Shown here: piece after piece, positions 1 through 64,000 of the stretch
Numbering within the stretch: the stretch's first letter is position 1
How the letters are laid out: the number at the start of each line of letters is the position of its first letter
Assembly (NCBI GenBank): GCA_964627095.1
Contig: CAZVKH010000001.1
Location: 8,451 to 72,450, forward strand
DNA from: an uncultured Candidatus Saccharibacteria bacterium
GTDB taxonomy: Bacteria; Patescibacteriota; Saccharimonadia; Saccharimonadales; JAUPVS01
Length of the DNA stretch: 64,000 nt
Direction: 5' to 3'
The notes under the pieces: model-generated
The model's database searches: none
What the model saw: the letters and a program-made list of their open reading frames with translations, nothing else
Told to the model about the DNA's origin: nothing
Program-made: the position numbers and the translations under genes

Positions 1-849
1 AGACCTGTCGTACTGTATGAATCAGGCGATACTACTACCGAAAACATCTTAATGGCCGCTGCTTGTACACCTGGTGAAACCGTAATCAAGATGGCCAGCG
101 CCAACTACATGGTGCAAGACTTGTGTTTTTACTTGCAAAAAATGGGCGTCAAAATTAGCGGCATCGGTAGTAGCACCTTGCGCGTTCAAGGCTTGAAAGA
201 AATAAAAAAGAATGTCACTTACGCCCCCAGCGAAGACCCGGTTGAAGCCATGACTTTTGTGGCCGCCGCCATTACAACCGACTCCGAAATCACCATCAAA
301 AGAGTGCCGATAGAATTTATGGAATTAGAGTTATTGAAGCTGGAAAAGATGGGCCTTAACTATGTCATGACCAAGACCTACAAAGCCGAGAACGGCCAGA
401 CCGACCTAGTTGACCTAACCATCAAGAAGCACAATGGCAGCCTGATTGCCCCGCACGACAAGATTCACCCCAACATCTTCCCAGGCCTGAATATTGATCA
501 CCTGCCCTACTTTGTGCCCATCGCCGCCGTAGCCAAAGGTCGCACCCTGATTCACGACTGGGTTTACGAAGACCGCGCCCTGATGTATACCGAAATGAAA
601 AAAATTGGCGTCAGCGTCGAGCTAGCCGATCCGCACCGAGTTTATATAGAAGGTCCGACCCGCTTTAAGGCAGCCGACTTAGTTTGCCCCAGCGGTATTC
701 GCCCGGCCGTTATGATTTTGATTGGCATGTTGGCGGCTCCCGGTAACTCGATGCTACGTAACGTCTACACCATCAACCGTGGTTACGAAGATTTGGCCGA
801 TCGTCTGAATTCTTTAGGCGCCAAAATCACCGTTCTACACGAGCTATAG
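1..849 (+). CDS. murA: UDP-N-acetylglucosamine 1-carboxyvinyltransferase, C-terminal part (5' end lies outside the window)
   Basis: Frame 1 is open from nt 1. The translation (...VLYESGDTTTENILMAAACTPGETVIKMAS ... LIGMLAAPGNSMLRNVYTINRGYEDLADRLNSLGAKITVLHEL) matches the conserved MurA C-terminal domain. Confidence 0.85.
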   Translation, partial: RPVVLYESGDTTTENILMAAACTPGETVIKMASANYMVQDLCFYLQKMGVKISGIGSSTLRVQGLKEIKKNVTYAPSEDPVEAMTFVAAAITTDSEITIKRVPIEFMELELLKLEKMGLNYVMTKTYKAENGQTDLVDLTIKKHNGSLIAPHDKIHPNIFPGLNIDHLPYFVPIAAVAKGRTLIHDWVYEDRALMYTEMKKIGVSVELADPHRVYIEGPTRFKAADLVCPSGIRPAVMILIGMLAAPGNSMLRNVYTINRGYEDLADRLNSLGAKITVLHEL

Positions 850-850
850 A

Positions 851-877
851 AAAAGACACCTTTGAAGGTGTCTTGAT
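851..877. terminator. Bidirectional hairpin (AGACACCTT-TGA-AAGGTGTCT) between murA (+) and the tRNA-His/Arg/Gly cluster (-)
   Basis: A 9-bp perfect inverted repeat sits immediately after the murA stop and 3' of tRNA-His on the other strand. Flanking A/T runs are weak. Confidence 0.45.
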
Positions 878-883
878 AATTCT

Positions 884-961
884 TGGGGCGAATGATGGGG
901 ATCGAACCCACTACCTCCGGAACCACAACCCGGCGCTCTAACCAGATGAGCTACATTCGCC
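884..961 (-). tRNA. tRNA-His (anticodon GTG) with encoded G-1 and encoded CCA
   Basis: Manual cloverleaf fold: 8-bp acceptor stem (G-1:C73), D arm GCTC/GAGC, anticodon loop TTGTGGT, T arm GTGGG-TTCGATC-CCCAT, 3' CCA. Confidence 0.85.
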
Positions 962-1011
962 TTAAACAGGGGTGATTATAGCGCATTAGCGGCATAACAA
1001 CAAGCTGTACA

Positions 1012-1088
1012 TGGTGCCCCGGGTAGGACTCGAACCTACGGCCTTGAGCTTAGAAGTCTCCTGCTCTATCCAACTGAGCTACCAGGGC
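1012..1088 (-). tRNA. tRNA-Arg (anticodon TCT); anticodon stem contains two mismatches
   Basis: Acceptor GCCCTGG/CCGGGGC, D arm GCTC-AGTTGGATA-GAGC, anticodon loop CTTCTAA (identical to the E. coli Arg-UCU loop), T arm GTAGG-TTCGAGT-CCTAC, CCA encoded. The anticodon stem GGAGA/GCTCA has G:A and A:G mismatches at its ends. Confidence 0.65.
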
Positions 1089-1096
1089 ACATATGA

Positions 1097-1171
1097 TGGT
1101 GCGGGATACCGGAGTCGAACCGGTGTCCAAAGTTTGGAAAACTTTTATATTAACCGCTATACGAATCCCGC
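1097..1171 (-). tRNA. tRNA-Gly (anticodon TCC)
   Basis: Acceptor GCGGGAT/ATCCCGC, D arm GTAT/ATAT, anticodon stem AAAGT/ACTTT with loop TTTCCAA, T arm ACCGG-TTCGACT-CCGGT, CCA encoded. Confidence 0.85.
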
Positions 1172-1200
1172 CTAATCAGGGCTATTATACCAGAGATGAA

Positions 1201-3627
1201 CTAACCTCGCTCGTCGAGCGTAGCTAACAATTCGGGGGCATCCAGCAACAGTACCTGCCCTGGGCTGGCCGTACCGGCTAGCAGCCGTTGCGCCACGACG
1301 TTTTCTACCGACCGCTGCACAACTCGGCGCAAGGGTCGGGCACCCAAACGGGGGTCATAACCTTTGTCTACAAGTAGCGCCTTGGCGGCATCGGTCAGGC
1401 TAACCGAAATTTTACGGCTTGCCAGAGTCTTATTAATACTGCCCATTAACAGGTCGACCACTTGCATCAGTTCTGGCTTAGTAAGTGGACGGAATAATAT
1501 AATCTCATCAAAACGGTTAATGAACTCAGGACGGAAGACGTTAGCATTGATAAGCTCGTTGACCAGCTCGTCTTCGAACTGCTCGAGCTGCTGGCCCTGG
1601 TCTATGCGCGCCCGAATATTCTCGGCGCCGGCGTTACTGGTGGCAATAATAATTGAGTCTCTAAAACTGATCGGTTTATTCTGTGAATCACGCAACATAC
1701 CTTCGTCGAGTAATTGCAGAAGCAGGTTCAGTACGTTGGGGTGGGCCTTTTCAATTTCATCAAATAAGACCACACTAAAGGGTTGTTTGGCAATTTGGGC
1801 ACATAGACTATAGGGGTCGGTGGCGCCGGTCGCCAGCAATCGGTTGGTGTCGTCGGGGTGCGAAAACTCATTAAGGTCAATTCGCACAATGCGGTCTTGA
1901 CCACCAAAATAGACATCGGCTAACGCCTTAGAAAGCTCGGTTTTTCCAACCCCGGTTGGGCCCAAGAACAAGAAAGTACCAATCGGCTTCTTTTCGTTAC
2001 CAACGCCAGTGCGGGCGCGTCTTAAAGCATCGCTCACCAGCTTAACGGCGCGCGTTTGGTTGATCATTCGTTGGTGAATCTTGGCCTCTAAGTTCAAAAG
2101 GGTATCTTTTTCTTCAAAGGTATCGGCTGTCTGGACCTTAATATCGAAGGATTTTTCGACACCCTGCTGAACTGAGCGGGCCGTAACAAAATGCTGCTGC
2201 TCCGGAAAGCCACAGGCTACATCAAGCAGCTTGAGTGCCTTACCAGGGAAGGCCTGCTCATGGATGTAGCGTTCGGCTAACTTGTAGGCCTCTTTAATGG
2301 CTTGATTCATTAGCACGACGCCATGTTTACCTTCGATAATTAATGTTTGATCTTCGATTACCTGAATAGTCTCTTCTTCGTTCAGCGGATTGACCACCAC
2401 TCGGTTTAGCGACTGGGTAAAGCCTGGGCTGGTTTGGGCAATCCTTAGCCATTCCTGATTGTCTAATGCCAATATAATCTTAAGGGCACCGCCTTCTAGA
2501 ACTGGCATCAGTACGCTGGACAAGTCCACAGAACCAGTACCTTCCCTTAGGAATAGCTGGGCTTCATCCAAGAACAAGACAACGTTCTTGGCGTGAATCG
2601 CTTCGTTAAAAATATGGATTAATAGTTCTTCAAGCTCACCCTTACCCTTGGCATTAGCGATCAGGTGTGATGCATTCAGCTCAATTACCTGCTGGTAACG
2701 CAAGTTCTGGGGAACATTTTTGGAATCTTGCAGAAGCCGCTGGGCCATGGTGTAGACCAGGGTTGTTTTTCCAACCCCAACATCACCCACCAAGACAGCG
2801 TTACGGCGACCAGGTTGAGCTAGTAAATGGATAATCTGATCAATTGTTTGGGCACGGCTATCGACTGGACGACGCAAGATGCCACCAGATTGCAAACCGT
2901 TGGTTATATTAAAGCCAACGTGGTTCAAAACTGGTGCCCAACCAAAACTAAGATCGCGGCCGACACCCCCGTAATGCCGCTTTTCGCGTTGGCGGTCGCG
3001 CATCATCCGCATATGATGACGCCAACTTACACCTCCCAGCACATCGTCACTATCAAGCTGTAGCTGAGCCAGGTGATGCTCATAGTGCGGTATCGACATT
3101 ACCAACCCAGCCACCAGAACAGCCGAATCGATCCGATCACTCGAAGTTGCCCGCGCAACATTAAGAGCAGTCTGCCAAACAACCGATTCTTGGGAACTCT
3201 CGGTCGATGACAGATTCTGCAAAAACTCCGGACCAATCGCAAAACGGGACCCGTAGAAATAGGCGCCCTGTTCATTGGCGACAAGTTTAGCCAGTGCCTG
3301 CGGTGACATATTGGGCTGCATCTTGGCCAATAGGCGCCGGCTAAGGACATCACTGACATCGCTGACAGTTTCGATTGACGATATCGGCGGCAAGTCCTTA
3401 AGCTCGCCGTAGTACCAAAAAAGCGGCATGGCTAGAGTGCCACTTAGGGCAAATAGTATATGGGCAATCATCTGCTGCTCAAAAAACACCCCCCAGAACC
3501 AAAAGAATAATGACAATACCACCGCCAACCAAGTGATTAGCCGCACAGATTGGTTATCTAAAATCTTTCCAAAGCGGGCTTTGGTGGCACGTGGACTTTG
3601 CAAATTGCAGTGAATCGGTGGGTTCAT
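1201..3627 (-). CDS. Membrane-anchored Clp/Hsp100-family double AAA+ ATPase (ClpA/ClpC-like, no M-domain, no IGF/IGL ClpP loop seen)
   Basis: 808 aa. Two N-terminal hydrophobic helices, then two Clp_N-like repeats. AAA1 has Walker A GDVGVGKT and Walker B VVLFLDEA. AAA2 has GPTGVGKT, VVLFDEIEKA and sensor IIATSN. C-terminal ...GARPLRRVVQRSVENVVAQRLL is typical of the Clp D2 small domain. The ATG overlaps the stop of the upstream gene (ATGA). Confidence 0.8.
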   Translation of the reverse strand: MNPPIHCNLQSPRATKARFGKILDNQSVRLITWLAVVLSLFFWFWGVFFEQQMIAHILFALSGTLAMPLFWYYGELKDLPPISSIETVSDVSDVLSRRLLAKMQPNMSPQALAKLVANEQGAYFYGSRFAIGPEFLQNLSSTESSQESVVWQTALNVARATSSDRIDSAVLVAGLVMSIPHYEHHLAQLQLDSDDVLGGVSWRHHMRMMRDRQREKRHYGGVGRDLSFGWAPVLNHVGFNITNGLQSGGILRRPVDSRAQTIDQIIHLLAQPGRRNAVLVGDVGVGKTTLVYTMAQRLLQDSKNVPQNLRYQQVIELNASHLIANAKGKGELEELLIHIFNEAIHAKNVVLFLDEAQLFLREGTGSVDLSSVLMPVLEGGALKIILALDNQEWLRIAQTSPGFTQSLNRVVVNPLNEEETIQVIEDQTLIIEGKHGVVLMNQAIKEAYKLAERYIHEQAFPGKALKLLDVACGFPEQQHFVTARSVQQGVEKSFDIKVQTADTFEEKDTLLNLEAKIHQRMINQTRAVKLVSDALRRARTGVGNEKKPIGTFLFLGPTGVGKTELSKALADVYFGGQDRIVRIDLNEFSHPDDTNRLLATGATDPYSLCAQIAKQPFSVVLFDEIEKAHPNVLNLLLQLLDEGMLRDSQNKPISFRDSIIIATSNAGAENIRARIDQGQQLEQFEDELVNELINANVFRPEFINRFDEIILFRPLTKPELMQVVDLLMGSINKTLASRKISVSLTDAAKALLVDKGYDPRLGARPLRRVVQRSVENVVAQRLLAGTASPGQVLLLDAPELLATLDERG

Positions 3628-3998
3628 TTACCTACCCCTACTACCATCATTACCAAGCTAATCGGGAAGGCGAATGGTGCCAACGGCCACAAAGCAATAA
3701 AGATAACCCCGCTCAAAAATGCCAATAAGGCTACAAATAAACCTGTGAAGATGATGAAGCTGCGCGCAAAAAACCCGACAAAGCGTGAGATAACGTTATC
3801 CAAAAGAGCGTGCATCTGTACATCAATCGACCCACCGGCTTGGCTATAAGTTTGCTTAAAGGGCGAGAACCAAGTTTGTGCCAACGCTAAAATCGAAAAG
3901 GTTTCGTTGCACCACTTGAGCCTATCAACAATCGCTTTTTGCATCGCCCATTGCCAACCAGCACCGTACCACCAGCGGAGTCCAAGAAGAATGACCAT
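3624..3998 (-). CDS. Small integral membrane protein, translationally coupled to the Clp-like ATPase (start uncertain: GTG at 4094 or ATG at 3998/3944)
   Basis: Hydrophobic C-terminal half (…FIIFTGLFVALLAFLSGVIFIALWPLAPFAFPISLVMMVVGVGK). Its TGA stop at 3624-3626 overlaps the ATG of the ATPase at 3625-3627. The start called at 4094 is GTG and would overlap the divergent ATPase gene. Confidence 0.45.
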   Translation of the reverse strand: MVILLGLRWWYGAGWQWAMQKAIVDRLKWCNETFSILALAQTWFSPFKQTYSQAGGSIDVQMHALLDNVISRFVGFFARSFIIFTGLFVALLAFLSGVIFIALWPLAPFAFPISLVMMVVGVGK

Positions 3999-4055
3999 AA
4001 CCAGTATTGTATCAGATAGCGCCAGAGAGCACACTTCTTGATATACTATAGGAAC

Positions 4056-5894
4056 ATGAAAAAACTTATCCACTATTTCAAGACTTACAAACACTTGGGC
4101 ATCGTCATCCTAGCCATAATTATGGCCGGAGCACTCGACCTAGGTGGCTACGAACGCTATGCCAACATTGTTTTAGGCGTAACCGCTTCGTTATCGGTTA
4201 TTCCATTACTCCTAGGCATGGTTCAAGACTTACGGGACGGCCAGTACGGTGTTGATATCCTTGCCGCCACCGCCATCATTTCTTCGGTGGCTCTGGGTGA
4301 ATACTGGGCCGGTATTGTTGTCGTATTAATGTTAACTGGTGGTGAATCGCTCGAAGATTACGCCGAACACCGGGCTAAGACCGAACTCGATGCCTTGCTC
4401 AGCCGAGCACCAAAGAAAGCTCACATTCTAAAAGGCAATAAGGTTACTGATGTGCTGGCCAGCAAGGTTCAGACCAACGACAAGCTTATTATTAAGCCCG
4501 GTGAGTTGGTGCCAGTCGATGCCGTTGTCATCGAAGGTCATGCCAGTCTTGACGAATCTAGCCTAACCGGTGAAAGCTTGCCGGTCGAAAAACACGCTGG
4601 CGATGAGCTACTCAGTGGTTCGGTTAACCTGGATGGCGTTCTGACCGTTAAAGCACTGCGACCGGCCGCCGACAGTCAGTACGAACAAATCATTAAGCTG
4701 GTGCGCGGTGCAGCCAGTAACCAATCACCATTTGTACGCCTGGCCGATAAATATAGTATTCCCTTCACGATTGTTGCCTACACCATCGCTATTAGCGTCT
4801 GGGTGGCTTCAGGTGACCCAATTAGATTTTTGCAAGTAATTATTGTCGCCACCCCTTGCCCACTATTACTAGCGGCGCCAATCGCATTAATATCCGGAAT
4901 GAGCCGAGCAGCGCGTCACGGTATTATAATTAAAACTGGCTCGGCCTTAGAAAAACTGGCTCAAGTAAAAACTATTGCCCTCGACAAAACCGGTACGTTA
5001 ACGGTAGGTAAGCCAGTTGTTGGTTCGATCAAGACTTTCAATAAACATAGTCAAAATAGTGTCCTGTCAGCAGCGGCCAGCCTTGAACAGGATTCAAACC
5101 ACATTTTAGCCAAGGCCGTTGTTGCCAAAGCCAACCAGGCAAACATTAAGACCTCTAAGGTAAAGAGCCTGCGTGAAGAAGCTGGTTACGGGTTAAGCGG
5201 CCTGGTTAACCGACAGCCTGTTTTAGTTGGCAATGCCTCACTCTTGCTTAAGCACGACGTTGACCTACCCAAGAAACTCCAAGACATGGCGGCCACAACC
5301 GCCTTTGTCGCCATAGACGGCGTCCTGGCTGGTACAATTGAATTTACCGATGAAGTCCGCCCGGAGTCTAAGTCAACGCTTCAGAGGCTCCGTGATGCCG
5401 GTGTACAGCACATTCTTATGATCACCGGCGATAACGTTGCAAGCGCCAAAGCAATTGCCAAAAAAGTTGGCATAAAAGATGTTCGAGCCAACTGCTTACC
5501 AGCCGACAAATTAACTGCTGTCGAAAATATTACCAACCGACCAGTTGCTTTTGTGGGTGATGGCGTTAACGACGCACCAGTTCTGACAGCCTCGGATGTT
5601 GGCATTGCTCTGGGTGCACGTGGCTCAGCGGCGGCCAGTGAATCAGCTGATGTAGTAATTATGCTCGACGACTTTGGTCGAGTCGCCACATCTGTAGAAA
5701 TCGCCAAGCGCACCTTCTTTATTGCTAAGCAAAGTATCCTGATTGGCATTTTTATTAGCGTCGGCTTAATGTTAATTTTTGCCACCGGTAAATTTAAGCC
5801 TATTTATGGTGCTGCTCTGCAAGAAGTCGTTGACGTGGCGGTTATCTTTAATGCCTTACGTGCCCACGGTTCTTGGCGCAAAAAAACTAGCTAG
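4056..5894 (+). CDS. P1B-type heavy-metal-translocating P-type ATPase lacking an N-terminal metal-binding domain
   Basis: Motifs TGES (actuator), TPCPLL (TM6 PCP/CPx-like), DKTGTLT (phosphorylation site), GDGVNDAP (hinge), SNHILA (HP-like). The ORF-track start at 4038 is TTG. ATG at 4056 is preceded by TAGGAA. Confidence 0.8.
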   Translation: MKKLIHYFKTYKHLGIVILAIIMAGALDLGGYERYANIVLGVTASLSVIPLLLGMVQDLRDGQYGVDILAATAIISSVALGEYWAGIVVVLMLTGGESLEDYAEHRAKTELDALLSRAPKKAHILKGNKVTDVLASKVQTNDKLIIKPGELVPVDAVVIEGHASLDESSLTGESLPVEKHAGDELLSGSVNLDGVLTVKALRPAADSQYEQIIKLVRGAASNQSPFVRLADKYSIPFTIVAYTIAISVWVASGDPIRFLQVIIVATPCPLLLAAPIALISGMSRAARHGIIIKTGSALEKLAQVKTIALDKTGTLTVGKPVVGSIKTFNKHSQNSVLSAAASLEQDSNHILAKAVVAKANQANIKTSKVKSLREEAGYGLSGLVNRQPVLVGNASLLLKHDVDLPKKLQDMAATTAFVAIDGVLAGTIEFTDEVRPESKSTLQRLRDAGVQHILMITGDNVASAKAIAKKVGIKDVRANCLPADKLTAVENITNRPVAFVGDGVNDAPVLTASDVGIALGARGSAAASESADVVIMLDDFGRVATSVEIAKRTFFIAKQSILIGIFISVGLMLIFATGKFKPIYGAALQEVVDVAVIFNALRAHGSWRKKTS

Positions 5895-6541
5895 AATAAG
5901 GCTGTCTGTAAAACTACAGTAATAAGCAGGGGTACAAACAAGTTGTCGGTTCCAGCTACGGCTAGATTCTCTATAGCGGTGGCGGCCAAGGGTAGCCAGA
6001 TAAGTAAAGGCACAAGTGGCCAGGTCAAAACAGTCCCGCTAAGTATCACTGTGCCGGTTACTATAGTTAACGATAACGTAAAGAACATCAAGGTCCCGAC
6101 CAATGTCTTGGTGTAGTTACGAATACTGTATTTATGGATAATCCCGTACTTGGTGCCTACTATCGCTGCCAGACCATCAGCCAGAGACAGATGTAAAATG
6201 GCGGCTGTAAAGACTATTGGTTCTGGTGTTAACAGAGCCGTGACGCCTATTCCAATTGGAAAAAACAACTCTCCCCAGGTGCGACGATTAACGCTGTGAA
6301 CAGCATGAAAAATATGCTGTTGCATCGATATTATAATGACAGCCAAAAAGGCCAGGCTCATAAACTCTATTTCGCGCCAGGTTAAAAAATATGGCCAAAA
6401 GGCCACAAAGGTACCAACACCAATATGCACAAACTTGCGCGCCGACTCACCGCGCATAACTTTTAGGCGCCACAGTAGCTCAGAAACTGCCAGTATCGTA
6501 AACACCCCAGTTAAAGCTAACAGGAGTGGCACGTACTGCAT
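5891..6541 (-). CDS. Polytopic membrane protein, polyprenol/dolichol-kinase (CTP-dependent, CdsA-like/DUF92) family candidate
   Basis: 216 aa, about 6 TM segments, C-terminal ...ADGLAAIVGTKYG motif reminiscent of the CTP-transferase/kinase membrane family. Last gene of the tatA-tatC operon. Confidence 0.4.
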   Translation of the reverse strand: MQYVPLLLALTGVFTILAVSELLWRLKVMRGESARKFVHIGVGTFVAFWPYFLTWREIEFMSLAFLAVIIISMQQHIFHAVHSVNRRTWGELFFPIGIGVTALLTPEPIVFTAAILHLSLADGLAAIVGTKYGIIHKYSIRNYTKTLVGTLMFFTLSLTIVTGTVILSGTVLTWPLVPLLIWLPLAATAIENLAVAGTDNLFVPLLITVVLQTALF

Positions 6542-7516
6542 CTACTTATTGGGCCTAAGATCTAGGAAGTTAGCGCTTTGTAAGTTCTGTAACTGGCGTG
6601 GTGCAATGTCGAAGGTTGGTCGCTTAACATGAGTTGCAACCGAACGTCTCTGCAAGACTGGCTCAATAAAGGCCGGGCGGGGTGCTGGCTGCGGTGACAC
6701 CTTGGGGGCCGGTGGCAACTGTGATGGGTGTTTTCGGCGCTGTTCTTTGGCAGCAGCCTGTGCAGCGGCATACTTTTTGGCCGCCTTGGCCCGGCGATTT
6801 GCTTTTCGGTTAGCTAGATACACAAAGAATACCGACAAGTTATACAGCAGTATTATCGGTAGAGCGATTAGGAATTGCGTTAGTGGGTCGTAGGTAAATG
6901 GCAAAACCAGGGCCAGGGCCAAACTGCCGACAATAACGTGGCGCTCGTACTTAAGCAGCTTGCGCGGTGACATCGGCTTGATGTGGTTGATGAACAAAAT
7001 AAGCAAAGGCAACTGGAACAGTAATATAAACGTCAGTATGCAAGCCAGTGCGAAGTTAAGGTAGTCGTCGGCTGATATAAGCGGATTAACACCTGTGATT
7101 TCGACACCCTGAAAGAAATGCAAGGACATTGGTAAGGCGCCAAAATATGCAAAGGCGGCGCCGGCTACTCCTAGGGTCAAGGAAAGAAGCGTCACCATGG
7201 TAATAAGGCGGCGGGTGATTTTTTTACCAACAGCTGGTTCAATAAACGATATTATATTGTAGATTAGAGCCGGTATAGCCAGGGTTATGCCCAGGATAAA
7301 GCAGATCTTCATAATAAAGTTGAACCCACCAGCCGGCGTGGTGTAGTAAAGCTGCTGGTTGAGCGGGGCCGTCATAAAGACGATTAGCTGATCATGAAAC
7401 ATATAGGCCACACCGGCACCCACTAGCAATAGCAATGCTGGCCAGGTCAGCCGGCGACGCAGTTCCTGGACATGTCCAGAAAAAGTTAGCTTTGGTTCCA
7501 TGATCTGCCCATCCAT
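6542..7516 (-). CDS. tatC: Sec-independent protein translocase TatC (with basic/Pro-rich C-terminal tail)
   Basis: N-terminal LTFSGHVQELRRRL motif, six predicted TM helices, TatC-like topology. Confidence 0.85.
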   Translation of the reverse strand: MDGQIMEPKLTFSGHVQELRRRLTWPALLLLVGAGVAYMFHDQLIVFMTAPLNQQLYYTTPAGGFNFIMKICFILGITLAIPALIYNIISFIEPAVGKKITRRLITMVTLLSLTLGVAGAAFAYFGALPMSLHFFQGVEITGVNPLISADDYLNFALACILTFILLFQLPLLILFINHIKPMSPRKLLKYERHVIVGSLALALVLPFTYDPLTQFLIALPIILLYNLSVFFVYLANRKANRRAKAAKKYAAAQAAAKEQRRKHPSQLPPAPKVSPQPAPRPAFIEPVLQRRSVATHVKRPTFDIAPRQLQNLQSANFLDLRPNK

Positions 7517-7543
7517 CTCGAAGACCTCTCGTTTAGTTATGGA

Positions 7544-7726
7544 CTAGGCTTTTTTGGTGGCTTTTGACTTAGTAGCAGGCTCTGGTTCGTCGGCATCTGC
7601 AAAACCTTTGCGGATTTCTTTAGCCGACTGACCGACACTGCGTGCTAGTTCTGGTAGCTTTTTAGCACCAAACAGCAACAAAACAATCAATAAAACGATA
7701 ATTAATTCGTCTGTTTTTCCAAACAT
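7544..7726 (-). CDS. tatA: Twin-arginine translocase subunit TatA/E
   Basis: 60 aa: N-terminal TM helix ELIIVLLIVLLLFGAKKLPELARSVGQSAKEIRKG, then an acidic/basic tail. Confidence 0.85.
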   Translation of the reverse strand: MFGKTDELIIVLLIVLLLFGAKKLPELARSVGQSAKEIRKGFADADEPEPATKSKATKKA

Positions 7727-7799
7727 TCTTGTTGACCCTCCAAGAGTTATTATTTACAAGCATAATCATAGCAGGATTATGCTACTAAATAAAGCGTGA

Positions 7800-7991
7800 C
7801 TAAGAGCCTAAGATACTGCTTTTGACAGGGTTGCCGCCATAAGCCGACGAACCATAACCACTGGCCGCGCCCCGGCTCTGTTGACTGCTAGAGGTTGCGC
7901 CATGGTGCAATAAAGCCTTGATCATACCACTCACCCCGATTGCTGCTAAAAAGCCAGCACCAATATAACCAAGGAACTCTTTGCGGTCCAT
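7800..7991 (-). CDS. Small protein with a Tat-type (RK variant) signal peptide, first gene of the tat operon
   Basis: MDRKEFLGYIGAGFLAAIGVSGMIKALL… followed by a Gly/Ser-rich tail. ATG at 7991 is preceded by GAAAAGGAAA (Shine-Dalgarno). The longer ORF-track start at 8027 has no Shine-Dalgarno. Confidence 0.45.
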   Translation of the reverse strand: MDRKEFLGYIGAGFLAAIGVSGMIKALLHHGATSSSQQSRGAASGYGSSAYGGNPVKSSILGS

Positions 7992-8234
7992 TTCCTTTTC
8001 AAAAATTGCTTGTATGTGTTTATGCATATTTATTGTTTATTTAGTATTACTTAGGTTCATATTAGTGGTAATGGTTAGCCGATGTCAAGTAGTTTATGGT
8101 TATTTTGACAACTTCTTGCGGCGACGGTTTTTGAGCCATATATATAGAACTGTTAGGTTGTACAAAACTAAGGCGACAATTATTACTGTAAGCATGGTTC
8201 TATCATGATATAATTCCCCTTAAGTATACAGCTT

Positions 8235-8723
8235 ATGATTTATATACAACACACATTCAAGATGTTTATGGGCAAAGTTTCGGCCTCTATTGTGGTGTTT
8301 TTGTTTGTTGCTGGGATGGTTCTTACGCCGGCTTCTGCTTTGGCAGCCACTCCCGACTATAGTTGCGGGGCTTACGGTGGCAACGACTATAACAGTAACT
8401 GTCCAACCGACCCTAGTACCCCTAGCTCAAGTAGCAGTTCCTCTAGCAGCTCGACTGGCAGTAGTTCTAGCGACGGAGCGGCGGCCGACACGCCGACAAC
8501 TTCGGATACTACAACTACAACCGACGACAGCACCGCTATCGATACAAACGACAAAAGTTCTTCTACCACCAAGACAGCTGCCGAAGAAGAAGCTGGTACG
8601 TCTAATAGCAGCCGCTGGCTTTTGTTCGGCTTCTCGCTCTTTCTGCTCCTGCTAGCTCTATGGCTGATCTTCTTCTTGCTCAAGCGCCGCAAGCGCCAGC
8701 AAGAAGACAAACCAATGTTCTAG
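8235..8723 (+). CDS. Secreted Ser/Thr-rich low-complexity surface protein with C-terminal TM anchor and basic tail
   Basis: Signal peptide (…VVFLFVAGMVLTPASALA), poly-Ser/Thr linker, C-terminal hydrophobic segment plus KRRKRQQ (cell-surface anchoring architecture without LPXTG). Confidence 0.5.
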   Translation: MIYIQHTFKMFMGKVSASIVVFLFVAGMVLTPASALAATPDYSCGAYGGNDYNSNCPTDPSTPSSSSSSSSSSTGSSSSDGAAADTPTTSDTTTTTDDSTAIDTNDKSSSTTKTAAEEEAGTSNSSRWLLFGFSLFLLLLALWLIFFLLKRRKRQQEDKPMF

Positions 8724-8992
8724 ACGGTCGGCTGGCCGGACGTGAGCTGAGGCTGTTCAACGATTCTATCTATGCCTAGGTCCGGCATCATGTACGATAG
8801 TTCGTCTCGTGCAGTCGGTGGTAGATCTGGGCTAACTTGGGCCACAACCGCTAGGCCATCGTCGCTACGGTCGACGACAACTCTTACAGCACTAGATATA
8901 GCAGGCATTAGATCCCAAAGATCACACTCAGCTGTAACACGGGCTTGCTGGAAGGCCTCATACTCTTGATTAGTGATTCTTCGTTTTGACAT
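8720..8992 (-). CDS. Hypothetical protein (90 aa), leaderless, downstream of a TCATGCTTGCA-type promoter
   Basis: ATG at 8992. -10 TAAGAT and -35 TTGCAT lie directly upstream. No known domain recognised. Confidence 0.4.
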   Translation of the reverse strand: MSKRRITNQEYEAFQQARVTAECDLWDLMPAISSAVRVVVDRSDDGLAVVAQVSPDLPPTARDELSYMMPDLGIDRIVEQPQLTSGQPTV

Positions 8993-9023
8993 ACCAAAAA
9001 TCTTACAGCTACTCTGTTAGATA

Positions 9024-9035
9024 TGCAAGCATGAG
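9024..9035 (-). promoter_or_regulatory. Extended -35 motif CTCATGCTTGCA (minus strand) of the promoter for the 8720..8992 gene
   Basis: A 12-mer shared with 9541..9552 and 51888..51899. -35 TTGCAT, 17 nt, -10 TAAGAT, then 7 nt to the ATG. Confidence 0.5.
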
Positions 9036-9061
9036 CGAAATATGTTTTAAGATGTCTGGGC

Positions 9062-9508
9062 TTAGTCGAGTGCTCGGGCTTGCTGGATCTGTTGCATGAG
9101 GTGACATTTGTCGCCTCCCTCCTCAAAAATTTCACACGCCACCGGGCGCTCTTCGTAAATTCCGCAGTGCTCCCAGCCGTCTTGATCGGTTTCAAGATAC
9201 TTGCAGTCATTCAGCAATACGTACCGACCAAGATTTGCCGCCAATGGTTCGGTTGGTCGCTCAGGGTCAACATAGTAAGTTTTCATACCTGTTTCGGGGT
9301 CCCATTCAAGACCACGCGGATAGGGTGCATCCGGGCGAGCCTTTGGCGATGGCAAGGGAACCGTCAGAAACTTGTTACCCGGTCGAGTCATAAGGGCGAC
9401 TTCTTGAAATGTCAGATCGAATATTTCGTTAGCCCGGCAGCAAGCCGCTTGACACTCATTGCAGTCGTCAACTGGTTCAGATGAAATTTGGATTGGAATT
9501 CTGGACAT
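9062..9508 (-). CDS. YkgJ/UPF0153-family putative Fe-S/zinc-chelating protein (CxxCxxCC)
   Basis: 148 aa, N-terminal CNECQAACC motif plus further Cys residues. Leaderless start behind a TCATGCTTGCA promoter. Confidence 0.55.
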   Translation of the reverse strand: MSRIPIQISSEPVDDCNECQAACCRANEIFDLTFQEVALMTRPGNKFLTVPLPSPKARPDAPYPRGLEWDPETGMKTYYVDPERPTEPLAANLGRYVLLNDCKYLETDQDGWEHCGIYEERPVACEIFEEGGDKCHLMQQIQQARALD

Positions 9509-9540
9509 ATTCTACGATTATTGAGCCATCTACGGTCGTT

Positions 9541-9552
9541 TGCAAGCATGAG
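9541..9552 (-). promoter_or_regulatory. Extended -35 motif CTCATGCTTGCA of the promoter for the 9062..9508 gene
   Basis: -35 TTGCAA, 17 nt, -10 AATAAT, then 8 nt to the ATG at 9508. Confidence 0.5.
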
Positions 9553-9572
9553 AGAATTGGAAGCGACTGCCT

Positions 9573-9690
9573 GGCGGCACATTTCGTCGCGGGCTCGGTG
9601 CCAGCACCTGCGCGCGCTCCTCATGAGCGCACCTTCGACTACTGTCTGCTGCGCAGCCAAGTCGAAGAACCGGCGTCTTGCTCACTGGCA
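9573..9690. other. tRNA-adjacent conserved structured element, copy C (divergent; candidate ncRNA/cis element)
   Basis: Shares GGC-GCACAT…GCTCGG-[hairpin]-CCTGCGC…TTCGA with copies A and B. The hairpin arms GGTGC/GCACC covary with GGAAT/ATTCC. It lies between the terminator of tRNA-Pro and the promoter of the YkgJ-like gene. Confidence 0.4.
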
Positions 9691-9692
9691 AA

Positions 9693-9728
9693 GAAAAAGA
9701 GCCATCCTTATGGATGACTCATTTTCTT
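9693..9728. terminator. Bidirectional rho-independent terminator (A-run, GAGCCATCC-TTAT-GGATGACTC, T-run) 3' of tRNA-Pro
   Basis: 9-bp stem with one mismatch, flanked by AAAGAAAAA and ATTTTCTTT. Confidence 0.6.
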
Positions 9729-9805
9729 TGGTCGGGGTGAAAGGACTCGAACCTTCGACCTCACGGTCCCAAACCGCGCGCGCTAGCCAACTGCGCCACA
9801 CCCCG
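9729..9805 (-). tRNA. tRNA-Pro (anticodon TGG)
   Basis: Acceptor CGGGGTG/CACCCCG, D arm GCGC-AGTTGGCTA-GCGC, anticodon stem CGCGG/CCGTG with loop TTTGGGA, T arm GAAGG-TTCGAGT-CCTTT, CCA encoded. Confidence 0.85.
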
Positions 9806-9900
9806 AGGTGTTTAACGGAGAAGATTATAACTGACTCCAGAGGAAATTGCTAGGGTTACTATAGCCTGGGACGAATAAATATGGCATAATTAACGGTAGT

Positions 9901-10059
9901 ATGAAGTATGTGTCGATTTTCTTTACAATCCTGTTGATCTGGGTGGCGGTCATCTTAATGGCAATTACCCGTAACAACTCCACGGAAATCTTCCAGCTTT
10001 TCTTGGCCGCCATTGGCTCAACGGTGGTGTTGTTCTTGATCGGTTTCTCCAGAAAGTAG
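9901..10059 (+). CDS. Unlisted small two-TM membrane protein (52 aa) immediately upstream of ubiB
   Basis: ATG…TAG ORF (MKYVSIFFTILLIWVAVILMAITRNNSTEIFQLFLAAIGSTVVLFLIGFSRK), strongly hydrophobic. It ends 4 nt before the ubiB ATG. The listed antisense ORF 9825..10079 is probably spurious. Confidence 0.35.
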   Translation: MKYVSIFFTILLIWVAVILMAITRNNSTEIFQLFLAAIGSTVVLFLIGFSRK

Positions 10060-10063
10060 TTCA

Positions 10064-11614
10064 ATGAAGCAACAATCAATTGCAGCCATTAAACGGTATC
10101 GCACCAGACGACTGGCTAGCCTGGCAACCCGCTGTTACTATCTGCATAAACGTGGTAAAGACGAACAAATGGCCACCCTGCTCTGCGACGAACTGGTTGA
10201 TTTGGGCGGTGTTTATATTAAGTTCCTTCAGGGTGTATTGTTGCGTAGTAAGTTTTTACGCAAGTGGCAGAACCCGGACCGCTTAAAAATCTTCGAAAAT
10301 CTAGAAAGTGAGCCACTCGACATCGTCGCAGTACTGCGCCACGAGCTAAAGCCGGCTCAGTTAGAACAAATAACCATGGTTCAGCCGCAACCATTTGCGG
10401 CCGGTAGTTTTGGCCAGGTCTACTATGCCCAACTACACAATGGGCAACCGGTCATTATTAAGGTGTTACGCCCAATGGTCCGTGAACTCTTACGCTATGA
10501 CCTACGCCTACTATCGACCTTTAGCAAAAGCTTCTTTACCAAACTGTACAAGAACATGAATCTACAGGTTGATGAGGCTCTGAAAGAATTCCGTGAAGCC
10601 ACCCTGCGTGAAACCGACTACAAACACGAGGCCGGTTTTGCCGATGAGATGTACCGGGCCTACAAAGACAACCCCAAGATGGTGATTCCGCAAACCTATC
10701 TTGATCTGTGTACCGACAATATCATCGTCCAAGATTTTGTACCCGGGATATCGGTTGCTCAAGTCATTAAGCTCAAGGAACAGGGAGTGGACCCAGTCGA
10801 TTACGTTAAAGAGACGCTTGGCTCTGACTTAGACCTGCAATTGAGTACCTTGGGCTACGAATCAATTATGGGCATTTTCCACTTAGAACGCATCCAAGGA
10901 GACCCCCACCCTGGCAATATCCGTTTAATGGATGATGACCGTGTTGGCTTAATTGACTTCGGCATTAGTGCCAAGGCACCACCCGAAAAGGCCGCCTTCT
11001 TTGGTATGCTGCAGGCTTATGACCGCCTATTCAAAGGCTCACAGACGGCTGTTAATTTATTCGAGCAAGGTTTGCGCTTTTTTGTTAGTGACCTATACCG
11101 GGCCCTAAAGAAACTGGCTTCTATCTACGGCAAGGGTGATGACAAAGACTACTTAAGTGAAGTCAGCGGTATTGCCGCAAAGGCCTTTGCCGAGGTTACC
11201 GGGTCGGACATTATCGAGGCTAACTTTACCCAAGACAACTCGGCAATGGCAGTAATTAACCGGCTGGTAAATAAGGGAAATCGCTTTGGGCTGGTGATGC
11301 GCTTAGATGCCAGCGATATCTTACGGGCCGTTCAGACCTATACATCATTAGTTGGTAGCTTGGGACGCTATCAGCAAGTTGTGCCGCCCATTATGGACCG
11401 CGTGGTAACTGATGTACAAAAGCTCTACCCAGAAACAATTTCTGACAGCGATGACCAAATTTCGGTTGATGACGCGATTGATATAATTATGAAGTGGCTA
11501 GAGCGCGTCGCCGAACGCGACCCAGCCCTATTCCGTCAGTTAATGAGCAAAATTAAGACGGGCGGCCAAAAGGTTGTGCCCAAAGTAAAGAAAGAAGGAC
11601 CAGCCCATGCTTAA
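10064..11614 (+). CDS. ubiB: UbiB/ABC1 (ADCK)-family atypical protein kinase
   Basis: Glycine loop FAAGSFGQVY, catalytic GDPHPGNIRL and DFG-like IDFG motifs, 516 aa. Confidence 0.8.
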   Translation: MKQQSIAAIKRYRTRRLASLATRCYYLHKRGKDEQMATLLCDELVDLGGVYIKFLQGVLLRSKFLRKWQNPDRLKIFENLESEPLDIVAVLRHELKPAQLEQITMVQPQPFAAGSFGQVYYAQLHNGQPVIIKVLRPMVRELLRYDLRLLSTFSKSFFTKLYKNMNLQVDEALKEFREATLRETDYKHEAGFADEMYRAYKDNPKMVIPQTYLDLCTDNIIVQDFVPGISVAQVIKLKEQGVDPVDYVKETLGSDLDLQLSTLGYESIMGIFHLERIQGDPHPGNIRLMDDDRVGLIDFGISAKAPPEKAAFFGMLQAYDRLFKGSQTAVNLFEQGLRFFVSDLYRALKKLASIYGKGDDKDYLSEVSGIAAKAFAEVTGSDIIEANFTQDNSAMAVINRLVNKGNRFGLVMRLDASDILRAVQTYTSLVGSLGRYQQVVPPIMDRVVTDVQKLYPETISDSDDQISVDDAIDIIMKWLERVAERDPALFRQLMSKIKTGGQKVVPKVKKEGPAHA

Positions 11615-11795
11615 GGAATTCATCCTATTCATCAAATATCCCTACACAGCCGGCGTTATTGCCACCGTCTGGCTTGGTAGCGCCGTTTTAATGGCAATTA
11701 ACCATGACTTGCCAATTGTAGCCATGGTTATCATTAATATGGCTGTCAGCGTCGTTATCGCAGCCGTTGGCTTTACCGGCAGTAAAGAAGTTTAG
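11607..11795 (+). CDS. Small two-TM membrane protein (62 aa), start overlapping the ubiB stop (ATGCTTAA)
   Basis: Good Shine-Dalgarno AAGAAGGA 9 nt upstream, hydrophobic throughout. Confidence 0.4.
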   Translation: MLKEFILFIKYPYTAGVIATVWLGSAVLMAINHDLPIVAMVIINMAVSVVIAAVGFTGSKEV

Positions 11796-12595
11796 TCCTC
11801 TATAATCTTTTGAACCGGTGCAACGCTCAATGCTAAGCCGGTACTGGCATCAACCTCGACCACTAAGCCGTTCAACTGGAACGGCCCTTTGGTTTCGAGC
11901 TCATTGCGAGTCCGCAAACCATCACGCCAGCGCGGTATGACTGATTCTAGTGCTATGCCCAGGCTGCCGTGTAAAACTCCACACATACCAACATCACTCT
12001 GGTGGGCCGTTCCCTTGGGCAGAATCATGGCATCGGCCGTTGGAACATGCCAGTGGTCACCAACTACCAAGCTGACTCGGCCGTCTAAGTAATAGCCAAT
12101 TATGACTTTTTCACTACTAAAGTCACCGTGAAAATTAATAATCGTGGCTACTTTTTTATGGTCGGCTGTTTCTTCTAATATTTGGTCGATAACTTTTAAT
12201 GGGTTGTCGCTGGGCTTGTCGGCATCTTTGCCAACAATTGTACCCAGCAAACTAACCAGTAATATGTCACCGTGAGCTGTTTTTAAAAACTTGTAGCGTT
12301 GCCCCGGTGTGCCTTCGGGGTAGTTGGCCGGACGCACGACTGGTTGCTGTGGATCACTAAGATGATCAAATATGTCGTCGTTGTATAGCGTCCAGTTGCC
12401 CCCGGTAAAGCCATCGACACCAGCATGGCGCAAGCGCTCGTAATCGGTTTTATTCAAGCCCTTACCTTCAGTAACATTTTCGGCCTGCGCTATAACTACA
12501 TCAATTGAGTGTTCATGTTTAAGGTCGGTTAGTAGTTTTTCAACGGTCTTTATACCTGGCTCACCCATAATATCGCCGAGATAGAGTATCTTCAT
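11792..12595 (-). CDS. ymdB: YmdB-family metallophosphoesterase (2',3'-cyclic-nucleotide phosphodiesterase)
   Basis: MKILYLGDIMGEPGI… N-terminus and GDHWH metallophosphoesterase motifs. Sits downstream of rny, as in Firmicutes. Confidence 0.8.
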   Translation of the reverse strand: MKILYLGDIMGEPGIKTVEKLLTDLKHEHSIDVVIAQAENVTEGKGLNKTDYERLRHAGVDGFTGGNWTLYNDDIFDHLSDPQQPVVRPANYPEGTPGQRYKFLKTAHGDILLVSLLGTIVGKDADKPSDNPLKVIDQILEETADHKKVATIINFHGDFSSEKVIIGYYLDGRVSLVVGDHWHVPTADAMILPKGTAHQSDVGMCGVLHGSLGIALESVIPRWRDGLRTRNELETKGPFQLNGLVVEVDASTGLALSVAPVQKIIED

Positions 12596-12603
12596 AACTT
12601 GTA

Positions 12604-13203
12604 TTATAGCTCTAAGCCGTTTTGCTGCTTAAGAATTTTCTTAACGTCAGAAATAACTTGCTCGGGCGAAACCGCCTGAATAACATGAATTCCCCTACGG
12701 CGGGCGGGCTTAAGAAAGCGTTCTTGGTCGTCGATAAACACCACTTCGTCGGCCTGGCAGCCAAGCCGTTTTAAAGCTAGTTCGTAGATAGCGTCATCGG
12801 GCTTGGATAGGCCTTCTTCAAAAGAAAGTATTACCGGGTCAAAGTTATCATAGTGACCACCCGCCCGTAATAAGTCGGCACTGGTTTTGTACATATTAGA
12901 CAGGATGGCAGTTTTAAGTCCGGCTTTACGGATTTTGTCGGCCAAGCTATAGACCTCGGGGTGAGCTTCTAAGATACCGGAAGCTTTTAAAAAGTCAGTC
13001 GACAATATTGTGCGGCCCTGGCGGCGACTCAACTCAGCAAAGAATTCGTCGGTACTTAATTCGCCACTCCACAAGCCTTCGCGTAAATCTTCGATACCCA
13101 AGTTATCAGGGCTAACACCCAGCATTCGGGCTAGGCTCCCCTTAAAGTTTTTACCACCCGGCGAAAGGACGCCCCCGTAGTCAAACAATACCGCCTTTAT
13201 CAT
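12604..13203 (-). CDS. HAD-superfamily hydrolase (subfamily IA)
   Basis: N-terminal motif I (FDYGGVL), motif III K and DD motifs, 199 aa. Confidence 0.7.
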   Translation of the reverse strand: MIKAVLFDYGGVLSPGGKNFKGSLARMLGVSPDNLGIEDLREGLWSGELSTDEFFAELSRRQGRTILSTDFLKASGILEAHPEVYSLADKIRKAGLKTAILSNMYKTSADLLRAGGHYDNFDPVILSFEEGLSKPDDAIYELALKRLGCQADEVVFIDDQERFLKPARRRGIHVIQAVSPEQVISDVKKILKQQNGLEL

Positions 13204-13205
13204 GG

Positions 13206-14720
13206 CTACTTAGCGAACTCGACGGCGCGGGTCTCGCGGATTACGTTAACTTTAATGGTACCAGGGTACTGCATACTAGCTTCGATCTTGGTTGCAATGT
13301 CACGGGCTAACTTAATGGCGCTTAGGTCATCGATGTCTTTAGGTCGCACAAACACACGGACTTCACGGCCGGCGCTAATGGCGTAAGATTTCTCGATACC
13401 CTTAAAGCTGTTGGCAACATTCTCGAGATCTTTCATGCGCTCCACAAAGTTCTCGGCGCTAATATTGCGGGCACCGGGTCGTGAGGCGCTGACAGCGTCA
13501 ACCACGCGCACAATCAAAGCTTCGGTAGTGGTGGCTTCAACGTCATCGTGATGCTGTTCGGCAGCCAAGGCGACTGCTTCGGGCGCACCATATTTGCGTA
13601 GCATCTCACCGCTAATGTGATGGTGCTTGCCTTCCATCTTGTGCGTCATGGCCTTGCCTAGGTCATGCACCAATGCAGCGTACTTAGTGGTCTTAACGTC
13701 AGCGTTAAGTTCTTCGGCAATAATACCGGCCATATGCGCCATCTCGGTGCTGTGCTTAAGAACATTCTGGCCGTAACTGGTACGGAATTTAAGTTCACCA
13801 AGGAGCTCCAGAATCTCGCGCGGGATACCTATTACACCAACTTCGCGAGCGGCATCTTCGCCAGCGCGCACCACGTCTTTATGAACATTCTTCTGAGCCT
13901 TCTCGACAACTTCTTCGATACGGCCAGGGTGCACCCGACCATCTTTTAGGAGCATTTCTAAGGCTTGGCGGGCAACTTCGCGACGAACCGGGTCAAAGCT
14001 ACTAAGCACAACGTAACCAGGTGTATCATCAACCATAATGTCGACGCCAGTGGCGCGCTGCAAGGCTTGGATGTTGCGACCTTCCTTACCTATAATGCGG
14101 CCTTTCATTTCTTCATCTTCTAGTTTTAAGCTAGTAATGGTTCGCTCGGCAGTTACTTCGCTGGCCATGCGTTCCATGGCTTGAGCGATAATGCTACCGG
14201 CCTGCTCTTCGGCATCAACCTGGGCTTCCTTCTGCATTTTAGAAATCAAACCGATCAGGTCACCCTTAATATCACGCTCGGTCATTTGCATCAGCTTCTC
14301 GGCCGCTTCGGTCTTGGTCAGCTTGGCAATCTTTTCGAGTTTTTCTTGTTGCTTAACGCGCACCGCTCGAATTTCGTTTTTCAGCTCTTCGGCTTCGTCC
14401 TCGGCCTTACGCAAGTTTTCGTTGCGCTTGTCGAGGGCGTCGAGTTTTTTGTCTAAGGCTTCTTCGCGGTCGAGTAGGCGTTGTTCAATTTGCTTGATTT
14501 CGCGACGGCGTGTCTGTTCATCTTTGCGCGCCTCTTCGGCCACAGCGGCAGCTTCTTCGCGTGCCTTAGCCAGTTCTTTGTTGGCCTCTTTTTTAGCTTG
14601 CGCCAGCTCTTTAGAAGCGGCTTCTTTACTTGCACCAACTCTTTTTTGCGTCACAGCAGTGCTGGCACCAAAGCCTGCGGCTAATCCAGCCACAGCCAAT
14701 ACGATGGTAATTGGATCCAT
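13206..14720 (-). CDS. rny: Ribonuclease Y
   Basis: N-terminal TM anchor, long coiled coil, KH domain (GRIIGKEGRNIQAL), HD domain (…HSTEMAHMAGIIAEE…LVHDLGK…). Confidence 0.9.
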   Translation of the reverse strand: MDPITIVLAVAGLAAGFGASTAVTQKRVGASKEAASKELAQAKKEANKELAKAREEAAAVAEEARKDEQTRRREIKQIEQRLLDREEALDKKLDALDKRNENLRKAEDEAEELKNEIRAVRVKQQEKLEKIAKLTKTEAAEKLMQMTERDIKGDLIGLISKMQKEAQVDAEEQAGSIIAQAMERMASEVTAERTITSLKLEDEEMKGRIIGKEGRNIQALQRATGVDIMVDDTPGYVVLSSFDPVRREVARQALEMLLKDGRVHPGRIEEVVEKAQKNVHKDVVRAGEDAAREVGVIGIPREILELLGELKFRTSYGQNVLKHSTEMAHMAGIIAEELNADVKTTKYAALVHDLGKAMTHKMEGKHHHISGEMLRKYGAPEAVALAAEQHHDDVEATTTEALIVRVVDAVSASRPGARNISAENFVERMKDLENVANSFKGIEKSYAISAGREVRVFVRPKDIDDLSAIKLARDIATKIEASMQYPGTIKVNVIRETRAVEFAK

Positions 14721-14912
14721 GGTTATTCCTTTCTGATATGTGTTTGCAGATCAACGCTGATAATCGTTGGCCGGCAATCACTATCACTTCTTTAGCACGG
14801 CTTCTCGAACGCGGAAATCTGAAAATTCAATTAAAAATTACTTGAGGTGCGGATTTTGTTCCCAAAACTCTTAAAATCCTAAGCCTACTATACCCCCCAG
14901 TGACGGCTTTGT

Positions 14913-15305
14913 CTATTTGCGCGGCTTGGTTATATGGATTTCGCCACCATACTCTGGTAGCGCACTTTTTTCATTCTCACCAGCGACGAGTCTAGCGACG
15001 CCGTCTTCTTGCCAGCCAGTACCACCGGCTCCCACTACGGGGATTTCTAAGCCATAGGCCAGGGCATTGCCGACACTCATGCCAATTCGTAAGCCAGTAA
15101 AGCTACCCGGTCCCTTGTAGCAAACAATGCCACCGAGGTCTTTTTGGCTCTTATTATTGGACTTAAGCAGTTCGTCGATTTTACTATGCAGCGTCTCGGC
15201 TAGTTGACGATGAGCTTCCCAGGTCAGTTCGACTTTTGTCTCACCCTCAATTAGCAGAGCAACTTCGGCCTTAGGCTGGTCGGTCTTAATGGCTAGAACA
15301 ATCAT
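14913..15305 (-). CDS. tsaB: tRNA t6A37 biosynthesis protein TsaB (YeaZ-like, short form)
   Basis: GPGSFTGLRIG motif, 130 aa, 2 nt downstream of tsaE. Confidence 0.75.
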   Translation of the reverse strand: MIVLAIKTDQPKAEVALLIEGETKVELTWEAHRQLAETLHSKIDELLKSNNKSQKDLGGIVCYKGPGSFTGLRIGMSVGNALAYGLEIPVVGAGGTGWQEDGVARLVAGENEKSALPEYGGEIHITKPRK

Positions 15306-15307
15306 AG

Positions 15308-15766
15308 CTAGCTTAACCCTTCTGTCAAATAAGATAATTCATCAGCACATTTAATCTTTAGCTCACGACCATCGTCGTCGGTTTGGGTAATAGCAACTGT
15401 CAGACGTTTTTCTGGCAGTACATGCTGAACAACATCACCCCATTCAATCACAACTACACAATTCTTGTCAGTCAACACATCGGCTAGCTCATGCTCGATC
15501 AGGCCGGCTTGGGGCAGGCGGTAAAAGTCAAAGTGGTGCATCTCCTTGGAACCACTCTTGTAAACCTTGCTAATCGTAAAGGTTGGACTAGCCACCCGGT
15601 CGGGACTACCAAATCCTCTTGCTAAACCGCGCGTAAAGGTTGTCTTGCCTCCACCCAAGTCGCTAACTAGCTCAATTACCTCACCACCACGTAGATTGCC
15701 GCCGATTATCTCGGCAATATTTTCGGTTTGGTTAGCGTCAGCCGTCTTAATAACTTTCATGCTCAT
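15308..15766 (-). CDS. tsaE: tRNA t6A37 biosynthesis ATPase TsaE (YjeE)
   Basis: Walker A SDLGGGKTTFTRGL, 152 aa. Confidence 0.8.
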   Translation of the reverse strand: MSMKVIKTADANQTENIAEIIGGNLRGGEVIELVSDLGGGKTTFTRGLARGFGSPDRVASPTFTISKVYKSGSKEMHHFDFYRLPQAGLIEHELADVLTDKNCVVVIEWGDVVQHVLPEKRLTVAITQTDDDGRELKIKCADELSYLTEGLS

Positions 15767-15823
15767 TCATGGTAGCGTGATTTACCAACCGTCGGCAAGC
15801 TTATGCGCTATAATAGGGTAACT

Positions 15824-16348
15824 ATGTTGCAGTTGAGTAAAACATTGATGGATCGTCCTGTTATGAGTCTTCGTACCGGCGGCAGGGTAGCAACGGCAAC
15901 GGCGCCTATTATTAACCCTAATAACTTGAAAATAGAAGGTTGGTACTGCCAGGATCACTTTAGCAAGAATACCCTGGTGCTTTTAAGCCAGGATGTCCGT
16001 GACATAATTGGCCAAGGTTTGGTCATTAATGACCACGAAAACTTAAGCGAAGTAGAGGATTTGGTCAGGCTAAAAGACGTGCTGGACCTAAACTTTGAAC
16101 TCCTAGGCAAGCCAGTAGTAACTGTTAATAAGAAGCGCTACGGTAAGGTCAGTGACTTTGCGGTTGAAACAGAAACCTTTTACATCCAAAAAATTTACGT
16201 TAGCCAGTCGATTATGCGTAGCCTTAACGGCGGCAACTTAGGTGTAGATAGAAGTCAGATCGTTGAAATAACGCACCACAAAATTGTTATTCAAGATCCT
16301 CTTAAGCCCGTCAAAGCTTCGACTTCAACTGCTCCGGCCGTTGGCTAA
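15824..16348 (+). CDS. Hypothetical protein, tandem PRC-barrel-like domains
   Basis: The ORF-track start at 15803 overlaps a TATAAT box. ATG at 15824 is preferred. Sequence resembles YlmC/YmxH-type PRC barrels. Confidence 0.4.
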   Translation: MLQLSKTLMDRPVMSLRTGGRVATATAPIINPNNLKIEGWYCQDHFSKNTLVLLSQDVRDIIGQGLVINDHENLSEVEDLVRLKDVLDLNFELLGKPVVTVNKKRYGKVSDFAVETETFYIQKIYVSQSIMRSLNGGNLGVDRSQIVEITHHKIVIQDPLKPVKASTSTAPAVG

Positions 16349-16953
16349 TCTTCTACCGAATCATGTAGAGCGACTTTGATATCACCATAGTTGTAGCCCT
16401 GCCTTAATAGATAAGCGATAAGTTTTTGCGGATCTTGATAACGGCTCTGACTGCGTTTCTTTTCTATTACCTCTTTTAGAGCCGATGTTTCATCTCCCTC
16501 GTCTTCGGCCAAAGCGGCTTCGATGACCTCCTTATTAACATGCTTCTGCATAAGTTCCTGGCGTAGTCGACGCAGGGAAGTGGGCTTTAACAAGCGCCGA
16601 TTAGTAATCCAAGACTGGGCAAACTTAGCATCATCAATATAATCATATTCACTTAACTTGTTAAGTATATTATCGACCGTGGGGGAGTCATATTCTTTAC
16701 GCTTTAAATAATCTCTGACCTCCCACTCACTGCGTGGTCGCCTCGCAAGGTAATCCAGCGATCTCATAAATGCCTTGTCGAGCACGGCCGTCTGTTGCAG
16801 CTCTTCTAGCTCTTGCGTGTTGTAGTCTCGCCCAATCCTAATACCGGACTTCATTAACTCGGTTTCACTTAAACTGAATGAGTATTTGTCATCAACATAT
16901 ATTGAGTACCGACTTTTACGCTTTACCTGTTGCTTGATGTCAGTAATACGCAT
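16345..16953 (-). CDS. recX: Recombination regulator RecX
   Basis: Directly downstream of recA, 202 aa, helical repeat RecX-like sequence. Confidence 0.75.
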   Translation of the reverse strand: MRITDIKQQVKRKSRYSIYVDDKYSFSLSETELMKSGIRIGRDYNTQELEELQQTAVLDKAFMRSLDYLARRPRSEWEVRDYLKRKEYDSPTVDNILNKLSEYDYIDDAKFAQSWITNRRLLKPTSLRRLRQELMQKHVNKEVIEAALAEDEGDETSALKEVIEKKRSQSRYQDPQKLIAYLLRQGYNYGDIKVALHDSVED

Positions 16954-16971
16954 TACTGCGGGTGCCTTAGT

Positions 16972-18003
16972 CTAGGCAGCCTTCTTGGCAGAGGCTTCAC
17001 GAACCTGGGCAGCTATCTTGTCTAATACTTTAGGGTTGGCTTCTAGATACTTCTTAGCAGCTTCGCGGCCTTGAGCTATTTTCTCGCCGTTATAGGCAAA
17101 CCACGCACCACTCTTTTCGACTATATTGTCTTCGACAGCCAGGTCAAGAGTATCGCCACTCACGCTGATACCTTGGTTGTACATAATGTCGAACTCAGCT
17201 TGACGGAAAGGTGGGGCAATTTTGTTTTTAACAACCTTGACGCGCACGCGCCCACCAACAATCTCTTCGCCCTGCTTAATCTGGCTGATGCGACGAATAT
17301 CCATACGAACGCTGGCGTAAAACTTGAGAGCGTTACCGCCCGTTGTTGTCTCTGGGTTGCCAAACATCACACCGATCTTCATGCGGATCTGGTTAATAAA
17401 TATGACCGTTACATTCGACTTGTTGATAACACTGGTTAGCTTACGCAGGGCCTGGCTCATTAATCGAGCCTGCAAGCCCATGTGTGAGTCACCCATGTCG
17501 CCCTCAATTTCAGCACGCGGCACAAGTGCGGCCACTGAGTCGATTACAATTAGGTCAACGGCATTACTACGCACGAGGGTTTCAACAATTTCGAGGGCTT
17601 GTTCACCACTATCTGGCTGTGAAAGCAAAAGATTAGCTGTATCGACACCGATGCGCTTGGCGTAGGCCGGATCAAGGGCATGCTCGGCATCGATGAATGC
17701 AGCCGTGCCACCAAGTTTTTGGACTTCGGCGATGGCATGCAAGGTCATGGTTGTCTTACCGCTTGACTCTGGACCATAAATTTCGACAACACGGCCTTTG
17801 GGAATACCACCACCAAGTGCTAAGTCTAACGACAGGCTACCAGAAGGGGTGCACTCCACGTGAGTAGCGTGGGCTTCACCCAACTTCATGATTGCACCTT
17901 TACCAAATTGTTTTTCGATTGTTTCGACAGCGAGGCCTAAGGCTTTGGATTTGCCTTGACTGGCTGTATTGTCGGGTTTTTCTGAATTAGCTTTAACGGC
18001 CAT
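16972..18003 (-). CDS. recA: Recombinase RecA
   Basis: Walker [11 protein letters not shown]1/L2 loop regions. ATG at 18003 is preceded by GGAGGT. The ORF-track start at 18015 includes the Shine-Dalgarno. Confidence 0.95.
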
Positions 18004-18181
18004 GACTACCTCCACTTATGTTAGTGGGTAGTATTATAGCTTCCGCCCATGTTACTGACAATGAGTCGTATTTGCCACCTCTGTTATAAATACTAACTTT
18101 TAATTAAGAGTTAATATTACTCGTCATGCCCAACAAGCATAACGAATATGCTACAATAACGCCTAGGAATACATGTGTTGA

Positions 18182-18685
18182 ATGACTAAGAAGAATCTTC
18201 GTACCGTTAGCAGCAATCAGGATGGGTTCACCGTCCCTGAACTGCTTTTGATGGTTCTTATAATTATAATCCTGTCTGGACTTGTTCTGACCAACTATCA
18301 GGCCCAACGCGCCAAGCAAAGAGACAGCCAGCGGGTTCAAGACATTAACTTGATCGACAACAAGCTCGAAACCTACTACAACGACAAAAACGCCTACCCA
18401 GCCACCTTTTCTGCCCAAGACTTGTTTAATGTTGATGAAGCGGTCTTAAAAGATCCCGATGGCAAGATGATCGTTTTTCACCCAGCGGTGGGTGACTCGG
18501 TGGCGGCTCAGGCTGTTACCAACCCGAACGAAAAAAGTGCTTCGAGCTACCTCTACATACCTTATCCAACTGGCTGTACCAATGCTGCCAATAATTGCAC
18601 CGGTTTTGTACTTAAAACTTTCGTTGAAAAGCCCACCAGCACAACTCCCAACCCATACACCAAGGTTGGCATTAATAACAACTAA
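18182..18685 (+). CDS. Type IV pilin / pseudopilin (class III signal peptide)
   Basis: Prepilin cleavage/methylation motif …DG|FTVPELLLMVLIIIILSGL…, 167 aa. Confidence 0.7.
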   Translation: MTKKNLRTVSSNQDGFTVPELLLMVLIIIILSGLVLTNYQAQRAKQRDSQRVQDINLIDNKLETYYNDKNAYPATFSAQDLFNVDEAVLKDPDGKMIVFHPAVGDSVAAQAVTNPNEKSASSYLYIPYPTGCTNAANNCTGFVLKTFVEKPTSTTPNPYTKVGINNN

Positions 18686-19266
18686 CGGCGACGGTTTCTA
18701 GAAGGATCGCTGTCTAGATATTTTTGACGGGCGTCTAATACTACTTTGCCGTAAAAGTTTGGTCGCGGGCAGTACTTAAAGTTAAAGTTTGCCTGCTCAC
18801 CGGCGGTTTCTACAATCAGATTGCCAAAACCAAAAATAGAGGCAAATATGCCCCGCTGCTTGGCGGTCACATCTTCTACGTTTGCTAGTGATAGTTCCGA
18901 GACTTTGCGATTAAATAGACCGTGCTGTAATACCTGGGTCAGATTCTTATTGCTTATGATAAGTTTGCTCTGCCTATAAATGTATGTGTAAAGCATTAGT
19001 ACCATCCAAACAGCGATTGCAATCAAGCCAATCACCACCGACAAAAATAGACGTAATTGTGAAAGCTGTTCGTTAGGGAACATAATCGGCGCCAGGAGCA
19101 TTAGCATAAATGAGCCCGCCACAAAACCAACTCCAACTTGGCAGTAAACTACAATAAGCCCGAATGAATGACGCTTAACTTCATAAAGTAAGGTTTCGCC
19201 TTCACTAATACCTTCTATAGTATTTTCGACGGTGTCTGGTGGCAGTGGGGTATCTGGATTCATCAC
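18682..19266 (-). CDS. Membrane protein with bacterial PH domain (bPH_2 / YdbS-like)
   Basis: Two TM helices followed by a PH-like domain, 194 aa. Confidence 0.55.
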   Translation of the reverse strand: MMNPDTPLPPDTVENTIEGISEGETLLYEVKRHSFGLIVVYCQVGVGFVAGSFMLMLLAPIMFPNEQLSQLRLFLSVVIGLIAIAVWMVLMLYTYIYRQSKLIISNKNLTQVLQHGLFNRKVSELSLANVEDVTAKQRGIFASIFGFGNLIVETAGEQANFNFKYCPRPNFYGKVVLDARQKYLDSDPSRNRRR

Positions 19267-19271
19267 TGCTA

Positions 19272-20303
19272 TTATAGCAAGATTTCTTGTTCTTCAGGAG
19301 TGTCCGGAGTTTTACCTAGGTGCTTATAGGCCTTGCGTGTAACCTTGCGGCCGCGCGGAGTACGCTCCAGTAGCCCAATCTGCATAAGATAAGGTTCGTA
19401 AAAGTCTTCGATAGTAGAACGCTCCTCGGCTGTAAGGGCAGCTAATGTTTCGACACCAACTGGGCCACCTTGATAGTTGTCGATTATCGCCATTAAAAGC
19501 ATGCGGTCGGCTGGGTCAAGCCCCAGATCATCAACTTCTAACAGCCCCAGAGCTTGGGTACTAATTTCGGCGTCGATGATGCCGTCGCCATTAATGTCGG
19601 CGTAGTCACGTACTCGCTTTAGTAAACGATTGGCGATGCGCGGCGTAAGCCGAGCGCGTTTGGCTAGATCTTGGGCGGCGGCCTTATCAATCTTTATGCC
19701 AATGATCTTGGCGGCCCGTTCAATAATCTGCTGGACTTCGTCTGGAGTGTAGAACTCTAAGCGGTGTATCATGCCAAAACGATCACGTAGGGGAGCGGCC
19801 AAGGCACCAGTTCGGGTGGTGGCGCCAATAATTGTAAACTTGGGCAAATCTAAGCGCAGGCTGCGGGCGGTTGGGCCCTTACCAAGCATGATGTCGAGTT
19901 TGAAGTCTTCCATGGCACTGTAAAGAACCTCTTCGACCGAACGGTTCAAGCGGTGGATTTCGTCGATGAACAGAATATCGCCGTCCTGCAGGTTGGTTAG
20001 TAGGCTAGCCAAATCACCGGCCCGCTCCACAGCCGGGCCACTGGTGACGCGAATGTTGGCTCCCATTTCGTTGGCAATAACAGTTGCCATGGTCGTTTTG
20101 CCCAGGCCTGGTGGACCGTACAACAGAATATGGTCGAGCGGCTCTCCACGTTTGGTGGCGGCCGCAATCGCCAATTGCAAATTCTGTTTTAAACGCTTCT
20201 GCCCAATATAGTTGGTGAAGTCATGGGGGCGGAGTGTAATCTCTAACTCGGCCTCAATTGGGTCTTCTTCATCCTTGGTACTTACAATTCGTTCAATCGC
20301 CAT
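19272..20303 (-). CDS. ruvB: Holliday junction branch migration ATPase RuvB
   Basis: Walker [10 protein letters not shown], Walker B DEIHRL, 343 aa. Confidence 0.95.
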
Positions 20304-20304
20304 A

Positions 20305-20886
20305 TTATTTTCCGGTTAAGGCTCGTTTAATGCGATCCTCAGTTGGGATGTCTTGCGGGATGCCAGCTAGGGCAGTGGCAGCATCGGGAGCAGTGTAACC
20401 CAAGGCCATCAAAGCCTCGACAGCTTCGTCCTGCACCAAACTTGCATCCGACTGTAATATACCCAAACTATCTAAATCAACGCCAGCCAAACCAACTTTA
20501 TCTTTTAGCTCAACGACAACTCGTTCGGCGACACGTTTTCCAACACCGTTAGCTTGCTGAATGAACTTGGTATCGCCACTTGCTAGTGCTCGCCTCACCT
20601 CACCCACTGTGCCAATACTTAACATGTTAAGTGCCATTCGTGGACCAATGCCATTGACTGAAAGGAGTAGTTCAAACAAATTTTTAGTTTCTAGGCTGCA
20701 GAAACCGTACAGGTCGTAACTGCTCTCTCTTATGTGTTCGTAGATGTAGAGCTTGGTCACCTGCTCTGGCGTCAGCTTTCCAAAGTCTTCAGCCGTTACT
20801 AGCAGCCCATAGCCAACCCCGGCGACGTTTAGAACAACGACGTCTTTCAGTTTTTCGGATACAGTCCCCTCTAACGTTGCAATCAT
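20305..20886 (-). CDS. ruvA: Holliday junction DNA helicase RuvA
   Basis: [12 protein letters not shown]…, HhH motifs. ATG at 20886 chosen because the longer ORF would overlap ruvC. Confidence 0.9.
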
Positions 20887-20908
20887 ATGATACTTATTAT
20901 CGCATATA

Positions 20909-21382
20909 TTACCGTAAAGCGGTGCTACAACAGATGGCCGCTGCCAATGCATCGGCAGCATCGTCCGGTTTTGGTATTTCTTTTAGATTGAGTAGCATAC
21001 GCACCATCTCTTGAACCTGCTTTTTGTCGGCTTTGCCATAGCCAGTCAACGACTGTTTTATTTGCTGAGGCGTGAACTCGTGCAGTTCCAGGCTATGCTG
21101 CTTACCGCAGAGCAGAACTACGCCACGGGCCTGTGAAACACTCATTGCCGTTGTAACATTCTGGGCGAAGAAGAGCTTTTCTACCGACATAACTGTTGGT
21201 TGGGTGCTTTTGATGATCTCGTGCAGCTCGTCATAAATTGTACTTAGACGCTCGCTATCGGCCTGCTTAACTGGCGTTCGGATGACACCGGCGTCAACCA
21301 GCGAAAGCTTCCCTTGCTTACTGACTTCAACGACGCCGAAACCAAGAATACCGGTACCTGGGTCAATCCCTAAAATTCTCAT
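20909..21382 (-). CDS. ruvC: Crossover junction endodeoxyribonuclease RuvC
   Basis: MRILGIDPGTGILGFGVVE…, 157 aa. Confidence 0.9.
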   Translation of the reverse strand: MRILGIDPGTGILGFGVVEVSKQGKLSLVDAGVIRTPVKQADSERLSTIYDELHEIIKSTQPTVMSVEKLFFAQNVTTAMSVSQARGVVLLCGKQHSLELHEFTPQQIKQSLTGYGKADKKQVQEMVRMLLNLKEIPKPDDAADALAAAICCSTALR

Positions 21383-21401
21383 AGTAGTAGCATAGCAGAG
21401 G

Positions 21402-22928
21402 CTAGTTGGTTATTAGGCTTTTAATACGTTGCACCAGTCGGCTTATTTCTTGGCGGTATTCATACGCGCCGTAGCTAACGATGATTATCATGACAGCCCC
21501 GATGATTACTATGTGACCCTTGCGTGGAGCAACAGTTTTATCGCCCAGAACCTTACCTGTTGTCTTGGCCACAATTTTGCGGCAGCGGCCAGTAGTGGGG
21601 TTGCGCTCTTGGCCGGCCTCGCAGGCTTTTTGAGTGCTGGCAGTTTCGATTTTGCGACAACGATTGGTCGCTGGATTCTTTTCTTGCCCAACCGGGCAGG
21701 TAATGGCTGCTAAGACTGCTAGCTTGCGGCAACGGCCAGTTTCGGGATTACGTTCTTGATCAGCATTGCAAGCCACCAAAACAGCAGATTCTTCGTTAGA
21801 CTTGCAGCGTCCGGTGGCAGGGTTGCGGAACTTACCAGCTGGGCATGGTTCTGCCTCGCCTTGCTCGGTTTGCTGTGCTGATTCACTTACGAGTAAGTTT
21901 TCCAAAGCTGGCGTTGGCTGTTTGGTTAGCGCCCAGAATCCGTTTACCAAAGCCCAGGCTTCGTCATCGGATAGGGCTGGGTAATTAACTGATGTTGTTT
22001 CAGTTATAGTCTCGAGGGTTACCACACCGCCACTGTTACCCAACTGAAGAGCCGAGACTGAGTAGTAGACAGCCTTGTATTCGTGGGCCTGTATTGTGGT
22101 TTGTTCAGGAAAAATATACTCCTTGGTGGCCGTGCGAAGCTTGCAGCCATGTAGTGATTGAGTTTGGTCGGTTGGATTATATATTTCTATAAATTCGCCA
22201 AGTGTATCGTCGCCGGCTGGGTTGGGCAAAATTTCGTTAATCTGAATGCCCTGGCAAGTTGGCTGTGAACTCGTGGGTGGCGGCACCGAAGGTGGCAGAC
22301 TTGGTGGGGTTACGCTAACGCTATATATATTGCCACCTTGCGGTGTGGCCGGCTTATAATTGGCAACACCATCTGACTTGTTGTACAGACCATTGGTTGT
22401 TGGTCTTTGTAGCGTATAGCTAGGTCCCGCTACGGCCGACACCTTATCGCAGCCAGTAATAGTAGTCGCCGAGCCCCAAGCCACGCAGTCGACCATGGTC
22501 GTGCCGTTCATCAACCTAACATGTCCGCCAGACTTAGCTAGAAATCCAGAAGTTGATACATCACCAGCACCAAAGATACTATCTGGTGCAACCGGGTAAT
22601 ACCCGTCGTGCTCCCAGATTCCATGGCCATTACCGCTTATTTGTCCGGAAATTGTGTCGATAATTTGGGTGGCGGCAGCTGTGCCATTATGCGAAGCTGA
22701 CAGATATTCTAGTCGCCAACCGGTCATATTAACCGCTGCGCCCGTAGTATTTGTTAGCTCAACGAATTCCTGTCGTGGGTATTCTACCCCAGCGCTGTCG
22801 ATAAAGCCGGTCTGAACTTCGGTAATAAGAACTGATGGCTGGACGGCGCCAACTGGCGAAGCCATACACAGCTGTAAGACAACTAATGTAGTGGCGCCAA
22901 GGCTTAGTGCGGTTAGATATTTCTTCAT
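21402..22928 (-). CDS. Secreted protein with two lamin-tail domains, four tandem Cys-pair repeats and a C-terminal TM anchor
   Basis: Signal peptide MKKYLTALSLGATTLVVLQLCMASPVGA. LTD-like segments ITEVQTG…EFVELTN and QINEILPNPAGDDTLGEFIEIYNPTD. Four repeats C-x3-[QE][EK][RK]NPxT[GN]RC[RK][KS]. A TM helix follows. Confidence 0.65.
   Translation of the reverse strand: MKKYLTALSLGATTLVVLQLCMASPVGAVQPSVLITEVQTGFIDSAGVEYPRQEFVELTNTTGAAVNMTGWRLEYLSASHNGTAAATQIIDTISGQISGNGHGIWEHDGYYPVAPDSIFGAGDVSTSGFLAKSGGHVRLMNGTTMVDCVAWGSATTITGCDKVSAVAGPSYTLQRPTTNGLYNKSDGVANYKPATPQGGNIYSVSVTPPSLPPSVPPPTSSQPTCQGIQINEILPNPAGDDTLGEFIEIYNPTDQTQSLHGCKLRTATKEYIFPEQTTIQAHEYKAVYYSVSALQLGNSGGVVTLETITETTSVNYPALSDDEAWALVNGFWALTKQPTPALENLLVSESAQQTEQGEAEPCPAGKFRNPATGRCKSNEESAVLVACNADQERNPETGRCRKLAVLAAITCPVGQEKNPATNRCRKIETASTQKACEAGQERNPTTGRCRKIVAKTTGKVLGDKTVAPRKGHIVIIGAVMIIIVSYGAYEYRQEISRLVQRIKSLITN
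21576..21846 (-). repeat. Four tandem ~25-codon repeats encoding CxxGQERNPxTGRCRK modules inside the LTD protein gene
   Basis: CPAGKFRNPATGRCKS / CNADQERNPETGRCRK / CPVGQEKNPATNRCRK / CEAGQERNPTTGRCRK. DNA-level identity is moderate. Confidence 0.5.
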
Positions 22929-23045
22929 AGTGCAGCCATAGTAAAACGACCACAACAACAGCGTCAAAACTATCCAATTAACAGTTAATTAATAGTTAAT
23001 ATTACCCTATTGGACCTTAATTAAATCTAGGCGAATTATTAACTT

Positions 23046-23777
23046 TTAATTAGCTAGAAATTCTTCTGGAATATCAAAATTGACGTGCGTATTGCTAACG
23101 TCATCAATGCTATCAATGGCATCCATCAGTCGTAAAATTTTACCGGCGGTGGCTTCGTCTTCCACGGTAACGGTATTATTGGGAACATAGGTTAGTTCAG
23201 CTTCAGTAATTTCTAGGTCAGCCGCCTTAAGGGCATCACGAACCTTACCCAGTTCTTTGGCATCGGTGTAGATGACTGACTCGTTTTCTTCTTCCTGGAC
23301 ATCCTCAGCGCCAGCGTCGAGCGCAGTTAGCATTAACTCGTCTCCAACGCCATTAACCCGAATCATGCCTTTGTGATCAAACTGGAAGGCGACAGCGCCC
23401 TTTTCGGCAATACTGCCACCATGTTTACTAAAAGCCAGTTTTACTTCTGGATAAGTGCGGTTGATGTTATCGGTAGCAACCTCAACTAAAATGGCGACGC
23501 CACCTGGCCCGTAACCTTCGTAAAGTAATTCCTGAATCTGTTCGCCACCTAGTTTGCCGGAACCACGGTCAATCGAACGCTGAATATTGGCCACCGGCAT
23601 GTTTGATGCTTTGGCACGGTCAATTGCCAAGCGTAAGCTGAAGTTCATATCGGGGTCGGCACCAGCGCGGGCGGCCACTGCAATGGCATTACCAAGTTTA
23701 GTAAACAAAGCACCACGAGCGGTATCTTTGGCGCCCTTTTGACGTTTGATTGTTGACCACTTAGAATGACCTGACAT
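23046..23777 (-). CDS. yebC: YebC/PmpR-family DNA-binding regulator
   Basis: MSGHSKWSTIKRQKGAKDTARGALFTKL…, 243 aa. Confidence 0.9.
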   Translation of the reverse strand: MSGHSKWSTIKRQKGAKDTARGALFTKLGNAIAVAARAGADPDMNFSLRLAIDRAKASNMPVANIQRSIDRGSGKLGGEQIQELLYEGYGPGGVAILVEVATDNINRTYPEVKLAFSKHGGSIAEKGAVAFQFDHKGMIRVNGVGDELMLTALDAGAEDVQEEENESVIYTDAKELGKVRDALKAADLEITEAELTYVPNNTVTVEDEATAGKILRLMDAIDSIDDVSNTHVNFDIPEEFLAN

Positions 23778-23782
23778 ATCTG

Positions 23783-25207
23783 TTATTCTAGCACATTTTG
23801 GACGTTTCGGCGAACGGCAATTCGTTTGAGCAACATTACCACAATAACAATCGCACCATAAGCTATGGTCATACTATAGACATCTATGGAAAGTTCAGCG
23901 GCGGCATGCGGGAGCCGGCTAAATTGGGCCGAGATGTCGATCATGTAGGTGAGCAGGGTCTTGGCGGGCCAGGCCAAAAGCCCAGAAACCGGCAGCCACG
24001 ACAGAGGACCTAAACCGGCGATCAAGGTTAACAACATGGCTAGCGGCACCAATGGAACAACCAAGACGTTGGCAACAAGACCGATAATCGATACCCGGCC
24101 AAATATATACATGATTATAGGCACGGTCATAACTTGAGCTGACACGGTTTCGGTAACTAGGCTACCAAGCAGCTTGGGTGACTTACGCCGCAGCCCACTT
24201 ATAGCCGGGGCAATTACCAACACTCCAAAGAATGCCAGGAATGACAAGTACCAGCCAATGTCCGACCAAATATAGTATGGGTTCCAAGCAGCTGTAATGG
24301 CGGCAGCCAGAGCCAGTAGTAACACCGGCTTAAACTGACGACCATAATACCAAGCTAACAAACTTAGGCTGCTAACTAGTGCGGCTCGTATTATTGAAGC
24401 ACTTAGGCCAGTGAGCATTACAAACACCAGCATTAATGCGCTGGCTGCTACCACAATCTGAAACTTTGAGCCCTTCTGCAAAAGCTTGCGGACGGCCATG
24501 ATAATGATCGTTAGGTTATAGCCCGAAACAGCCACCAGGTGCGTTAAGCCGGTGACCGAAAGCTGGTCATTGACTTCTTTTGGGATGGTACTTCTCTGAC
24601 CCAATAATAAACCGGCTCCAAAAGATGCTTCGGGTTCGGGTATTGAAGACTGCAGGCCGGCAATAAACCGCCGCCGCACCACATCGAGCCGTGACTGATG
24701 GCGCTGCGTAACTTTAATGTTGGCAAAACTCATTCGAGCCTGGGCAGCACCGCGCGTGGGGCTGAGCTTACCAGAGACTTGTAGTTGATCACCGCGGTAG
24801 ACCATTGATTCACCGCGGCCCTCGACCTTGATCTTTCCAAGCAAAGCAACAGTTTCAGGCTGCCTAACAACAAGCTGGTTGGCATCAAAACTTAACATAC
24901 CTTTGTCGCTATATACGGCATCGGTTTCGGCCTGTGCCGTAACTACGACTGGCCTAGCAAACAATGACTTATAACGAGACAGCTGGTACATATAGGCAGT
25001 ACCCCTAAATAGCCCTAACTGGAATCCACAACACAATAGCAGCAAACAACTAAGCACATTCTGCCAACGATAAACTGCCGCCATGAAAACAAAACTTGCA
25101 GCCAGCAGCAAAGTTTGCCGATATTCAATTCGGCGGGCCGCCACCAAGCCAAGTAAGACAGCCAAGAAAAAGCCCACCAGTTGGGTGTTTTGTTTAAAGT
25201 AGTTCAC
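23783..25207 (-). CDS. comEC: DNA internalisation competence protein ComEC/Rec2 (competence domain only, no metallo-beta-lactamase domain)
   Basis: Polytopic; LSVTGLTHLVAVSGYNLTII competence-domain motif. Confidence 0.7.
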   Translation of the reverse strand: MNYFKQNTQLVGFFLAVLLGLVAARRIEYRQTLLLAASFVFMAAVYRWQNVLSCLLLLCCGFQLGLFRGTAYMYQLSRYKSLFARPVVVTAQAETDAVYSDKGMLSFDANQLVVRQPETVALLGKIKVEGRGESMVYRGDQLQVSGKLSPTRGAAQARMSFANIKVTQRHQSRLDVVRRRFIAGLQSSIPEPEASFGAGLLLGQRSTIPKEVNDQLSVTGLTHLVAVSGYNLTIIIMAVRKLLQKGSKFQIVVAASALMLVFVMLTGLSASIIRAALVSSLSLLAWYYGRQFKPVLLLALAAAITAAWNPYYIWSDIGWYLSFLAFFGVLVIAPAISGLRRKSPKLLGSLVTETVSAQVMTVPIIMYIFGRVSIIGLVANVLVVPLVPLAMLLTLIAGLGPLSWLPVSGLLAWPAKTLLTYMIDISAQFSRLPHAAAELSIDVYSMTIAYGAIVIVVMLLKRIAVRRNVQNVLE

Positions 25208-25241
25208 CTAGCCACATTACATGGCCAGTATTAAGAAGTTC

Positions 25242-26750
25242 TTAACTTTCGCTGAAGACTTTTTGGACTAATTCAAGTTGCCTTTGGTTAGTCGGATCAA
25301 ACTTAGCCTTAAATACTAGGTCAAGCATCGCCGGGTCGTTTTTATACTTTTCCCAAAATGTGACAACTCGCTGCTTACCCTCTAAGTATGCCAAGTCTTT
25401 GTTAAATGTAAGTAGGTGATGCTCCCCGTCAGAAAGTCTATCATCAACGCTGGTTGGCGTGCCTCTAAATATTCGAACGCAGCCCGCGTAAGTGTTGTTT
25501 TGAGCGGTAGAAATTTGTTTTTCAGTTGGCTCTTCGCCGCTTTGAGCTTTTATCAACACTCGTGCCCGCCAAAGTGTTTCGAATACCTTGCGAAAGTCAT
25601 TTCCTTCGTAAGCTAAACCGTAGGCTGCATATCGCTCCAGATTCGGTGCATCCCAACTCGTATCCTCACCTGTTGTTGCTTTCTCGCAAGTCGAAGCAAA
25701 ACCTTCTTCGAAAGTCAGGTAGTCACTTACTTCGCCAGGTTCGGCAGCCGTGTATAGCCCCGTCCCAACCACCGGAATATCTGTCTCGATGCCACTCATG
25801 GCCCGGCCAGCATGAACTATGTATTCGTGCACTACTTTACTTAACATCTCTTTTGCAGAAGAAATAGGACCACGCTTGCCACCAATTACTACAGCCATCT
25901 GTTCTGTTTCCCAAGAAAGTGCAGTCGCCGATGGGTCGATAAGCACTTGGATTCCAGAACTATTATCAGGGTCACGCTGTTGATGAATAAGACTAAAGAT
26001 AGCGTACATATCATCGACGGTAAAATGCTGTTCTTCCGTCGGTCTTGGCTTAACATTTTCGTCCCAATACCGTAATATAGTCGGCTCAAGATCTGGGTTA
26101 TCGCTCAAGACTTTCTCATCCAGATAATCGAGTAGTTCTTGAGGTAGTGGCTTAAGTGGCTCGGCATCATTACGCTTAAGTGGAGATACGACGATAGATT
26201 TGCCTGCAACTTCTACCACAAAGCCATGTTCTAGCTCTTGCTTGAGTTGTTGCCCAACTCCAACCAACTCCTTGCCATCAATCTGACGCCAAATTTCACT
26301 TACTACGCCAGCGTACAAGTCTTGATCGGGTTTGCCGTACAGCTGTTCGTTCAGGTTTTGAACATAGCTAGCCCGGCGATCAAGTTCGTCTTCTGACATC
26401 GTAAAGTGGCCATCAATAAGTTCTTTGGCGCTTAGCAACCAATACATCTCGGCCATTCGATAAGCTGCGCTGTCCCAAATTGCCTCTTTGGCAGTCTGGT
26501 CGGGCTGCGCCTCGGCTAGTTTTAGAACCTCACCCAGAACAGATATGCCATTTCTTAGTTCGTTTTCATCTAAAACTGGGTAATCAAGGGTGGGGTTAAC
26601 AACATCGCCTGCGAGAAAATCATCTCTTTGTTGAGCCCGCTCATCTTTGTCGCCCGCCAAACGTTTATACGACTGAAATGCGATTTCAGGAGTATTGAGA
26701 GGATGGAGTTGTTCGCGTAGCGAGACTCCTTCAAGAAGTATCTCTGACAT
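25242..26750 (-). CDS. Hypothetical protein (503 aa; possible DUF1704-like), leaderless
   Basis: ATG at 26750 (MSEILLEG…) directly follows TTATAAT. The longer ORF-track N-terminus would run through the conserved element and the tRNA-Lys terminator. Confidence 0.5.
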   Translation of the reverse strand: MSEILLEGVSLREQLHPLNTPEIAFQSYKRLAGDKDERAQQRDDFLAGDVVNPTLDYPVLDENELRNGISVLGEVLKLAEAQPDQTAKEAIWDSAAYRMAEMYWLLSAKELIDGHFTMSEDELDRRASYVQNLNEQLYGKPDQDLYAGVVSEIWRQIDGKELVGVGQQLKQELEHGFVVEVAGKSIVVSPLKRNDAEPLKPLPQELLDYLDEKVLSDNPDLEPTILRYWDENVKPRPTEEQHFTVDDMYAIFSLIHQQRDPDNSSGIQVLIDPSATALSWETEQMAVVIGGKRGPISSAKEMLSKVVHEYIVHAGRAMSGIETDIPVVGTGLYTAAEPGEVSDYLTFEEGFASTCEKATTGEDTSWDAPNLERYAAYGLAYEGNDFRKVFETLWRARVLIKAQSGEEPTEKQISTAQNNTYAGCVRIFRGTPTSVDDRLSDGEHHLLTFNKDLAYLEGKQRVVTFWEKYKNDPAMLDLVFKAKFDPTNQRQLELVQKVFSES

Positions 26751-26792
26751 ATACATATTATAACATAATAGAATGAGTTTTACGATGCCACT

Positions 26793-26890
26793 GGGGCAAC
26801 GCACATCTACGGCCTTGCTCGGAATGCATTCCTGCGCATGGCCTTGATGACCGAACCCCGGCTGCGCCGTTTGGGTTCTCGGCGCGTGCT
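26793..26890. other. tRNA-adjacent conserved structured element, copy A (candidate ncRNA/cis element)
   Basis: About 75 nt nearly identical to 53732..53806. Nested helices CATC/GATG, GGCC/GGCC, GGAAT-GC-ATTCC. Lies between the tRNA-Lys terminator and the leaderless 25242..26750 gene. Confidence 0.5.
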
Positions 26891-26891
26891 C

Positions 26892-26928
26892 CATGAAAAA
26901 AGCCGAACACAAGGTTCGACTGTTTTCA
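26892..26928. terminator. Bidirectional terminator hairpin (CATGAAAAAAGCCGAAC-ACAAG-GTTCGACTGTTTTCATG) 3' of tRNA-Lys
   Basis: About 17-bp imperfect stem containing A/T tracts. Confidence 0.55.
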
Positions 26929-27005
26929 TGGAGGGCCCACTGGGACTCGAACCCAGGACACCCTGCTTAAAAGGCAGGTGCTCTAACCGGCTGAGCTATG
27001 GGCCC
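26929..27005 (-). tRNA. tRNA-Lys (anticodon TTT)
   Basis: Acceptor GGGCCCA/TGGGCCC, D arm GCTC-AGCCGGTTA-GAGC, anticodon stem CCTGC/GCAGG with loop CTTTTAA, T arm CTGGG-TTCGAGT-CCCAG, CCA encoded. Promoter TTGACT-17-TAATGT lies upstream. Confidence 0.9.
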
Positions 27006-27078
27006 ACATAGATCAAGAATTGCCGAATTAACTTCTTACATTATCCGTATTTTTGCCAAAAAGTCAATGTTCGGCGCT

Positions 27079-27573
27079 TTAGCGACGGCGGCGTTGACGG
27101 CGTCGGTGATGCCGTGGGTGAGCCATCCAAAAGCTGGCTAAGCTAACAAACACGCCGACTACCACCACAAATTCTTTGCTATTCATTAGCAGTGTCCAAC
27201 CACTTAGGCTGGTAATGGTGTCTTGTGGGCCGCTAGGCAGCAGCGGTACGGCTAAGATCACGCCAACAATACCCAGGGCAATGGCTGGCAGAACATTAAC
27301 GAAAGTTTTAGGACCAGACATCGACTTGGTGGTAAAAATAGTGCTCAGGACGGCTGGTAAGACCAGTAGAGCAAACTGAAAGTACTGATTAACAACGTCG
27401 GAGTTATTGCCAATTGCTGAGCCAACTAAGCCGGCTTCGTTACCAGCAAACTGCACTAATACAGCGCCGGCGCAAAGGCTTAAAAAGACCACGGCGGCGT
27501 TTGCTCGAAGCAATAAAACCACCAAGACTGGGGCAGCAATCGCTACCAACAGAGCAATATTTTGCATTATCAT
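27079..27573 (-). CDS. Hypothetical polytopic membrane protein with Arg-rich C-terminus
   Basis: 164 aa, 4-5 hydrophobic helices, …HPRHHRRRQRRRR tail. Confidence 0.45.
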   Translation of the reverse strand: MIMQNIALLVAIAAPVLVVLLLRANAAVVFLSLCAGAVLVQFAGNEAGLVGSAIGNNSDVVNQYFQFALLVLPAVLSTIFTTKSMSGPKTFVNVLPAIALGIVGVILAVPLLPSGPQDTITSLSGWTLLMNSKEFVVVVGVFVSLASFWMAHPRHHRRRQRRRR

Positions 27574-27606
27574 GCGCCCATCATAGCATGAGCGGGTTGG
27601 TTTTGC

Positions 27607-28512
27607 TTAGGCGCCGACGCGGTCGCGCTTGCCGCGCTTGCTCTTGGCATTTTGTTCGACGTAGTCGATAATCTTGCCGGCAATATTGCGGCCGGTCACT
27701 TTTTCAATAGCAAAGCCAGGGCTGGCGTTAACTTCTAGTACTAATGGCCCGCGCTCGGAACGCATCAAGTCGACACCAGATATTGGCAGACCCATGGCCT
27801 TGGCGGCCCGTACGGCTGTCTTCTTTTCTTCGTCGGTCAGCTTAACCACCGTACCTTCACCGCCCTGGTGTAGGTTTGAACGGAAGTCATCATCTAGGCT
27901 TTGGCGCTGCATACTAGCTACAACCTTGCCATTAACTACAAAGGCCCGGATGTCGGTACCGGCCGATTCGGCCACAAATTCCTGCACCAAAAAGTTCACG
28001 CCTTCTACATAGAAAGCTTGCATTACCGCCTCGGCAGCTTTGCGAGTTTCGGCTAGTACGACGCCCTTACCGTGAGTACCGCGGGCCACCTTAATAATTA
28101 GTGGTGCACCGCCGGCTTGTTCAATTAAGTCCTCTACCTGGGCAGTTTCGCGGGCAAATACAGTTTTAGGGATACCAACGCCAGAACGAGCTAGAATCTG
28201 AGCGGCGCGCAGTTTGTCGCGCGTGCGGTTGATCGCTAGCGAACTAGCGGTACTAAAAACGCCCTGCATCTCGAATTGGCGCACAATTGAAGTACCGTAC
28301 TTGGTTAAGTTAGAGGCAATGCGCGGGATAATAACGTCGATGTCGTTTATTTCTTCACCTTCGTAACGCACGACTGGGTTGCCTTGTTCTAGAGTTACAT
28401 AGCACTTGGCATAGTTAATAACGCGGACGTTGTGGCCACGTTCTTCGGCTTCGGCCTTGATTCGCTTGGTTGAAACGTTATCAGGGCCCTTCGACAAAAT
28501 AGCTATGTTCAT
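27607..28512 (-). CDS. rimK: RimK-family ATP-grasp alpha-L-glutamate ligase
   Basis: ATP-grasp fold motifs, 301 aa. Confidence 0.8.
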   Translation of the reverse strand: MNIAILSKGPDNVSTKRIKAEAEERGHNVRVINYAKCYVTLEQGNPVVRYEGEEINDIDVIIPRIASNLTKYGTSIVRQFEMQGVFSTASSLAINRTRDKLRAAQILARSGVGIPKTVFARETAQVEDLIEQAGGAPLIIKVARGTHGKGVVLAETRKAAEAVMQAFYVEGVNFLVQEFVAESAGTDIRAFVVNGKVVASMQRQSLDDDFRSNLHQGGEGTVVKLTDEEKKTAVRAAKAMGLPISGVDLMRSERGPLVLEVNASPGFAIEKVTGRNIAGKIIDYVEQNAKSKRGKRDRVGA

Positions 28513-28521
28513 ATTCCGACC

Positions 28522-28935
28522 TTACTTATTTATTCTGTTTACGTCAACTAGCAAGTTATTCTTGCGGATAAAACGACGACCAATTAACACCGGCCACTTC
28601 ATCTCGCTGCGATCGGCCAAGGTTAATAGGATGTCGTATTCATTACCATCAAGAATGATTTTAGTATCTATGGCGTAACGACGCTCTTCGTGACCATTCG
28701 AGCTAGTGACGCGTTTTATGCGATATTCGTTTACGGCAATAACCTTTTCGGGATGGTCAAAGGGCGAAAAGTAGAGCGTTTTGACACCGTCCACCACTTC
28801 TTTACGAATGTTGGTAGCATGAAGCGCACCGGTGTAGGCACCGGTATCAATTTTGGCGACAACCTTAGTAATACCAAACTCTGGGAAGCTGGCTTTTTCG
28901 AAGGCACCAATAACTTTTTGCGGTTCTTTAGTCAT
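28522..28935 (-). CDS. RimK-associated retropepsin-like putative protease (DUF785 / 'ATP-dependent zinc protease' family)
   Basis: 137 aa, KIDTGAYTGALH motif (aspartyl-protease-like DTGA). Conserved partner immediately upstream of rimK. Confidence 0.65.
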   Translation of the reverse strand: MTKEPQKVIGAFEKASFPEFGITKVVAKIDTGAYTGALHATNIRKEVVDGVKTLYFSPFDHPEKVIAVNEYRIKRVTSSNGHEERRYAIDTKIILDGNEYDILLTLADRSEMKWPVLIGRRFIRKNNLLVDVNRINK

Positions 28936-29004
28936 AGTTATCCCACTTACGCTTAAACTATCTAAATTATAGCATATTTCTTTATATTTTTCAATACTTT
29001 GCGC

Positions 29005-29121
29005 CTATTTTGGGGCGCTGGCAACCCTGGCGTAAACCAAGACGATCGCTACAACCAGTATAACAAGCAGGAATATCATAAGTGGGATAAAGCCATCTTG
29101 ATTAAGCTTGAGCCGTTTCAT
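29005..29121 (-). CDS. Possible 38-aa single-TM micro-protein
   Basis: MKRLKLNQDGFIPLMIFLLVILVVAIVLVYARVASAPK. ATG at 29121 sits inside the palindromic divergent -10 region. Confidence 0.25.
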   Translation of the reverse strand: MKRLKLNQDGFIPLMIFLLVILVVAIVLVYARVASAPK

Positions 29122-29129
29122 GGTATAAT
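29121..29129 (+). promoter_or_regulatory. Extended -10 TGGTATAAT for the GGDEF gene, overlapping the reverse-strand extended -10 TGGTATGAT (near-palindrome GGTATAATCATACC)
   Basis: TGnTATAAT 38 nt upstream of the ATG at 29167. Confidence 0.4.
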
Positions 29130-29166
29130 CATACCAGAATCGACCAAATAAAAACGACAACAAACT

Positions 29167-30039
29167 ATGAGCCAAGATCAACCTCAACAACCTCAGGAAG
29201 CTCCAGCTGAGTATGCCGACGTCTGGCACCAGCTCGACCCAGGCACGAAACTGCTTTTGTCGGACCCCGAAGGCTTAATACCAGCCGAGCAGCCACCTTA
29301 TAATCCCGATCCACCAGAAAGTCTCGGTTTAATCGGCAGCGTTGAAAAAGATGCTTATAAATATGCCTATACAGCAGCTCGCGGACTAGTTGAAAAGGAT
29401 GTCTTGAAAAAAGAAAACCTAATAACCACCCAAGAAAGAGACCAAGCCCAACTGGCCGCCAAAGAGGCTCGTTACGAAGCCACACATGACAAGATGACTG
29501 GGTTTTATAATAGAGCTGGTTTTGATATAGCCTTACAGCGCATGATAGACACCAACCCTGATGCCGATATTGGCATACTATATATTGATATTGATAACTT
29601 CAAATCTATAAATGATTCCGAAGGGCATGATGGAGGTGACGCCTTCCTTAAGGAGACCGTTGCTTGGTTGCGAGAAGTCAATGATCACCCCGAGCAAACC
29701 ATGGACAGCCAAATCGATCCGGCCGAACAAGATATGATCATGGCTAGAGTCGGTGGCGATGAGTTAGTCATAGCTATAAACTACAGCCGGGTCAACCGGC
29801 CCATAGACGAAAGCGTCGAAAAACAACTGCTAACTGATCGCGACCGCTTATACAAAGGTTTTAACCAGTTCATGGAAAAACAACATTACTACCTACTTAC
29901 CGAATTCAATGTTGGTGTCTCAATTGGCGTAGCCCACTGGCGCCTGGGCATTGACCCAGATAAACTTGTTATTCGTGGGGATAAAGACATGTACCGTCAA
30001 AAGGCTATTAATAGACGTGGCGGTGATCGGCGTCGTTAG
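29167..30039 (+). CDS. Stand-alone GGDEF-domain diguanylate cyclase (GGDEL variant) with Pro/Gln-rich N-terminus
   Basis: …GFYNRAGFD…ILYIDIDNFKSINDSEGHDGGD…RVGGDELVI… (GGDEF-family fold; active-site GGDEL). Confidence 0.8.
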   Translation: MSQDQPQQPQEAPAEYADVWHQLDPGTKLLLSDPEGLIPAEQPPYNPDPPESLGLIGSVEKDAYKYAYTAARGLVEKDVLKKENLITTQERDQAQLAAKEARYEATHDKMTGFYNRAGFDIALQRMIDTNPDADIGILYIDIDNFKSINDSEGHDGGDAFLKETVAWLREVNDHPEQTMDSQIDPAEQDMIMARVGGDELVIAINYSRVNRPIDESVEKQLLTDRDRLYKGFNQFMEKQHYYLLTEFNVGVSIGVAHWRLGIDPDKLVIRGDKDMYRQKAINRRGGDRRR

Positions 30040-31133
30040 CGCCAAAAACCTTTTTTGTGGCCCTGACTTTTACCAAACTGTTCGAGTAAGTCCTTCTGTT
30101 CTTTAGAAAGTTTGTGTGGTGTTTCGACCACCAAAGTAACAATATGAGCGCCGCGGCCACCACCACGCATGTGCGTGACACCGTGACCAGATAGTTTAAA
30201 GTCGGTGCCACTCTGCGTACCAGCCGGCACTTTCATGCGGACTGGTCCATCGACAGTTTCTACTTCTATTTCGGTACCGAGGGCGGCCGCTACCATGCCG
30301 ACGGTTTCTTGGCTCAAAATTAGATCGCCTTCGCGCGTGAACTTTTTGTGGGGTTTAACTCGTACATCAACGTACAAGTCACCGGTTTCACCACGCCCCA
30401 TGGCGTTGCCTTGTTCGCGTAAACGGATGGTTGTACCATCGTCAATGCCGGCCGGAACTTTAATTTGCAGCTCGCGTTGTTTGTGCTGAGTGCCCTTACC
30501 GTGACAAACACTACAAACCTTTTCTGGAACCTTACCGGCACCATGGCAGGTTGGGCAAACGGCGGCTTGCTCGATATTACCAAAGATCGTTCGGACGGCC
30601 TGGCGAACCTGTCCGTGCCCGTTACAGGTTTGGCAAGTCTTTAGTTCGTGACCAGGTTCAACAGTTGTACCCTTACAGTGTTCGCATTTAACCTGGCTGC
30701 TATAACGAACGGTCACCTCAGTGCCAAAGACAGCTTCTTCAAAACTAATTGTCGTGGCGACACTAACGTCTTCGCCGCGACGACGCTGCCGGCCACCTTG
30801 CTGGCCACCACCAAAGAAACTACTAAAGATGTCGCCCAGGCCAAGATCGCCAAAATCAAAGTTCACATTTTGGCCTTGGCCACCAAAACCAGCAAACGGA
30901 TCACCGCCGCCACTCGCACCACCGACGCCAGCATGGCCAAACTGATCATAGCGCTGGCGCTTACCACCATCTTTTAGAACCTCATAGGCTTCGTTGACTT
31001 CCTTGAACTTGGCCTCGTCGCCACCACGATCGGGATGAAACTCAATCGCCTTCTTGCGAAAGGCTTTCTTGATTTCGTCATCGCTGGCCGATTTACCAAT
31101 GCCCAGGACTTCGTAGTAATCACGCTTGCTCAT
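30036..31133 (-). CDS. dnaJ: Chaperone DnaJ
   Basis: J-domain with HPD (KAIEFHPDRGGD), Gly-rich linker, four CxxCxGxG repeats. Confidence 0.95.
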   Translation of the reverse strand: MSKRDYYEVLGIGKSASDDEIKKAFRKKAIEFHPDRGGDEAKFKEVNEAYEVLKDGGKRQRYDQFGHAGVGGASGGGDPFAGFGGQGQNVNFDFGDLGLGDIFSSFFGGGQQGGRQRRRGEDVSVATTISFEEAVFGTEVTVRYSSQVKCEHCKGTTVEPGHELKTCQTCNGHGQVRQAVRTIFGNIEQAAVCPTCHGAGKVPEKVCSVCHGKGTQHKQRELQIKVPAGIDDGTTIRLREQGNAMGRGETGDLYVDVRVKPHKKFTREGDLILSQETVGMVAAALGTEIEVETVDGPVRMKVPAGTQSGTDFKLSGHGVTHMRGGGRGAHIVTLVVETPHKLSKEQKDLLEQFGKSQGHKKGFWR

Positions 31134-31286
31134 TATCACCTCGTCTTAGTTGGGTAGCTTCTATTATATTCCGAAAATTCAATTCTGGGTCGGCTGTTTC
31201 ATCCGGCGGTATTGTCGTATCTTGTAGATCCTGGTAATACTGAGTTACTCGCCGACCCTTTTCTTGTAGAGCATCATCGAATTCAC

Positions 31287-31601
31287 TCATGCCAACTCCT
31301 GTTCTAGCCAAGTCTGAGCATCTTTTGATAACTTAGTGACAGGAATCGATTGAAGGACAAACGTGTCATAACTATGCAACTTGGCAACTTCTCTTTCGAC
31401 CTTTTCAAACAGATCCTCGCGCGAGTCCATCACCAATAGAGTTTCGTGGTTATTGGCTTTTTCGCCCTTCCAAAGAAAGTGAGAATCTACCGAAACCTGC
31501 TTGGCGCAAGCTACCAACTTTAGGTCAAGTAAGGATTGAGATATCAAGTCAGCCTCAGCTCGATCTTTACAGGTTAACCAAAGTTGGCAAAAGCCTGGCA
31601 T
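31287..31601 (-). CDS. cutA: CutA1 divalent-cation tolerance protein, inserted between dnaK and dnaJ
   Basis: 104 aa, …LKLVACAKQV…SHFLWKGE…ETLLVMDS…HSYDTFVLQSIPV… CutA family pattern. Confidence 0.65.
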   Translation of the reverse strand: MPGFCQLWLTCKDRAEADLISQSLLDLKLVACAKQVSVDSHFLWKGEKANNHETLLVMDSREDLFEKVEREVAKLHSYDTFVLQSIPVTKLSKDAQTWLEQELA

Positions 31602-33520
31602 TATTTTTTCTTCTTGTCTTCTTTTTCGTCGTCGACGACTTCGCCTTCGACTGGTTCGTCTTTGTCGGACTTCTTGTCACCGTCTTCGGCTGGGGCTTCT
31701 TCTTTGGCAGCTTCTTCATAAAGCTTGGCGCCAATTGGCATAGTCTTGTCGGTTAGCTCCTTGGCAGCGGCTTCTAGGGCATCTTTGTCGGCCTTGTCGT
31801 CAGCTACAACTTTTTTAGCATCTTCAACGGCTTCTTCGATTACCTTCTTGTCGTCATCGCTAATCTTGTCTTTATTGTCGGCAATCATCTTCTCGGCCTG
31901 ATAGACAGAACTGTCTAGGGTATTGCGGGCATCAATTGCTTCGCGCTTTTTCTTGTCCTCTTCGGCATGAGCTTCGGCTTCTTTAGCCATTTTTTCGACT
32001 TCTTCTTTAGAAAGGCCCGAGCTGTTTTGGATAGTAATACTCTGTTCCTTACCCGAACCCTTGTCCTTGGCCGAGACATTCAAGATACCGTTGGCATCCA
32101 AGTTAAAAGTAACTTCAATCTGGGGAACACCGCGGGGGGCCGATGGAATACCATCGAGCACAAAACGTCCGAGTGACTTGTTGTCGGCGACCATTTCACG
32201 CTCACCTTGGACAACGTGGATTTCTACTTGTGGTTGGTTGTCGGCAGCAGTACTAAAGGTTTCGGACTTGCTGGTTGGAATTGTCGTGTTACGTTCAATC
32301 AGTTTAGTCGCGACGCCACCAAGCGTTTCGATACCAAGACTAAGTGGTGTTACGTCTAGCAAAAGCACGTCTTTAACGTCACCCTGCAAGACACCACCTT
32401 GAATGGCGGCACCAATGGCCACAACTTCGTCGGGGTTAACACCCTTCATTGGTTCTTTGCCAAAGATGTTCTTAACCTTTTCTTGAACGGCCGGCATACG
32501 GGTCATACCACCAACCAGAACAATGGCATCGATGTCACTGGCTTTTAGGCCAGCGTCTTTAAGGGCCTTTTCGCAAGGAATAGCTGTTTTGTCGATTAGC
32601 TCGCCAACCAAGCTTTCCAACTTAGAGCGAGTCAGCTTGTGCTCAAAGTGCTTAGGACCATCGGCGTCGGCTGTTAAGAATGGCAGGTTAATGTTGATTT
32701 CGTTAGTGGTACTAAGCTCGATCTTGGCCTTTTCGGCTTCGTCACGCAGACGCTGCATAGCAGCTTTGTCGTCGGTAATGTCTAGGCCGTGTTCTTTTTT
32801 GAACTCGTCGGCAAAGTAGTTTACTAAAACGCGGTCGAAGTCGGCACCACCTAGGTGAGTGTCACCATTGGTGGACTTAACTTCAAAGACACCGTCACCC
32901 AGTTCCAAAATGGAAACATCGAAGGTACCACCACCAAGGTCGTAAACGGCAATTTTTTCGTCTTTCTTACTGCCCTTGTCCAAACCGTAGGCTAAAGCCG
33001 CGGCAGTTGGTTCGTTGATAATACGCTTGACTTCTAAGCCGGCAATTTTACCAGCATCTTTAGTAGCTTGGCGCTGTGAGTCATCAAAGTAAGCCGGTAC
33101 GGTAATAACAGCCTCGGTAACGCTGTCGCCCAAAAAGCTTTCGGCGTCAGTTTTAAGCTTGCCCAAGATCATGGCACTAACTTCTTCGGGGCTGTATTCT
33201 TTGTCGCCCATCTTTACCTTAACGCCGTTACCAGACTTAACCATCTCGTAACCCATTAGCTTGATGTCGCGCTGAACTTCTTTGTCGTTCCAGTTGCGAC
33301 CAATTAGGCGCTTTACTTCGTAAATTGTATTGCCGGGGTTAGTAACTTGCTGGCGGCGAGCTACCTGGCCGACTAATCTTTCGCCATTTTTATTGACGGC
33401 GACGACTGACGGCGTGGTGCGCGCACCTTCTGAGTTAGCAATAATTTCTGGCTTACCAGCCTGCATAACAGCCATGGCTGAGTTAGTTGTTCCTAGGTCG
33501 ATTCCGATGATTTTTCCCAT
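31601..33520 (-). CDS. dnaK: Chaperone DnaK (Hsp70)
   Basis: [18 protein letters not shown]…, 639 aa, acidic C-terminal tail. Confidence 0.97.
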
Positions 33521-33536
33521 AATTGTGGTTCCTTTC

Positions 33537-33725
33537 TTAATCTGAGTACACTTGTTCGTTTAATTCTGCTGGCGTTGCTTCTGGCGGCTTTTGGGGGTGG
33601 GGTGGCCGGTGAGCATTTTTGTGTGCCTCCTGGGCGGCTGCGACATCTGGTCTTACGGGAGGACCGTCACCACCAAGCGCTTCGGCTTTAGCAATAAAGT
33701 CGGCCTGGCTTGCTATTTCGCTCAT
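33537..33725 (-). CDS. Small Pro-rich hypothetical protein between grpE and dnaK
   Basis: 62 aa. The ORF overlaps the grpE stop. Confidence 0.3.
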
Positions 33726-34207
33726 GTCTGACTCCCCTTTTGCATTGTTACCTTTACCATGGCATGGCGAATAACCGAGTCATTCAAGCAATAACCCGAC
33801 TGTAGCTCTTCGCTAACCACCTCTACCGCACCCTCGCCCAAACCATCGCCTTCGTCCATACTGACGGCTTCGTGAACGGTTGGGTCAAAGACTTCACCAA
33901 CCGTTTTAATGCGCTGTACACCCATTTGCTGTAAGGTGGACTCGAACTGCTTAACAACACCTTGGACGCCTTGTACGTAGCTGTTGTCGGCCAATTCAGC
34001 GGGCACATGCTTAAGGGCTCGTTCAAAGTTATCAATTACCGGCAATAAATCTTCGATGACCTGCACCTTAATATGGTTTTGCAAGTTAGCGACTTGGTCA
34101 CCATGCTGGCGGCGAACATTAATTACGTCGGCGCGTTCGCGCTGCAGGGCTTCGGTTAGTTCGGCAATCTGCTGTTGTAACTCAGCAACGGTTGGTTTTT
34201 TAGGCAT
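33722..34207 (-). CDS. grpE: Nucleotide exchange factor GrpE
   Basis: 161 aa, GrpE C-terminal beta-domain pattern. Confidence 0.9.
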   Translation of the reverse strand: MPKKPTVAELQQQIAELTEALQRERADVINVRRQHGDQVANLQNHIKVQVIEDLLPVIDNFERALKHVPAELADNSYVQGVQGVVKQFESTLQQMGVQRIKTVGEVFDPTVHEAVSMDEGDGLGEGAVEVVSEELQSGYCLNDSVIRHAMVKVTMQKGSQT

Positions 34208-34904
34208 ACAGCATCTCCTCTAAGGTGTTACCAGCGTGTTCCACCAAGCGCATAACGTCACGATATTGCTGGCGGGTAGGTCCCAGTACGCCAATATAGC
34301 TATGGTCGCTATACGGACTCCGGAACTTACTAATGATCAACGAGCAACGCGCACTGCGTCCAATTGGGTTTTCGCTACCAATATAGACGTTAAGCGGCTG
34401 GTTGGGGGCGGCTTCTTTCAGCCACGGCTCCAGGTTGTCCAGCAGCCTCGCAACTTGCTGGACCTGTTGACCATTAATAAACTCCGGCTGACCAAATAAG
34501 TTCGACAAACCACTCATGTATAACTGATCACCAATCGTGGCTATCCCCAAGTTATGAGTTAGCTCAACTAGGGTGTCAACAGTGTTACGAATCGCTCGTT
34601 CCGGTAGGCCGCTGCTAGTAGCTCGGGTTTCCAGGGCTTTAGAGGCTCGTTCGGGTGTTTTGTCGGGGTTGTCGTTGGCCAGAGCGTTTACGTAAACGCG
34701 GTAACCTTTGTCGGTCGGTACACGGCCGGCACTGGTGTGGGGCTGTGAAATGTAGCCCATGCGCTCTAGTTCGGCCATTTCGGCGCGGATAGTGGCCGAA
34801 GAAACACCAAAAACTTTGGCCATTAAACTAGAACCTACCGGACTGGCAACCTCGGCATACTGTTCCACAATAGCGGCTAGTATTTTCTGCTGTCGTTCTG
34901 TCAT
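34200..34904 (-). CDS. hrcA: Heat-inducible transcription repressor HrcA
   Basis: MTERQQKILAAIVEQYAEVASPVGSSLMAKVFGVSSATIRAEMAELERMGY…, 234 aa. Confidence 0.9.
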   Translation of the reverse strand: MTERQQKILAAIVEQYAEVASPVGSSLMAKVFGVSSATIRAEMAELERMGYISQPHTSAGRVPTDKGYRVYVNALANDNPDKTPERASKALETRATSSGLPERAIRNTVDTLVELTHNLGIATIGDQLYMSGLSNLFGQPEFINGQQVQQVARLLDNLEPWLKEAAPNQPLNVYIGSENPIGRSARCSLIISKFRSPYSDHSYIGVLGPTRQQYRDVMRLVEHAGNTLEEMLYA

Positions 34905-34925
34905 ACCTACAGATATGATAGAAAA

Positions 34926-34952
34926 TTAGCACTCACAAGTCAAGAGTGCTAA
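34926..34952. promoter_or_regulatory. CIRCE operator (TTAGCACTC-N9-GAGTGCTAA) overlapping the hrcA promoter (-35 TTGACT / -10 TATCAT)
   Basis: Perfect 9-bp inverted repeat with a 9-nt spacer, 22 nt upstream of the hrcA ATG. It overlaps the cmk stop codon. Confidence 0.9.
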
Positions 34953-35524
34953 TTAGCTTTTTTAAGCCAGTCTTGGTAACCCTTTAAAACAAGCTCTCGG
35001 ACTTGTTCTAGACTGTTAACTGCCGTATCAATAACCAGATCATAGTTACTCATGACATATGGATCAATGCCATAAAGTGCTTTATAACGGCGTGATTCGC
35101 TATCCAGTCGTTTTTGCAATAATTTAGCGTATTCACTAGGGTCGCGCTCAATATTCTCGCTAGCCAAACGAGCATCATCCATACCTTTAAGAATACGCTC
35201 GGCGGCAGTTTTTAAGTCTAGGTCTAGAAAAACCTTAAATGAATCTGGCATCCAGTGCCAAGCGGTGCGCGAATCTAGCACCAACTTATCGCCAGTATTG
35301 TTAAGTTCCTGTAAACGACCGTCGACTTTCCTATCGATATCGGCGTTGTCTTCGGCTGACAGGTTGGCTTGCAACACATCAACCCCATTCTCGCGGGCAA
35401 TTGCCCGAAATAAATCACCAGAAGAGAAATGATCATAACCAAGTGCGGTCGCAACTGCTTTGGCAGTACTCGATTTACCGCTGCCCGGTCGACCGGCAAT
35501 AGTTATAATCATCTTCTTTGTCAT
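34949..35524 (-). CDS. cmk: Cytidylate kinase-like P-loop NMP kinase
   Basis: MTKKMIITIAGRPGSGKSSTAKAV… The ORF-track N-terminal extension was removed. Confidence 0.7.
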   Translation of the reverse strand: MTKKMIITIAGRPGSGKSSTAKAVATALGYDHFSSGDLFRAIARENGVDVLQANLSAEDNADIDRKVDGRLQELNNTGDKLVLDSRTAWHWMPDSFKVFLDLDLKTAAERILKGMDDARLASENIERDPSEYAKLLQKRLDSESRRYKALYGIDPYVMSNYDLVIDTAVNSLEQVRELVLKGYQDWLKKAN

Positions 35525-35570
35525 TGACCAAGTATATAATAGAGATGGAGAGCAAACAAAAGGGGAATAC

Positions 35571-36020
35571 ATGAAAGCACTGAACTTCAGTTTACAAGAT
35601 CAAGACGACCAGACACATTCTTTACAAGATTACCGCGGCCAGTGGGTGGTGATTTATTTCTACCCCAAGGATGACACGCCGGGTTGCACCACCGAAGCTT
35701 GCAGTTTTCGGGATGAATACGATTACATCAAAGAGCATGGCGCCGTGGTATTCGGCATCAGCAAAGACAGCGTCGCCAGCCACAAAAAGTTTGCCACAAA
35801 ATACAACCTACATTTTCCGCTACTTAGCGACGAGTCACTAGATACCATCAAGGCCTACGGTGCTTATGGCGAGCGGAGCATGTACGGCAAAAAGTACATG
35901 GGCATTATCCGCTCCACCTTCTTGATTAACCCAGATGGCGAGATCGTTAAAGAGTACCCTAAGGTAACTCCCAAGGATCATGCTGTTCAGATCGTAAAAG
36001 ACTTAGTCGCGCTTCAGTAA
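35571..36020 (+). CDS. bcp: Peroxiredoxin Bcp (AhpC/TSA family thiol peroxidase)
   Basis: …VVIYFYPKDDTPGCTTEACSFRD… ATG at 35571 with AAGGGG Shine-Dalgarno. Confidence 0.8.
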   Translation: MKALNFSLQDQDDQTHSLQDYRGQWVVIYFYPKDDTPGCTTEACSFRDEYDYIKEHGAVVFGISKDSVASHKKFATKYNLHFPLLSDESLDTIKAYGAYGERSMYGKKYMGIIRSTFLINPDGEIVKEYPKVTPKDHAVQIVKDLVALQ

Positions 36021-37784
36021 AACAGTGAAGGCTTCGGCCGGGATATCAACTTTACCAAAGCGTTTCATGCGCTTCTTTCCCTTAGCCTGTTTGGCCAGCA
36101 CCTTCTTTTTGCGCGATACGTCACCGCCATACAAACCAGTCGTGACGTCTTTACGGAAGGCGCTGATGTCTTCGCGGGCGATAAACTTACCGCCAATAGC
36201 AGCCTGCAAGGCCACCTGAAAGTTCTGGCGCGGGATAACTTCTTTAAGCTTTTCAACAACTTCCCGACCCAGTCGCTGGGCTTCGCTGCGGTGCACCATA
36301 ATACTTAGGGCGCTGACAATTTCGTTGGCAACATAAAAGTCCAGTCGTACCAGATCTTCGGCCCGGTAGTTGTCTAGCTCGTAGCTAAACGAACCGTAGC
36401 CACTGGTAACGCTCTTGAGCTGATCATAAAAGTCGGTTAGTAGGTTCGCCAAAGGTGCCTCGAATGACACCAATGCCAACTGGGCATCAACGAATGACAG
36501 ATTCTTTTGCTGACCGCGCTTACTAACAATCAGCTGGATAACGGCACCGACATAGTCTTTAGGCACGACAATCTCACCCTTAATCCAAGGTTCGCGAATT
36601 TCGGCTATCTTGGCGGGATCTGGTAAGTCGGCGGCGCTTTTTATACTTAATTCTTCGTCATTTAACAGGGTTATCTGGTAGTCGGTCGAGGGATTGGTTA
36701 CTACCAAGTCAAGATTGTACTCACGCTCCAGGCGTTCGCGCACAATATCCATGTGTAGCAGGCCCAAAAAGCCAACGCGCACGCCAAAACCCAACACCGG
36801 TGAGTTTTCGAGCTCGAACTGCAAGGCCGAGTCACTTAAACTTAGCTTTTCAATGGCATCTTTGAGCTCTTGGTAGTATTCGTTCGACTCGGGAAAGAAA
36901 CCAGCATACACAAACGGCTTAACGTCTTTATAGCCAGGCAACGATTGTTCGGCCGGACGTTTAGTTAGCGTAACGGTATCACCAACGCGGGCTTCACGCG
37001 TGCTCTTGAGGTTGGTAACGATGTAGCCAATCTCGCCGACTTCGAGCTGCTTATTGGGAGTCATCCCTGGAGTTAGAGCGCCGACTTCGAGGGCAATGCC
37101 TTCAGCGCCGGTGGCCATCATGGTAATTGGGGCGTTCTTAGCAACGTCGCCGTCGACTAGACGAACATACAAGATGACACCGCGGTAGTCATCGTAGTAG
37201 CTATCAAAAATTAAGGCCCGGGTGGAGTCGGTCATGCCGCCGACGGGTGCCGGTACTTCTTCGATAACCTTTTGTAAAACGGCTTCGACACCTTGGCCGG
37301 TTTTGGCCGAAATATGCAAAATCTCTTCGGCTGTGCAGCCCAATAGCGCAATAACTTCGGCGCTCACCCGATCCACGTCAGCCGCTGGTAGATCAATTTT
37401 GTTAAGTACCGGGATAATCTTGAGGTCGGCCGCCATAGCCAAATAGACGTTGGCCAGTGTTTGCGCCTGGATACCCTGGCTAGCATCAACCACCAGAATC
37501 GCCCCTTCGCAGGCTTCGAGGCTGCGCGAAACTTCGTAACTAAAGTCAACGTGCCCAGGAGTGTCGATGAGGTTAAGCTGGTAGCCCTGATAGTTCATCC
37601 GCACTGGGGCCAGCTTAATGGTAATACCCTTTTCTCTTTCTAGGTCCATCTTATCGAGTAACTGGGCTTTCATAGCCCGCTTCTCGACCGTTCCGGTCAA
37701 TTCCAATAGACGATCGGCCAAGGTCGATTTACCGTGGTCAATATGGGCAATTATGCAAAAGTTTCTAATCTGTTCTTGATCCAT
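36003..37784 (-). CDS. lepA: Elongation factor 4 (LepA)
   Basis: IRNFCIIAHIDHGKSTLADRLL…, C-terminal LepA-specific domain. Confidence 0.95.
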   Translation of the reverse strand: MDQEQIRNFCIIAHIDHGKSTLADRLLELTGTVEKRAMKAQLLDKMDLEREKGITIKLAPVRMNYQGYQLNLIDTPGHVDFSYEVSRSLEACEGAILVVDASQGIQAQTLANVYLAMAADLKIIPVLNKIDLPAADVDRVSAEVIALLGCTAEEILHISAKTGQGVEAVLQKVIEEVPAPVGGMTDSTRALIFDSYYDDYRGVILYVRLVDGDVAKNAPITMMATGAEGIALEVGALTPGMTPNKQLEVGEIGYIVTNLKSTREARVGDTVTLTKRPAEQSLPGYKDVKPFVYAGFFPESNEYYQELKDAIEKLSLSDSALQFELENSPVLGFGVRVGFLGLLHMDIVRERLEREYNLDLVVTNPSTDYQITLLNDEELSIKSAADLPDPAKIAEIREPWIKGEIVVPKDYVGAVIQLIVSKRGQQKNLSFVDAQLALVSFEAPLANLLTDFYDQLKSVTSGYGSFSYELDNYRAEDLVRLDFYVANEIVSALSIMVHRSEAQRLGREVVEKLKEVIPRQNFQVALQAAIGGKFIAREDISAFRKDVTTGLYGGDVSRKKKVLAKQAKGKKRMKRFGKVDIPAEAFTVLLKRD

Positions 37785-37826
37785 TTGTCTTGCAGTATAA
37801 CAGAGGTCAACAGATATGGGTACTGT

Positions 37827-39416
37827 CTACTGGATTTTGACCGTACCTAGAACTATCTTTTTGGCCTTATCAACAATTGGCCGAACTTCTTCCAATCCGA
37901 ATATCCAAGAAACCGTGATGTGAACCATTAATGTAACTAATGAAATTGTTCCAAGCTTAACACCAAGCGTCACAAAACCTCGGTCTACTGTGGTTAACGG
38001 CAGTAGCGATATCATCATAAAGGCGGCTACCAGCGAGAATCCAGTGACGGCAATGATTTTGAAAATACCACCCCAGAAGTATTTATCAATAAGTTTTGGA
38101 TCACGCACCACCATCACCACAAATAGCAGCGCTACCTCGGCAGTTGCCACAATCGACTGAGCCAGAGCCAGGCCGGAAACCCCGTAAGAATCGTTGCGAG
38201 CCAGCGTAAAGGCTAGATATATGTTAAGTGCGATGGCGGCAATCGAACCAAGCAGCGGCGTTACCGTGTCCTTCTGAGCATAGAAGTATCGCGATACCAT
38301 GGCATAGATTGATCTAAAGAAGATGGCAACAACCAAGAAGCCAAAAATCAGGGCCACTTGTGGTGCCAGATTACCAAATATCAGACGCGCCAAGTAACCA
38401 CGCGCAAAGTAAGCTACAACGCAGACCGGCATCAGCAGCCAAATCATGGTACGCAAAATGCTGAGGAAGTCTTTACGGAATAGGTCAGGGCGGCCTTGAG
38501 CCAGGCGTTCGTTTAAACGCGGAAAGGCAGCGGTGGCGATTGAACTACCCAGCAGCATGATTGGCACGTTCATAAGGGTAACAGCATAGCTATAGTTACT
38601 AATTGAACCAATCCCTAGGTTATTGGCGCGGTTCAGCTCAACAACAGTATTAACCTGGTCGATACCTTGGTCCAGAGATCTGGGTGGCAGCTGCCGTAAA
38701 ACATGCCGAAAATCATTGTTCTTAAAGAATATTTTGGGAGTGTACTTAAATTTAAGTCCCGCCATACCCATCCAAGAAACGATCAGTTGTAATATACCAC
38801 CAATTACAGCGCCGACGGCCAGGCCAACGATACCCATACTATCTTTAAATATGTAGATACTCGCAATCACCGAAGCGTTATAGATAAGTGGGCCTATTGC
38901 GTAGAAGAAGAAACGACCAAAGGTCTGCTGCACGCTAGTGACGATTCCAGCCAGAGTAAAGAATAATGGGTTCAACGAAATTAGCCGCAGCATTAGTACG
39001 GCTTCGTTCAAGTTTTGCTCAGGTAATTTTGGATAGAGCGCGCTGATGAGTGGCTGGGCAAACACGAACAGAATCACCGCCACGATTACCATGGCGATGG
39101 TTAGTAAGTTTATGATGCTGCTTGTTATTGCCCACAAGTGCTTCTTGTCGCCAGCCTCGAGCCGTTCGGCCAAAACCGGCATAAAGGCCACACCCAAAGC
39201 ACCTGCGGCAATAGTGTAAAAGAAGAAATCTGGAATCTGGAAGGCCGCAAAGAAAGCATCGGTTGAGCCAATTTGTGACGGTGCATTCCAGTTGGCGCTA
39301 ACTAACCGGTTGCGCAAGAAACCAAGTAATTGACCAGCCAGAGTAACCACGAATAGCAATGTGGCGGCACTGCCAAAGCTAACGCGCGAGTTGGCACGGT
39401 TCTTGAGTTTATTCAT
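37827..39416 (-). CDS. murJ: Lipid II flippase MurJ (MviN)
   Basis: 529 aa, 14 predicted TM helices, MurJ N-terminal pattern. Confidence 0.85.
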   Translation of the reverse strand: MNKLKNRANSRVSFGSAATLLFVVTLAGQLLGFLRNRLVSANWNAPSQIGSTDAFFAAFQIPDFFFYTIAAGALGVAFMPVLAERLEAGDKKHLWAITSSIINLLTIAMVIVAVILFVFAQPLISALYPKLPEQNLNEAVLMLRLISLNPLFFTLAGIVTSVQQTFGRFFFYAIGPLIYNASVIASIYIFKDSMGIVGLAVGAVIGGILQLIVSWMGMAGLKFKYTPKIFFKNNDFRHVLRQLPPRSLDQGIDQVNTVVELNRANNLGIGSISNYSYAVTLMNVPIMLLGSSIATAAFPRLNERLAQGRPDLFRKDFLSILRTMIWLLMPVCVVAYFARGYLARLIFGNLAPQVALIFGFLVVAIFFRSIYAMVSRYFYAQKDTVTPLLGSIAAIALNIYLAFTLARNDSYGVSGLALAQSIVATAEVALLFVVMVVRDPKLIDKYFWGGIFKIIAVTGFSLVAAFMMISLLPLTTVDRGFVTLGVKLGTISLVTLMVHITVSWIFGLEEVRPIVDKAKKIVLGTVKIQ

Positions 39417-39472
39417 CGTTTCTAATTATAGGTACAAGCGCCCTAATTAGAAACCTTGTTTTTTAGTTGCGG

Positions 39473-41356
39473 CTAGTAAAGAGCGGCTTCGGTAGGCATC
39501 TTAGCGCCTTTTAAGATTTCGATGACTTCGGGGGCATCAACCGTCTCTTTTTCGAGCAAGGCTTTCTTGAGTGCTTCTAGCTTGTCTTTATTTGACTTAA
39601 TGACTAGCTTGGCGCGACGGGCGGCTTCGGATATCAATGACTCAATTTCATCGTCAATAATCTTGGCGGTGTCTTCGGAGTACTGACGTTCGTGCATTAG
39701 TTTGTCCATCATAATACCTTCATCGGTGTGGAAGACTTGGTTGCGCAGCTTACCGCTACCCATACCTTGGTTAACAATCATGTCGCGCGCTAGGTCGGCG
39801 GCGGCTGGGAGGTCTGAACCAGCTCCAGTGGTAACGTGATCAGGCCCGTACATAATTTCTTCGGCAATGCGGCCACCCAACATACGTGCCAGGACGTCTT
39901 TAAATTCAACAATGCTGTGATAACTTTTATCTTCGGGTGGGATAGACCAGGTGACACCGCCGGTACCGCCTCGGGGGATAATCGTGACCTTGTGAATAGG
40001 ATCGCTGTCCGGCAAGATGTGACCGACAATGGCGTGGCCGGCTTCGTGGTAGGCCGTCATTTCTTTTTCTTTTTCGCTCATAATCTTGCTCTTGCGCTCG
40101 GGGCCGATGGCAATCTTTTCAAAGGCACCAGTTACATCGGATTGAGTGATTTCTTTTTTGTTATGGCGGGCAGCCAAAATGGCGGCTTCGTTAGCAATAT
40201 TAGCCAAGTCAGCACCAGACGAACCGGCTGATTTTGCGGCTAGGGCATCGAGGTCAACCGACTTAGACAGTGGTTTCTTTTGGAAATGAACTTTTAGGAT
40301 AGCTTCACGGTCTTTGCGATCGGGCAAACCAATATTAACGCGCCGGTCAAACCGACCAGGTCGTAGAAGAGCTGGGTCAAGTACATCGGCGCGGTTGGTA
40401 GCGGCTAAGACAATGACGTTCTGGCCTTGTTCAAAGCCGTCCATTTCTACCAAGATCTGGTTAAGGGTTTGTTCACGTTCGTCGTGTCCACCACCCATAC
40501 CAGAACCACGCTTACGCCCCACGGCATCAATTTCATCAACAAAGATAATACATGGTGAGTTCTTTTTGGCTTTAGCAAATAAGTCACGGACGCGGCTGGC
40601 ACCGACACCAACAAACATTTCAACAAACTCAGAACCAGAAATACTAAAGAAGGGCACGTTGGCTTCGCCGGCGACAGCTCGGGCCAACATCGTCTTACCG
40701 GTACCAGGAGGCCCCACTAGTAATACGCCCTTAGGAATCTTGGCACCAACGCCTTCGAACTTTTTGGGGAACTTTAGGAATTCGACGACTTCTTCGAGGT
40801 CTTGTTTGGCTTCGTCGCTACCGGCAACTTTTTTAAAAGTTACCTTATCTTTTTCGTTGCCATACAAACGAGCCTTGCTCTTACCAAAGCTCATTGCTTG
40901 GTTACCCTGGCCTTGGGCGCTACGCAACATAAAGAACAGTACACCGCTAATTAATATGACTGGCAATATACCGCTTAATAGTGATACCCACAGGCTACCA
41001 GTATTAGGATCGGGTTGCGGGTTAACGGTTAGGCCTTCGACGTCCTTATTCAGCCCCTGGTCGTAAATGCTTGAGCCGGCTTCTTTATAGGACTGTTCGG
41101 TAGGCTTATCTTGATCTTTCTTAGTGACAAGCACTTCGTTGCCCTTGATAGTTAGCTCTTTAGTTTGGCCGGCATTGGCTTCTTCGACCACCTTAGACAA
41201 GGGAACTTTGGTGAGTTTGCTCGGTTGATTGTAGGCAGCAAAAACTACCATACCAAACAAAATAATTATGGCCACTAAAGCTAGGTTTTTGAGGCCACGC
41301 TTACCGGCGCTCGGCTTTTGGGGGCTACGAGAATTTCGAAAAGGTTTTTTATCCAT
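39473..41356 (-). CDS. ftsH: ATP-dependent zinc metalloprotease FtsH
   Basis: Walker [18 protein letters not shown] zinc motif. Confidence 0.95.
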
Positions 41357-41393
41357 GTACGTATTCTAGTATATCTTCTTGAAAGGCAGAAAT

Positions 41394-42278
41394 CTAGCGG
41401 TCTGGTCGACCGAGTGCTAAGTGCTTAGCTTGAACGTCCAAGTAGTAGCCAGCACTGATATCGGCCCGCTTGTGGGACTGGTAGGTCTTAGCTGCCACCA
41501 CCAAGCGCTCCAGTGTTTTTTTATCAAATTCGACTTGATGTGAGCGCAACCAACTTGCCAAAACCTCTTTGGCAACATTGTGCGGTAAATGCACAAACCA
41601 TGCTCGGTCAATCTTGTCGGTGGCTGGCTGAATATGAAGTTGTACCGCCAGAAGTTGTTCCAACTCTTGGTTGGTGCGATGGGCCGACTGGATGTGGTCT
41701 AAAAGTTGCTGCCGCTGCGCCGCCGTAAACTTGTTGGTAATGTTTTGGCGAACATAGTTACGCAAGTAGGTATCATCCGAATTGGTACTATCTTCGCGCC
41801 ATCTGATATTGTGCGCCTGGGCGTAGTCTTTAATCTGTTGTTTATCGTAACTAAGTAAAGGGCGGACTACAACATCGGTGCTTTTGAGCGAACTTAAACC
41901 CCTGCGGCCAGTTCCGCGCAGCAAGTTAATAATGGCTGTTTCGAGCATATCGTCTTGATGATGAGCGGTAATAATTGACTGAGCGCCAGACGCTTGCCGC
42001 ACCTTATGCAAGAATTCATAACGCGCCCGTCGTGCCAATGCTTCGCTGGCGCCAGCGCCAAGTTCACCCTTGTGGTAGGCAAATGGTATCTGGTGAGAAC
42101 GTGTTACATCCTGGATTAGCAGACGATCCTGATGGGAATCATCACGAATGCCATGGTCAAAATGCGCCACTGTAATGCGTACATCCGGCTGCTGGCGCAG
42201 AATATCAAGTAGTACCATTGAGTCGACACCACCCGAAACAGCTAGCACGTAGTGGCCGCTAGGGACATGAATATTCAT
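41394..42278 (-). CDS. tilS: tRNA(Ile)-lysidine synthetase TilS
   Basis: PP-loop SGGVDSMVLL, 294 aa. Consistent with the tRNA-Ile2(CAT) gene at 57212. Confidence 0.85.
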   Translation of the reverse strand: MNIHVPSGHYVLAVSGGVDSMVLLDILRQQPDVRITVAHFDHGIRDDSHQDRLLIQDVTRSHQIPFAYHKGELGAGASEALARRARYEFLHKVRQASGAQSIITAHHQDDMLETAIINLLRGTGRRGLSSLKSTDVVVRPLLSYDKQQIKDYAQAHNIRWREDSTNSDDTYLRNYVRQNITNKFTAAQRQQLLDHIQSAHRTNQELEQLLAVQLHIQPATDKIDRAWFVHLPHNVAKEVLASWLRSHQVEFDKKTLERLVVAAKTYQSHKRADISAGYYLDVQAKHLALGRPDR

Positions 42279-42313
42279 ACTCCTATCTTATCAGGTGTGC
42301 TATAATTTGCATT

Positions 42314-42874
42314 ATGTCAGAAATATTGGCTGGATTCGTTGGCAACCCCAGTTCGGGCAAGTCTCGCTTAACCTCGCATTTGTCTACCACACTGGAGATT
42401 CCTCGAGTTACCGGGTCGGACATTATCAAAGGCTGGGCCTTAGAACGTGGCGTGTCTTTAAACAAACGCCCCGACTTTACAGCTTTTCAGCTTAGAATGC
42501 GCCAGGAACTTGGGCCGAATTGTCTAATGCAAGCGATGCTTACTCATCGCAACGAGGCCGGCCTGATTATCGATGGTCTTAGAAACATACAGGACTACAA
42601 TATGTTTAAAGAAGAGGGCGGACTAACTATCGCCACCTGGTGTCCACTAACCGAAAGGTTTAGACGCGCCCAAGAGGATGGCGATCAAAAAAATGCTATT
42701 TGCTCAATCGAACAATTCCAGCAGGCCGAGGCAGTCGAATATGCCGACGCTAGCCTCGTCGGACAGCACACCGTAACAATAATGCAGATGGCCGATGTCT
42801 CAGTTGACGCCTCCAGCCCCCTTGACAGGGTTCGGGCTGAAGTTGAAGCACTCTTGCTAGCATCTGCCAGCTAG
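42314..42874 (+). CDS. Hypothetical P-loop NTPase / kinase-like protein
   Basis: Walker A GNPSSGKS. TATAAT 8 nt upstream (near-leaderless). Confidence 0.45.
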   Translation: MSEILAGFVGNPSSGKSRLTSHLSTTLEIPRVTGSDIIKGWALERGVSLNKRPDFTAFQLRMRQELGPNCLMQAMLTHRNEAGLIIDGLRNIQDYNMFKEEGGLTIATWCPLTERFRRAQEDGDQKNAICSIEQFQQAEAVEYADASLVGQHTVTIMQMADVSVDASSPLDRVRAEVEALLLASAS

Positions 42875-44172
42875 TTACTTACTTGGCTGGGCGAACTGCC
42901 CCTTGGGTAGACAACCAGATCCTGGCTCGATTTTTCCCAAGCTGCTTGGATCGGCGCCAGTACGCGCCAGCTTTCTAGCACCTCATCACTAGTAGCAAAC
43001 AGGGTGTGGTCGGACTTCATGGCGTCAACAAAGACGCGTTCGTAGGCATCGGCCAGACGGTCTTCAAAATGATGCTTGTAGTGGAAAGATAGCGGGTGCT
43101 GTTCAATTTGCCAGGCATAGCCCGGTTTCTTAACCCACAACCCTACACAAACCGCTTCGTCGGGCTGAATTCGTAGGGTTAGTAAGTTGGCTTCGGTATT
43201 GCCTTCGCCTTTGTAGGCGACACGGATTTCGGTGTAGTCGTCATCCATCGACTTGCCGGTGGTAAGCTTGATTGGCATTCCCTCCCAACGAGGATCTTTG
43301 GACTCCAACTGAACCGAAACAAAAGTTTCGACATTGCTGTCAGGGTTTTTTACTTCATCTTTATAGCCATCGTACTGGGCGCGCACGGCTTTAGTAGCTG
43401 GCACCAATTTTTTAAGTGCCTCGCGGCGTAAGCGCGGAATGCTTTTCCAGTCATCAAGCTTTGGTAGCTCCATAAGAGTTAAGGCAAGGAGTTGCAAAAG
43501 ATGGCTTTGCACCAAGTCACGCAAAGCACCGGTTTGTTCATAAAAGTGAGCCCGGCCTTCTATACCAATCTTTTGGCAGGCCACTACCTCTATATTGGCA
43601 ATGAATTCACTGCTCCAGGTTTGGGCAAAGACCGGATTAGCCGACCGGAAAACTACCAAGTTTTGGGCCATTTCTTTGGCCAGATAATGATCGATTCTAT
43701 AGACCTGGTCTTCTTTAAAATGCTTGTCGAGATCTTTAACCAGCTTTTCTGCCGAAGCCAGGTCGGTTCCAAATGGTTTTTCTAATAACAGCTTGGTGTC
43801 GGTCTTTTCGGCTAGTCCGGTTTGGCCAAGATGCTCAATCACACCCAAGGCGGCACTGGGCGGTACCGACAAATAGAACAGTCGCTGAGCCGAACCACCT
43901 AATGATCGTTCGATACCTTCTAGCTGTGTGGCTAGATTGTGATAATCTTGCTTGCTATCTAGGTCCATCTGACGCAGTTCAAGGTGGTGCTCCCAAAATT
44001 CGTCGGCGTCTGGAGCGACATCAGCTAACTTAAGATGGCGCCGTGATATACCAATGATGCGAAAAGCCTCGGGCAGAGCCTTGGCCTGAGCAATCTCGCG
44101 AATCGCTGGCAGTAACTTGCGCTGAGCCAGATCGCCGCTAATACCAACAATAACTAAAATGGTTGGTTTCAT
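42871..44172 (-). CDS. zwf: Glucose-6-phosphate 1-dehydrogenase
   Basis: GISGDLAQRKLLPA NADP-binding motif, RIDHYLAKE active-site motif. Confidence 0.9.
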   Translation of the reverse strand: MKPTILVIVGISGDLAQRKLLPAIREIAQAKALPEAFRIIGISRRHLKLADVAPDADEFWEHHLELRQMDLDSKQDYHNLATQLEGIERSLGGSAQRLFYLSVPPSAALGVIEHLGQTGLAEKTDTKLLLEKPFGTDLASAEKLVKDLDKHFKEDQVYRIDHYLAKEMAQNLVVFRSANPVFAQTWSSEFIANIEVVACQKIGIEGRAHFYEQTGALRDLVQSHLLQLLALTLMELPKLDDWKSIPRLRREALKKLVPATKAVRAQYDGYKDEVKNPDSNVETFVSVQLESKDPRWEGMPIKLTTGKSMDDDYTEIRVAYKGEGNTEANLLTLRIQPDEAVCVGLWVKKPGYAWQIEQHPLSFHYKHHFEDRLADAYERVFVDAMKSDHTLFATSDEVLESWRVLAPIQAAWEKSSQDLVVYPRGSSPSQVSN

Positions 44173-45071
44173 TTATTTAACTCGTGTCCGCCAAATTTAT
44201 TACGCATCGCCGCGAGTAATTTAGTAGCAAAGTTAGTTTCGCCTTTTTGCGAGGCTAGTCGCACATCAAACGAGGTCTGAATCGCTGGCAGTGGAATACC
44301 CAAATCTTTAGCCGTTTCGAGTGTCCAACGGGCTTCGCCCGACTCGGCCACAAAGCCGTCGATGCCGTCTAGGTTGGGGTTTTCGGCCAAGGCTGCCTGC
44401 GAAAGTTCATTAAGCCAAGACGTTACCACGCTATGGTGCTGCCAAACGTTGCCGGCTGCTGCCAGGTCAAGATCTTTGTAGGCACCTTCTTTAAGCATCC
44501 GGTAGCCTTCGGCCAAACTTTCCATCATGCCGTATTCAACGGCGTTATGGACCATCTTAACGTAGTGACCAGAGCCACTCGGACCAAAATGGAAGTAAGC
44601 GCCTTCTGGTTGCGCTAGGGTTTTAAGGACTGGTTCAATTACAGCCACGCCGGCTTTGTCACCACCGACCATCATCGAAAAGCCGTTTTGGTAACCCCAA
44701 ACGCCACCACTAGTACCAACATCAAGCAATAACGAACCTTGGCTAGCTACTAACTCGGCCCGTTTTTGCGTTAAGCGGAAGTCGGAATTACCACCGTCTA
44801 CCAAGACACTTCCCTTAGGTACCAACTTAAGCCAATCATTAATTGTTTCGTCCATAATCTCGGCCGGTAGCATAATCCACAGCACCACCGGCTCATCACC
44901 AAAGGCAGCCACCACATCTTGTGGGCTCGGGGCAGTAGTTGCACCGTAGCCAACGGCTTCATCAATTGGCCCTTGACTACGATTATGAGCAATTACCTCG
45001 TGACCATTTTCACTTAGCTTGCGAGAAATTTGCATACCCATGCGGCCTAGGCCAGCGATTGCGATTTTCAT
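44169..45071 (-). CDS. gnd: 6-phosphogluconate dehydrogenase (decarboxylating), short YqeC-like form
   Basis: MKIAIAGLGRMGMQISRKL… Rossmann N-terminus, 300 aa. Confidence 0.85.
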   Translation of the reverse strand: MKIAIAGLGRMGMQISRKLSENGHEVIAHNRSQGPIDEAVGYGATTAPSPQDVVAAFGDEPVVLWIMLPAEIMDETINDWLKLVPKGSVLVDGGNSDFRLTQKRAELVASQGSLLLDVGTSGGVWGYQNGFSMMVGGDKAGVAVIEPVLKTLAQPEGAYFHFGPSGSGHYVKMVHNAVEYGMMESLAEGYRMLKEGAYKDLDLAAAGNVWQHHSVVTSWLNELSQAALAENPNLDGIDGFVAESGEARWTLETAKDLGIPLPAIQTSFDVRLASQKGETNFATKLLAAMRNKFGGHELNK

Positions 45072-45730
45072 ACGGTGTCTCCTGTTTGGTCATTAAAAAT
45101 TGTGAGCTTGGGAACTTGTTTAAGGGCTTGGGCCGGCTGGTCGGTAATTGGTAAATCTTGCTGAAGTCGCTCTAGTTGAGGAAGCTTGGCCTCGCCCATG
45201 GCATAGACTACGGCCTCACTAAGTGCCGCTATGGCCGGTGCCGTCATGGTAATTCTTTGGTAATCGCCGTTATCAAATGAAGCCGCCCATTCGGTGGCAG
45301 TAACGGCTGGGCTACCCGGAATAATACCGGCGGTGTGGCCATCCGGACCAATCCCAAATAGACCAACACAGTAAGCCGCACCTTGGCAGAATTCTTGAAG
45401 GTGCTGAGCATATTCAGTGGTTGTTTGGCTACGATCATGGCCGTGTAAAACTGGTACGGCGGTGGCGCCTGGCAAGTTAAAGCCAGCGTCTTTGAGCTGC
45501 TGCCAATTAGAATCACTATGCCCCACCGGGCCAAAACGTTCGTCAGTTAAGGTGACGGTAAGATTTTCTAGGTTGGCGTCTTGGAGTCTTTGAGATACCG
45601 CTACGGCTACGGCAATGGCTGATCCACCCGGAACCAACCAAAGCACCTTACCCTCGCCCAGCTTTTGACGAAACACCCCCGCCAGGTAAGTGACAACCGA
45701 TTCATCATTGGTGACTTTGTACAGCTGCAT
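45068..45730 (-). CDS. pgl: 6-phosphogluconolactonase
   Basis: NagB/RpiA/CoA-transferase-like fold signature …LVPGGSAIAV…, 220 aa. First gene of the pgl-gnd-zwf operon. Confidence 0.75.
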   Translation of the reverse strand: MQLYKVTNDESVVTYLAGVFRQKLGEGKVLWLVPGGSAIAVAVAVSQRLQDANLENLTVTLTDERFGPVGHSDSNWQQLKDAGFNLPGATAVPVLHGHDRSQTTTEYAQHLQEFCQGAAYCVGLFGIGPDGHTAGIIPGSPAVTATEWAASFDNGDYQRITMTAPAIAALSEAVVYAMGEAKLPQLERLQQDLPITDQPAQALKQVPKLTIFNDQTGDTV

Positions 45731-45757
45731 TGTGTACTCAGTATATTACAATGAGGC

Positions 45758-46373
45758 TATGAAACTAGCGGTTATTGGGGCAAACGGTAAAACCGGTCGC
45801 GTGTTTGTACGGACCGCCCTAGAATCCGGCCATACTGTTACGGCCGCCGTCCACCGTCACAATTCCCTACCCAGCCATCCAAATCTTGTCATTAGGCAGG
45901 TTGACGCCACCAAGCCGGACGATATGAACGACCTGGTAAACGGTCAAGATGCCGTGATTAGCCTAATCGGTCACGGCTTAAAAACTCCACCCAATGTTCA
46001 GACTGACGCTATCAAGGCGATCGCCAAGGCCATGACTAAAAACCAAAAGCTAATCAGCCTCACCGGCACTGGTGTGCGCCAACCAGGTGACCACATTGCA
46101 ATCTTTGACCGTCTACTAAACGAACCCCTGGCATTAGTTATGAAAACTATGGTTCAGGACGGGCGTAATCACCTGGCCGCCCTGGAACAAAGCCAAGTAG
46201 ATTGGACAGTGCTGCGTGCTCTAAAACTAACCAACCGGCGCAAACATAGCTTTCAGCTGCTAGTAAACGGCCCGGCAAGATTATTTGTGTCACGAGCCAC
46301 CGTGGCTCAGGCCATTCTTGATGTTCTAAAACAAAAAAGTTTCTCGCGCCAAGCACCAATTATTGGCAAATAA
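45758..46373 (+). CDS. NAD(P)H-binding NmrA/SDR-like oxidoreductase
   Basis: MKLAVIGANGKTGRVFVRTAL… ATG at 45758 with GAGG Shine-Dalgarno. Confidence 0.65.
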
Positions 46374-46390
46374 TCAGGTACACTAAAGCC

Positions 46391-46834
46391 ATGAAAACAA
46401 TCACTATTTGTTCCAGCGCTGCTTTCTACCGTGACGTCATTAAGATTAAAGAAGAGCTGGAAAAGCTTGGTGTACACGTAATAGTGCCCAAGACTGCCCT
46501 GCGCATGCAAAAGAATAATGACTACGAAGTCAGCCACTACAAAACCTGGATGGCCGATGCCAACGACTACCACAAAAAAGCCGAACTAATGATGAGCCAC
46601 TTCGAGGAAATCGATAAAGGTGGTGCTATCTTGGTAGTTAACAACACTAAGCACGGAGTAGAAAACTACATTGGCGGCAACGTTCTAATGGAAATGGCCT
46701 TGGCCTTCTTTCAGAAAAAACCAATCTTTATTCTTCATGACATACCCCATGAATCACCTCTTATCGAAGAAGTCTTGGGGGTTTTACCAATCACACTAAA
46801 GGGCGATATCAAAAGCCTCGTTAAGCAGCTTTAA
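46391..46834 (+). CDS. Nucleoside 2-deoxyribosyltransferase-like (Rossmann NDT/YtoQ-like) protein
   Basis: 147 aa, MKTITICSSAAFY… pattern typical of NDT-like proteins. Confidence 0.4.
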   Translation: MKTITICSSAAFYRDVIKIKEELEKLGVHVIVPKTALRMQKNNDYEVSHYKTWMADANDYHKKAELMMSHFEEIDKGGAILVVNNTKHGVENYIGGNVLMEMALAFFQKKPIFILHDIPHESPLIEEVLGVLPITLKGDIKSLVKQL

Positions 46835-46896
46835 CTAAGACCACTGCCAGATTTCCGTCATGCCATCACTATAGCAAATAGGCTATACTGTTAGGA

Positions 46897-48018
46897 GTGA
46901 CTAAGAAACCGCGACCAAGTAAAAAACAAGGATTTGCCAGCCTCGGGCTGGTGGTTTTACTTTTGGTAGCCGGTGCAATTTTTTATCAGTTAGCCGTATC
47001 AGCTCCACGCACCCCTAAACTTCCCGAACCATCATTAAAGGCTTTGGCCAAGGAAAAGAACATTGAGCTTGGTAACTTTGCGATCGCCAACCATCTTGAT
47101 GTTAAGCCCTACACCGACATCCTAACGTCGCAGTTCGACTTTGCATTGGCCGATAACACCCCCAACTGGTACTTCACCGATGGCGGGTTACGACCAACCG
47201 AAAGTACCTATAACTTCGTCCAGATGGATCAAGTAGTTAACTTTGCGAAAAGCAATAACATGCCGGTTCAAGCCCACCACTACGTTTGGGGTGAAGAAAA
47301 GTGGCTGCCAGCTTGGCTAAAAGACGGTAACTACACTAAAGAGCAGCTGATGAAGCTCTTGCAGGATCACATTACAACTGTTGGTCAGCGTTACAGTGGT
47401 CAGGTTCGCGAATGGACGGTGGTCAACGAACCTTTCACCCGGCAACAACACCTGTTTGACCTTAACGACTGGTGGGCCGATAACATCGGTGATCAAAGCT
47501 ACATTGATCAATCGTTCATTTGGGCTCGCCAAGCTGACCCCAAATCTAAACTAATCATTAACGACTTCAATAACGAAAGCATTAACGATACTTCTAACTT
47601 GATGTACGACTACGTTAAAGGGGCGTTAGCCCGCGGCGTCCCAATTGATGGCGTTGGCATGCAGATGCACATTGATGGTGGCCATCCACCAACCAAGGAT
47701 GAGGTTATTTCCAATATGAAGCGTTTCGGTGCCCTTGGTGTGCGCGTCTATGTTACCGAATTCGACGTCAATATGAATGATGTCAAAACCAATGCCGCCG
47801 GCAAAGATGAAATTCAGGGCAATATTTATTACGAAATGATGCGGGCTTGTATTGAATCAAAAGTTTGCGACAGCTTTGCCTACTTAGGAATTACCGATAG
47901 CGAAACTTGGTACAACTACATCGGACTAGCCGACCCCCGACCACTGATGTTCGACAAGAATTACCGACCAAAACCAGCCTTTTGGAGCACACGAGTCGCT
48001 TTAGAACAGCAAGACTAG
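46897..48018 (+). CDS. Glycoside hydrolase family 10 endo-1,4-beta-xylanase with N-terminal TM/signal anchor
   Basis: Catalytic motifs WTVVNEPF (acid/base Glu) and YVTEFDV (nucleophile Glu). Confidence 0.8.
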   Translation: MTKKPRPSKKQGFASLGLVVLLLVAGAIFYQLAVSAPRTPKLPEPSLKALAKEKNIELGNFAIANHLDVKPYTDILTSQFDFALADNTPNWYFTDGGLRPTESTYNFVQMDQVVNFAKSNNMPVQAHHYVWGEEKWLPAWLKDGNYTKEQLMKLLQDHITTVGQRYSGQVREWTVVNEPFTRQQHLFDLNDWWADNIGDQSYIDQSFIWARQADPKSKLIINDFNNESINDTSNLMYDYVKGALARGVPIDGVGMQMHIDGGHPPTKDEVISNMKRFGALGVRVYVTEFDVNMNDVKTNAAGKDEIQGNIYYEMMRACIESKVCDSFAYLGITDSETWYNYIGLADPRPLMFDKNYRPKPAFWSTRVALEQQD

Positions 48019-48551
48019 AATAGCTCAGTGTTCTTGGTGCTATAACGTGACTCTAAAGTATAGGTGCCGTCTTCTTCTAAGTTTGTCTGTAGAGTGTATT
48101 CGTCACACTCGATACAGCCTTCCGGTCCAACTGTGTATTCGTAGGCAGCCCCTTTGGGATCGGTCTTAGGATAAACACCGCGCAGCTCACTCAGTTCATT
48201 TGGATAAAAGCCGTACTGGCGGTGGTAATTTTCTAGGCGAACTTGCAGGGTCTGCACATCGCGGCGACGCTCGTCGTTACGGGCCTCACGCATTAAGTAA
48301 GGCCAGAAAGCTATGATCATACCAACAATGACAATTACGATGATGCAAATAACTAGGTTCATTATCCAGCCAATCCTAGAGATTACTGGTGAATTACCAG
48401 CTTTTTTGGCCTGGCTAGCACCAACTAATCCGACAATAAAACCGGGCAAAGACAACCCAAATAATGCTAAACCAAGACTAACTAAACCAAGTACATCAAC
48501 CGGTTCATTTTTGGGTGCATGGGCAACTGGAGTGGTACTGTCTTTTGTCAT
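48015..48551 (-). CDS. Membrane protein: DUF4190-like N-terminal TM domain fused to a pseudopilin/GspG-like C-terminal domain
   Basis: …VQTLQVRLENYHRQYGFYPNELSEL… resembles the T2SS/T4P pseudopilin globular domain. Confidence 0.4.
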   Translation of the reverse strand: MTKDSTTPVAHAPKNEPVDVLGLVSLGLALFGLSLPGFIVGLVGASQAKKAGNSPVISRIGWIMNLVICIIVIVIVGMIIAFWPYLMREARNDERRRDVQTLQVRLENYHRQYGFYPNELSELRGVYPKTDPKGAAYEYTVGPEGCIECDEYTLQTNLEEDGTYTLESRYSTKNTELF

Positions 48552-48585
48552 AGTAGTTTCCTTATTTATGACAACAGTATATCAG

Positions 48586-49128
48586 CTACTTAAGCTTATT
48601 AAGATGGCGCAAGCCTAATAGCACCAACAGCCCCATAACACCGGCTCCAATAAAGGCGGCCACAGCGGCGTAGTAGGCGATCATACCAAAGGTCCAGTAA
48701 GCGTAGCCGTCACCCAACAAAATTCCACGCAGGGTTTCACCTTGGAACAAGCTCTGCTTTTGAGCTTGCAACTTAGCGTTAGTAGGGTCCTTCATAGCTT
48801 CGGCACTAACTTCGGCGTAGGTTTTACCACCAGCAATATCATCAAGATGCTTACCAATGTAGTCATTGGCGTATGCCTTAGCCTTAGGTCCGTCATCCAC
48901 CTGTTGTCCAGCGTACTTTTGCAAAGTTGGGTACTTGGCCGGATCCAGTGCTGGGCTACCCTTGGCCGGGAAGTAAATTTTTTGAGCCGAAAGTTCGTTG
49001 CGCACGTTGGTAGTAGCGAAGTTGTAGGCGTAGAAAGATAGACTACCGACGGCCAGTAGTACGGCTGTCATAGCAGCGCCCAGTAGTATAAATACTTTAT
49101 CAATTGTTTTACGATCTGATTTTGCCAT
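48586..49128 (-). CDS. Hypothetical membrane protein (N- and C-terminal TM helices)
   Basis: 180 aa. Confidence 0.45.
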   Translation of the reverse strand: MAKSDRKTIDKVFILLGAAMTAVLLAVGSLSFYAYNFATTNVRNELSAQKIYFPAKGSPALDPAKYPTLQKYAGQQVDDGPKAKAYANDYIGKHLDDIAGGKTYAEVSAEAMKDPTNAKLQAQKQSLFQGETLRGILLGDGYAYWTFGMIAYYAAVAAFIGAGVMGLLVLLGLRHLNKLK

Positions 49129-49188
49129 GTTTATTCCTTTTTACTGCCCTACCTTAGCATTCTTAGCGCTTACGTTTTGTGATTTGAA

Positions 49189-49398
49189 TCACAGTTCGGG
49201 CTCGGGCGTATCCTTCCTATGCAGTATCAAGTAGAGTATTGGCAATAAGCCGGCGGTATTTAGAACTAGCATACACATGAACCAGCCAGTTTGATAACGC
49301 CGGGCTGACCGCCACAGACCGATTCCTTTCCATACGACATCCCAAAGTGCCACTGCAACTATTACCATTGCCCAGCCTAGCGATAATGAATTGTCCAT
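49189..49398 (-). CDS. Small two-TM membrane protein
   Basis: 69 aa, hydrophobic. Confidence 0.35.
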   Translation of the reverse strand: MDNSLSLGWAMVIVAVALWDVVWKGIGLWRSARRYQTGWFMCMLVLNTAGLLPILYLILHRKDTPEPEL

Positions 49399-49422
49399 TT
49401 TTACCTCCTTGTTGGTAGTTTT

Positions 49423-49815
49423 TTATACAATCCGGGCTAACTTGCGCAGCTCTTTGCGGTGTGAAAAACGAGGATTGTCGGTAATAACTTCGCGGGTCGG
49501 GATTATCCGCCCGCGCAACTTGTGGTCGTTCGGCAAACCACTCAGTAACAAATAGCCCTGCCAGTAACGGCCGCCAACTTCTAGTTCCAGGTGGGTCAAA
49601 TCAGAGGCATAGGCTTCATCTTCGACTTCGTACAATCGATAGCGCCCCAAGCCAAGCACACAGTCTGACTTATGAGCGTTATGTGAAGTTACTAAAATTT
49701 CACCGATTCCCTTAGCGTCAACCCAGGCAAATACCTTTTTGTCTAAATATAAAACTTTGGTGTGATGCTGGGTTTCGATAAGCTTATAGATGCCGTTAGC
49801 GCGTAACCGTATCAT
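49423..49815 (-). CDS. Hypothetical protein (130 aa)
   Basis: Overlaps the upstream gene by about 20 nt (operonic). Confidence 0.4.
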   Translation of the reverse strand: MIRLRANGIYKLIETQHHTKVLYLDKKVFAWVDAKGIGEILVTSHNAHKSDCVLGLGRYRLYEVEDEAYASDLTHLELEVGGRYWQGYLLLSGLPNDHKLRGRIIPTREVITDNPRFSHRKELRKLARIV

Positions 49816-50278
49816 GATGTCCCTCGTGGTTTAACTGCTCGAGGCAACGTAGTTCGATGTATTCCGAGAAGTTGTTGGCACAACGCTCATTAAAAGTTCG
49901 GATCTTAAAGTCTTTAACACGGGTATGTAAGACAACCGTACTACCCCAACCAGCATGCGAGTAATTAATACCGCTCACAACGTCATAGGTAACCTCATCT
50001 TCGTTGACGAACAGTGGTTTTTTATCAAGGTAGATGATTCGCCTATCGGTCGCTACCAGGATCACAAAACCATCTAAGTTCTGGCCATAAACAAGGCCGC
50101 CAATATGCTCGTCGGCATGAACAATACTGGGCAAGTAACGGCTGGCGCCGTGTAGCAAACCAACCCGCGTCATACCTAGATCTTTAAGCTCTTGTATAAT
50201 CCGCCGACGGTGGTTCGGCATTTCTTTATTGCTGACATGTAGGTTGCGGTTATCCTTGGTGGCTAAAGCTGTGTACAT
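49796..50278 (-). CDS. Hypothetical protein with bacterial PH-like domain
   Basis: ATG at 50278 (MYTALATK…). YLPSIVHADEHIGGLVYGQ…GFVILVATDRRIIYLDKK resembles bPH_2. Confidence 0.4.
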   Translation of the reverse strand: MYTALATKDNRNLHVSNKEMPNHRRRIIQELKDLGMTRVGLLHGASRYLPSIVHADEHIGGLVYGQNLDGFVILVATDRRIIYLDKKPLFVNEDEVTYDVVSGINYSHAGWGSTVVLHTRVKDFKIRTFNERCANNFSEYIELRCLEQLNHEGHHDTVTR

Positions 50279-50360
50279 AATGGCCGTCCTCCTGCTTACA
50301 GTAAAGCAGTTGCCAAGCACCGTTACAGTGACACTAGTCAGTTGTTGCGTGTGATACCAA

Positions 50361-51005
50361 TCACAGCTTGAGTTTTTGCTCGATGGCCGGCAAATCTGTC
50401 ACGATAATTGCCTGGCTATTCACCTCTACCAAGTTAAGGTCTTTGGCTTTGTGCAATTCTCGGCTGACGGTTTCGCGTGATAAACCAGTGCGCGCCGCCA
50501 GGTCACCTTCTTTAAGTGGTAATTGGTAGGTGCTAGTTTTGACTTTTAGGCCAAGCCGATGGCACTCAATAACCAGCTCGTACAGCAAGCGCGTTTGGGC
50601 GCTGCCCGACATCAACTGAACTAGACGCCCCAGTAGACCATCGGTGCCTTGATATAAACGCGCCAGTAGGTCGTACATAACATCCGGGTTGTCCTTTACA
50701 AACTTAACTGCAGCCGTGGCCGGGACAATATGTAGTTCGGTGTCTATTTCGGTTTTAAAGAAATACTTGTTGGGTGTTTTGTTTATAGCCCAAGACATTG
50801 GGAAAAAAGCTGGAGGTTTAAAAACATTAACAATTACTTCTTCGCCGCGGTAAGAAACATCGTACTGGCGAACCCGGCCTTTGGTGACATAAAAAATATG
50901 CTCCGGCTCTTCACCGGCAAACACCAAAATCTGGCCTTTTGGGTAGGTGCGTTGCGGGTAGGTTCTAAAAAACTGGTCAATTTTACTGGAAACTGCGGAA
51001 GTCAT
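50361..51005 (-). CDS. Crp/Fnr-family transcriptional regulator
   Basis: cNMP-binding domain plus C-terminal HTH (RETVSRELHKAKDLNLVE). Confidence 0.8.
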   Translation of the reverse strand: MTSAVSSKIDQFFRTYPQRTYPKGQILVFAGEEPEHIFYVTKGRVRQYDVSYRGEEVIVNVFKPPAFFPMSWAINKTPNKYFFKTEIDTELHIVPATAAVKFVKDNPDVMYDLLARLYQGTDGLLGRLVQLMSGSAQTRLLYELVIECHRLGLKVKTSTYQLPLKEGDLAARTGLSRETVSRELHKAKDLNLVEVNSQAIIVTDLPAIEQKLKL

Positions 51006-51038
51006 ACTGTCTTCCTCCTACTCTGACTATAGAACTGT

Positions 51039-51854
51039 TTAGGCTGTCTGGCAATCAGGAGTGGCTGTTGCCAACCAGGCAGCTAATGACGTATTAAACG
51101 CTTCTTGCTTGATAGCCTTAGTATCTTCGCTGTAATTATCGAAGTCTGTTGGCTGTACTATGGCAAAAGCACGATTAATATACGCCGACCGGTCTGCAAG
51201 ATAACGCTTAACCGGAACATACTCGTCAGACCTCTCCATGAGAGCCACCACGTGGCCGCCGACTACGTCAGCAACAAGCCAGCGAAGCCCCAGCTCACAG
51301 TCGGTTGCCGTGTCGTTAACAACATGCTCGGAAGCCCGTATCGCTGTTCTTAGGTAGCCGACCCGCTCAACTGTGTTGAAGATTCTCCCCAATTTAGTGT
51401 GGTCATCAAAGACCACTTCTTCGGCGGCCTCAAAGATTAAGTCGGCCAAATGAGGCTGTTGTTGGGCGACATCTTCTATAATCTTGCGCAAATGGCCACG
51501 CTCTTGCGCCTCGTCTTGGATTGTTTTGTTGCTGTAAGTAATATCCCCAACAATCACTTCGGCCCAGTCATGGATAATGGCAGCAGCTTCTAGTACCTGC
51601 TCTTCGTGTGGCGTCATTAGCCCAGGCTGATCGCGACGCAAATTACGGTTCATAGCCCGGGCAATTCCTCGCGTCAGCGGCATGTGCAAAAGGTTGTTAA
51701 CGTCTGCGCCAAGTAGCTCTTGCCAACGTTCGTTAGTTACCCCTTCGGGCATGTAACGTTCGTAACGAACACGGGTCGCCAGCTCCTGTCCAAGATCAGT
51801 GGCGGCAAAGGCGTTGTGGATGTCCATGATGTTGGGTTGAATTTCGGTGCTCAT
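51039..51854 (-). CDS. Hypothetical HD-domain-like phosphohydrolase, leaderless
   Basis: ATG at 51854 (MSTEIQPN…). …AAIIHDWAEVIVGDI… HD-like motif. TCATGCTTGCA promoter upstream. Confidence 0.45.
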   Translation of the reverse strand: MSTEIQPNIMDIHNAFAATDLGQELATRVRYERYMPEGVTNERWQELLGADVNNLLHMPLTRGIARAMNRNLRRDQPGLMTPHEEQVLEAAAIIHDWAEVIVGDITYSNKTIQDEAQERGHLRKIIEDVAQQQPHLADLIFEAAEEVVFDDHTKLGRIFNTVERVGYLRTAIRASEHVVNDTATDCELGLRWLVADVVGGHVVALMERSDEYVPVKRYLADRSAYINRAFAIVQPTDFDNYSEDTKAIKQEAFNTSLAAWLATATPDCQTA

Positions 51855-51887
51855 ACTACTTTCATAGTCCTGCTTGGCTATTAATAT

Positions 51888-51899
51888 TGCAAGCATGAG
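51888..51899 (-). promoter_or_regulatory. Extended -35 motif CTCATGCTTGCA for the 51039..51854 gene (overlaps the ATG of the divergent thioredoxin gene)
   Basis: -35 TTGCAA, 17 nt, -10 GACTAT, then 9 nt to the ATG. Confidence 0.45.
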
Positions 51900-52407
51900 C
51901 ATAATAGTTTTAGGCTATACTTATAGGGTGAATAAAAAACTTTTGTTGGCCATTGCCGTAATAATCGTCGTCATAGGTGCTGGTGTTATTTACTTGCTAA
52001 CCAGTAGTGAGCCAGAAAAAGCCATGGAAACAGTTACTGATCAGTCGACAACCACGTCTACTAGCCCGACCACGCCCCCTCCAGTTACTGACAATTCAAA
52101 ACCCGGCGCCTACATTGACTACACCAGCTCGGCAATTTCTCAGACTTCGGGCACAAAACTACTGTTCTTTCATGCGCCGTGGTGCCCCCAATGTCGCGAT
52201 CTCGAAGACAGCATTAAGCAGGATGGCGTGCCAGACAGTGTGACAATTATTAAGGTCGACTACGACAGCAACCAGGCCCTCCGCCAAAAGTATGGCGTAA
52301 CCCTACAGACGACCGTGGTTAAAATTGATGATAACGGTAACTTGATAGATAAGTTTGTCGCCTATCAAGAGCCTAGCCTGGCGGCTGTAAAGCAACGACT
52401 GTTGTAA
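51895..52407 (+). CDS. Membrane-anchored thioredoxin-like protein (TlpA/ResA-like)
   Basis: WCPQC active site. N-terminal TM anchor. The ORF-track start at 51874 is TTG. ATG at 51895 preferred. Confidence 0.6.
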   Translation: MSIIVLGYTYRVNKKLLLAIAVIIVVIGAGVIYLLTSSEPEKAMETVTDQSTTTSTSPTTPPPVTDNSKPGAYIDYTSSAISQTSGTKLLFFHAPWCPQCRDLEDSIKQDGVPDSVTIIKVDYDSNQALRQKYGVTLQTTVVKIDDNGNLIDKFVAYQEPSLAAVKQRLL

Positions 52408-53147
52408 TGGCGCTATTGATTCTTTCATTTATCGCCGGTGTACTCACCATTGCGGCACCCTGCGTACTACCGTTGTTGCCGGTTATTGTCGGCGGTTCAT
52501 TGGTAGAGAATGACGAAGAAAAATCTACCCGTCAATGGTTGCGACCGTTAGTTATCGCTCTAAGTTTAGCCCTGTCGGTGGTTAGCTTTACGCTGCTTAT
52601 TAAAGCCACGACCGTTTTACTGGGAGTGCCACAAATTGTCTGGCAAGTTGTTTCGGGACTGATTGTGATTGCCCTAGGTATTAATTACGTCTGGCCTAAA
52701 GCTTGGGAAGTTCTGTCGGCCCGGTCTGGGTTATTTACCACTTCTAACGCCGCTTTGGGTAAGGCCTATAAACACAAAGGCCTGTGGGGAACCGTCTTAA
52801 TTGGCGTGGCGCTGGGTCCAGTCTTTAGTAGTTGTAGCCCAACTTACGCTCTGATTGTGGCGACGATTCTACCGGTTTCATTTGCGCAGGGTCTGATTTA
52901 CCTAATTGCTTATGCCTTGGGTATGAGCATCACCCTTTTACTAATTGCCTACCTGGGTCAGGTTTTCTTGAGCAAATTGCGTTGGTTGAGCAACCCCAAC
53001 GGCTGGTTTAAGAAATTTATTGGGATTCTTTTTATTACAGTTGGCATCTGTGTACTGTTTGGCGTCGACAAAAAAATCCAGGCCTACGTGCTTGAAAAAG
53101 GCTGGTACGACCCAATTAGCAATATCGAGAGGCGCCTCAGTAACTAG
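52407..53147 (+). CDS. ccdA: Cytochrome c-type biogenesis / thiol-disulfide transporter CcdA (DsbD family)
   Basis: Six TM helices, conserved Cys in TM1 (IAAPCVLPLLP) and TM4. Confidence 0.75.
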   Translation: MALLILSFIAGVLTIAAPCVLPLLPVIVGGSLVENDEEKSTRQWLRPLVIALSLALSVVSFTLLIKATTVLLGVPQIVWQVVSGLIVIALGINYVWPKAWEVLSARSGLFTTSNAALGKAYKHKGLWGTVLIGVALGPVFSSCSPTYALIVATILPVSFAQGLIYLIAYALGMSITLLLIAYLGQVFLSKLRWLSNPNGWFKKFIGILFITVGICVLFGVDKKIQAYVLEKGWYDPISNIERRLSN

Positions 53148-53181
53148 ACGCTCTAAATTATAAGTATATAATAGGCTTATT

Positions 53182-53715
53182 ATGTCAACTTTTGAACAAG
53201 AACGTCGTTCCCAGATGATCGATATTGCTACCTACCGGCAGATTAAGGAAATCGGCAAAGGCTTGGTGACTTTGTCGGGCGTGGCGTTTTCGGAAAAGCC
53301 CGACTATGACCTTGACCTTACTATAAGCCGCATCACCGACGAAACTTTTGGCGTATTCCCACAAATGGGTTACAAAGTTCGCGTGGCAAGCAAACAAACA
53401 CCGGAGGCAAACCACGAAAACCTATTAATTACCGTCAAAGGTTTTGGAGTAGTCGATAGCGAAGGTGAGCTACTCTACAGACGCAAAGTCGGGATAACAG
53501 TTATCGACCAAGAAGTTAAATATTCGTGGGTAGACCTTTTACTACCGCGTGATGGCAAAACACCAGAGAGAGCTCAGCCACAGAGTCAACTAGAGGCTGG
53601 CATCCGCGAACACTTTGAAGCATGGGAGCATGAAATCAGTGGACGACAATTTTACCTCGACCCGGAAAGCGCCCAAATGCTGATGGCCGAAATTCAGGAA
53701 ATCGCCGAGCTCTAA
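53182..53715 (+). CDS. Hypothetical protein (177 aa)
   Basis: No recognised domain. Its stop is followed directly by conserved element copy B. Confidence 0.45.
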   Translation: MSTFEQERRSQMIDIATYRQIKEIGKGLVTLSGVAFSEKPDYDLDLTISRITDETFGVFPQMGYKVRVASKQTPEANHENLLITVKGFGVVDSEGELLYRRKVGITVIDQEVKYSWVDLLLPRDGKTPERAQPQSQLEAGIREHFEAWEHEISGRQFYLDPESAQMLMAEIQEIAEL

Positions 53716-53731
53716 GGCTTTTGGCGGGGCA

Positions 53732-53830
53732 GGGCAACGCACATCTGCAGCCATGCTCGGAATATATTCCTGCGCGTGGCTTTGATGACCGAACCTGGGC
53801 TACGCCCGACGGTTCAAGTCTTCTCTGTGA
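53732..53830. other. tRNA-adjacent conserved structured element, copy B (candidate ncRNA/cis element)
   Basis: About 75 nt nearly identical to copy A. Helix 2 covaries (AGCCA/TGGCT versus GGCC/GGCC). Palindrome GGAATATATTCC. Confidence 0.5.
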
Positions 53831-53833
53831 CCA

Positions 53834-53868
53834 AGAAAAAAGACCCTTCTTGTGAAGAGTCTCTTTTC
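53834..53868. terminator. Bidirectional rho-independent terminator (A-run, GACCCTTC-TTGT-GAAGAGTC, T-run) 3' of tRNA-fMet
   Basis: 8-bp stem, AAGAAAAAA upstream, TCTTTTCTT downstream. Confidence 0.6.
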
Positions 53869-53943
53869 TTGGTAGCGGGGGCAGGACTCGAACCTGCGAC
53901 CTCGTGGTTATGAGCCACGCGAGCTGCCACTGCTCCACCCCGC
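53869..53943 (-). tRNA. Initiator tRNA-fMet (anticodon CAT)
   Basis: 5' CGCGGGGTGGAGCAG identical to E. coli tRNA-fMet. C1 is unpaired with T72. Anticodon loop CTCATAA. CCA encoded. Confidence 0.85.
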
Positions 53944-54024
53944 GTCGAGTTGAGCAAGCTATAGCATACCAGATGAAAGCTACTTATACAACATCGGTGG
54001 GAAATGTGGTAGAGTATCTTCACT

Positions 54025-54726
54025 ATGACCGATATGCTCGCTCCTTCAGCCGAAGCCGAAAAATTGCCAACAGATGACCCGACAACCATACTAGCACTTG
54101 AAGCACGCGACTTATTACTCGCCGCCAGCCAAGCCGAACCGGGCAGCCCGGATGAGGTAGCCGCCCTAGAGGAAGCCAATAGTCGCTTTAGCGAGCTGGT
54201 TAGCGAAACCCAGGAATTCCTTACCAAATTTGCTCTGAGCCGCCCCCACCCCAGGCATTTTGATGTGCAAGAAGTAGTCCAGGAAACCTACGCCCGAGCC
54301 TATAAGGGTTTACATAATTTTAGGGGTGACGCCAAGTTTTCTACGTGGCTATTTTACGTTTTGCGCAGCTGTACTGATAACTACTGGAGACGCGAGGCAC
54401 GTCACAACAATCAGCCCCTACCCGAAGAAGACGGTTCAGATCCATCCTTGGTTGGTAGTATTGCCGTGGTGTCATCATTAGATACTGGCGAGGTCGACAG
54501 CTTTTTGGACTACAGTAGCCTTTCGCCGGAACTAGAAGCAATGCTGGCCACTTTAAGTCCCAAGCAACAACAAGCTATTCGTATGCATGACGTAATGGGA
54601 CAAACCACTAAAGAATGTGCCGCGCAACTAGGTGTTAGTGAAATTAGTTTTAAGATGAACGTACACCGGGCTCGCCATAACCTACGCCGCGAATTCCCCG
54701 ATGCCAGAAACTGGTTAGAAGAATAA
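54025..54726 (+). CDS. ECF-type RNA polymerase sigma factor with ~55-aa N-terminal extension
   Basis: Sigma70 region 2 (…YARAYKGLHNFRGDAKFSTWLFYVLRSCTDNYWRR) and region 4 (…QQQAIRMHDVMGQTTKECAAQLGVSEISFKMNVHRARHNLRREF). Confidence 0.8.
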   Translation: MTDMLAPSAEAEKLPTDDPTTILALEARDLLLAASQAEPGSPDEVAALEEANSRFSELVSETQEFLTKFALSRPHPRHFDVQEVVQETYARAYKGLHNFRGDAKFSTWLFYVLRSCTDNYWRREARHNNQPLPEEDGSDPSLVGSIAVVSSLDTGEVDSFLDYSSLSPELEAMLATLSPKQQQAIRMHDVMGQTTKECAAQLGVSEISFKMNVHRARHNLRREFPDARNWLEE

Positions 54727-54728
54727 TC

Positions 54729-54756
54729 TTGACAAATTAGCAACTTCATGTATAAT
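54729..54756 (+). promoter_or_regulatory. Near-consensus sigma70 promoter TTGACA-16-TATAAT (with upstream TG)
   Basis: TTGACA at 54729-54734, TGTATAAT at 54749-54756. Confidence 0.7.
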
Positions 54757-54814
54757 ACTTAGTGTTGTCATGACAAAACAAACAACAAAATAAAACAACA
54801 GGAAACTACACACA

Positions 54815-54898
54815 ATGAAATCACAACTCGCCTACGAGTTCGCCCAAACCCAAGATCAGGCAGTTTCACAATTTGACGATCTAATCTCATCTTTGTAA
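54815..54898 (+). CDS. 27-codon ORF (MKSQLAYEFAQTQDQAVSQFDDLISSL) between its own promoter and terminator; micro-protein or small-RNA gene
   Basis: Shine-Dalgarno AGGAAA 8 nt upstream of the ATG. Bounded by a consensus promoter and an intrinsic terminator. Confidence 0.35.
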   Translation: MKSQLAYEFAQTQDQAVSQFDDLISSL

Positions 54899-54924
54899 AC
54901 CTACTCGATCAAACTCCCATAAAA

Positions 54925-54956
54925 GAGCCCTTTAAGCGCAAAGGGTTCTTTTTATT
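54925..54956 (+). terminator. Rho-independent terminator (GAGCCCTTT-AAGCGC-AAAGGGTTC + TTTTTATT)
   Basis: 9-bp stem including one G:U pair, followed by a T-run. Confidence 0.7.
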
Positions 54957-55034
54957 GCCGTTCGCCTTTCAGCTAGCTGGTCAACAGAGGCAAAACATGG
55001 TATATTCACTGCTGTCCATGTAACAAGTTTATAG

Positions 55035-55111
55035 GGCGGCGTAGCTCAGTTGGTTAGAGCACAGGACTCATAAGCCTGGGGTCACAAGTTCAAATCTTGT
55101 CGCCGCTACCA
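55035..55111 (+). tRNA. Elongator tRNA-Met (anticodon CAT)
   Basis: Closely resembles E. coli elongator tRNA-Met (…GTTGGTTAGAGCAC…CTCATAA…GGGGTCACAAGTTCAAATC…). CCA encoded. One A:G mismatch at 31:39. Confidence 0.75.
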
Positions 55112-55167
55112 AACTTATTTGATATCGCTTGTGTTTAACCCCGTTTGGGGTAATAATAAACGGTATT

Positions 55168-55842
55168 ATGGATATGGATCTTAAACCCCCGACGCAGCCC
55201 AAATATCAGCTTAAGGAAACTCCGCCACCCGGCGCAACGCCACCTGAACCGCAGATGGACGACCCCTTTAAAGTTGATCCGCCACCACCCGAACTAACCG
55301 TACCTAAACCAAAGAAAAAACGCAGCGGCAAAGCTAAAAAGGCTTTGCTGGTTATTTTAGTATTGGCTCTGCTTGGTGCGGCCGGCTATGGTATTTACTA
55401 CTGGCAACACCAGCAAGTCGACAAACTAGCTAAAGAAAACCAGGCTCTAACCGCCCAACTAGCTGCCGCCAATAAAAAAGCTAGTGATGCCGAAGCCGAG
55501 AACGCCAAGCTTAGCGAAGCAGCCACCCCGCCAACGGCCGATACTTTGGTAATTACGGCTGCTACCGCCGATTGCCAGGCCGAGGTTGACCCAGCCACTA
55601 AGAAGGCTTTGGTATACACCCAAGGCACGCAAGGCACTGACAAAAAGAAAGTGCTGTATTCGACTGATAAGACCTTTGCCAAGGTTAGCGCTACCTGTGC
55701 TGCCACCGCTAACGCCACCGAGCCAGCCACGCTGTACTATGCTAAATTAGCCGGTACTACCTGGACGGTCATCTATGCTGACACCGCCGAGCCCGACGCC
55801 GACGTAACTGCTTTGTACGCCATCCCAACTGAATTCAAATAA
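55168..55842 (+). CDS. Single-pass membrane protein with Pro-rich N-terminus and Ala/Thr-rich extracytoplasmic domain
   Basis: The ORF-track start at 55129 is TTG. ATG at 55168/55174. TM LLVILVLALLGAAGYGIYYW. Confidence 0.5.
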   Translation: MDMDLKPPTQPKYQLKETPPPGATPPEPQMDDPFKVDPPPPELTVPKPKKKRSGKAKKALLVILVLALLGAAGYGIYYWQHQQVDKLAKENQALTAQLAAANKKASDAEAENAKLSEAATPPTADTLVITAATADCQAEVDPATKKALVYTQGTQGTDKKKVLYSTDKTFAKVSATCAATANATEPATLYYAKLAGTTWTVIYADTAEPDADVTALYAIPTEFK

Positions 55843-55843
55843 A

Positions 55844-55876
55844 AGAACCGGCCTCTGGAAGCCGGTTCTTAATTTT
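55844..55876. terminator. Bidirectional terminator AGAACCGGC-CTCTGGAA-GCCGGTTCT + TTAATTTT
   Basis: 9-bp perfect stem between convergent genes. Confidence 0.7.
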
Positions 55877-55891
55877 ACGTTAACTCTTTAA

Positions 55892-56296
55892 TTAAGAGTC
55901 TTCGCGTAGCTCGCCACCATGAACGATCAATGCGTAAAGCACCAATACGTCGATCAGGATGGCAGCGAGTGACCAGACTGGGTAGGCTGGAATAAACGCC
56001 ATGCTAGTCAGCAATGATACAGTTGTCACGATAACGGCAACGATGCGACCAAACAAGTGGCCCGAAAGTACCGAGAAACCAGCGAACAATAGAATCATCG
56101 CCAAAACTAGTTGACCCCAGCCCCAAGCTGTAAAGTTAAAGACTGCTAGGTGCTGTTCGGTAACAACGTAGAATGAACTACGAGTTAATGAAACGATGCC
56201 CAGGAATGCCTCGAAAAAGGCGCGCACGATCAGAAGTATACCGGCAAAGTATACCCAGCCGACCCATCCAGATGGTTGTGTTGTTGGTTTAGCCAT
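55892..56296 (-). CDS. Hypothetical four-TM membrane protein
   Basis: 134 aa. Confidence 0.45.
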   Translation of the reverse strand: MAKPTTQPSGWVGWVYFAGILLIVRAFFEAFLGIVSLTRSSFYVVTEQHLAVFNFTAWGWGQLVLAMILLFAGFSVLSGHLFGRIVAVIVTTVSLLTSMAFIPAYPVWSLAAILIDVLVLYALIVHGGELREDS

Positions 56297-56361
56297 AAAA
56301 GCCCTCCTTAGTTGATGATTAAATCATCTCGCTTACTGGAATTTTTGTCAAGGAAGTTGCC

Positions 56362-56676
56362 TTAACGCTTATGCTTTTCAGTATGAGATTCGGCACGGGC
56401 TTGCATTTTTTGACCACGCTTCTTTACAAAGGCGTTTATAAAGGCACCAAAAATAGCAATTCCTAGCAGAATGTAGATGGTCGTAAATAACTTACCGGCA
56501 TCGGTTTTGGGCGTAATGTCGCCATACCCAACAGTGGTTAGGGTGACGATGCAAAAATAGTAGGCATCGACCCAGCCCCACTTTTCGACAAAGTGATAGA
56601 AAGCCATGCCAACCCCCAACACTGCGAAAGTAATGGTTAGTAGTAGCCTGTACATATAGCGGTCAAGTGGGTTCAT
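56362..56676 (-). CDS. Minimal two-TM potassium channel (pore domain only, TVGYGD selectivity filter)
   Basis: 104 aa: TM1, pore helix, TTVGYGDITP, TM2. Confidence 0.75.
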   Translation of the reverse strand: MNPLDRYMYRLLLTITFAVLGVGMAFYHFVEKWGWVDAYYFCIVTLTTVGYGDITPKTDAGKLFTTIYILLGIAIFGAFINAFVKKRGQKMQARAESHTEKHKR

Positions 56677-56691
56677 TGGTTTCTCCTGTAA

Positions 56692-57150
56692 TTATTTATC
56701 TGTCTGGCGATGTTGGAAAAAGTCCATCCAGGCTTGAAAGTTGCGCTGGAAAGTCGATACTACCACAGCTGGCTGAGCGGCCTTATTTTGCTCTTTGGAC
56801 ATATCAACAGTGTTGGCCAGCGCCACCCGCTTGGGCACCAAAACCAGTTTTTCATTAGGGGCGGCCTTGCCGAACTGGCGCCGGGCGGCTAGTTCCAGGA
56901 ATTGGTTGGTATTGTAGTACTGATTGGCTAGCTTTTGGTTATTATTCTGGAGATCCAGCACCTGGTTTTCTTGCTGTATAGCCGAGATTTGCTTTTGCAG
57001 GCCGTAGTTAGTCTGAATAGCCGAGATTGTACTCCAGCTTACTAACAGGGCAATGCCGGCAAAGATTAAAAGCCCCACCACGCGCACGTCTTGGAGTTGC
57101 TTAAAATAGGGATGGTTTTGGATATTTTTGATTTTACTGTTCATGAACAT
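56692..57150 (-). CDS. Septum-formation-initiator (FtsB/DivIC)-like single-TM coiled-coil protein
   Basis: N-terminal TM followed by a Gln/Asn-rich coiled coil. 152 aa. Confidence 0.4.
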   Translation of the reverse strand: MFMNSKIKNIQNHPYFKQLQDVRVVGLLIFAGIALLVSWSTISAIQTNYGLQKQISAIQQENQVLDLQNNNQKLANQYYNTNQFLELAARRQFGKAAPNEKLVLVPKRVALANTVDMSKEQNKAAQPAVVVSTFQRNFQAWMDFFQHRQTDK

Positions 57151-57211
57151 TTTTATTATACAATCCTTTGCCCAAAATCTGCTATACTCACTCTGTTAAT
57201 ACCACGACCAC

Positions 57212-57287
57212 GGGGGTGTAGCTCATCGGTCAGAGCAGGCGGCTCATAACCGCTTGGTAGATGGTTCAACTCCATCCACCCCCACCA
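57212..57287 (+). tRNA. tRNA-Ile2 (anticodon CAT, lysidine-modified type)
   Basis: Anticodon arm GGCGG-CTCATAA-CCGCT-TGGTA closely matches E. coli tRNA-Ile2 (GGCGA-CTCATAA-TCGCT-TGGTC). tilS is present in the window. Confidence 0.7.
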
Positions 57288-57291
57288 AATA

Positions 57292-57326
57292 TCATGCTTG
57301 AGCTTACACCGTTTAACCTCTATACT
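57292..57326 (+). promoter_or_regulatory. Promoter TCATGCTTGAGC-17-TATACT for the 57359 gene (fourth instance of the TCATGCTTG motif)
   Basis: -35 TTGAGC with the upstream TCATGC extension, -10 TATACT. Shine-Dalgarno GAGAGGG before the ATG. Confidence 0.45.
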
Positions 57327-57358
57327 AACTAGCAATAGGTAAAAGAGAGGGTTAACGC

Positions 57359-58408
57359 ATGGCTAGACTACCAGTTCCGGGCGGCGATACGGGTACATGG
57401 GGCACTGTACTCAATGACTTCTTAGGGGTAGCACATAATAGCGACGGCACGCTGAAGTCAATCACTTCGGCTACCGTGTCAGATTTTTCCGAAGCAGCCA
57501 TCGACGCTGCCGGTAGCGCCATGACAGCAGGTCCGGGCGTTTCTGTAACTGTCGACGATAACGCCAACACCATCACTGTTGGTAACGTCCGAACTACTAA
57601 TGTGCAAACTGCCAGCTACACACTGGCCTTAACCGATGCATTTAAGACCGTCCAGTTTGATGCTGCCGGTAATGTTTTCCCTACTCTTACCATCCCGACC
57701 AACGACGTTATACCATTTGCAATTGGAACGGTAGTTTATGTCACTCACTTAGCTACCGCCCGCTATACCACTGTAGCCGCTTCTGGAGGTGTTACACTGC
57801 AAGCTCCTAGCGGTCTTTCGGTTGGGCCAAAGCAAACCCTAACTCTGCAAAAAACCGCCAGCGATACCTGGATTGTTACCAGCGCCATCAGTGCCAGTGA
57901 CCCAGGCGTACTTCACGAAGTTGGCGCCTTGCCACCGGGTTACTCGCATCTTGGTACAGTTTCAACACTTAGCCTAAATGGTCAGATTTGGGTTCCTTTC
58001 GAAATCCAGTCGCCAATGGCGATGCCGGCAATAGTCATAAGGGTCACCACTGCCGTACCCGGATCACAGTTTAACCTGAGTATCTATCAGTGTGATACTT
58101 CTTGGACGGCTGCCTCATTTATTGGCACCATAATCAACCAGACGGCTGTTACCGGACTAAATACTATTACCCCACCGGCCACTACACTGCCACCAGGGCG
58201 TTATAGTATAAAGCTACGTTATTCTGACCTTTCGGCTATCGATATCCGAGCCATTAACTGTGCTCCGCCTTTCGTGGATCCCAGCATTGGTGCCACCGCT
58301 GGTGTCCAAAAACTAACCGGCTCATCTGGTAGTAACGACTGGACCGCTGCCACCTTAGCGACCGGAGGCTTTCAGCTCCCTTTCTTCTTCAGCCAACGGG
58401 CTCTGTAG
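57359..58408 (+). CDS. Thr/Gly/Ala-rich hypothetical protein, phage minor-tail/tail-fibre-like N-terminus
   Basis: MARLPVPGGDTGTWGTVLNDFLGVAHNSDGTLK… No signal peptide. Beta-rich repeats. Confidence 0.45.
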   Translation: MARLPVPGGDTGTWGTVLNDFLGVAHNSDGTLKSITSATVSDFSEAAIDAAGSAMTAGPGVSVTVDDNANTITVGNVRTTNVQTASYTLALTDAFKTVQFDAAGNVFPTLTIPTNDVIPFAIGTVVYVTHLATARYTTVAASGGVTLQAPSGLSVGPKQTLTLQKTASDTWIVTSAISASDPGVLHEVGALPPGYSHLGTVSTLSLNGQIWVPFEIQSPMAMPAIVIRVTTAVPGSQFNLSIYQCDTSWTAASFIGTIINQTAVTGLNTITPPATTLPPGRYSIKLRYSDLSAIDIRAINCAPPFVDPSIGATAGVQKLTGSSGSNDWTAATLATGGFQLPFFFSQRAL

Positions 58409-58443
58409 CACCTCCGGCGGACACACCGCCAGATGTTCCATCA

Positions 58444-59388
58444 ATGCAGCTCGTTGGCTCGAATCCATTCGCGCTTACGCAACCTTCGGGTGCGCGTGGT
58501 CTTCATACGCTTATGCCGTTTGGCAGTAAGCTTTACGCCGGTTTTGGTGACTGGATTTCGAATACCGGTCCGGTTGAAATCACTTCTTGGAATGGCTCAT
58601 CTTGGACTAGCGAATTTACTGCCAAAACGGAAAGTATAGTTCGCTACCGAGTTTTGAACGGTAAGCTGTTTGTACCTTATATCGACCCACGCACCAGTTA
58701 TCACAACGACTTTGCCGTTCTGGAATCTGGTGGCTGGACCGAATATCGAACTGGATCAGGGCCAAACGAAGCCACCTTACACACCTTTGATATGACATAC
58801 TTTGGCGGTCAATACTGGGGGGCCGGTGCCGCCACCGATGACAATAAGGCGTCGGTTTACCGCAGCGCCGACTATACATCCGGTGGATCCTGGACTCGTT
58901 CCAACTTTGGCACACCGAACGGCGAAGATCGTATCTATACTATCTGGCAAGCCGATGGCAATTTGTACTGCCGCTTCTCGACCGGGCCTGGTGTCGTTTT
59001 CTTATGGAATGGCTCGGCGTGGGTAGACTCCGGCCTATCCAACACCAACGCACCCGGCTGGAACACCGAAACTTTTGGTACCAAAACTGCCTACACCAAT
59101 GCCTTTAACGGCGGTAGTGCCGACAAAGTCCGCACCTTCGACAGCACTAATGGCGTCCAAACCTGGGATAACGCCGGCAACACCTATGCGCTGTGTGTCA
59201 GTGGTAGTTACGTATACGCCCTGGCCGACGCCGGTACGGCCTTTAAGCAAGTTCTCCGCTCCACCGACCTCGTAACTTGGACACCAATCGCCCTGCCACC
59301 GTCTGACTGCGAAAGCATAGCTATTTGGAATAATACCGTCTACGTTGGTACCACTAGCGGCGCGCTATACAACTATGCGCTTAGTTAG
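58444..59388 (+). CDS. Hypothetical Trp/Gly/Thr-rich beta-propeller-like protein
   Basis: 314 aa, repeated W/G/T motifs (…SWNGSSWT…, …GGWTEY…, …LWNGSAWVD…). Confidence 0.45.
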   Translation: MQLVGSNPFALTQPSGARGLHTLMPFGSKLYAGFGDWISNTGPVEITSWNGSSWTSEFTAKTESIVRYRVLNGKLFVPYIDPRTSYHNDFAVLESGGWTEYRTGSGPNEATLHTFDMTYFGGQYWGAGAATDDNKASVYRSADYTSGGSWTRSNFGTPNGEDRIYTIWQADGNLYCRFSTGPGVVFLWNGSAWVDSGLSNTNAPGWNTETFGTKTAYTNAFNGGSADKVRTFDSTNGVQTWDNAGNTYALCVSGSYVYALADAGTAFKQVLRSTDLVTWTPIALPPSDCESIAIWNNTVYVGTTSGALYNYALS

Positions 59389-59950
59389 CTCGGGCTTTTT
59401 GCAAGACCTTGGCCCACCACACCAAGTTGTCCATCAGCTTCTCAGGGCTAGAGCCTCGCAAATTTCCTTCGCTAAAGTTGCCTTCTTCGTCAAAAGCACC
59501 CCAAACGTCAATCACCTTGACTGAAGTACCTAGTAGCGGCACCATCCCAATTTGGGCAACCACCGGCACAAGATGCTCTAGTGTAGCCGAGCCACCTAGG
59601 GCACCGTAGCCAACAAAGGCCACCGGCTTACGGGCCCACTCGTTATACAAGTAATCTATAGCGTTCTTTAGGCTGGCTGGATAGCCATGGTTATACTCGG
59701 GTGTAACAAAAACATAGCCATCGAATGAATCAATAAGTTTTGACCACTTCTTGGTATGCTCTCTTTGATATTGTTGCATCGAAGCCAAATTTGATTCATC
59801 TAGAAATGGCAGATTAACATCAGCCAGGTCGATTAGCGTAAACTTAACATCCGGCGTGTCAGAAACTTGATCAACAAACCAGTCGGCAATTTTACGACCG
59901 ACACGGGAAGGGCGGGTAGAGCCAACGATAACGGCAATTTTTAAAGTCAT
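59381..59950 (-). CDS. NADPH-dependent FMN reductase (flavodoxin-like fold)
   Basis: MTLKIAVIVGSTRPSRVGRKIADW… FMN_red family. Confidence 0.75.
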   Translation of the reverse strand: MTLKIAVIVGSTRPSRVGRKIADWFVDQVSDTPDVKFTLIDLADVNLPFLDESNLASMQQYQREHTKKWSKLIDSFDGYVFVTPEYNHGYPASLKNAIDYLYNEWARKPVAFVGYGALGGSATLEHLVPVVAQIGMVPLLGTSVKVIDVWGAFDEEGNFSEGNLRGSSPEKLMDNLVWWAKVLQKARAN

Positions 59951-60028
59951 GGGTGTGTAACCTTTCGTTAATTTTCTATATCGCTATAAATTGTATAGTA
60001 ACTTACTATACTTTGTAAAGCCTGAAGT

Positions 60029-60379
60029 GTGCGTTATACTGCTAGCATGAATCCTGCCATCGAAAAACATCCTGGCTGTATCGAAAATACTTTAACCATC
60101 CTCGGCGACAAATGGACTGCCTTAATTGTGCGTGACCTCTCTTCTGCCAAAGCCCGCTTTGGTGACCTCGAGACCTCTTTGGCTGGTATCAGCCCGCGTA
60201 CCCTGAGCCAACGCCTCGACAAACTAGAAAAAGAAGGCATTGTAATTAGACGCCTCTACTGCGAGCGACCACCACGTTACACCTACGAACTAACTAGTAA
60301 GGGGCTGGAACTTCAAGAAATTCTAGTCAAGATGTCCGAGTGGGGTGACCGCCATAACTGCCAAAAGGGTATCGCGTAG
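60029..60379 (+). CDS. HxlR-family winged-helix transcriptional regulator
   Basis: …ILGDKWTALIVRDL…GISPRTLSQRLDKLEKEGIV… Divergent from the FMN reductase gene. Confidence 0.8.
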   Translation: MRYTASMNPAIEKHPGCIENTLTILGDKWTALIVRDLSSAKARFGDLETSLAGISPRTLSQRLDKLEKEGIVIRRLYCERPPRYTYELTSKGLELQEILVKMSEWGDRHNCQKGIA

Positions 60380-61291
60380 CTCGTCAACATTGTTAGCGGC
60401 CATAAAACGCTCGCGGAGTTCTTTGGCGCCATCAAAGCCGTTAATATAAACCTTACAGAATTTGTTAAGGGTATGAACTTTTCTTTCATTATTTTGCCAG
60501 GTTTGGGCGAACAGCTCGATATGGCGCTGGAACAACTCCATCTTTTGCTGCTTGGTCATGTCTACCCACGGACTTTGCTGAGCAAACACATAGGGGTCTT
60601 CAAAAATACCACGGCCGATCATAATTCCATCCAGCTTATACTCCTCTGCCTTTGCCAAGGCCTCTTGGCGCGTTAGCACATCGCCATTACCAACTAGTAA
60701 GGTGGCGGGGGAGAGCTGGTCACGCAACTCGCGGATCTGGTTGATAACATCCCAGTGAACCGGCACCTTAGACATTTCTTTAGTGGTCCGACCATGTATA
60801 GTTAACATGTTAAGTTTTAAGCTTAGCAGAAATTCTGGCCAGGTAATGTCGACTTCATTAAAGCCAATCCGGGTTTTTACCGAAACGGGGAAGTCTTCCC
60901 CGGCGGCTTTTTGGACAGCCCGGATGATCTCCCCTGCCGCTTCCCTGTTATTAATTAAGGCGCTGCAGCAGCCATTCTTAACGACAGTCTTGTCGGGACA
61001 CCCCATATTTATGTCCACCCCAGCAAAGCCCATTTCTTTAAGTTCCAGAGTAGTTTTGTAATAATTATCGGGGTTTTTACCCCATAACTGGGCAATAATT
61101 GGCGTTTCTTGGGCAGTAAACTGCAACTTGGGGAGTAGCTTTTCCCGACCCGGACTTTGCAAGCCATCGACGTTAACAAACTCGGTAAAATAGAGGTCGG
61201 GTGGAGCGGTACTAGCCACTACCTGACGGAACACGCTGTCGGTGACATCGTCCATGGGGGCTAAAACTAGGAAGGGCTGCGGTAACTGCAT
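60323..61291 (-). CDS. dus: tRNA-dihydrouridine synthase
   Basis: TIM-barrel Dus family (…LAPMDDVTDSVFR…CPDKTVVKNGCCSAL…). 3' end overlaps hxlR by 57 nt. Confidence 0.8.
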   Translation of the reverse strand: MQLPQPFLVLAPMDDVTDSVFRQVVASTAPPDLYFTEFVNVDGLQSPGREKLLPKLQFTAQETPIIAQLWGKNPDNYYKTTLELKEMGFAGVDINMGCPDKTVVKNGCCSALINNREAAGEIIRAVQKAAGEDFPVSVKTRIGFNEVDITWPEFLLSLKLNMLTIHGRTTKEMSKVPVHWDVINQIRELRDQLSPATLLVGNGDVLTRQEALAKAEEYKLDGIMIGRGIFEDPYVFAQQSPWVDMTKQQKMELFQRHIELFAQTWQNNERKVHTLNKFCKVYINGFDGAKELRERFMAANNVDELRDTLLAVMAVTPLGHLD

Positions 61292-61300
61292 CGCTCTAGT

Positions 61301-62098
61301 TTATTGGTACTTACGTAGTTCTTGCAACACATTACTTTGCGATGTCCGCAACAGACTGTCGCGGCGCTGGGCATACTCTAAGGTATGCTCAGTGTATCTC
61401 AACCAGTGTCGTGTTCGCTGATTGCCGTCACCATGCAAACCAAATAAAACGACCGTTAAGGCTCTTTTGGCCATAACGTGTTCATCAACCGACCAGCCCA
61501 GCCGTTTACCAGCTACTCCAATCATATTGCCAATAGTGTCTTTGGTTTGCACTACTTTAGGGTATAGTTTATCGGCGCGATAATGGGCCCGACCGCCACT
61601 TCTAGCCTCTTTGGCGACAACTCGAACACAATCGACTTCGGCCTGTATGGCCGCTCGGCGATCTTCTAGTTTAACGACACGACCTTCAAGCCCTTCCCTA
61701 GCCTTACGCTTCTTAACGGCTTCAACAAGATGTGGGCGATTCTGATACTCACTTTCGGCGCGAGCCCTAATTCGCTTGGCCAGCATGACTGGACTACTAA
61801 CAATCGCCTTGTAGTCATCGGCCGGGAAAACCAATCCGCGCCAAGCGTTATCGACATCATCATCATGGGCATTGCCGGTATACAAAGCTAAGCGAATGTC
61901 TACCGGATCAATTATTGCCAAGTCCTCGACAGCCGTTGCCCCCATGGCTTGGCGACTAGTTTCGGTATCGCTTAAAACATTCAACAGATGACTGAACGTA
62001 ACTGGCTGTTCCCAGTCAATTCCTAACTCATGCCTTGGCTGGGTGCCTTCGAATGGAAGTGGTCCCTGCCCCACCCCGGGATGTGTTGCTTGTGCCAT
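61301..62098 (-). CDS. Hypothetical protein (265 aa)
   Basis: No recognised domain. Basic, Arg-rich. Confidence 0.4.
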   Translation of the reverse strand: MAQATHPGVGQGPLPFEGTQPRHELGIDWEQPVTFSHLLNVLSDTETSRQAMGATAVEDLAIIDPVDIRLALYTGNAHDDDVDNAWRGLVFPADDYKAIVSSPVMLAKRIRARAESEYQNRPHLVEAVKKRKAREGLEGRVVKLEDRRAAIQAEVDCVRVVAKEARSGGRAHYRADKLYPKVVQTKDTIGNMIGVAGKRLGWSVDEHVMAKRALTVVLFGLHGDGNQRTRHWLRYTEHTLEYAQRRDSLLRTSQSNVLQELRKYQ

Positions 62099-62103
62099 CG
62101 CTA

Positions 62104-62472
62104 TTAACCAAGCAGCCTTCGGGCGGCTGCTACACCAGCTCTGCCAATATCAATTTCGTCTTTACCGGGACGCATATAAGCATCATGCCCGATTGGTTTA
62201 GGTGGTCCTTTTACCATGTCTTCAGGTCCAAGTTGATCGGATGTTTTTGCAGGTTTGGGTTCTGCCGTATCAACACGAGCAACTGGAGCCTGCTCAGCAG
62301 CCAAATCTTCGTCACGACTAGCGACTATACCAGCCGCTCGGGCAGCTTGTTCGCGATATGGGTCTTTAAACTCTGGCTGTTCGGTAGGTGGCGTTGTATC
62401 TGCAGACATTCCAGAGGGCGCTTCGGACGGAGCTTGAGGAGTGGGATCAAACAATGACGGCTGATCGTTCAT
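62104..62472 (-). CDS. Hypothetical Pro/Ala-rich low-complexity protein
   Basis: 122 aa, predicted disordered. Confidence 0.3.
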   Translation of the reverse strand: MNDQPSLFDPTPQAPSEAPSGMSADTTPPTEQPEFKDPYREQAARAAGIVASRDEDLAAEQAPVARVDTAEPKPAKTSDQLGPEDMVKGPPKPIGHDAYMRPGKDEIDIGRAGVAAARRLLG

Positions 62473-62520
62473 ACGCCAAATATACCATGTGTGTGTAATT
62501 TTTACAATTATGCGGTGGGG

Positions 62521-63633
62521 TTATTCCCAGCGGAAAATGCGGAAGGCAATGAAGTATATAATTACCGTCCAAGCTGCCATCAAGCCAAGTTGTGGTCCTA
62601 GCTCTAACAAAGTCTTGCCTTCGGTGGCGATTAAACGAATGCCCTCGATAACCGGTGTTAGCGGCAAGAATGACGACACCGTTTGCAGCCACTCGGGCAT
62701 TAAGAAGCGCGGGAAAAACGTGCCCGACAAAAATAACATCGGAAACACCACAATGTTAGACAGTGGTGCGGCCTGCTGCTCGTTCTTGGCCCAACCACCC
62801 AGCGCCAGGCCAATGCCTAAAATCATGGCAATACTAAATACTAAAAACAGGGCCAAAGCCAAGTAGTTGCCAACCACATTAAGATCAAATACGACTATGG
62901 CGACAATAAACATCAGCGCCATGGTCATCATGCCAACCACGCTTTGCGAAACAACGTTAGCTAAAAAGTACTGCCAAACCCGTAGCGGCGTGGTGTGCAA
63001 GCGGCGCAGTACGCCCTGCTTTTTAAGCTCCGGAAAAACGTTAACTGGGCCAAATATGCCAATACCGATAATCGAAAAGCCTAGTAAGCCAGCAAAAGTG
63101 TAATCGAATTGGCTGAGCGCTTGTTCATTAATCTGCTCGGCCTTAACTGTGAAAGGTGTTGGGGCTTTGACAAACTGGCTATTCAAGCCCTGGAATTGGG
63201 ATTGCAGAATAGACGTTAGGGCTTGGCTGGCTTGTAGGTTGTTTTGGGTATAGTAGACCACGGCCTGGCCGCTTGGTAGCTCACCACTTTGCTGCCCAAA
63301 ACTAGAAGGCAAAATTATGGTGGCGTCTAACTGGCCGCGTGTCATCTTTTCTTTGGCGCCGTCCAGCGAAGTTACATCAGTGCTGACTTTGTAAATCTGG
63401 GCCTTGCCAATCTGTTCGGTGAGCTGCTTAGCGTAGGGCGAGTCGGACTGATTTATAACCGCCACTTTAAACGAAGTGTCGTTGTTTTTGCCAAAGATTC
63501 CGCCAAAAACAAACAAGAATATCAACGGGAATGCAAAGATGAAAAACAGCGAGGTTTTATCACGAAAAGCCCGCCGAATCGCCACCTTAGCAAAGACTTT
63601 AACAGGCAGCAACGACTGTTTCAGGTTGCTCAT
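62521..63633 (-). CDS. ABC-2 type transporter permease
   Basis: N-terminal TM plus large extracytoplasmic loop, then five C-terminal TM helices (ABC2_membrane architecture). Confidence 0.8.
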   Translation of the reverse strand: MSNLKQSLLPVKVFAKVAIRRAFRDKTSLFFIFAFPLIFLFVFGGIFGKNNDTSFKVAVINQSDSPYAKQLTEQIGKAQIYKVSTDVTSLDGAKEKMTRGQLDATIILPSSFGQQSGELPSGQAVVYYTQNNLQASQALTSILQSQFQGLNSQFVKAPTPFTVKAEQINEQALSQFDYTFAGLLGFSIIGIGIFGPVNVFPELKKQGVLRRLHTTPLRVWQYFLANVVSQSVVGMMTMALMFIVAIVVFDLNVVGNYLALALFLVFSIAMILGIGLALGGWAKNEQQAAPLSNIVVFPMLFLSGTFFPRFLMPEWLQTVSSFLPLTPVIEGIRLIATEGKTLLELGPQLGLMAAWTVIIYFIAFRIFRWE

Positions 63634-63635
63634 GG

Positions 63636-64000
63636 CTAGTCCTTCAGGTCCTTGCCGGTAAGATCAATAAATACGTCCTCGAGGTCGGCTTGCTCAACAT
63701 GCTTTGCCTTTTTAAAGCCACGTTTTAGAAGTTGCTGGACAAGGTTTTTGGGCGTGTCTAAGGCGATGATTTTGCCATTATCCATAATGGCAACGCGATC
63801 ACACAATATCTCGGCCTCTTCCATATAGTGCGTAGTTAAAATGACTGTGACGCCACTATCACGAGTCTTTTTGACCAAGTCCCACAAATGACGGCGAGCT
63901 TGGGGGTCCAACCCAGTGGTGGGTTCGTCCATAAAAAAGACTTTAGGCTTATGTACCAATGAGGCCACAATGCTAAAGCGTTGGCGCTGGCCCCCCGACA
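63636..64000 (-). CDS. ABC transporter ATP-binding protein (C-terminal part; 5' end beyond the window)
   Basis: LSGGQ signature (SGGQRQRFSIVASLV) at the window edge, Walker B FFMDEPTTGLD, H-loop TTHYMEE. Confidence 0.8.
   Translation of the reverse strand, partial: SGGQRQRFSIVASLVHKPKVFFMDEPTTGLDPQARRHLWDLVKKTRDSGVTVILTTHYMEEAEILCDRVAIMDNGKIIALDTPKNLVQQLLKRGFKKAKHVEQADLEDVFIDLTGKDLKD

What the first reader, a model, noticed from the sequence alone, without database searches (positions are those of the whole stretch)
1201..3998. Membrane-anchored Clp/Hsp100 double-AAA+ ATPase translationally coupled to a small membrane protein
- The 808-aa protein has the ClpA/ClpC domain order: Clp_N repeats, AAA1, AAA2, D2 small domain.
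- It starts with two hydrophobic helices.
- It lacks both a ClpB-type middle domain and any IGF/IGL ClpP-docking loop that I can find.
- Its ATG overlaps the TGA of an upstream 125-156-aa integral membrane protein (ATGA), so the two are co-translated.
- The tRNA-His/Arg/Gly cluster follows 29 nt downstream.
- Soluble Clp ATPases are universal, but a membrane-tethered Hsp100 paired with a membrane partner is not a standard architecture. It could act as a membrane-protein disaggregase or extractor, in parallel with the FtsH also encoded here.
Basis: partly seen in the sequence, partly recalled or inferred. Interest (0 to 1): 0.6.

Follow-up and report, generated by a model that had tools for sequence, protein, structure and literature searches.

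The report
Membrane-anchored Hsp100 ATPase with small partner
Saccharibacteria carry a conserved, uncharacterised two-gene unit: a Clp/Hsp100-type double-ring ATPase anchored in the membrane that has lost the usual substrate-gripping tyrosines, always paired with a 124-residue membrane protein, so it probably works differently from ClpB, ClpC or ClpA.

Summary
On the minus strand, a 124-aa two-TM protein (3624-3998) overlaps by ATGA an 808-aa Clp/Hsp100-like protein (1201-3627). tRNA-Gly/Arg/His follow 29 nt downstream.

- **Missing parts:** no M-domain and no ClpP-docking loop.
- **Gene pair:** present, adjacent and co-oriented in 65 of 65 assessable Saccharibacteria genome loci. The stop and start codons overlap in 60 of them. 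No other neighbour is conserved.

- The D1 pore-loop tyrosine is absent in 60/60 members.
- The D2 pore loop is 5 residues shorter and lacks GYVG.
- D1 catalytic residues decay across the family, while all D2 motifs are invariant.

In Southlakia epibionticum the apparent orthologous pair (SEML1_0701/0700) coexists with a canonical ClpC and ClpP. Both genes get the same Tn-seq calls (NE, NE, GD).

Best reading: a lineage-specific, ClpP-independent, D2-driven membrane complex that remodels clients without classical aromatic-paddle threading. The client is unknown. The "extractor/disaggregase" idea is only partly supported. I rate it a new variant of a known kind.

The parts
3624..3998 (-). Small partner gene, 124 aa. 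It has a Trp-rich cytoplasmic N-region (invariant W9 W10 Y11 G14 W15, F34, T42, P46, D67, S71, R72, G75, R79). Two C-terminal TM helices (about 80-100 and 105-122) are joined by a tight W104-P105-x-x-P108 turn.
   Evidence: ORF and homologue lengths. Alignment A2 invariants. Hydropathy 2.6/2.1 and K/R-rich N-region in all relatives. AF2 model pLDDT 83, all-helical. No Pfam, NCBIfam or PADLOC hit.
3624..3627 (-). ATGA stop/start overlap: the TGA of the small gene and the ATG of the Clp-like gene. A GGGGTAGG Shine-Dalgarno-like run sits just upstream, inside the small gene.
   Evidence: Sequence. The same 4-nt overlap occurs in 45/65 loci, a 1-nt overlap in 9, other overlaps of 8-13 nt in 6, and gaps of 0-12 nt in 4.
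1201..3627 (-). 808-aa Clp/Hsp100-like double-AAA+ ATPase (whole gene).
3541..3627 (-). Basic cytoplasmic N-tail, residues 1-29, with the conserved S-x-R-A-x-K-A-R motif (R13, K16, A17 and R29 invariant).
   Evidence: AF2 places a helix at 12-22.
3409..3540 (-). Membrane helical hairpin, residues 30-73: TM1 30-50, loop E-Q-Q, TM2 53-73. It ends in the invariant juxtamembrane W71-Y72-x-G74-E75-L76.
   Evidence: Hydropathy. Kept in 65/65 relatives, with both peaks above 1.4 in 56. AF2 helices 26-50 and 53-76 at pLDDT about 90.
2974..3375 (-). N-domain, residues 85-218. Eight helices with the Clp_N fold, highly diverged in sequence.
2932..2970 (-). Family signature GG(I/V)GRDLSFGWAP, residues 220-232, between the N-domain and D1. 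It is the most conserved stretch of the N-terminal region and has no counterpart in ClpA, ClpB or ClpC.
   Evidence: Invariant columns G220 G221 G223 R224 D225 G229 W230 P232. The pattern retrieved 67 loci, all labelled Saccharibacteria or unclassified Patescibacteria, from 185,579 species genomes.
2107..2820 (-). D1 AAA+ module plus lid, residues 270-507. Walker A is GDVGVGKT (2764-2787) and Walker B is FLDEAQ (2557-2574). There is no M-domain insertion.
   Evidence: Across the family, Walker A K->R occurs in 18/60 and Walker B E->N/D in 39/60. The sensor-1 position is not conserved and only one of the two Arg-finger arginines is kept.
2635..2658 (-). D1 pore loop ANAKGKGE, aligned to ClpB AGAKYRGE. 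The tyrosine is replaced by glycine.
   Evidence: HMMER alignment to 1qvr and 3j3t. No aromatic residue at this column in 60/60 members.
1252..1989 (-). D2 AAA+ module plus D2-small, residues 547-792. It contains Walker A GPTGVGKT (1939-1962), Walker B LFDEIE (1750-1767), sensor-1 TSN, Arg finger NRFDE and sensor-2 GARPLRR.
   Evidence: All these motifs are invariant or nearly so in 60 members.
1804..1833 (-). Shortened D2 pore loop ATGATDPYSL. It replaces ClpB GAPPGYVGYEEGGQL, is five residues shorter and lacks GYVG.
   Evidence: Alignment gap and residue count from the sequence. Y606 is present in only 25/60 members; the others have N, L, M, H, R, E and so on.
4045..4072 (-). Promoter-like site TGGATA-16-TATAGT, 46 nt upstream of the small gene's ATG. 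Consensus match only.
884..1171 (-). tRNA-Gly(TCC), tRNA-Arg(TCT) and tRNA-His(GTG) cluster downstream. Syntenic context, probably with its own extended -10 (TGGTATAAT) in the 29-nt spacer at 1172-1200.

Best explanation
The two genes encode the subunits of a Saccharibacteria-specific, membrane-embedded Hsp100-type ATPase complex.

**Large subunit.** It is a diverged paralogue of the ClpB/ClpC lineage. An N-in/C-in helical hairpin holds its Clp_N-fold N-domain, and so the entry face of the presumed hexamer, against the cytoplasmic side of the membrane.

**Small subunit.** The 124-aa protein is made in step with the large one through the overlapping stop/start. It contributes a second helical hairpin and a Trp-rich cytoplasmic segment of about 78 residues. 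This segment is the likely adaptor or anchoring partner.

**Motor.** D2 is the working ATPase. D1 is on the way to becoming a nucleotide-binding, assembly or regulatory ring.

**What it is not coupled to.** The enzyme does not feed ClpP, because it has no docking loop. It is not driven by DnaK through an M-domain, because it has none.

**How it grips.** It lacks the aromatic pore-loop paddles of both rings. It therefore most likely remodels or dislodges a membrane-proximal client by ATP-driven conformational change with non-canonical grip, not by processive polypeptide threading. This is closer in logic to Torsin with its membrane cofactors.

**Shown versus inferred.** Shown here: the anatomy, the conservation of the pair, the motif states and the fold of the N-domain. 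Inferred: hexamer formation, physical contact of the two proteins, topology, and the nature of the client, which is unknown.
For: - **Domain map and absences:**
- **N-domain fold:**
- **Membrane hairpin:** the hairpin and positive-inside tail are kept from 84% down to about 25% N-terminal identity in 65 genomes.
- **Pair conservation:** the small gene lies directly upstream on the same strand in 65/65 assessable loci. The stop and start overlap in 60/65.
- **Remote relatives:** the most distant small-protein relatives are also followed by an 802-805-aa double-AAA+ protein, with a 4- or 1-nt overlap.
- **Neighbourhood:** no third gene is conserved; the next most frequent neighbour is in 23/65 loci.
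- **Motifs:** D2 motifs are invariant, D1 Walker A/B and sensor-1 erode, and the pore-loop aromatics are lost.
- **Family restriction:** an N-terminal profile finds only 244 clusters among 1.84 billion representatives. The full-length proteins among the 150 hits listed are about 777-840 aa.
- **Independent genetics (PMC10633639, Tables S1 and S2):** S. epibionticum SEML1_0700 has the same Pfam coordinates and no Clp_N hit. The 127-aa SEML1_0701 sits upstream of it. Both are called NE, NE, GD at successive passages. A canonical ClpC (SEML1_0512: two Clp_N, UVR) and ClpP (SEML1_0493) exist elsewhere in that genome.
Against: - No direct evidence shows that the two proteins bind each other, that a hexamer forms, or that the helices span the bilayer. 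TM2 is only moderately hydrophobic (1.65).
- In the query's own subclade, D1 Walker A/B are intact and a tyrosine (Y606) sits at the base of the shortened D2 loop. Threading may survive there.
- Orthology of SEML1_0700/0701 rests on domain coordinates, size and gene order. I did not see the sequences.
- The growth-defect call is mild and appears only at the last passage.
- A loss of pore-loop tyrosine does not by itself prove loss of translocation.
Confidence: 0.55

Rival explanations
1. One reading: a membrane-protein extractor or disaggregase. A hexamer docked under the membrane pulls misfolded or mislocalised membrane proteins through its central pore, like FtsH or Msp1 without a protease. 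It then releases them for refolding or for degradation by FtsH or ClpXP/ClpCP.
For: - The entry (N-domain) face is tethered to the membrane, the geometry an extractor needs.
- D2 is a fully equipped motor.
- The query subclade keeps D1 Walker A/B and has Y606 next to the D2 loop.
- The N-domain keeps the Clp_N fold used for substrate or adaptor binding in relatives.
- The mild fitness defect of the mutants fits a quality-control role.
Against: - No aromatic residue in the D1 pore loop in 60/60 members.
- GYVG is deleted from D2, and the residual loop is not conserved. It is acidic in the host-associated clades.
- D1 catalysis decays across the family.
- There is no linkage to FtsH or other proteases in 65 loci.
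Confidence: 0.25
2. A motor or gate of a membrane conduit. The 12 TM helices of a hexamer, plus up to 12 from the partner, form a ring in the bilayer coaxial with the ATPase. The complex would move a folded protein or a non-protein cargo across or into the membrane, by analogy with Bcs1 or with HSP101 on the PTEX pore.
For: - Two hairpin-type membrane subunits in apparently fixed stoichiometry, with almost no extracytoplasmic loops.
- Non-aromatic, lineage-variable pore lining.
- The family is restricted to an epibiotic lineage that depends on exchange with a host.
Against: - No pore-forming features or conserved polar residues within the TM helices were identified.
- No conserved cargo or secretion genes lie nearby.
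- The mutants are viable.
- The model is purely geometric speculation.
Confidence: 0.1
3. The small protein is a regulator or dedicated client, such as an inhibitor or membrane tether that controls when the ATPase is active. It would not be a structural subunit.
For: - Strict co-occurrence and coupling.
- The small protein's conserved cytoplasmic face.
- Identical Tn-seq calls for the two genes.
Against: - The ATPase has its own membrane anchor, so a tether is redundant.
- Coupled translation suggests fixed stoichiometry more than regulation.
- An inhibitor would be expected to give the opposite phenotype to the ATPase, not the same one.
Confidence: 0.07
4. It is an ordinary soluble ClpC/ClpB orthologue. 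The N-terminal hydrophobic stretch would be an annotation artefact from a wrong start codon, and the neighbour would be incidental.
For: Database names call the relatives 'ClpC'.
Against: - The N-terminus is conserved from residue 1 across the family.
- Scores are far below every NCBIfam Clp equivalog cut-off, for example ClpB 426 against 1232.
- A canonical ClpC coexists in S. epibionticum.
- The neighbour is present in 65/65 loci.
Confidence: 0.03

Closest known systems
ClpB/Hsp104 disaggregases (closest by sequence: T. thermophilus ClpB 1qvr, E 5e-112)
   Same: - Two AAA+ modules plus D2-small.
- D2 aligns without gaps through the region where ClpA and ClpC carry the ClpP loop.
- N-domain of Clp_N fold.
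- All D2 catalytic motifs are present.
   Different: - No M-domain, which is the DnaK-coupling element that defines ClpB.
- N-terminal membrane hairpin.
- Both pore-loop tyrosines are lost.
- D1 is much more diverged (105 bits) than D2 (276 bits).
- TIGR03346 scores 426 against a cut-off of 1232.
ClpC / ClpA (ClpP-coupled unfoldases)
   Same: - Collinear N-D1-D2 order. ClpA also lacks an M-domain, and the TIGR02639 match runs as one stretch over residues 142-791.
- Source databases name the relatives ClpC.
   Different: - No IGF/IGL/VGF docking loop.
- No UVR or short M-domain.
- No sequence-detectable Clp_N.
- Membrane anchored.
- Below the family cut-offs.
- A true ClpC coexists in at least one Saccharibacterium.
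Torsin ATPases with LAP1/LULL1 (eukaryotic ER and nuclear envelope)
   Same: - A Clp D2-related AAA+ protein that lacks aromatic pore-loop residues.
- Membrane-associated through an N-terminal hydrophobic segment.
- Works with transmembrane partner proteins.

These Torsin properties are from established knowledge and PMC5425593 / PMC4358337. Both papers appeared in searches but I did not read them in full.
   Different: - Torsin has a single ring and lacks its own Arg finger, which the cofactor supplies. Here the D2 Arg finger is intact.
- The partner here is only 124 aa and cannot be an AAA-like fold.
- The catalytic domain is cytoplasmic, not luminal.
- There is no evidence of common descent of the arrangement.
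FtsH, Msp1/ATAD1 and Bcs1 (membrane-anchored AAA+ machines)
   Same: An N-terminal TM anchor places the ring's entry face at the membrane.
   Different: - These are single-ring proteins of the classical AAA clade. FtsH and Msp1 have aromatic pore loops.
- FtsH carries a protease domain.
- None has a Clp_N domain or a D2-small domain.
Plasmodium HSP101 in the PTEX translocon
   Same: - A class-I Hsp100 working at a membrane with dedicated membrane partners.
   Different: - HSP101 is not itself membrane-anchored.
- It keeps its pore-loop tyrosines and M-domain.
- It docks through its D2 face.

Membership tests
Class-I Clp/Hsp100 (double-ring AAA+) | Two tandem AAA+ modules followed by a D2-small domain | tested here: met
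   Pfam AAA 278-382, AAA_lid_9 417-507, AAA_2 547-709 and ClpB_D2-small 715-792. PDB matches to ClpB, ClpC and ClpA run over both modules.
Class-I Clp/Hsp100 (double-ring AAA+) | N-terminal Clp_N domain | tested here: inconclusive
Class-I Clp/Hsp100 (double-ring AAA+) | Conserved aromatic pore-loop residues in D1 (KYR) and D2 (GYVG) | tested here: not met
   D1 reads K-G-K-G, with no aromatic residue in 60/60 members. The D2 loop is 5 residues shorter and GYVG is absent.
ClpB/Hsp104 | Coiled-coil M-domain inserted in the D1 small domain | tested here: not met
   Query residues 475-506 span what is 392-545 in 1qvr. AAA_lid_9 matches contiguously.
ClpB/Hsp104 | Score above the NCBIfam equivalog cut-off (TIGR03346, 1232 bits) | tested here: not met
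   426 bits.
ClpA/ClpC/ClpE/ClpX-type ClpP partners | IGF/IGL/VGF ClpP-docking loop in the last AAA+ module | tested here: not met
   The ClpC VGF segment aligns to gaps. No [ILVM]G[FLM] tripeptide occurs in D2.
ClpA/ClpC/ClpE/ClpX-type ClpP partners | Score above the NCBIfam ClpA cut-offs (TIGR02639 at 993 bits, NF008263 at 1350 bits) | tested here: not met
   372 and 288 bits.
ClpV/TssH (type VI secretion) | TIGR03345 cut-off of 885 bits, plus T6SS gene context | tested here: not met
   313 bits. No conserved neighbours besides the small gene.
ClpG/ClpK stand-alone disaggregases | NF033607 and NF033606 cut-off of 1900 bits | tested here: not met
   325 and 330 bits.
Anti-phage defence AAA+ systems (PADLOC) | Whole-protein match of both genes to a defence-system model | tested here: not met
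   Only partial D2 matches (DolB, 104 bits over residues 486-672). The small protein has no hit. The pair is syntenic and lineage-wide.
Torsin-like (works-like comparison only) | Arg finger missing from the ATPase and supplied by the membrane cofactor | tested here: not met
   The D2 Arg finger NRFDE is invariant. The partner is 124 aa and all-helical.
Membrane-anchored protein (integral hairpin) | Experimentally or algorithmically verified transmembrane topology | tested here: inconclusive
   Hydropathy, the positive-inside rule and conservation support an N-in/C-in hairpin. No dedicated topology predictor or experiment was available.

The most novel reading that the evidence does not exclude
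The pair is the core of a new kind of membrane machine. A Hsp100 ring would have its own TM hairpins, together with those of the obligatory 124-aa partner, form a bilayer-embedded ring coaxial with a tyrosine-free, lineage-variable pore. ATP hydrolysis in D2 would move or gate something other than an unfolded polypeptide. Candidates are a folded protein, a lipid-linked envelope precursor or a host-derived molecule. The function would be tied to the epibiotic, auxotrophic lifestyle of Saccharibacteria.
Probability: 0.1. Interest if true: 0.9.

Novelty: new variant of a known kind. Interest (0 to 1): 0.6.

Why it matters
Hsp100 proteins are textbook soluble threading machines, defined by pore-loop tyrosines and by coupling to either ClpP or Hsp70. 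This is a lineage-wide, apparently undescribed branch that is built into the membrane. It always comes with a dedicated small membrane subunit, and it has discarded the tyrosines of both rings while keeping a pristine D2 motor.

- It offers a natural test of what an Hsp100 ring can do without aromatic paddles.
- It is a bacterial counterpart to the unsolved Torsin problem.
- It lies in Saccharibacteria, a large and poorly understood radiation whose conserved 'hypothetical' genes are the main obstacle to understanding their biology.
- S. epibionticum is genetically tractable and both genes tolerate insertions, so the system is directly testable.

Tried and rejected
- **Family libraries for the small protein:** Pfam, NCBIfam and PADLOC gave nothing.
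- **Foldseek against afdb50:** the library was unavailable.
- **Profile of residues 1-262 against PDB sequences:** zero hits at E<=10.
- **Profile search of the small-protein family in 5.8 billion proteins:** 1019 hits. All 120 listed are about 118-135 aa, and the few that carry a name are 'hypothetical' and from Saccharibacteria. No link to a named family.
- **Literature searches:** searches for a membrane-anchored Hsp100 or for this family in Saccharibacteria or Patescibacteria found no description. The TM7x transcriptome papers call TM7x_03020 'clpB' in the text but 'hypothetical protein' in the table. I could not verify that it is the orthologue.
- **Defence-system or mobile-element origin:** rejected, because the pair is syntenic and present lineage-wide.
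- **Wrong-start artefact:** rejected, because the N-terminus is conserved.
- **tRNA cluster as part of the operon:** considered, but the 29-nt spacer holds an extended -10 (TGGTATAAT), so the tRNAs probably have their own promoter.
- **Inter-protein covariation:** not attempted. About 67 pairs are too few.


Full report
**1. What is in the sequence**

On the minus strand, an 808-aa ORF (1201..3627) is preceded by a small ORF ending at 3624.
- The mechanical ORF for the small gene is 156 aa from a GTG at 4094. That extension would run into the divergent P-type ATPase gene (4038..5894).
- Every homologue is about 115-131 aa, mostly 124-125. The real start is therefore ATG 3998, giving 124 aa.
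- The two genes share ATGA at 3624-3627, read as ...GGT AAA TGA / ATG AAC CCA.
- tRNA-Gly(TCC), tRNA-Arg(TCT) and tRNA-His(GTG) follow on the same strand after a 29-nt spacer.

The one qualification concerns the Clp_N repeats (section 2).

**2. Anatomy of the large protein**

Pfam finds AAA (278-382), AAA_lid_9 (417-507), AAA_2 (547-709) and ClpB_D2-small (715-792), but no Clp_N.

NCBIfam equivalogs all match far below their cut-offs:

| Family | Score (bits) | Cut-off (bits) |
|---|---|---|
| ClpB | 426 | 1232 |
| ClpA | 372 | 993 |
| ClpK | 330 | 1900 |
| ClpG | 325 | 1900 |
| ClpV | 313 | 885 |

The best solved relatives are T. thermophilus ClpB (E 5e-112) and B. subtilis ClpC. D2 scores 276 bits and D1 only 105 bits.

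The alignments show three absences.
- **No M-domain.** Query residues 475-506 bridge what is 392-545 in ClpB, and the lid domain matches contiguously.
- **No ClpP loop.** The ClpC 'kyVGFnvq' segment faces gaps. The only [ILVM]G[FLM] tripeptide in the protein is V237-G-F, in the N-D1 linker at the position of the canonical YGxDLT motif.
- **No pore-loop tyrosines** (section 5).

The N-terminal 262 residues have no sequence or profile relative in the PDB, even at E<=10. An AlphaFold2 model built on 22 family members is confident, with mean pLDDT 82 and about 90 over residues 10-210. It shows:
- a short helix at 12-22;
- two long helices at 26-50 and 53-76;
- an eight-helix bundle at 97-218.

**3. 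The membrane anchor**

- Residues 30-48 have a 19-residue Kyte-Doolittle mean of 2.14, and residues 53-71 a mean of 1.65. A three-residue loop (E-Q-Q) separates them.
- The preceding 29 residues carry 5 K/R against 1 D/E.
- I reconstructed the orthologue from 65 genome loci, spanning 84% down to about 25% N-terminal identity. The same plan is present in every one: a basic tail with an S-x-R-A-x-K-A-R motif, a strongly hydrophobic helix, a tight turn, and a second hydrophobic helix ending in W-Y-x-G-E-L. Both peaks exceed 1.4 in 56 of the 65.

A cleaved signal peptide is not credible. The n-region is 29 residues and the h-region 21, and a second hydrophobic helix follows immediately. An ATPase must also remain cytoplasmic, so either both helices cross the membrane or neither does. 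The consistent reading is an N-in/C-in hairpin with almost nothing exposed outside. This is inferred, not measured.

**4. The partner and the gene pair**

The small protein has the following layout.
- A Trp-rich amphipathic N-terminal helix with invariant W9 W10 Y11 G14 W15.
- A conserved T-x-F-x-P-F-K-Q segment.
- An amphipathic juxtamembrane helix with invariant D67, S71, R72, G75 and R79.
- Two very hydrophobic C-terminal helices joined by W104-P105-x-x-P108.

Its N-region is K/R-rich in all relatives and the chain ends right after TM2. The layout is therefore again a hairpin with both ends inside. It has no Pfam, NCBIfam or PADLOC hit. A profile search returns 1019 relatives. All 120 listed are about 118-135 aa, and the few that carry a name are 'hypothetical' and from Saccharibacteria.

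A scan of one genome per species (185,579 species) with the family's signature peptide returned 67 loci. All are labelled Saccharibacteria, Saccharimonadales, Nanosyncoccus or unclassified Patescibacteria.
- In 65 of them the region upstream of the ATPase is present. In all 65 a small-protein homologue lies directly upstream on the same strand (E 1e-18 to 1e-61).
- The two remaining loci are truncated at the contig end.

The stop/start junctions break down as follows:

| Junction | Loci |
|---|---|
| ATGA-type 4-nt overlap | 45 |
| 1-nt overlap | 9 |
| Overlap of 8-13 nt | 6 |
| Gap of 0-12 nt | 4 |
| Gap of 155 nt | 1 |

The most remote small-protein homologues (34-43% identity) are also followed by an 802-805-aa double-AAA+ protein, with a 4- or 1-nt overlap. 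No other neighbour is conserved. The next most frequent gene is present in 23 of 65 loci.

The pair is thus an autonomous, translationally coupled two-gene unit. This is the pattern expected for subunits of one complex.

**5. State of the motor**

I aligned 60 full-length family members.

D2 is pristine:
- Walker A GPTGVGKT;
- Walker B (L/F)DE(I/V)E;
- sensor-1 TSN;
- Arg finger NRFDE;
- sensor-2 GARP(L/M)(R/K)R.

All of these are invariant or nearly so.

D1 is eroding:
- The Walker A lysine is arginine in 18/60, in the host-associated clades.
- The Walker B glutamate is N or D in 39/60.
- The sensor-1 position is not conserved.
- Only the second arginine of the ClpB 'RR' finger pair is kept, as R in 42 and K in 16.
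- The query's own clade still has GDVGVGKT and DE.

The D1 pore loop reads A-K-G-(K/R)-G where ClpB has A-K-Y-R-G. No member has an aromatic residue there.

In D2, the segment between 'RL' and the Walker B strand is 24 residues, against 29 in ClpB. 'SLCAQIAKQPFSV' anchors on ClpB 'QLTEAVRRRPYSV', so the loop 'IGAPPGYVGYEEGG' is reduced to 'LATGATDPY' and GYVG is gone.
- The tyrosine in the query (Y606) sits just before the following helix.
- It is present in only 25/60 members.
- Others have N, L, M, H, R or E there, and the host-associated clades have an acidic loop (DGAEDEL).

In threading AAA+ enzymes the pore loops are among the most conserved elements. Their loss and variability here argue against classical processive polypeptide threading as the family's conserved mechanism.

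**6. Outside evidence**

The S. epibionticum Tn-seq study (PMC10633639, Tables S1 and S2) lists SEML1_0700 as 'AAA family ATPase'.
- Its Pfam coordinates are AAA_2 544-706, D2-small 713-792, AAA 276-381 and lid 415-471. These are almost identical to mine, and it has no Clp_N hit.
- Immediately upstream on the same strand, overlapping it, is SEML1_0701, a 127-aa hypothetical protein.
- Both genes are called NE, NE, GD at P0, P1 and P2.
- Normalised reads fall from 4124 to 2517 to 1638 for SEML1_0700, and from 258 to 157 to 51 for SEML1_0701.

The same genome has a canonical ClpC (SEML1_0512: two Clp_N, UVR, AAA_2, D2-small; NE) and ClpP (SEML1_0493; NE).

So the membrane form is an extra paralogue, not the lineage's only Hsp100. 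Both partners are dispensable in co-culture but share a late fitness cost. I infer orthology from architecture and gene order, because I did not see the sequences. I found no paper that describes the family.

**7. Interpretation**

Most likely (about 0.55), this is a ClpP-independent and Hsp70-independent, D2-driven Hsp100 complex built into the cytoplasmic membrane together with a stoichiometric small subunit.
- The N-domain (entry) face is held at the membrane.
- D1 serves as a nucleotide-binding, assembly or regulatory ring.
- The complex engages its still unknown, membrane-proximal client without aromatic paddles.

Functionally this resembles Torsin with its membrane cofactors more than ClpB. 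It is not a member of that family: the Arg finger is intact, there are two rings, and the partner is tiny.

A conduit or gating role is possible but speculative (about 0.1). A regulator or client role for the small protein is about 0.07. A mis-annotated ordinary ClpC is excluded.

**8. Verdict**

The feature is real and conserved across the lineage, and I found no published description of it. It belongs to the Clp/Hsp100 superfamily by fold and D2 sequence. It fails the defining tests of ClpB, ClpA/C, ClpV and ClpG/K, and it lacks the hallmark pore loops. I rate it a new variant of a known kind, with interest 0.6.

Noticed in passing
window 1172-1200 (minus strand): The 29-nt spacer between the Clp-like stop and tRNA-Gly reads TTCATCTCTGGTATAATAGCCCTGATTAG. 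It contains an extended -10 (TGGTATAAT), so the tRNA cluster probably has its own promoter and need not be co-transcribed with the pair.
   Followed up: partly
window 884-1171; loci L001-L031 and others: tRNA-Gly(TCC), often followed by tRNA-Arg(TCT) and tRNA-His(GTG), sits right after the Clp-like gene on the same strand in many environmental Saccharibacteria. Host-associated clades (for example L041, L046, L048, L051, L054, L057, L059, L060, L067) instead have a convergent tRNA-Arg(TCG) there.
   Followed up: partly
window 853-874: A perfect 9-bp hairpin, AAGACACCT-TTGA-AGGTGTCTT, has T-runs on both strands. It lies between the murA-like ORF (52-849, +) and tRNA-His, and looks like a bidirectional terminator.
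   Followed up: no
window 3633-3650 and the equivalent positions in L001-L067: The conserved C-terminal G-V-G-(K/R) of the small protein is encoded by GGnGTnGGn. This doubles as the Shine-Dalgarno-like AGGAG/GGGAG for the Clp-like gene, so the peptide conservation may partly reflect a translation-initiation constraint.
   Followed up: no
loci L041-L067 (Nanosyncoccus and animal-gut or oral Saccharibacteria): In host-associated clades, D1 of the ATPase has Walker A G-S-G-R-(T/A/S) and Walker B (D/E)-N or D-D, and the D2 loop becomes acidic (DGAEDE). D1 inactivation therefore appears to be clade-specific and progressive.
   Followed up: partly
window 31601-33520 (-), 36003-37784 (-), 39473-41356 (-): DnaK (Hsp70, E 1e-266), LepA and FtsH (FtsH_ext, AAA, Peptidase_M41) are encoded in the same window. 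None is linked to the pair in other genomes.
   Followed up: partly
window 4038-5894 (+), 5891-6541 (-), 6542-7516 (-), 10064-11614 (+): A P-type (E1-E2) ATPase is transcribed divergently from the pair, with only about 40-57 nt between the starts. Next come a 216-aa polytopic membrane protein with no Pfam hit, TatC and an ABC1 atypical kinase. The first two recur next to the pair in only 19-23 of 65 loci.
   Followed up: partly
window 53870-53944 (-), 55035-55111 (+), 57212-57287 (+): Three tRNA-Met(CAT) genes lie within 3.5 kb. They are presumably initiator, elongator and tRNA-Ile2-type species.
   Followed up: no
PMC10633639 Table S1, SEML1_0700: The S. epibionticum gene is annotated at 2583 bp (860 aa) with the same internal domain coordinates. 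It therefore seems to carry a C-terminal extension of about 50 residues that is absent from the window protein.
   Followed up: no

Follow-up and report, generated by a model that had tools for sequence, protein, structure and literature searches.

A conserved 12-base word at the -35 position of a small promoter class in a subclade of Saccharibacteria

A 12-base word, GCTCATGCTTGC, made of the 8-nt block GCTCATGC followed by TTGC, occupies the -35 position in a small set of promoters of the window, i.e. the whole 64-kb stretch of DNA analysed here. The word is locked in position and orientation relative to the genes it precedes and is deeply conserved, being found across a subclade of Saccharibacteria and not peculiar to the source genome. 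It is very likely that GCTCATGCTTGC(A) is a promoter element; an even chance is given to the more specific reading, in which it forms the upstream half of a sigma-70/SigA-type promoter class of this subclade and its block is read by a dedicated factor. No description of the motif was found in the searchable literature: full-text searches returned nothing relevant on promoter or leaderless motifs of Saccharibacteria, nor on the string CATGCTTGCA. As an extended -35 or activator-site promoter, it is not a new category.

The exact 12-mer CTCATGCTTGCA is present three times in the window, as the minus-strand reading of TGCAAGCATGAG at 9024-9035, 9541-9552 and 51888-51899 of the plus strand; sequence matching confirmed these positions, already reported in the first-pass annotation. 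All three copies are intergenic and lie on the strand of the gene that follows, whose ATG begins 44-46 nt from the first base of GCTCATGCTTGC. Since greedily selected ORFs cover about 95% of the window, such a placement is improbable. At site 1, the motif GCTCATGCTTGCA (9024..9036, minus strand) comprises the block GCTCATGC at 9036..9029 and the -35 hexamer TTGCAT at 9028..9023; the -10 hexamer TAAGAT (9000..9005) ends 7 nt before the ATG at 8992. At site 2, tCTCATGCTTGCA (9541..9553, minus strand), where a T replaces the first G, includes the -35 hexamer TTGCAA (9545..9540), and the -10 hexamer AATAAT (9517..9522) ends 8 nt before the ATG at 9508. Site 3 is again GCTCATGCTTGCA (51888..51900, minus strand), with TTGCAA at 51892..51887 and GACTAT (51864..51869) ending 9 nt before the ATG at 51854. 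The spacer is 17 nt long at each of these sites.

The hexamers TTGCAT, TTGCAA and TTGAGC, the last one from the fourth site described below, and the presence of a fixed upstream extension are as originally proposed, but this extension, GCTCATGC, is 8 nt long and not 6. Beyond it, the T of TTG and the C following TTG are likewise fixed, and the full unit is thus GCTCATGCTTGC. The claim that a -10-like hexamer follows after 17 nt, at 7, 8 and 9 nt from the ATG for the three minus-strand genes, proved correct: at all four sites of the window, TTGnnn is separated by 17 nt from a hexamer whose second base is A and whose sixth is T. Dyad symmetry is absent from the 12-mer, and the block is neither palindromic nor structured as a repeat, which is unusual for classical dimeric regulators. 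A coding role was discarded, because the ATG internal to the motif opens a 7-codon ORF at site 1 and is out of frame at site 2. No likeness beyond the 12-13-mer was detected in an alignment of 140 nt around the sites, and a dispersed repeat or mobile element was rejected on this basis. Comparison with Rfam revealed nothing but tRNAs in the window and around site 2. An extra TCATGCTTG, the fifth copy, is contained within ruvB (19883-19891, minus strand) and is probably a chance occurrence.

The fourth site, proposed as a one-off variant upstream of a tail-fibre-like gene, is on the plus strand (57292..57326, with the variant at 57292-57303) and begins 5 nt after the tRNA-Met gene (57212-57287). 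There, TCATGCTTGAGC, with TTGAGC as -35 hexamer, a 17-nt spacer and TATACT, is indeed present, and a 32-nt leader containing GAGAGGG precedes the ATG at 57359. The variant, however, has 3 mismatches relative to the 12-mer, and at the orthologous locus L072, 88% identical, TCACGCTTGAGC is found in its place, while -35 and -10 are kept. The extension is thus not conserved at this site, which is probably an ordinary promoter and not a member of the class.

The genes assigned to the other sites hold. Site 1 is predicted to drive a 90-aa hypothetical protein (8720..8992, minus strand) from a leaderless mRNA; site 2 would drive a 148-aa YkgJ-like CxxCxxCC Cys-cluster protein (9062..9508, minus strand) and site 3 a 271-aa HD-domain protein (51039..51854, minus strand). 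The Pfam matches of the latter two are borderline, 22.6 bits against a cut-off of 23 for PF03692 and 19.1 against 22.5 for HD_3. The start codons are credible, since both small genes begin at the same codon as their orthologues in L003, a locus discussed below, and Met-1 of the HD protein is invariant across 34 homologues. These homologues carry the names Candidatus Saccharimonadales or Saccharibacteria; a search of a genome collection with the YkgJ-like protein detected one relative, in a MAG named 'Patescibacteria group bacterium'. Of the genes associated with the motif, the HD gene is the conserved core, and motif-driven genes encode mostly small proteins without a Pfam match. Searches of Pfam and NCBIfam with the motif-driven small proteins and their neighbours detected no DNA-binding domain, so no candidate for an autoregulated regulator emerges among them.

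Site 3 overlaps, on the opposite strand, the sequence TCCTGCTTGGCT (51868..51879, plus strand), which likely contains the -35 (TTGGCT) of the promoter of a divergent thioredoxin/DsbD operon. A pair of inverted half-sites, TGCTTG-N13-CAAGCA, was considered at this place and rejected, as it is missing at the other sites and, in the related locus L005, the counterpart of the second element drifts toward TTGACT, nearer to the -35 consensus. Judging from these sequences, we read the inverted partner as the -35 of the divergent promoter and not as a second half-site.

The chance expectation for a 12-mer occurring three times in 64 kb had been put at about 0.01, a value that is not supported by simulation. 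In 60 sequences of 64 kb generated by a dinucleotide model, the mean number of distinct 12-mers occurring at least three times was 1.4, and 77% of the simulations contained at least one. A second triple 12-mer, ACTTCTTCGATA, is present in the window, inside genes. A palindromic 14-16-mer, ACTTAACATGTTAAGT, was rejected as a triple repeat, because a palindrome is counted double, and it has two genic sites only. The triple count alone is therefore unremarkable, and the significance of the motif comes from its placement, its orientation and its conservation in other genomes.

In order to evaluate enrichment, 565 kb of non-redundant sequence, formed by the window and related contigs, were used; a metagenome scan seeded with an alignment of the HD family produced 60 loci. 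Exact copies of GCTCATGCTTGC number 11 against 0.07 expected, copies with one mismatch 10 against 2.4, and copies with two mismatches 51 against 40: as the excess is concentrated at 0-1 mismatches, the word is tight and not a fuzzy consensus. By contrast, GCTCATGC without a following TTG is at background level (17 observed, 17 expected), which identifies the composite 12-mer as the functional unit. All 11 exact copies have promoter geometry: counted from the first motif base, an ORF begins after 42-47 nt at 9 of them, the remaining two being located upstream of a longer leader. A pattern scan of viral contigs, which returned single matches at chance level, was used as a negative control, and an ORF start at 42-47 nt accompanies only 9 of its 120 matches (Fisher p = 1e-7). 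A matrix of 16 aligned sites has high information at positions 1-12. Independent sites number about 14, and their positions 1-11 are fixed by construction by the 11-mer seed used for the collection. Beyond position 12, only position 33 (A in 12/16) and position 37 (T in 11/16) are strongly conserved; as read from the alignment, they are the -11A and -7T of a -10 element located exactly 17 nt after TTGCnn.

In close relatives the motif is exact, although both the spacer and the coding DNA diverge. The motifs of sites 1 and 2 are both kept in L003, where the YkgJ-like protein is 86% identical. The counterpart of site 1, at 1077-1089, is identical, and GCTCATGCTTGC is found at 120-131, the counterpart of site 2; here an additional 137-aa gene, preceded by a Shine-Dalgarno site, comes first after the promoter. 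The promoter of site 1 differs from its L003 counterpart at 2 positions over about 60 nt, while the 90-aa protein is only about 60% identical (judged by eye). The motif of site 3 is identical in L005 and L006, whose HD protein is 77% identical; differences amount to 3 in the spacer and 2 between the -10 and the ATG.

Conservation extends to lineages that share no synteny with the window. The motif precedes the HD gene in 12 lineages, with protein identity ranging from 40 to 77%, and alignment of the corresponding upstream regions gives TTTT-GCT(C/T)ATG(C/G)TTGC, where G..TG.TTG and the A at -11 are invariant. In L010, whose HD protein is only 54% identical, four copies of GCTCATGCTTG and one of GCTCCTGCTTGCA lie within 6 kb of a 13.5-kb contig, and each shares the strand of a gene that starts a short distance downstream; among these genes are the HD homologue and those for a YfbR-like HD_3 protein, a DUF3048 protein and two small unknown proteins. 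Clustering of motif genes is also observed for sites 1 and 2 of the window and for pairs in L012 and L015. In L076 a motif promoter again precedes a YkgJ-like homologue, 43% identical, whose gene is second in an operon; another, 58% identical, has in L075 a TTGCAA promoter where the block is absent, and the gene adjoining it has GCTCAAGCTTGC. In other Saccharibacteria clades the HD gene is regulated through a different, palindromic operator, CCAGGG...CCCTGG, located upstream of it, so that the 'regulon' is not universal.

Three of the motif promoters had been described as driving leaderless mRNAs, a layout that the rest of the window shows not to be special to them. TAnnnT is found 5-10 nt before the start codon in 22 of 76 window genes and a Shine-Dalgarno-like motif in 25 of 76, the two features occurring together in one gene only; ftsH, tilS, murJ and others have the leaderless geometry without the motif. 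Leaderless drive is thus not a property of the motif, and leaderless expression would be the default architecture of this genome. At the motif sites of the relatives, the gap from the -10 to the start is 5-10 nt in most cases; site 4 of the window and site 2 of L003 are leadered.

Other promoters of the same genomes are built differently, in agreement with the initial suggestion that the motif marks a minority class. Some have TTGACA or TTGACT (hrcA, tRNA-Lys), others TTGCAA without the block (several in L010 and that of the YkgJ-like gene in L075), and a further design is -10-only or extended -10, CATG(G/A)TATA(A/T)T. The motif is absent from the housekeeping genes examined in these genomes (EF-Tu, S10, hrcA, tRNAs, chaperones). 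The -10 of motif promoters matches TATAAT at about 4 positions out of 6, compared to 5.4 out of 6 in motif-less leaderless ones (by eye), and a T-rich tract is frequent just upstream of the motif. The window itself contains typical housekeeping genes, as judged by eye, along with eight tRNAs and a HxlR-type regulator.

Two of the regulators encoded in the window, a Crp/Fnr-type regulator (50361-51005, minus strand) and an ECF-type sigma factor (54025-54726), were correctly identified from the start. The Crp-like gene is located 33 nt downstream of the HD gene, both in the window and in L005, and is probably co-transcribed with it from site 3. Its recognition helix, RETVSR, is the same as that of CRP, and two perfect 16-bp boxes TGTGA-N6-TCACA, TGTGATTGGTATCACA at 50350-50365 and TGTGATTCAAATCACA at 49178-49193, are found in the intergenic gaps of the gene string to which it belongs; these boxes are most likely the sites that the regulator binds. 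The sigma factor is a generic family member. Its upstream region has the extended -10 TGgTAGAGT and not the motif, hence no signature of autoregulation.

A dedicated factor or an alternative sigma had been suggested as the reader of the motif. Strict conservation across genomes speaks for the former, while the sigma hypothesis loses ground, and other explanations have to be weighed with them. RNA polymerase could read the 12-mer alone: region 4 of the housekeeping sigma, perhaps with the alpha C-terminal domain, would recognise an optimal 'extended -35', and the motif would mark strong, constitutive, -35-dependent promoters which offset a poor -10, with no additional regulator. This explanation, which we consider unlikely but by no means negligible, is in line with several observations: the block detached from TTG is never above background, the 17-nt spacing to the -10 is fixed, the -10 boxes are poor (about 4/6 compared to 5.4/6 in motif-less -10-only promoters, by eye), the block shows no dyad or repeats of the kind that a regulator site should have, and the upstream T-rich tract resembles an UP element. 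The known contacts of sigma region 4, however, cover about 6-7 bp, and -35 elements usually show degeneracy from one promoter to another, whereas 12 positions are nearly invariant here across genes and lineages; moreover, housekeeping and tRNA genes of the same genomes do without the motif, and many TTGCAA promoters do without the block. The 12-mer could otherwise be the -35 element of an alternative sigma, either the ECF-type one at 54025-54726 or another whose gene lies in a different part of the genome. Such regulons typically have a tight, asymmetric word in the -35 region, at fixed spacing; the window does encode a sigma of the ECF family, and the target genes are non-housekeeping and clustered. 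Alternative and ECF sigmas, however, usually have an equally tight and different -10, e.g. of the CGT type, and the downstream element is poorly conserved here save for A2 and T6, the signature of group-1-type -10 recognition. Spacing and distance from the -10 to the ATG match those of ordinary window promoters, and the promoter of the ECF gene lacks the motif. We therefore rate an alternative sigma as quite improbable; involvement of the window's own ECF factor is unlikely, given that the -10 of motif promoters, with A(-11) and T(-7), looks of housekeeping type.

The motif might also be an operator of the neighbouring Crp/Fnr-family regulator, whose gene is apparently co-transcribed with the HD gene from site 3, so that the Crp regulon would be autoregulated. 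Adjacency to the HD gene in the window and in L005, together with the overlap with the -35, the classical position of class II activators, would fit such an arrangement. Yet the CRP-type recognition helix and the two perfect boxes beside the gene uncouple the regulator from the motif, which has no dyad symmetry, and no Crp gene is found near the motif-rich loci of other lineages (L010, L007, L008). A Crp operator is accordingly very improbable, and we do not consider the Crp-like regulator, as its sequence presents it, to be the reader of the motif. That the recurrence is due to chance, to a compositional artefact or to traces left by some small element, repeated or mobile, is hardly credible. 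A triple 12-mer is not unusual by count in 64 kb (simulated mean 1.4), one 9-mer copy falls inside ruvB, and site 4 looks fortuitous; but placement, orientation and distance from the start codons are far from random, likeness among sites stops at 12-13 nt, which does not suit a repeated element, and the word is kept both in orthologous promoters and in unrelated contexts of distant lineages.

The reading that we favour, recognition of the block by a dedicated factor, is argued from the strict conservation of the word. In the proposed mechanism, TTGCnn would act as the -35 hexamer, with a rather weak -10 (xAxxxT) exactly 17 nt on; the predicted transcription start coincides with the ATG or lies no more than about 3 nt from it, and the mRNA would be leaderless. 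The special part would be the 8-nt GCTCATGC, which spans approximately -43 to -36 and abuts the -35. It may be the docking site on which a sequence-specific factor is held against RNA polymerase, by contact with sigma region 4 or the alpha C-terminal domain; the docked factor would more likely be an activator offsetting the weak -10 than a repressor. Such a factor would define a small, conserved, non-housekeeping set of genes, including the HD-domain hydrolase, the YkgJ-like protein and lineage-specific small proteins. The motif is observed, along with its geometry, enrichment and conservation; sigma factor identity, start sites, and existence and sign of the factor are what we infer from the promoter sequences. 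More tentatively, and at less than even chances, an undescribed RNA-polymerase-associated factor of the subclade, either a monomeric activator or an adaptor of sigma region 4 or alpha-CTD, may read GCTCATGC and switch on the accessory gene set, for which a link with nucleotide salvage or with the episymbiotic lifestyle is conceivable.

To our knowledge, very little has been learnt so far of how transcription is regulated in Saccharibacteria and other ultra-small Patescibacteria, which have very few regulators and have become genetically tractable only recently. A 12-nt word nearly invariant across lineages at 40-55% protein identity offers a handle on it. The motif predicts co-controlled genes, mostly annotated as 'hypothetical', and provides both a bait sequence for pull-down of the reader protein and a portable promoter module for genetic tools. 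If a dedicated factor does read it, it would be the first cis-regulatory code to be defined for any regulon of the candidate phyla radiation; if RNA polymerase alone reads the block, the lineage would have an unusually long -35 specificity.

Motif promoters were compared with known systems. With canonical sigma-70/SigA promoters (TTGACA, 17 nt, TATAAT) driving leaderless mRNAs, as in Actinobacteria and Deinococcus, they have in common TTGnnn, the 17-nt spacer and the A2/T6 -10, and all window sites have the features of sigma-70 group 1 (TTGnnn, A2/T6 -10, spacing of 17 +/- 1 nt). The leaderless layout of the Actinobacteria/Deinococcus type is also shared, with a -10 ending 6-10 nt before the ATG and no Shine-Dalgarno; with gaps of 7, 8 and 9 nt, sites 1-3 fall within the range that defines leaderless promoters (-10 at 5-10 nt from AUG/GUG, no Shine-Dalgarno). 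They differ in that the -35 is of TTGC type and preceded by the invariant GCTCATGC and, unlike in ordinary -35 regions, a run of twelve positions hardly varies between genes or between lineages. ECF promoters often have a GAAC-like -35 and a conserved non-TATAAT -10, often CGT-like, and the sigma gene is usually autoregulated; here the -10 is weakly conserved, with A2/T6, and the motif is missing upstream of the sigma gene at 54025, so that the sites do not fit ECF group 4. Nor is the block an UP element, i.e. an A/T-rich -40 to -60 region bound by alpha-CTD, as it contains GC and only a loose T-rich tract lies further upstream. A sigma-54 promoter (TGGCAC-N5-TTGCW, with GG at -24 and GC at -12) was rejected because, although TTGCA is present, GG is not found 10 nt upstream at any site; sigma-32 -35 (CTTGAA), cre and MotA-box were discarded by eye on spacing or key bases.

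Class II activator sites, such as those of CRP/FNR at -41.5 and the MarA/SoxS marbox, resemble the motif, which extends from about -43 to -31, in touching or overlapping the -35 and in accompanying weak core elements. CRP/FNR sites are, however, 14-22-bp dyads; neither TGTGA-N6-TCACA nor TTGAT-N4-ATCAA is found in the 12-mer, which has no dyad, and the CRP-type boxes of the window are elsewhere. Marboxes are about 20 bp long and degenerate. In the middle promoters of phage T4, the MotA box (a/t)(a/t)TGCTT(t/c)A replaces the -35; its centre is at -30, about 12 bp away from the -10. The two systems have in common TGCTT as a core of the -35 region, the retention of a sigma-70 -10 and the idea that a factor redirects sigma region 4, but the TGCTTG of the motif ends 20 nt before the -10. 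We know of no MotA/AsiA homologues here, and the likeness is probably coincidental.

In Bacillus subtilis, the complex of Spx with alpha-CTD reads AGCA at -45 to -42 of SigA promoters, where G-44 and C-43 are essential (PMC2801614). The Spx element differs from GCTCATGC, which has another sequence and is longer than AGCA followed by an A-tract, and no gene of the ArsC/Spx family was seen by eye among the window proteins; membership is not claimed for these two reasons. Both elements are nevertheless short, GC-containing, asymmetric and locked in position just upstream of the -35 of a housekeeping sigma (PMC2801614). The critical G/C of Spx promoters is at about -44/-43 and the invariant GC of the motif at about -43/-42, within a TGCT spanning approximately -44 to -41, and a thioredoxin operon, a further parallel with the Spx system, is the divergent neighbour of site 3. 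With a resemblance that would be mechanistic only, Spx/alpha-CTD appears to be the nearest analogue of the system proposed here.

At site 2, the motif promoter of the YkgJ-like gene, the window and a close relative (L003) differ by a gene indel (window 9509-9522 versus L003 150-607). In the relative the promoter is followed by an additional 137-aa gene, provided with a Shine-Dalgarno site (AAGGAG), and then by the YkgJ-like gene; in the window this additional gene is missing and the promoter directly abuts the ykgJ-like ATG, so that a leadered unit in L003 corresponds to a predicted leaderless unit in the window. The interval from the tRNA-Pro terminator to site 2 contains a GC-rich stretch (9560-9672, minus strand; counterpart at L003 1-115). 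The GC content of this stretch is about 65%, against 48% for the genome, and it is 96% identical in the window and L003, a conservation above that of the adjacent promoter spacer. A search of the stretch against Rfam produced no match and folding gave a z-score of just -0.4; possible identities include a small ORF, a gene remnant and an RNA.

The thioredoxin/DsbD operon diverges from site 3, the motif promoter of the HD-domain gene. The starts picked for it by gene callers differ, and include an ATG located within the motif, at 51895. Within the candidate start region (51916-51930, plus strand), the most likely start is a GTG with a TATACT box 6 nt ahead of it; translation would then begin at a leaderless GUG. 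Upstream of the HD gene, in other Saccharibacteria clades, the GCTCATGCTTGC motif is replaced by a near-perfect palindrome, (T)CCAGGGGTATAAAGTACCCTGG(A), which precedes the HD homologue by about 60-90 nt in ten related loci (L017-L021, L023-L025, L036 and L056) and occurs as a variant in L032-L034. A Shine-Dalgarno leader is also present at the HD gene in these clades; this arrangement suggests that the gene is there controlled by a different regulator.

The doubtful site 4 precedes a 349-aa tail-fibre-like protein (57359-58408), starting with MARLPVPGGDTGTWG. Its N-terminal 35 residues or so share 76-85% identity with the N-termini of many Saccharibacteria proteins (P0091-P0156), which carry PF19264, PF26209, beta-helix, pectate-lyase-3 or tail-collar domains; this segment looks like a module common to variable surface or fibre proteins. 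Upstream of the site-4 promoter, an 88% identical relative, L072, contains only the 3' part of a tRNA-Met (…CATCCACCCCCACCA; L072 2900-2930 versus window 57260-57287), preceded by sequence differing from the window. The fragment may be a scar left by integration. Two contigs of the viral collection IMG/VR (L156, 8744; L086, 10278) also contain the 12-mer without mismatch and with the complete promoter layout: GACAAT or TAATAT at 17-nt spacing and 43 nt from motif start to ATG. These contigs may represent phages or prophages of Saccharibacteria that employ the promoter word of their host.

Another promoter type that recurs in the window, CATG(G/A)TATA(A/T)T, is located at about 29100, 55000 (preceding the tRNA-Met at 55035) and 8210 on the plus strand, and at 62490 on the minus strand. 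The element corresponds to an extended -10 (TGnTATAAT) preferentially preceded by CA, and no -35 is recognisable in these promoters. Upstream of hrcA (34200-34904), a CIRCE-like inverted repeat, TAGCACTC-N9-GAGTGCTAA (34905-34948, minus strand), overlaps a TTGACT-17-TATCAT promoter. Two perfect, 16-bp, intergenic palindromes of the CRP type, TGTGATTGGTATCACA (50350-50365) and TGTGATTCAAATCACA (49178-49193), overlap the stop codons of the Crp-like gene and of a DUF5652 gene, respectively, and both are followed by the next genes in the string. The Crp-like regulator has RETVSR as recognition helix, and both palindromes are its likely operators.

Follow-up and report, generated by a model that had tools for sequence, protein, structure and literature searches.

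An element found beside two tRNA genes in a 64,000-nt stretch of a Candidatus Saccharibacteria contig (hereafter the window) appears to recur, in divergent form, beside a third. This third copy raises two questions: whether it is homologous to the others, and whether selection in such an element acts on pairing rather than on primary sequence. An initial annotation, made from the sequence by eye, had answered yes to both on the strength of compensated changes in one hairpin. We therefore examined the three copies (A, B and C) together with their homologues in other genomes.

Copy C is a diverged member of a family at tRNA 3' flanks

A covariance model built from 22 homologues (R1) recovers exactly three copies in the whole window, all on the plus strand and each at a tRNA 3' flank (Table 1). 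Copy C scores 66.1 bits (E 5.7e-15), and on these sequence grounds is a genuine diverged paralogue, in a separate subfamily, of an undescribed element. The kinship of C with A and B is thus confirmed, and all the sequence features that the initial annotation named in copy C are present. The spacing GCACAT-N10-GCTCGG-N8-CCTGCGC is the same in all three copies. The proposed alignment of C to A and B stands for GCTCGG, the tip hairpin and CCTGCGC; it does not for the whole of GGCGGCACAT, of which GCACAT only is common to A and B, which carry CAACGCACAT at that place. GGCGGCACAT has its sole exact match within the window in copy C and, as a 10-mer with one mismatch allowed, is not above chance frequency there. 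The block GGAAT-NN-ATTCCTGCGC is found in both A and B, where shuffles expect 0.

The described order of tRNA, terminator, element and leaderless-gene promoter is likewise correct at copy C, where the promoter-like site serves a predicted leaderless gene on the minus strand (9508..9062). Copy C is also the GC-richest 130-nt stretch of the window (0.65 vs a mean of 0.485). The tRNA-Met(CAT) beside copy B is read as the initiator tRNA-fMet. At Rfam gathering thresholds the window contains 8 tRNAs and nothing else.

Table 1. Features of the three copies and their flanks, in window coordinates.
Feature	Position	Strand	Remarks
Copy C, promoter-like site TTGCAA-17-AATAAT	9545-9517	minus	ahead of ATG at 9508
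Copy C, segment c	9552-9567	+	putative internally deleted remnant of direct tRNA-Pro 3'-end copy
Copy C, P0 (TGCC-TGGC-GGCA)	9568-9579	+	extra 5' hairpin, subfamily-specific
Copy C, GGCGGCACAT	9573-9582		
Copy C, conserved core	9574-9633	+	P2 and T-loop-derived CGMACC; covariance model R1
Copy C, apical P2	9593-9613	+	internal loop GC-U-CGG / CC-U-G-C-GC around tip
Copy C, GCTCGG	9593-9598		
Copy C, tip hairpin	9597-9601, 9604-9608		GGTGC, CA loop, GCACC
Copy C, CCTGCGC	9607-9613		
Copy C, hairpin GCGCTC-CTCAT-GAGCGC	9614-9630	+	arms 9614-9619 and 9625-9630; subfamily-specific, RNAalifold
Copy C, P3 (CTTCGAC...GTCGAAG)	9633-9667	+	arms 9633-9639 and 9661-9667; inner stem CTGC-TGC-GCAG
Copy C, segment c'	9668-9691	+	putative degenerate sense-orientation copy of tRNA-Pro 3' end
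Intrinsic terminator common to copy C and tRNA-Pro	9692-9728	bidirectional	stem 9699-9720
tRNA-Pro(UGG)	9729-9805	minus	donor of copy C arms
Copy A	26786-26895	+	core 26798-26857
Copy A, GGAAT-NN-ATTCCTGCGC	26821-26837		
Copy A, downstream terminator	26901-26921		
tRNA-Lys	26929-27005	minus	follows copy A terminator
Copy B	53725-53835	+	core 53736-53795
Copy B, GGAAT-NN-ATTCCTGCGC	53759-53775		
Copy B, downstream terminator			
tRNA-Met(CAT)	53870-53944	minus	75 nt; follows copy B terminator

Pairing is conserved in P2 while sequence varies

The proposal that pairing rather than sequence is selected is borne out for the central hairpin, P2. Aligned across 31 distinct homologues that come from Saccharibacteria contigs, P2 shows 89% pairing, with double-sided changes at 13 of its 18 pairs (95 cells). 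None of 500 shuffles matched P2 in cell count and covariation score, and 1 of 500 did so in pair count. The 22-sequence set gives a similar picture, with 90% pairing and 8 pairs with double-sided changes, a result reached by 0 of 500 shuffles. When the 3' partners were slid by 1-3 columns, pairing fell to 24-48%. The covariation is thus no product of misalignment, and pairing, not sequence, is under selection in P2.

The tip arms of P2 occur in six variants, all complementary, including the GGUGC/GCACC of copy C, which is also found in the clear A-type homologues L014 and L025 (L numbers label contigs or loci that carry homologues). The three changed tip positions that had been singled out in copy C are indeed compensated: the variable tip pairs (AU/UA, GC/AU and CG/UA) are 100% complementary across the 22 homologues. 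Complementarity of the tip extends to the 2-nt centre. A near-invariant G:C beside the P2 loop becomes A:U in 5 sequences, and the loop residues themselves are nearly invariant, with an invariant U/C mismatch and a U bulge lying between covarying stems; the internal loop GC-U-CGG / CC-U-G-C-GC is almost invariant across the family. When full-length A-type units were folded by RNAalifold, P2 was recovered and P1 and P3 (see below) were not, and an "antisense T-stem" CAGG/CCUG closing P2 was proposed.

The covariation argument drawn from copy C is therefore sound, and it was the "extra hairpins" that had been misread. CTTCGAC...GTCGAAG is not an addition to copy C, since it is the counterpart of P3 in A and B (GAACC...GGTTC), and its 5' arm copies the tRNA-Pro T-arm region. 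GCGCTC-CTCAT-GAGCGC is specific to the C subfamily and is not an inserted hairpin: it aligns with the lower P2 3' strand and the UGAUGA segment of A and B, and its formation excludes lower P2 (pairs 9587-9592 with 9614-9619, and 9580-9582 with 9623-9625). It may be an alternative pairing typical of the subfamily, in 7 members of which RNAalifold predicts 5 of its pairs; the pairing is compensated in 2 sequences (GUUC/GAAC) and broken in 2. The genuinely extra hairpin, overlooked in the initial annotation, is P0. Its position is occupied by GUUCGC/GCGAAC in L031, GCUGCC/GGCAGC in L039 and GGCAAC/GUUGCC in L028. The minimum-energy fold of copy C lacks lower P2, and its folding is no better than that of shuffles (z = -0.9), while A (z = -2.6) and B (z = -2.2) fold better than theirs.

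The arms of the unit derive from the adjacent tRNA

The initial annotation also missed the origin of the arms that surround P2. The unit, ~150-190 bp and free of ORFs, lies immediately past the terminator of a tRNA gene, and every locus has the same order: tRNA, terminator, inverted copy, loop, direct copy with P2, tRNA 3'-end repeat, host flank. On the plus strand the unit reads as the complement of tRNA positions 59-76, the hairpin, and the complement of positions 45-57, and its last part repeats the tRNA 3' end in direct orientation. The T-loop sequence GGTTCG has its complement in the invariant CGAACC. Exact blocks, controlled by shuffles, are specific to the type of the neighbouring tRNA (13+18 nt in L026, beside tRNA-Val; 14+16 in L034; 12+14 in L028; 13 in L031). 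Exact tRNA 3'-end repeats of 15-18 nt, far above shuffles, are present in L026, L028, L033, L034, L037 and L044, and the 16-18-nt repeats terminate at the T-loop.

The predicted fold is a three-way junction of helices P1, P2 and P3. P1 and P3 stem from an inverted duplication of the 3' half of the neighbouring tRNA (positions ~45-76, comprising variable loop, T-arm, acceptor 3' strand and CCA). P2, ~47 nt long, interrupts the tRNA-derived arm exactly at T-loop position 58. No description of such a construction was found in Rfam or in the literature searched. P3 has the same design beside Lys, Gln and Ser tRNAs, and its tip in L031 is cUUCGg. Older units, those of the window included, have lost complementarity to the tRNA and kept P2; in L030, P1 is still an 8-bp helix despite the lost match to the adjacent tRNA. 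As in integrative islands at tRNA genes, units of the family repeat the tRNA 3' end directly at their distal boundary, in degraded form in the window copies; a search for distal exact copies in the window found none.

At copy C, both arms of P3 trace to tRNA-Pro positions ~45-57 by k-mer matches in both orientations, and the reverse complement of the 5' arm, GTCGAAGGTGCG, aligns with tRNA-Pro GTCGAAGGTTCG (p=0.004, b-arm alignment). Segment c' (GTCGAAG..GT-CTT..TCAC) gives p=0.08 in local alignment against the tRNA-Pro 3' half, and its interpretation fits the family-wide pattern of tRNA-type k-mer matches; it stops in GGCA, next to the A-tract of the terminator. This terminator is called on both strands, with 9 pairs on the minus and 5 on the plus. 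Segment c (TTGGAAGCGAC; reverse complement GTCGCTTCCAA) is on its own not significantly similar to tRNA-Pro (p=0.6). A relative's contig, L171, begins with CGCTTTCACCCCG, matching tRNA-Pro CTTTCACCCCG, and there the tRNA 3'-end match directly precedes CTCATGCTTGCAAAC, the same promoter sequence as that of copy C, which supports the reading of segment c as a deleted remnant.

Distribution, synteny and cargo

Labelled contigs with the element are, with one exception, Saccharibacteria or Patescibacteria. A genome-collection scan with the spaced pattern shared by A, B and C gave 25 matches, 4 of them true (L014, L017, L022 and L025); L017, labelled Limnocylindria, was recovered with the covariance model. 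Two pattern scans of viral contigs yielded no true copy, the second being so loose that 120 of 120 loci were chance matches. L027 holds a truncated C-type core only, 96% identical to copy C amid unrelated flanks.

The tRNA-fMet locus of copy B is syntenic in 10 other Saccharibacteria contigs, and the unit is present in 11 of 11. An empty tRNA-fMet site, sought via FtsB-like neighbours, was found in 0 of these 11, a small sample of scorable contigs only. The FtsB-like neighbours are 47-56% identical at the 5 loci measured (97% in the close relative L022), and among the diverged loci the core is 57-78% identical to that of copy B. In the tiny genomes of Saccharibacteria, non-coding DNA is very scarce. 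A GC-rich structured element retained at all tRNA-fMet loci examined, beside neighbours ~50% identical, is thus likely to be functional. Among close relatives (window copy B, L022 and L043) the cores are 93-97% identical, the upstream flanks differ, and the tRNA 3'-end copy passes from exact through partly deleted to nearly lost.

Some tRNA-fMet loci carry tandem units, nearly identical within one array, between which cargo genes build up: toxin-antitoxin pairs, a methyltransferase, a lipase and pyrF/pyrE. L031 and L040 have a second, degenerate unit. Recombinases were sought in the cargo between tandem units and none were found; the only ones in the scanned flanks and cargo are large serine recombinases, in separate islands, of which those of L039 and L178 occupy the same tRNAs and have no unit. 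The cargo ends carry the island-end motif TACATTCGAATTGGAAC. Given this shared motif, the cargo is explained by serine-recombinase insertion at tRNA 3'-end copies, with no role for P2. Since each unit carries such a copy, it would multiply the attachment sequence for these islands and so create insertion hotspots. The element thus brings together structured RNA motifs and genome plasticity targeted at tRNAs, two fields that are usually kept separate.

RNA or DNA

Our preferred reading, to which we give a probability of roughly 0.45 and which we favour over a recombination hairpin acting as DNA, is that the unit is a small structured non-coding RNA. The P2 covariation, the tRNA-type-specific arms and the long-term retention at tRNA-fMet all speak for it, as do the GC-rich composition of copy C, the fold z-scores of A and B, the cUUCGg tip and the terminators after units. 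The likelier transcript would be that of the plus strand, convergent with the tRNA and stopping at the common bidirectional terminator, and P2 may be a protein-binding hairpin positioned by the two tRNA-derived helices. Downstream of copies A and C, the plus strand has terminator-like sites; at both, the common terminator scores higher on the tRNA strand than on the plus strand. A consensus promoter scan of the plus strand at the A and C loci found none. By eye, a TAnnnT-type hexamer ends 0-8 nt upstream of the unit on the plus strand at ~17 of 24 loci. Copy B and L014 have no space for a plus-strand promoter of their own, as the unit borders directly on a stop codon or another terminator. If the element is an RNA, the non-coding RNAs derived from tRNA gain a new family, in a phylum of the uncultivated majority.

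Several observations count against an RNA. Neither base-pair counts nor folding energies give a strand signal: G.U pairs number 9 against 12 A.C (one conserved U.G column excluded), and the two strands differ in mean folding energy by 0.14 kcal/mol, with the plus strand better in 13 of 23. Copy C folds no better than its shuffles. Tip complementarity that reaches a 2-nt centre fits a hairpin or palindrome of DNA no worse than an RNA, and the direct tRNA 3'-end repeat, tandem units and cargo are hallmarks of recombination.

These hallmarks lend some substance to a less probable alternative, in which the unit serves recombination at the DNA level, as the structured attachment region of a cassette system or miniature integrative element at tRNA 3' ends. 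Its P2 and inverted repeats would then fold as single-stranded DNA or a cruciform recognized by a recombinase encoded elsewhere. Integron attC sites and the folded attP of CTX phage are such folded-DNA recombination sites. The observed layout of inverted and direct tRNA copies, which is found in every locus, with repeats that run to the T-loop, is exactly what would result if a circle of the form [b-P2-c-terminator-b'-loop] recombined with the tRNA within its last 16-18 nt. The alternative also accommodates the tandem units with cargo between, the near-identical cores with differing flanks and variably eroded 3'-end copies in close relatives, the P3 design common to Lys, Gln and Ser neighbours, the C-type core of L027 in its unrelated surroundings, the symmetry of the strands and the conserved unpaired bases in a sequence-variable hairpin. 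If the unit does act as DNA, it would be a new kind of structure-defined recombination site. Several results tell against this, however. The flanking window genes scanned are unrelated and include no recombinase acting on hairpin DNA, nor was one found near any unit; those present are of the large serine type, and the L039 and L178 islands lack the unit. Large serine recombinases act on duplex DNA. Serine-recombinase insertion accounts for the cargo with no need of P2, and the units within an array are nearly identical, unlike independent cassettes. Moreover, empty sites number 0 of 11 at tRNA-fMet, and no copy turned up in the viral contigs scanned.

We find it improbable that the unit is a non-functional by-product, i.e. 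a selfish or decaying repeat, or scars of integration and fold-back duplication, whose structure has no role. The rapid decay of 3'-end copies in the window's lineage, the degenerate second units of L031 and L040 and the truncated core of L027 are what this reading would lead one to expect. However, neutral decay cannot yield 13 of 18 compensated pairs and invariant loop residues in lineages with flanking proteins that are ~50% identical; the covariation thus disfavours a by-product, which also leaves the 11 of 11 occupancy of the syntenic locus unexplained. That the unit serves as a riboswitch-like 5' UTR, a cis-regulatory leader read from the minus strand, is very improbable. A leaderless-looking minus-strand gene does follow both C (9508..9062) and A (start 26750), but a promoter-like sequence lies between element and ATG, detected by the scan at C and by eye at A (a TATAAT-like box that the scan did not detect), which probably leaves the element out of those transcripts; at copy B and in L014 the gene alongside is convergent and turns its 3' end to the unit, and the flanking genes are unrelated, differing even between close relatives. 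Finally, misalignment or chance resemblance as the source of the covariation in copy C, the refutation that the initial annotation itself had named, has a negligible probability, for although GGCGGCACAT alone is not significant and the minimum-energy fold misses lower P2, the 66-bit score, the identical spacing in A, B and C, the tip shared with L014 and L025 and the collapse of pairing in the slid controls all refute it.

Comparison with known systems

The unit matches no Rfam 15 family at gathering threshold in the window, and E-value scans of copies A, C and L028 returned terminator-driven noise far below threshold. ARAGORN and Rfam RF00005 called the true flanking tRNAs only, and never the unit as a tRNA or tmRNA. 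By eye, and in agreement with Rfam and ARAGORN, 5S rRNA does not fit, although UGCCUGGCGGC and CCGAAC are held in common; nor do SRP RNA, tmRNA (permuted forms too), RNase P or T-box. The UGAUGA and stem recall a hammerhead, but GAAA is missing and the fit fails. No matching geometry or partner protein was seen for an IS200/IS605-type single-strand transposon insertion after TTCG, a retroviral-type primer-binding site (tRNA-primed reverse transcription), an H/ACA-like guide for position 58 or a sponge for tRNA 3' halves. A literature search for Saccharibacteria structured RNAs or tRNA-linked islands gave nothing relevant.

REP/REPIN and MITE-type sequences are similarly short, GC-rich, structured intergenic inverted repeats, often by terminators. 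The unit differs in having 3 copies in 64 kb, all at tRNA 3' flanks, with locus-specific arms, and no REP-associated transposase was seen. An analogue in layout is given by the tycheposons of Prochlorococcus, genomic islands that integrate at tRNA genes and have direct repeats of part of the tRNA at their ends (bioRxiv 10.1101/2020.12.28.424599). The unit likewise lies between an intact tRNA and a displaced direct 3'-end copy, with tandem arrays split by partial tRNA copies, cargo between repeats and variable flanks in relatives. Unlike tycheposons, it is a mere ~150-190 bp with no integrase or any ORF, has an extra inverted tRNA 3'-half copy and a covarying hairpin at T-loop position 58, and, where tycheposons are rare and transient, sits at every orthologous tRNA-fMet locus examined.

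Among RNAs, YrlA/Y RNA (PMC4201824) and the tRNA-like domain of tmRNA also combine T-arm/acceptor modules with a separate protein-binding helix. The tRNA parts of the unit, in contrast, lie in both orientations, pair mutually and form no T-arm, its arms are copied from a specific neighbouring tRNA, and it has no Rfam match.

It is also conceivable, if improbable, that the unit is a programmable, tRNA-addressed platform for recombination or guidance, in either of two versions. Both would explain the tRNA-specific arms, the exact 16-18-nt copies, the arrays of cargo and unit and the universal tRNA-fMet occupancy. In the first version, a transcript or folded strand could present both strands of the tRNA 3' half, split at 58, and P2 could recruit a putative protein acting at position 58 of the tRNA gene or tRNA. 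The IS110 bridge RNA and the archaeal and eukaryotic H/ACA guides are bipartite guide RNAs. The plus-strand order of the unit has the topology of a guide pocket, in which a single target nucleotide (58) stays unpaired under an upper stem, and the unit resembles the bridge RNA in having segments that match both target strands. It departs from both in its arms of 13-18 nt, not 4-9 nt, and from guides in that older copies lost target complementarity while P2 was conserved. No IS110 (DEDD) recombinase or Cbf5-type protein was found among the neighbours scanned, and no ACA box or K-turn was recognized in the unit alignment.

In the second version, P2 could be an attC-like site in an integron-like cassette system of Saccharibacteria anchored on tRNA-fMet. 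As in attC, an imperfect hairpin keeps its structure and unpaired bases while its sequence varies, and as in cassette arrays the unit is repeated between cargo segments beside a fixed anchor. Unlike in integrons, no IntI or attI was seen, and the flanking genes scanned include no tyrosine recombinase; the arms copy the adjacent tRNA, the units of an array are nearly identical, and the cargo ends carry the motif of serine-recombinase islands. By eye, ACCGAAC/GTTCGGT of the unit resemble the attC R''/R' consensus (RYYYAAC / GTTRRRY) at 6 of 7 positions and do not match it in full; in the unit they are tRNA T-loop sequence.

Covariation in the three window copies

Three copies (A, B and C) of the structured element, here termed the unit, lie on the + strand, each followed 3' by a bidirectional terminator and then a convergent tRNA gene; the 75-nt tRNA-Met(CAT) beside copy B is read as the initiator tRNA. 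The copies share the spacing GCACAT-N10-GCTCGG-N8-CCTGCGC-N7-TSATGA-SCGMACC, and none matched an Rfam family. Direct look-up located every motif that the initial annotation had listed for copy C.

Positions of the units, their motifs and associated features (L-numbers are homologous loci or contigs from other genomes or metagenomes)
Feature	Position	Strand	Remark
GGCGGCACAT	9573-9582	+	copy C motif
GCTCGG	9593-9598	+	copy C motif
GGTGC-CA-GCACC	9597-9608	+	copy C tip hairpin
CCTGCGC	9607-9613	+	copy C motif
GCGCTC-CTCAT-GAGCGC	9614-9630	+	copy C
CTTCGAC/GTCGAAG	9633-9639/9661-9667	+	copy C, paired
Copy A	26786-26895	+	
Copy B	53725-53835	+	
tRNA-Pro	9729-9805		convergent to copy C
tRNA-Lys	26929-27005		convergent to copy A
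tRNA-Met(CAT), 75 nt	53870-53944		convergent to copy B
TTGCAA-17-AATAAT	9545-9517	minus	promoter-like, ahead of leaderless ATG at 9508
L037 tandem units			6 kb between: GDSL lipase, HigB-like toxin and antitoxin
L049 tandem units			between: YafQ toxin, RelB antitoxin, methyltransferase
L185 units	9631-12861		three, nearly identical, beside tRNA-fMet; pyrF and pyrE between units 1 and 2, 243-aa ORF in other interval
L031, L040 second unit			degenerate
TACATTCGAATTGGAAC-like motif	L039 4954-4970; L185 11613-11629, 12698-12714; L017 7730-7746		weaker in L037, L174
Large-serine-recombinase islands	L039 4940-9915; L178 3248-6933 (also L179-L181)		at tRNA-Met 3' ends

One pattern scan yielded four true loci from species-representative genomes (L014, L017, L022, L025), and a second yielded approximately 20 from metagenome contigs. 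The named contigs belong to Candidatus Saccharibacteria, Saccharimonadales or Patescibacteria, except L017, a MAG labelled Candidatus Limnocylindria (Chloroflexota) with a true unit (7540-7720, 64.5 bits), which reflects either a binning error or a family extending beyond Saccharibacteria. The 60-nt core consists of the central hairpin P2 and the T-loop-derived CGMACC. When 22 core sequences are aligned, P2 is 90% paired, and both sides change in eight P2 pairs, matched by 0 of 500 shuffles. A covariance model derived from this alignment detects exactly three window copies (copy C at 66 bits, E ~6e-15) and additional copies among the fetched loci. Across 31 distinct sequences, whose alignment was fitted to the model and so somewhat favours the structure, both sides change at 13 of 18 P2 pairs (95 cells), and pairing falls from 89% to 24-48% when the 3' partners are shifted by 1-3 columns. 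The tip arms occur in six complementary variants (GGAAU/AUUCC, GGUGC/GCACC, GGAGC/GCUCC, GGAGU/ACUCC, GGAAC/GUUCC and GGUAC/GUACC), free of mismatches in the 22 sequences and with two unpaired cells, in one tip pair, in the 31; copy C shares its tip with L014 and L025, clear members of the A-type subfamily. The initial claim of compensated pairing in copy C is therefore correct, and misalignment as the source of the covariation, refuted by the shifted partners, retains a negligible probability.

In L039, a single unit (4731-4842) carries two apical P2 modules (GCUCGG-tip-CCUGCGC), with the second lying within the P3 region, which suggests a self-contained module.

tRNA origin of the arms

Directly 5' of the core, the final 16-18 nt of the adjacent tRNA are repeated exactly, covering the CCA, the discriminator and the 3' strands of acceptor and T-stem; in L026, L028, L033, L034, L037 and L044 the match score far exceeds those of shuffled sequences. 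When each unit is compared by k-mers with the tRNA beside it, whose segments are termed a (positions 1-44), b (45-57) and c (59-76), every locus shows one order in tRNA orientation: a b c, terminator, inverted b (an inverted, degenerate c follows it), loop, b, P2, c, host flank. Blocks b and c are particular to the tRNA type, e.g. GGTCGGGGGTTCG + GTCCCTCATCACCCACCA at tRNA-Val (L026); L034 has blocks of 14+16 nt and L028 of 12+14 nt. P3 pairs b' with b and P1 pairs c' with c, the invariant core CGAACC is the complement of the T-loop GGTTCG, and P2 is inserted exactly at the place of A58. By this plan, P1 and P3 are an inverted duplication of the tRNA 3' half, with P2 the sole part of the unit foreign to the tRNA.

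Among short-P3 lineages, one P3 design (CCGGC-NNN-GCCG between GAACCC and GGGTTC) is found beside tRNA-Lys (copy A), tRNA-Gln (L038) and tRNA-Ser (L030). The 8-bp P1 of L030 (2185-2320; GAAGUGGG/CCCACUUC) pairs perfectly and has no match to the adjacent tRNA-Ser. Units therefore relocate or outlive their donor, with P1 retained as a helix, and the L030 unit seems to derive from a different tRNA locus.

Copy C and its subfamily

The C-type subfamily comprises window copy C, L027, L031/L040/L042, L034, L036 and L039, with L028 intermediate. Its members feature an extra 5' hairpin, P0, directly before CAUUU, with arms UGCC/GGCA in C, GUUCGC/GCGAAC in L031, GCUGCC/GGCAGC in L039 and GGCAAC/GUUGCC in L028. 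P0 is the real addition in copy C that the initial annotation missed, and the two "extra hairpin insertions" named there need correction. CTTCGAC...GTCGAAG is hairpin P3: 9628-9641, taken as its reverse complement, gives TAGTCGAAGGTGCG, which aligns with tRNA-Pro AGGTCGAAGGTTCG (p=0.004). GCGCUC-CUCAU-GAGCGC makes alternative use of the lower-P2 3' strand, and is plausibly an alternative pairing rather than an insertion; lower P2 is weakened in C (5/8 P2b and 3/4 P2a pairs left), RNAalifold predicts the hairpin for the subfamily, and within the subfamily two sequences compensate and two break its pairing.

The c' segment (9668-9691) repeats the tRNA-Pro 3' end in sense orientation and degenerate form (p=0.08). 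We take 9552-9567 (TTGGAAGCGAC) as a probable remnant of c with an internal deletion, because L171, a relative's contig encoding an 86% identical orthologue of gene 9062-9508, starts with CGCTTTCACCCCG, matching the tRNA-Pro 3' end, directly ahead of the same promoter sequence as in the window. L027, with a C-type core 96% identical, is without the P3 3' arm, terminator and tRNA.

Conservation at the tRNA-fMet locus

The tRNA-fMet locus is syntenic in diverged Saccharibacteria, its FtsB-like neighbor being 47-56% identical to the window protein in L028, L031, L034, L037 and L039, and 97% in L022. A unit lies convergent to tRNA-fMet at 11/11 syntenic loci, including four long contigs (L174, L178, L182, L185) retrieved via FtsB-like homologues; no empty tRNA-fMet site was found among the 11. 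Window B, L022 and L043, close relatives with cores 93-97% identical, differ in their c copy, which ranges from exact through partly deleted to almost lost, and each has a different upstream flank.

Three tRNA-Met(CAT) genes surround the FtsB/DivIC-like gene (56692-57150) within 3.4 kb (53870-57287), and of these only the initiator-like one, of 75 nt, adjoins the element. At least 10 further Saccharibacteria contigs keep this gene arrangement.

Cargo and serine-recombinase islands

At several loci, units occur in tandem and enclose cargo; the L185 genes encode OMP decarboxylase (pyrF) and a phosphoribosyltransferase (pyrE), housekeeping-type cargo in a cassette-like position. The left ends of cargo share a motif of ~17 nt close to TACATTCGAATTGGAAC, which directly follows a terminator and truncated tRNA 3'-end copy (TTGGTAG.../cTTGGTAGC; TTGGTTGC in L039) in L039, L017 and one of two L185 junctions; at the second L185 junction and the weaker L037 matches it adjoins other sequence. 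This motif resembles one half of a serine-recombinase attachment site, the half contributed by the island. The L039 island has such a motif at one end and a large serine recombinase gene abutting tRNA-fMet at the other, and L178-L181 carry a similar island at another tRNA-Met. The recombinases comprise Resolvase, Recombinase and Zn-ribbon domains; the ORF as called overlaps the tRNA 3' end in L178-L181, and in L039 an ORF continuing the gene extends into the tRNA. Further island genes encode a Schlafen/AlbA_2 ATPase, an HNH/WYL protein and DUF5681. In the simplest reading, these islands insert at any terminator/tRNA-3'-end junction, whether the tRNA's own or a unit's; each unit would thus multiply the attachment sequence, and cargo is explained without P2 participation.

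RNA or DNA element

We tentatively favor, with a probability of about 0.45, a small structured RNA, the + strand being somewhat favored, in which P2 would be a putative protein-binding hairpin carried on two tRNA-derived helices, and multiplication of the attachment sequence would be a side effect or second role. In favor are the strong covariation with invariant loop residues, the GC content of copy C (the window's most GC-rich 130-nt stretch), folding of A and B better than shuffles, a cUUCGg tip in L031, the terminator 3' of each unit, a hexamer resembling a -10 box immediately 5' of the unit on the + strand at ~17/24 loci (by eye; several flanks are mutually homologous), and retention across deep divergence. 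Against a simple RNA gene, G.U pairs are not in excess (9 versus 12 A.C, one conserved U.G column excluded), both strands fold equally, terminator strength favors the tRNA strand, neither copy B nor L014 has space for a promoter of its own, and tip complementarity reaches the 2-nt center. For full-length A-type units, an alternative fold is predicted in which an "antisense T-stem" closes P2.

A recombination hairpin that acts as DNA, in a miniature integrative or cassette system, we consider possible but unlikely. Integrative islands such as tycheposons classically have a tRNA on one side and a duplicate of that tRNA's 3' end on the other (bioRxiv 10.1101/2020.12.28.424599), a placement that the unit shares; unlike them, it is ~150-190 bp, has no ORF, occurs at all tRNA-fMet loci examined and bears a covarying hairpin. 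Non-functional scars are improbable; the decayed c copies fit them, and the compensated pairing of P2 does not. Similarly doubtful is a guide-like or integron-like programmable platform: like integron attC, the unit is structure-defined and repeated between cargo segments, but no integrase accompanies it and any match to the attC consensus is tentative. A leader of the downstream gene is very improbable; zero (window), one (L171) and three (L027) extra genes separate the c fragment from the 148-aa gene. The unit also reuses tRNA modules as tRNA-like RNAs do, yet matches none of them, and neither Rfam nor the searched literature holds a description of it.

Genes flanking the units

The minus-strand genes starting at 26750 and 9508 (regions 26740-26790 and 9505-9550) look leaderless, with a -10-like box a few bases 5' of the start codon and no Shine-Dalgarno; comparable starts adjoin the tRNA 3'-end copy in L043, L045, L037 and L185. 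A mechanical 556-aa ORF (25242-26912) spans element A, with the ATG at 26750 the probable real start; the protein read from it matches a tyrosine-carboxypeptidase-like family (MATCAP), and this only below threshold. A 162-aa ORF (8235-8723), overlapped by long spurious ORFs on both strands, has a signal-like segment at its N-terminus, a hydrophobic anchor at its C-terminus and a long low-complexity stretch rich in Ser, Thr and Asp. The neighboring genes at 6542-7726 appear, by eye from sequence, TatC-like (324 aa) and TatA-like (60 aa).
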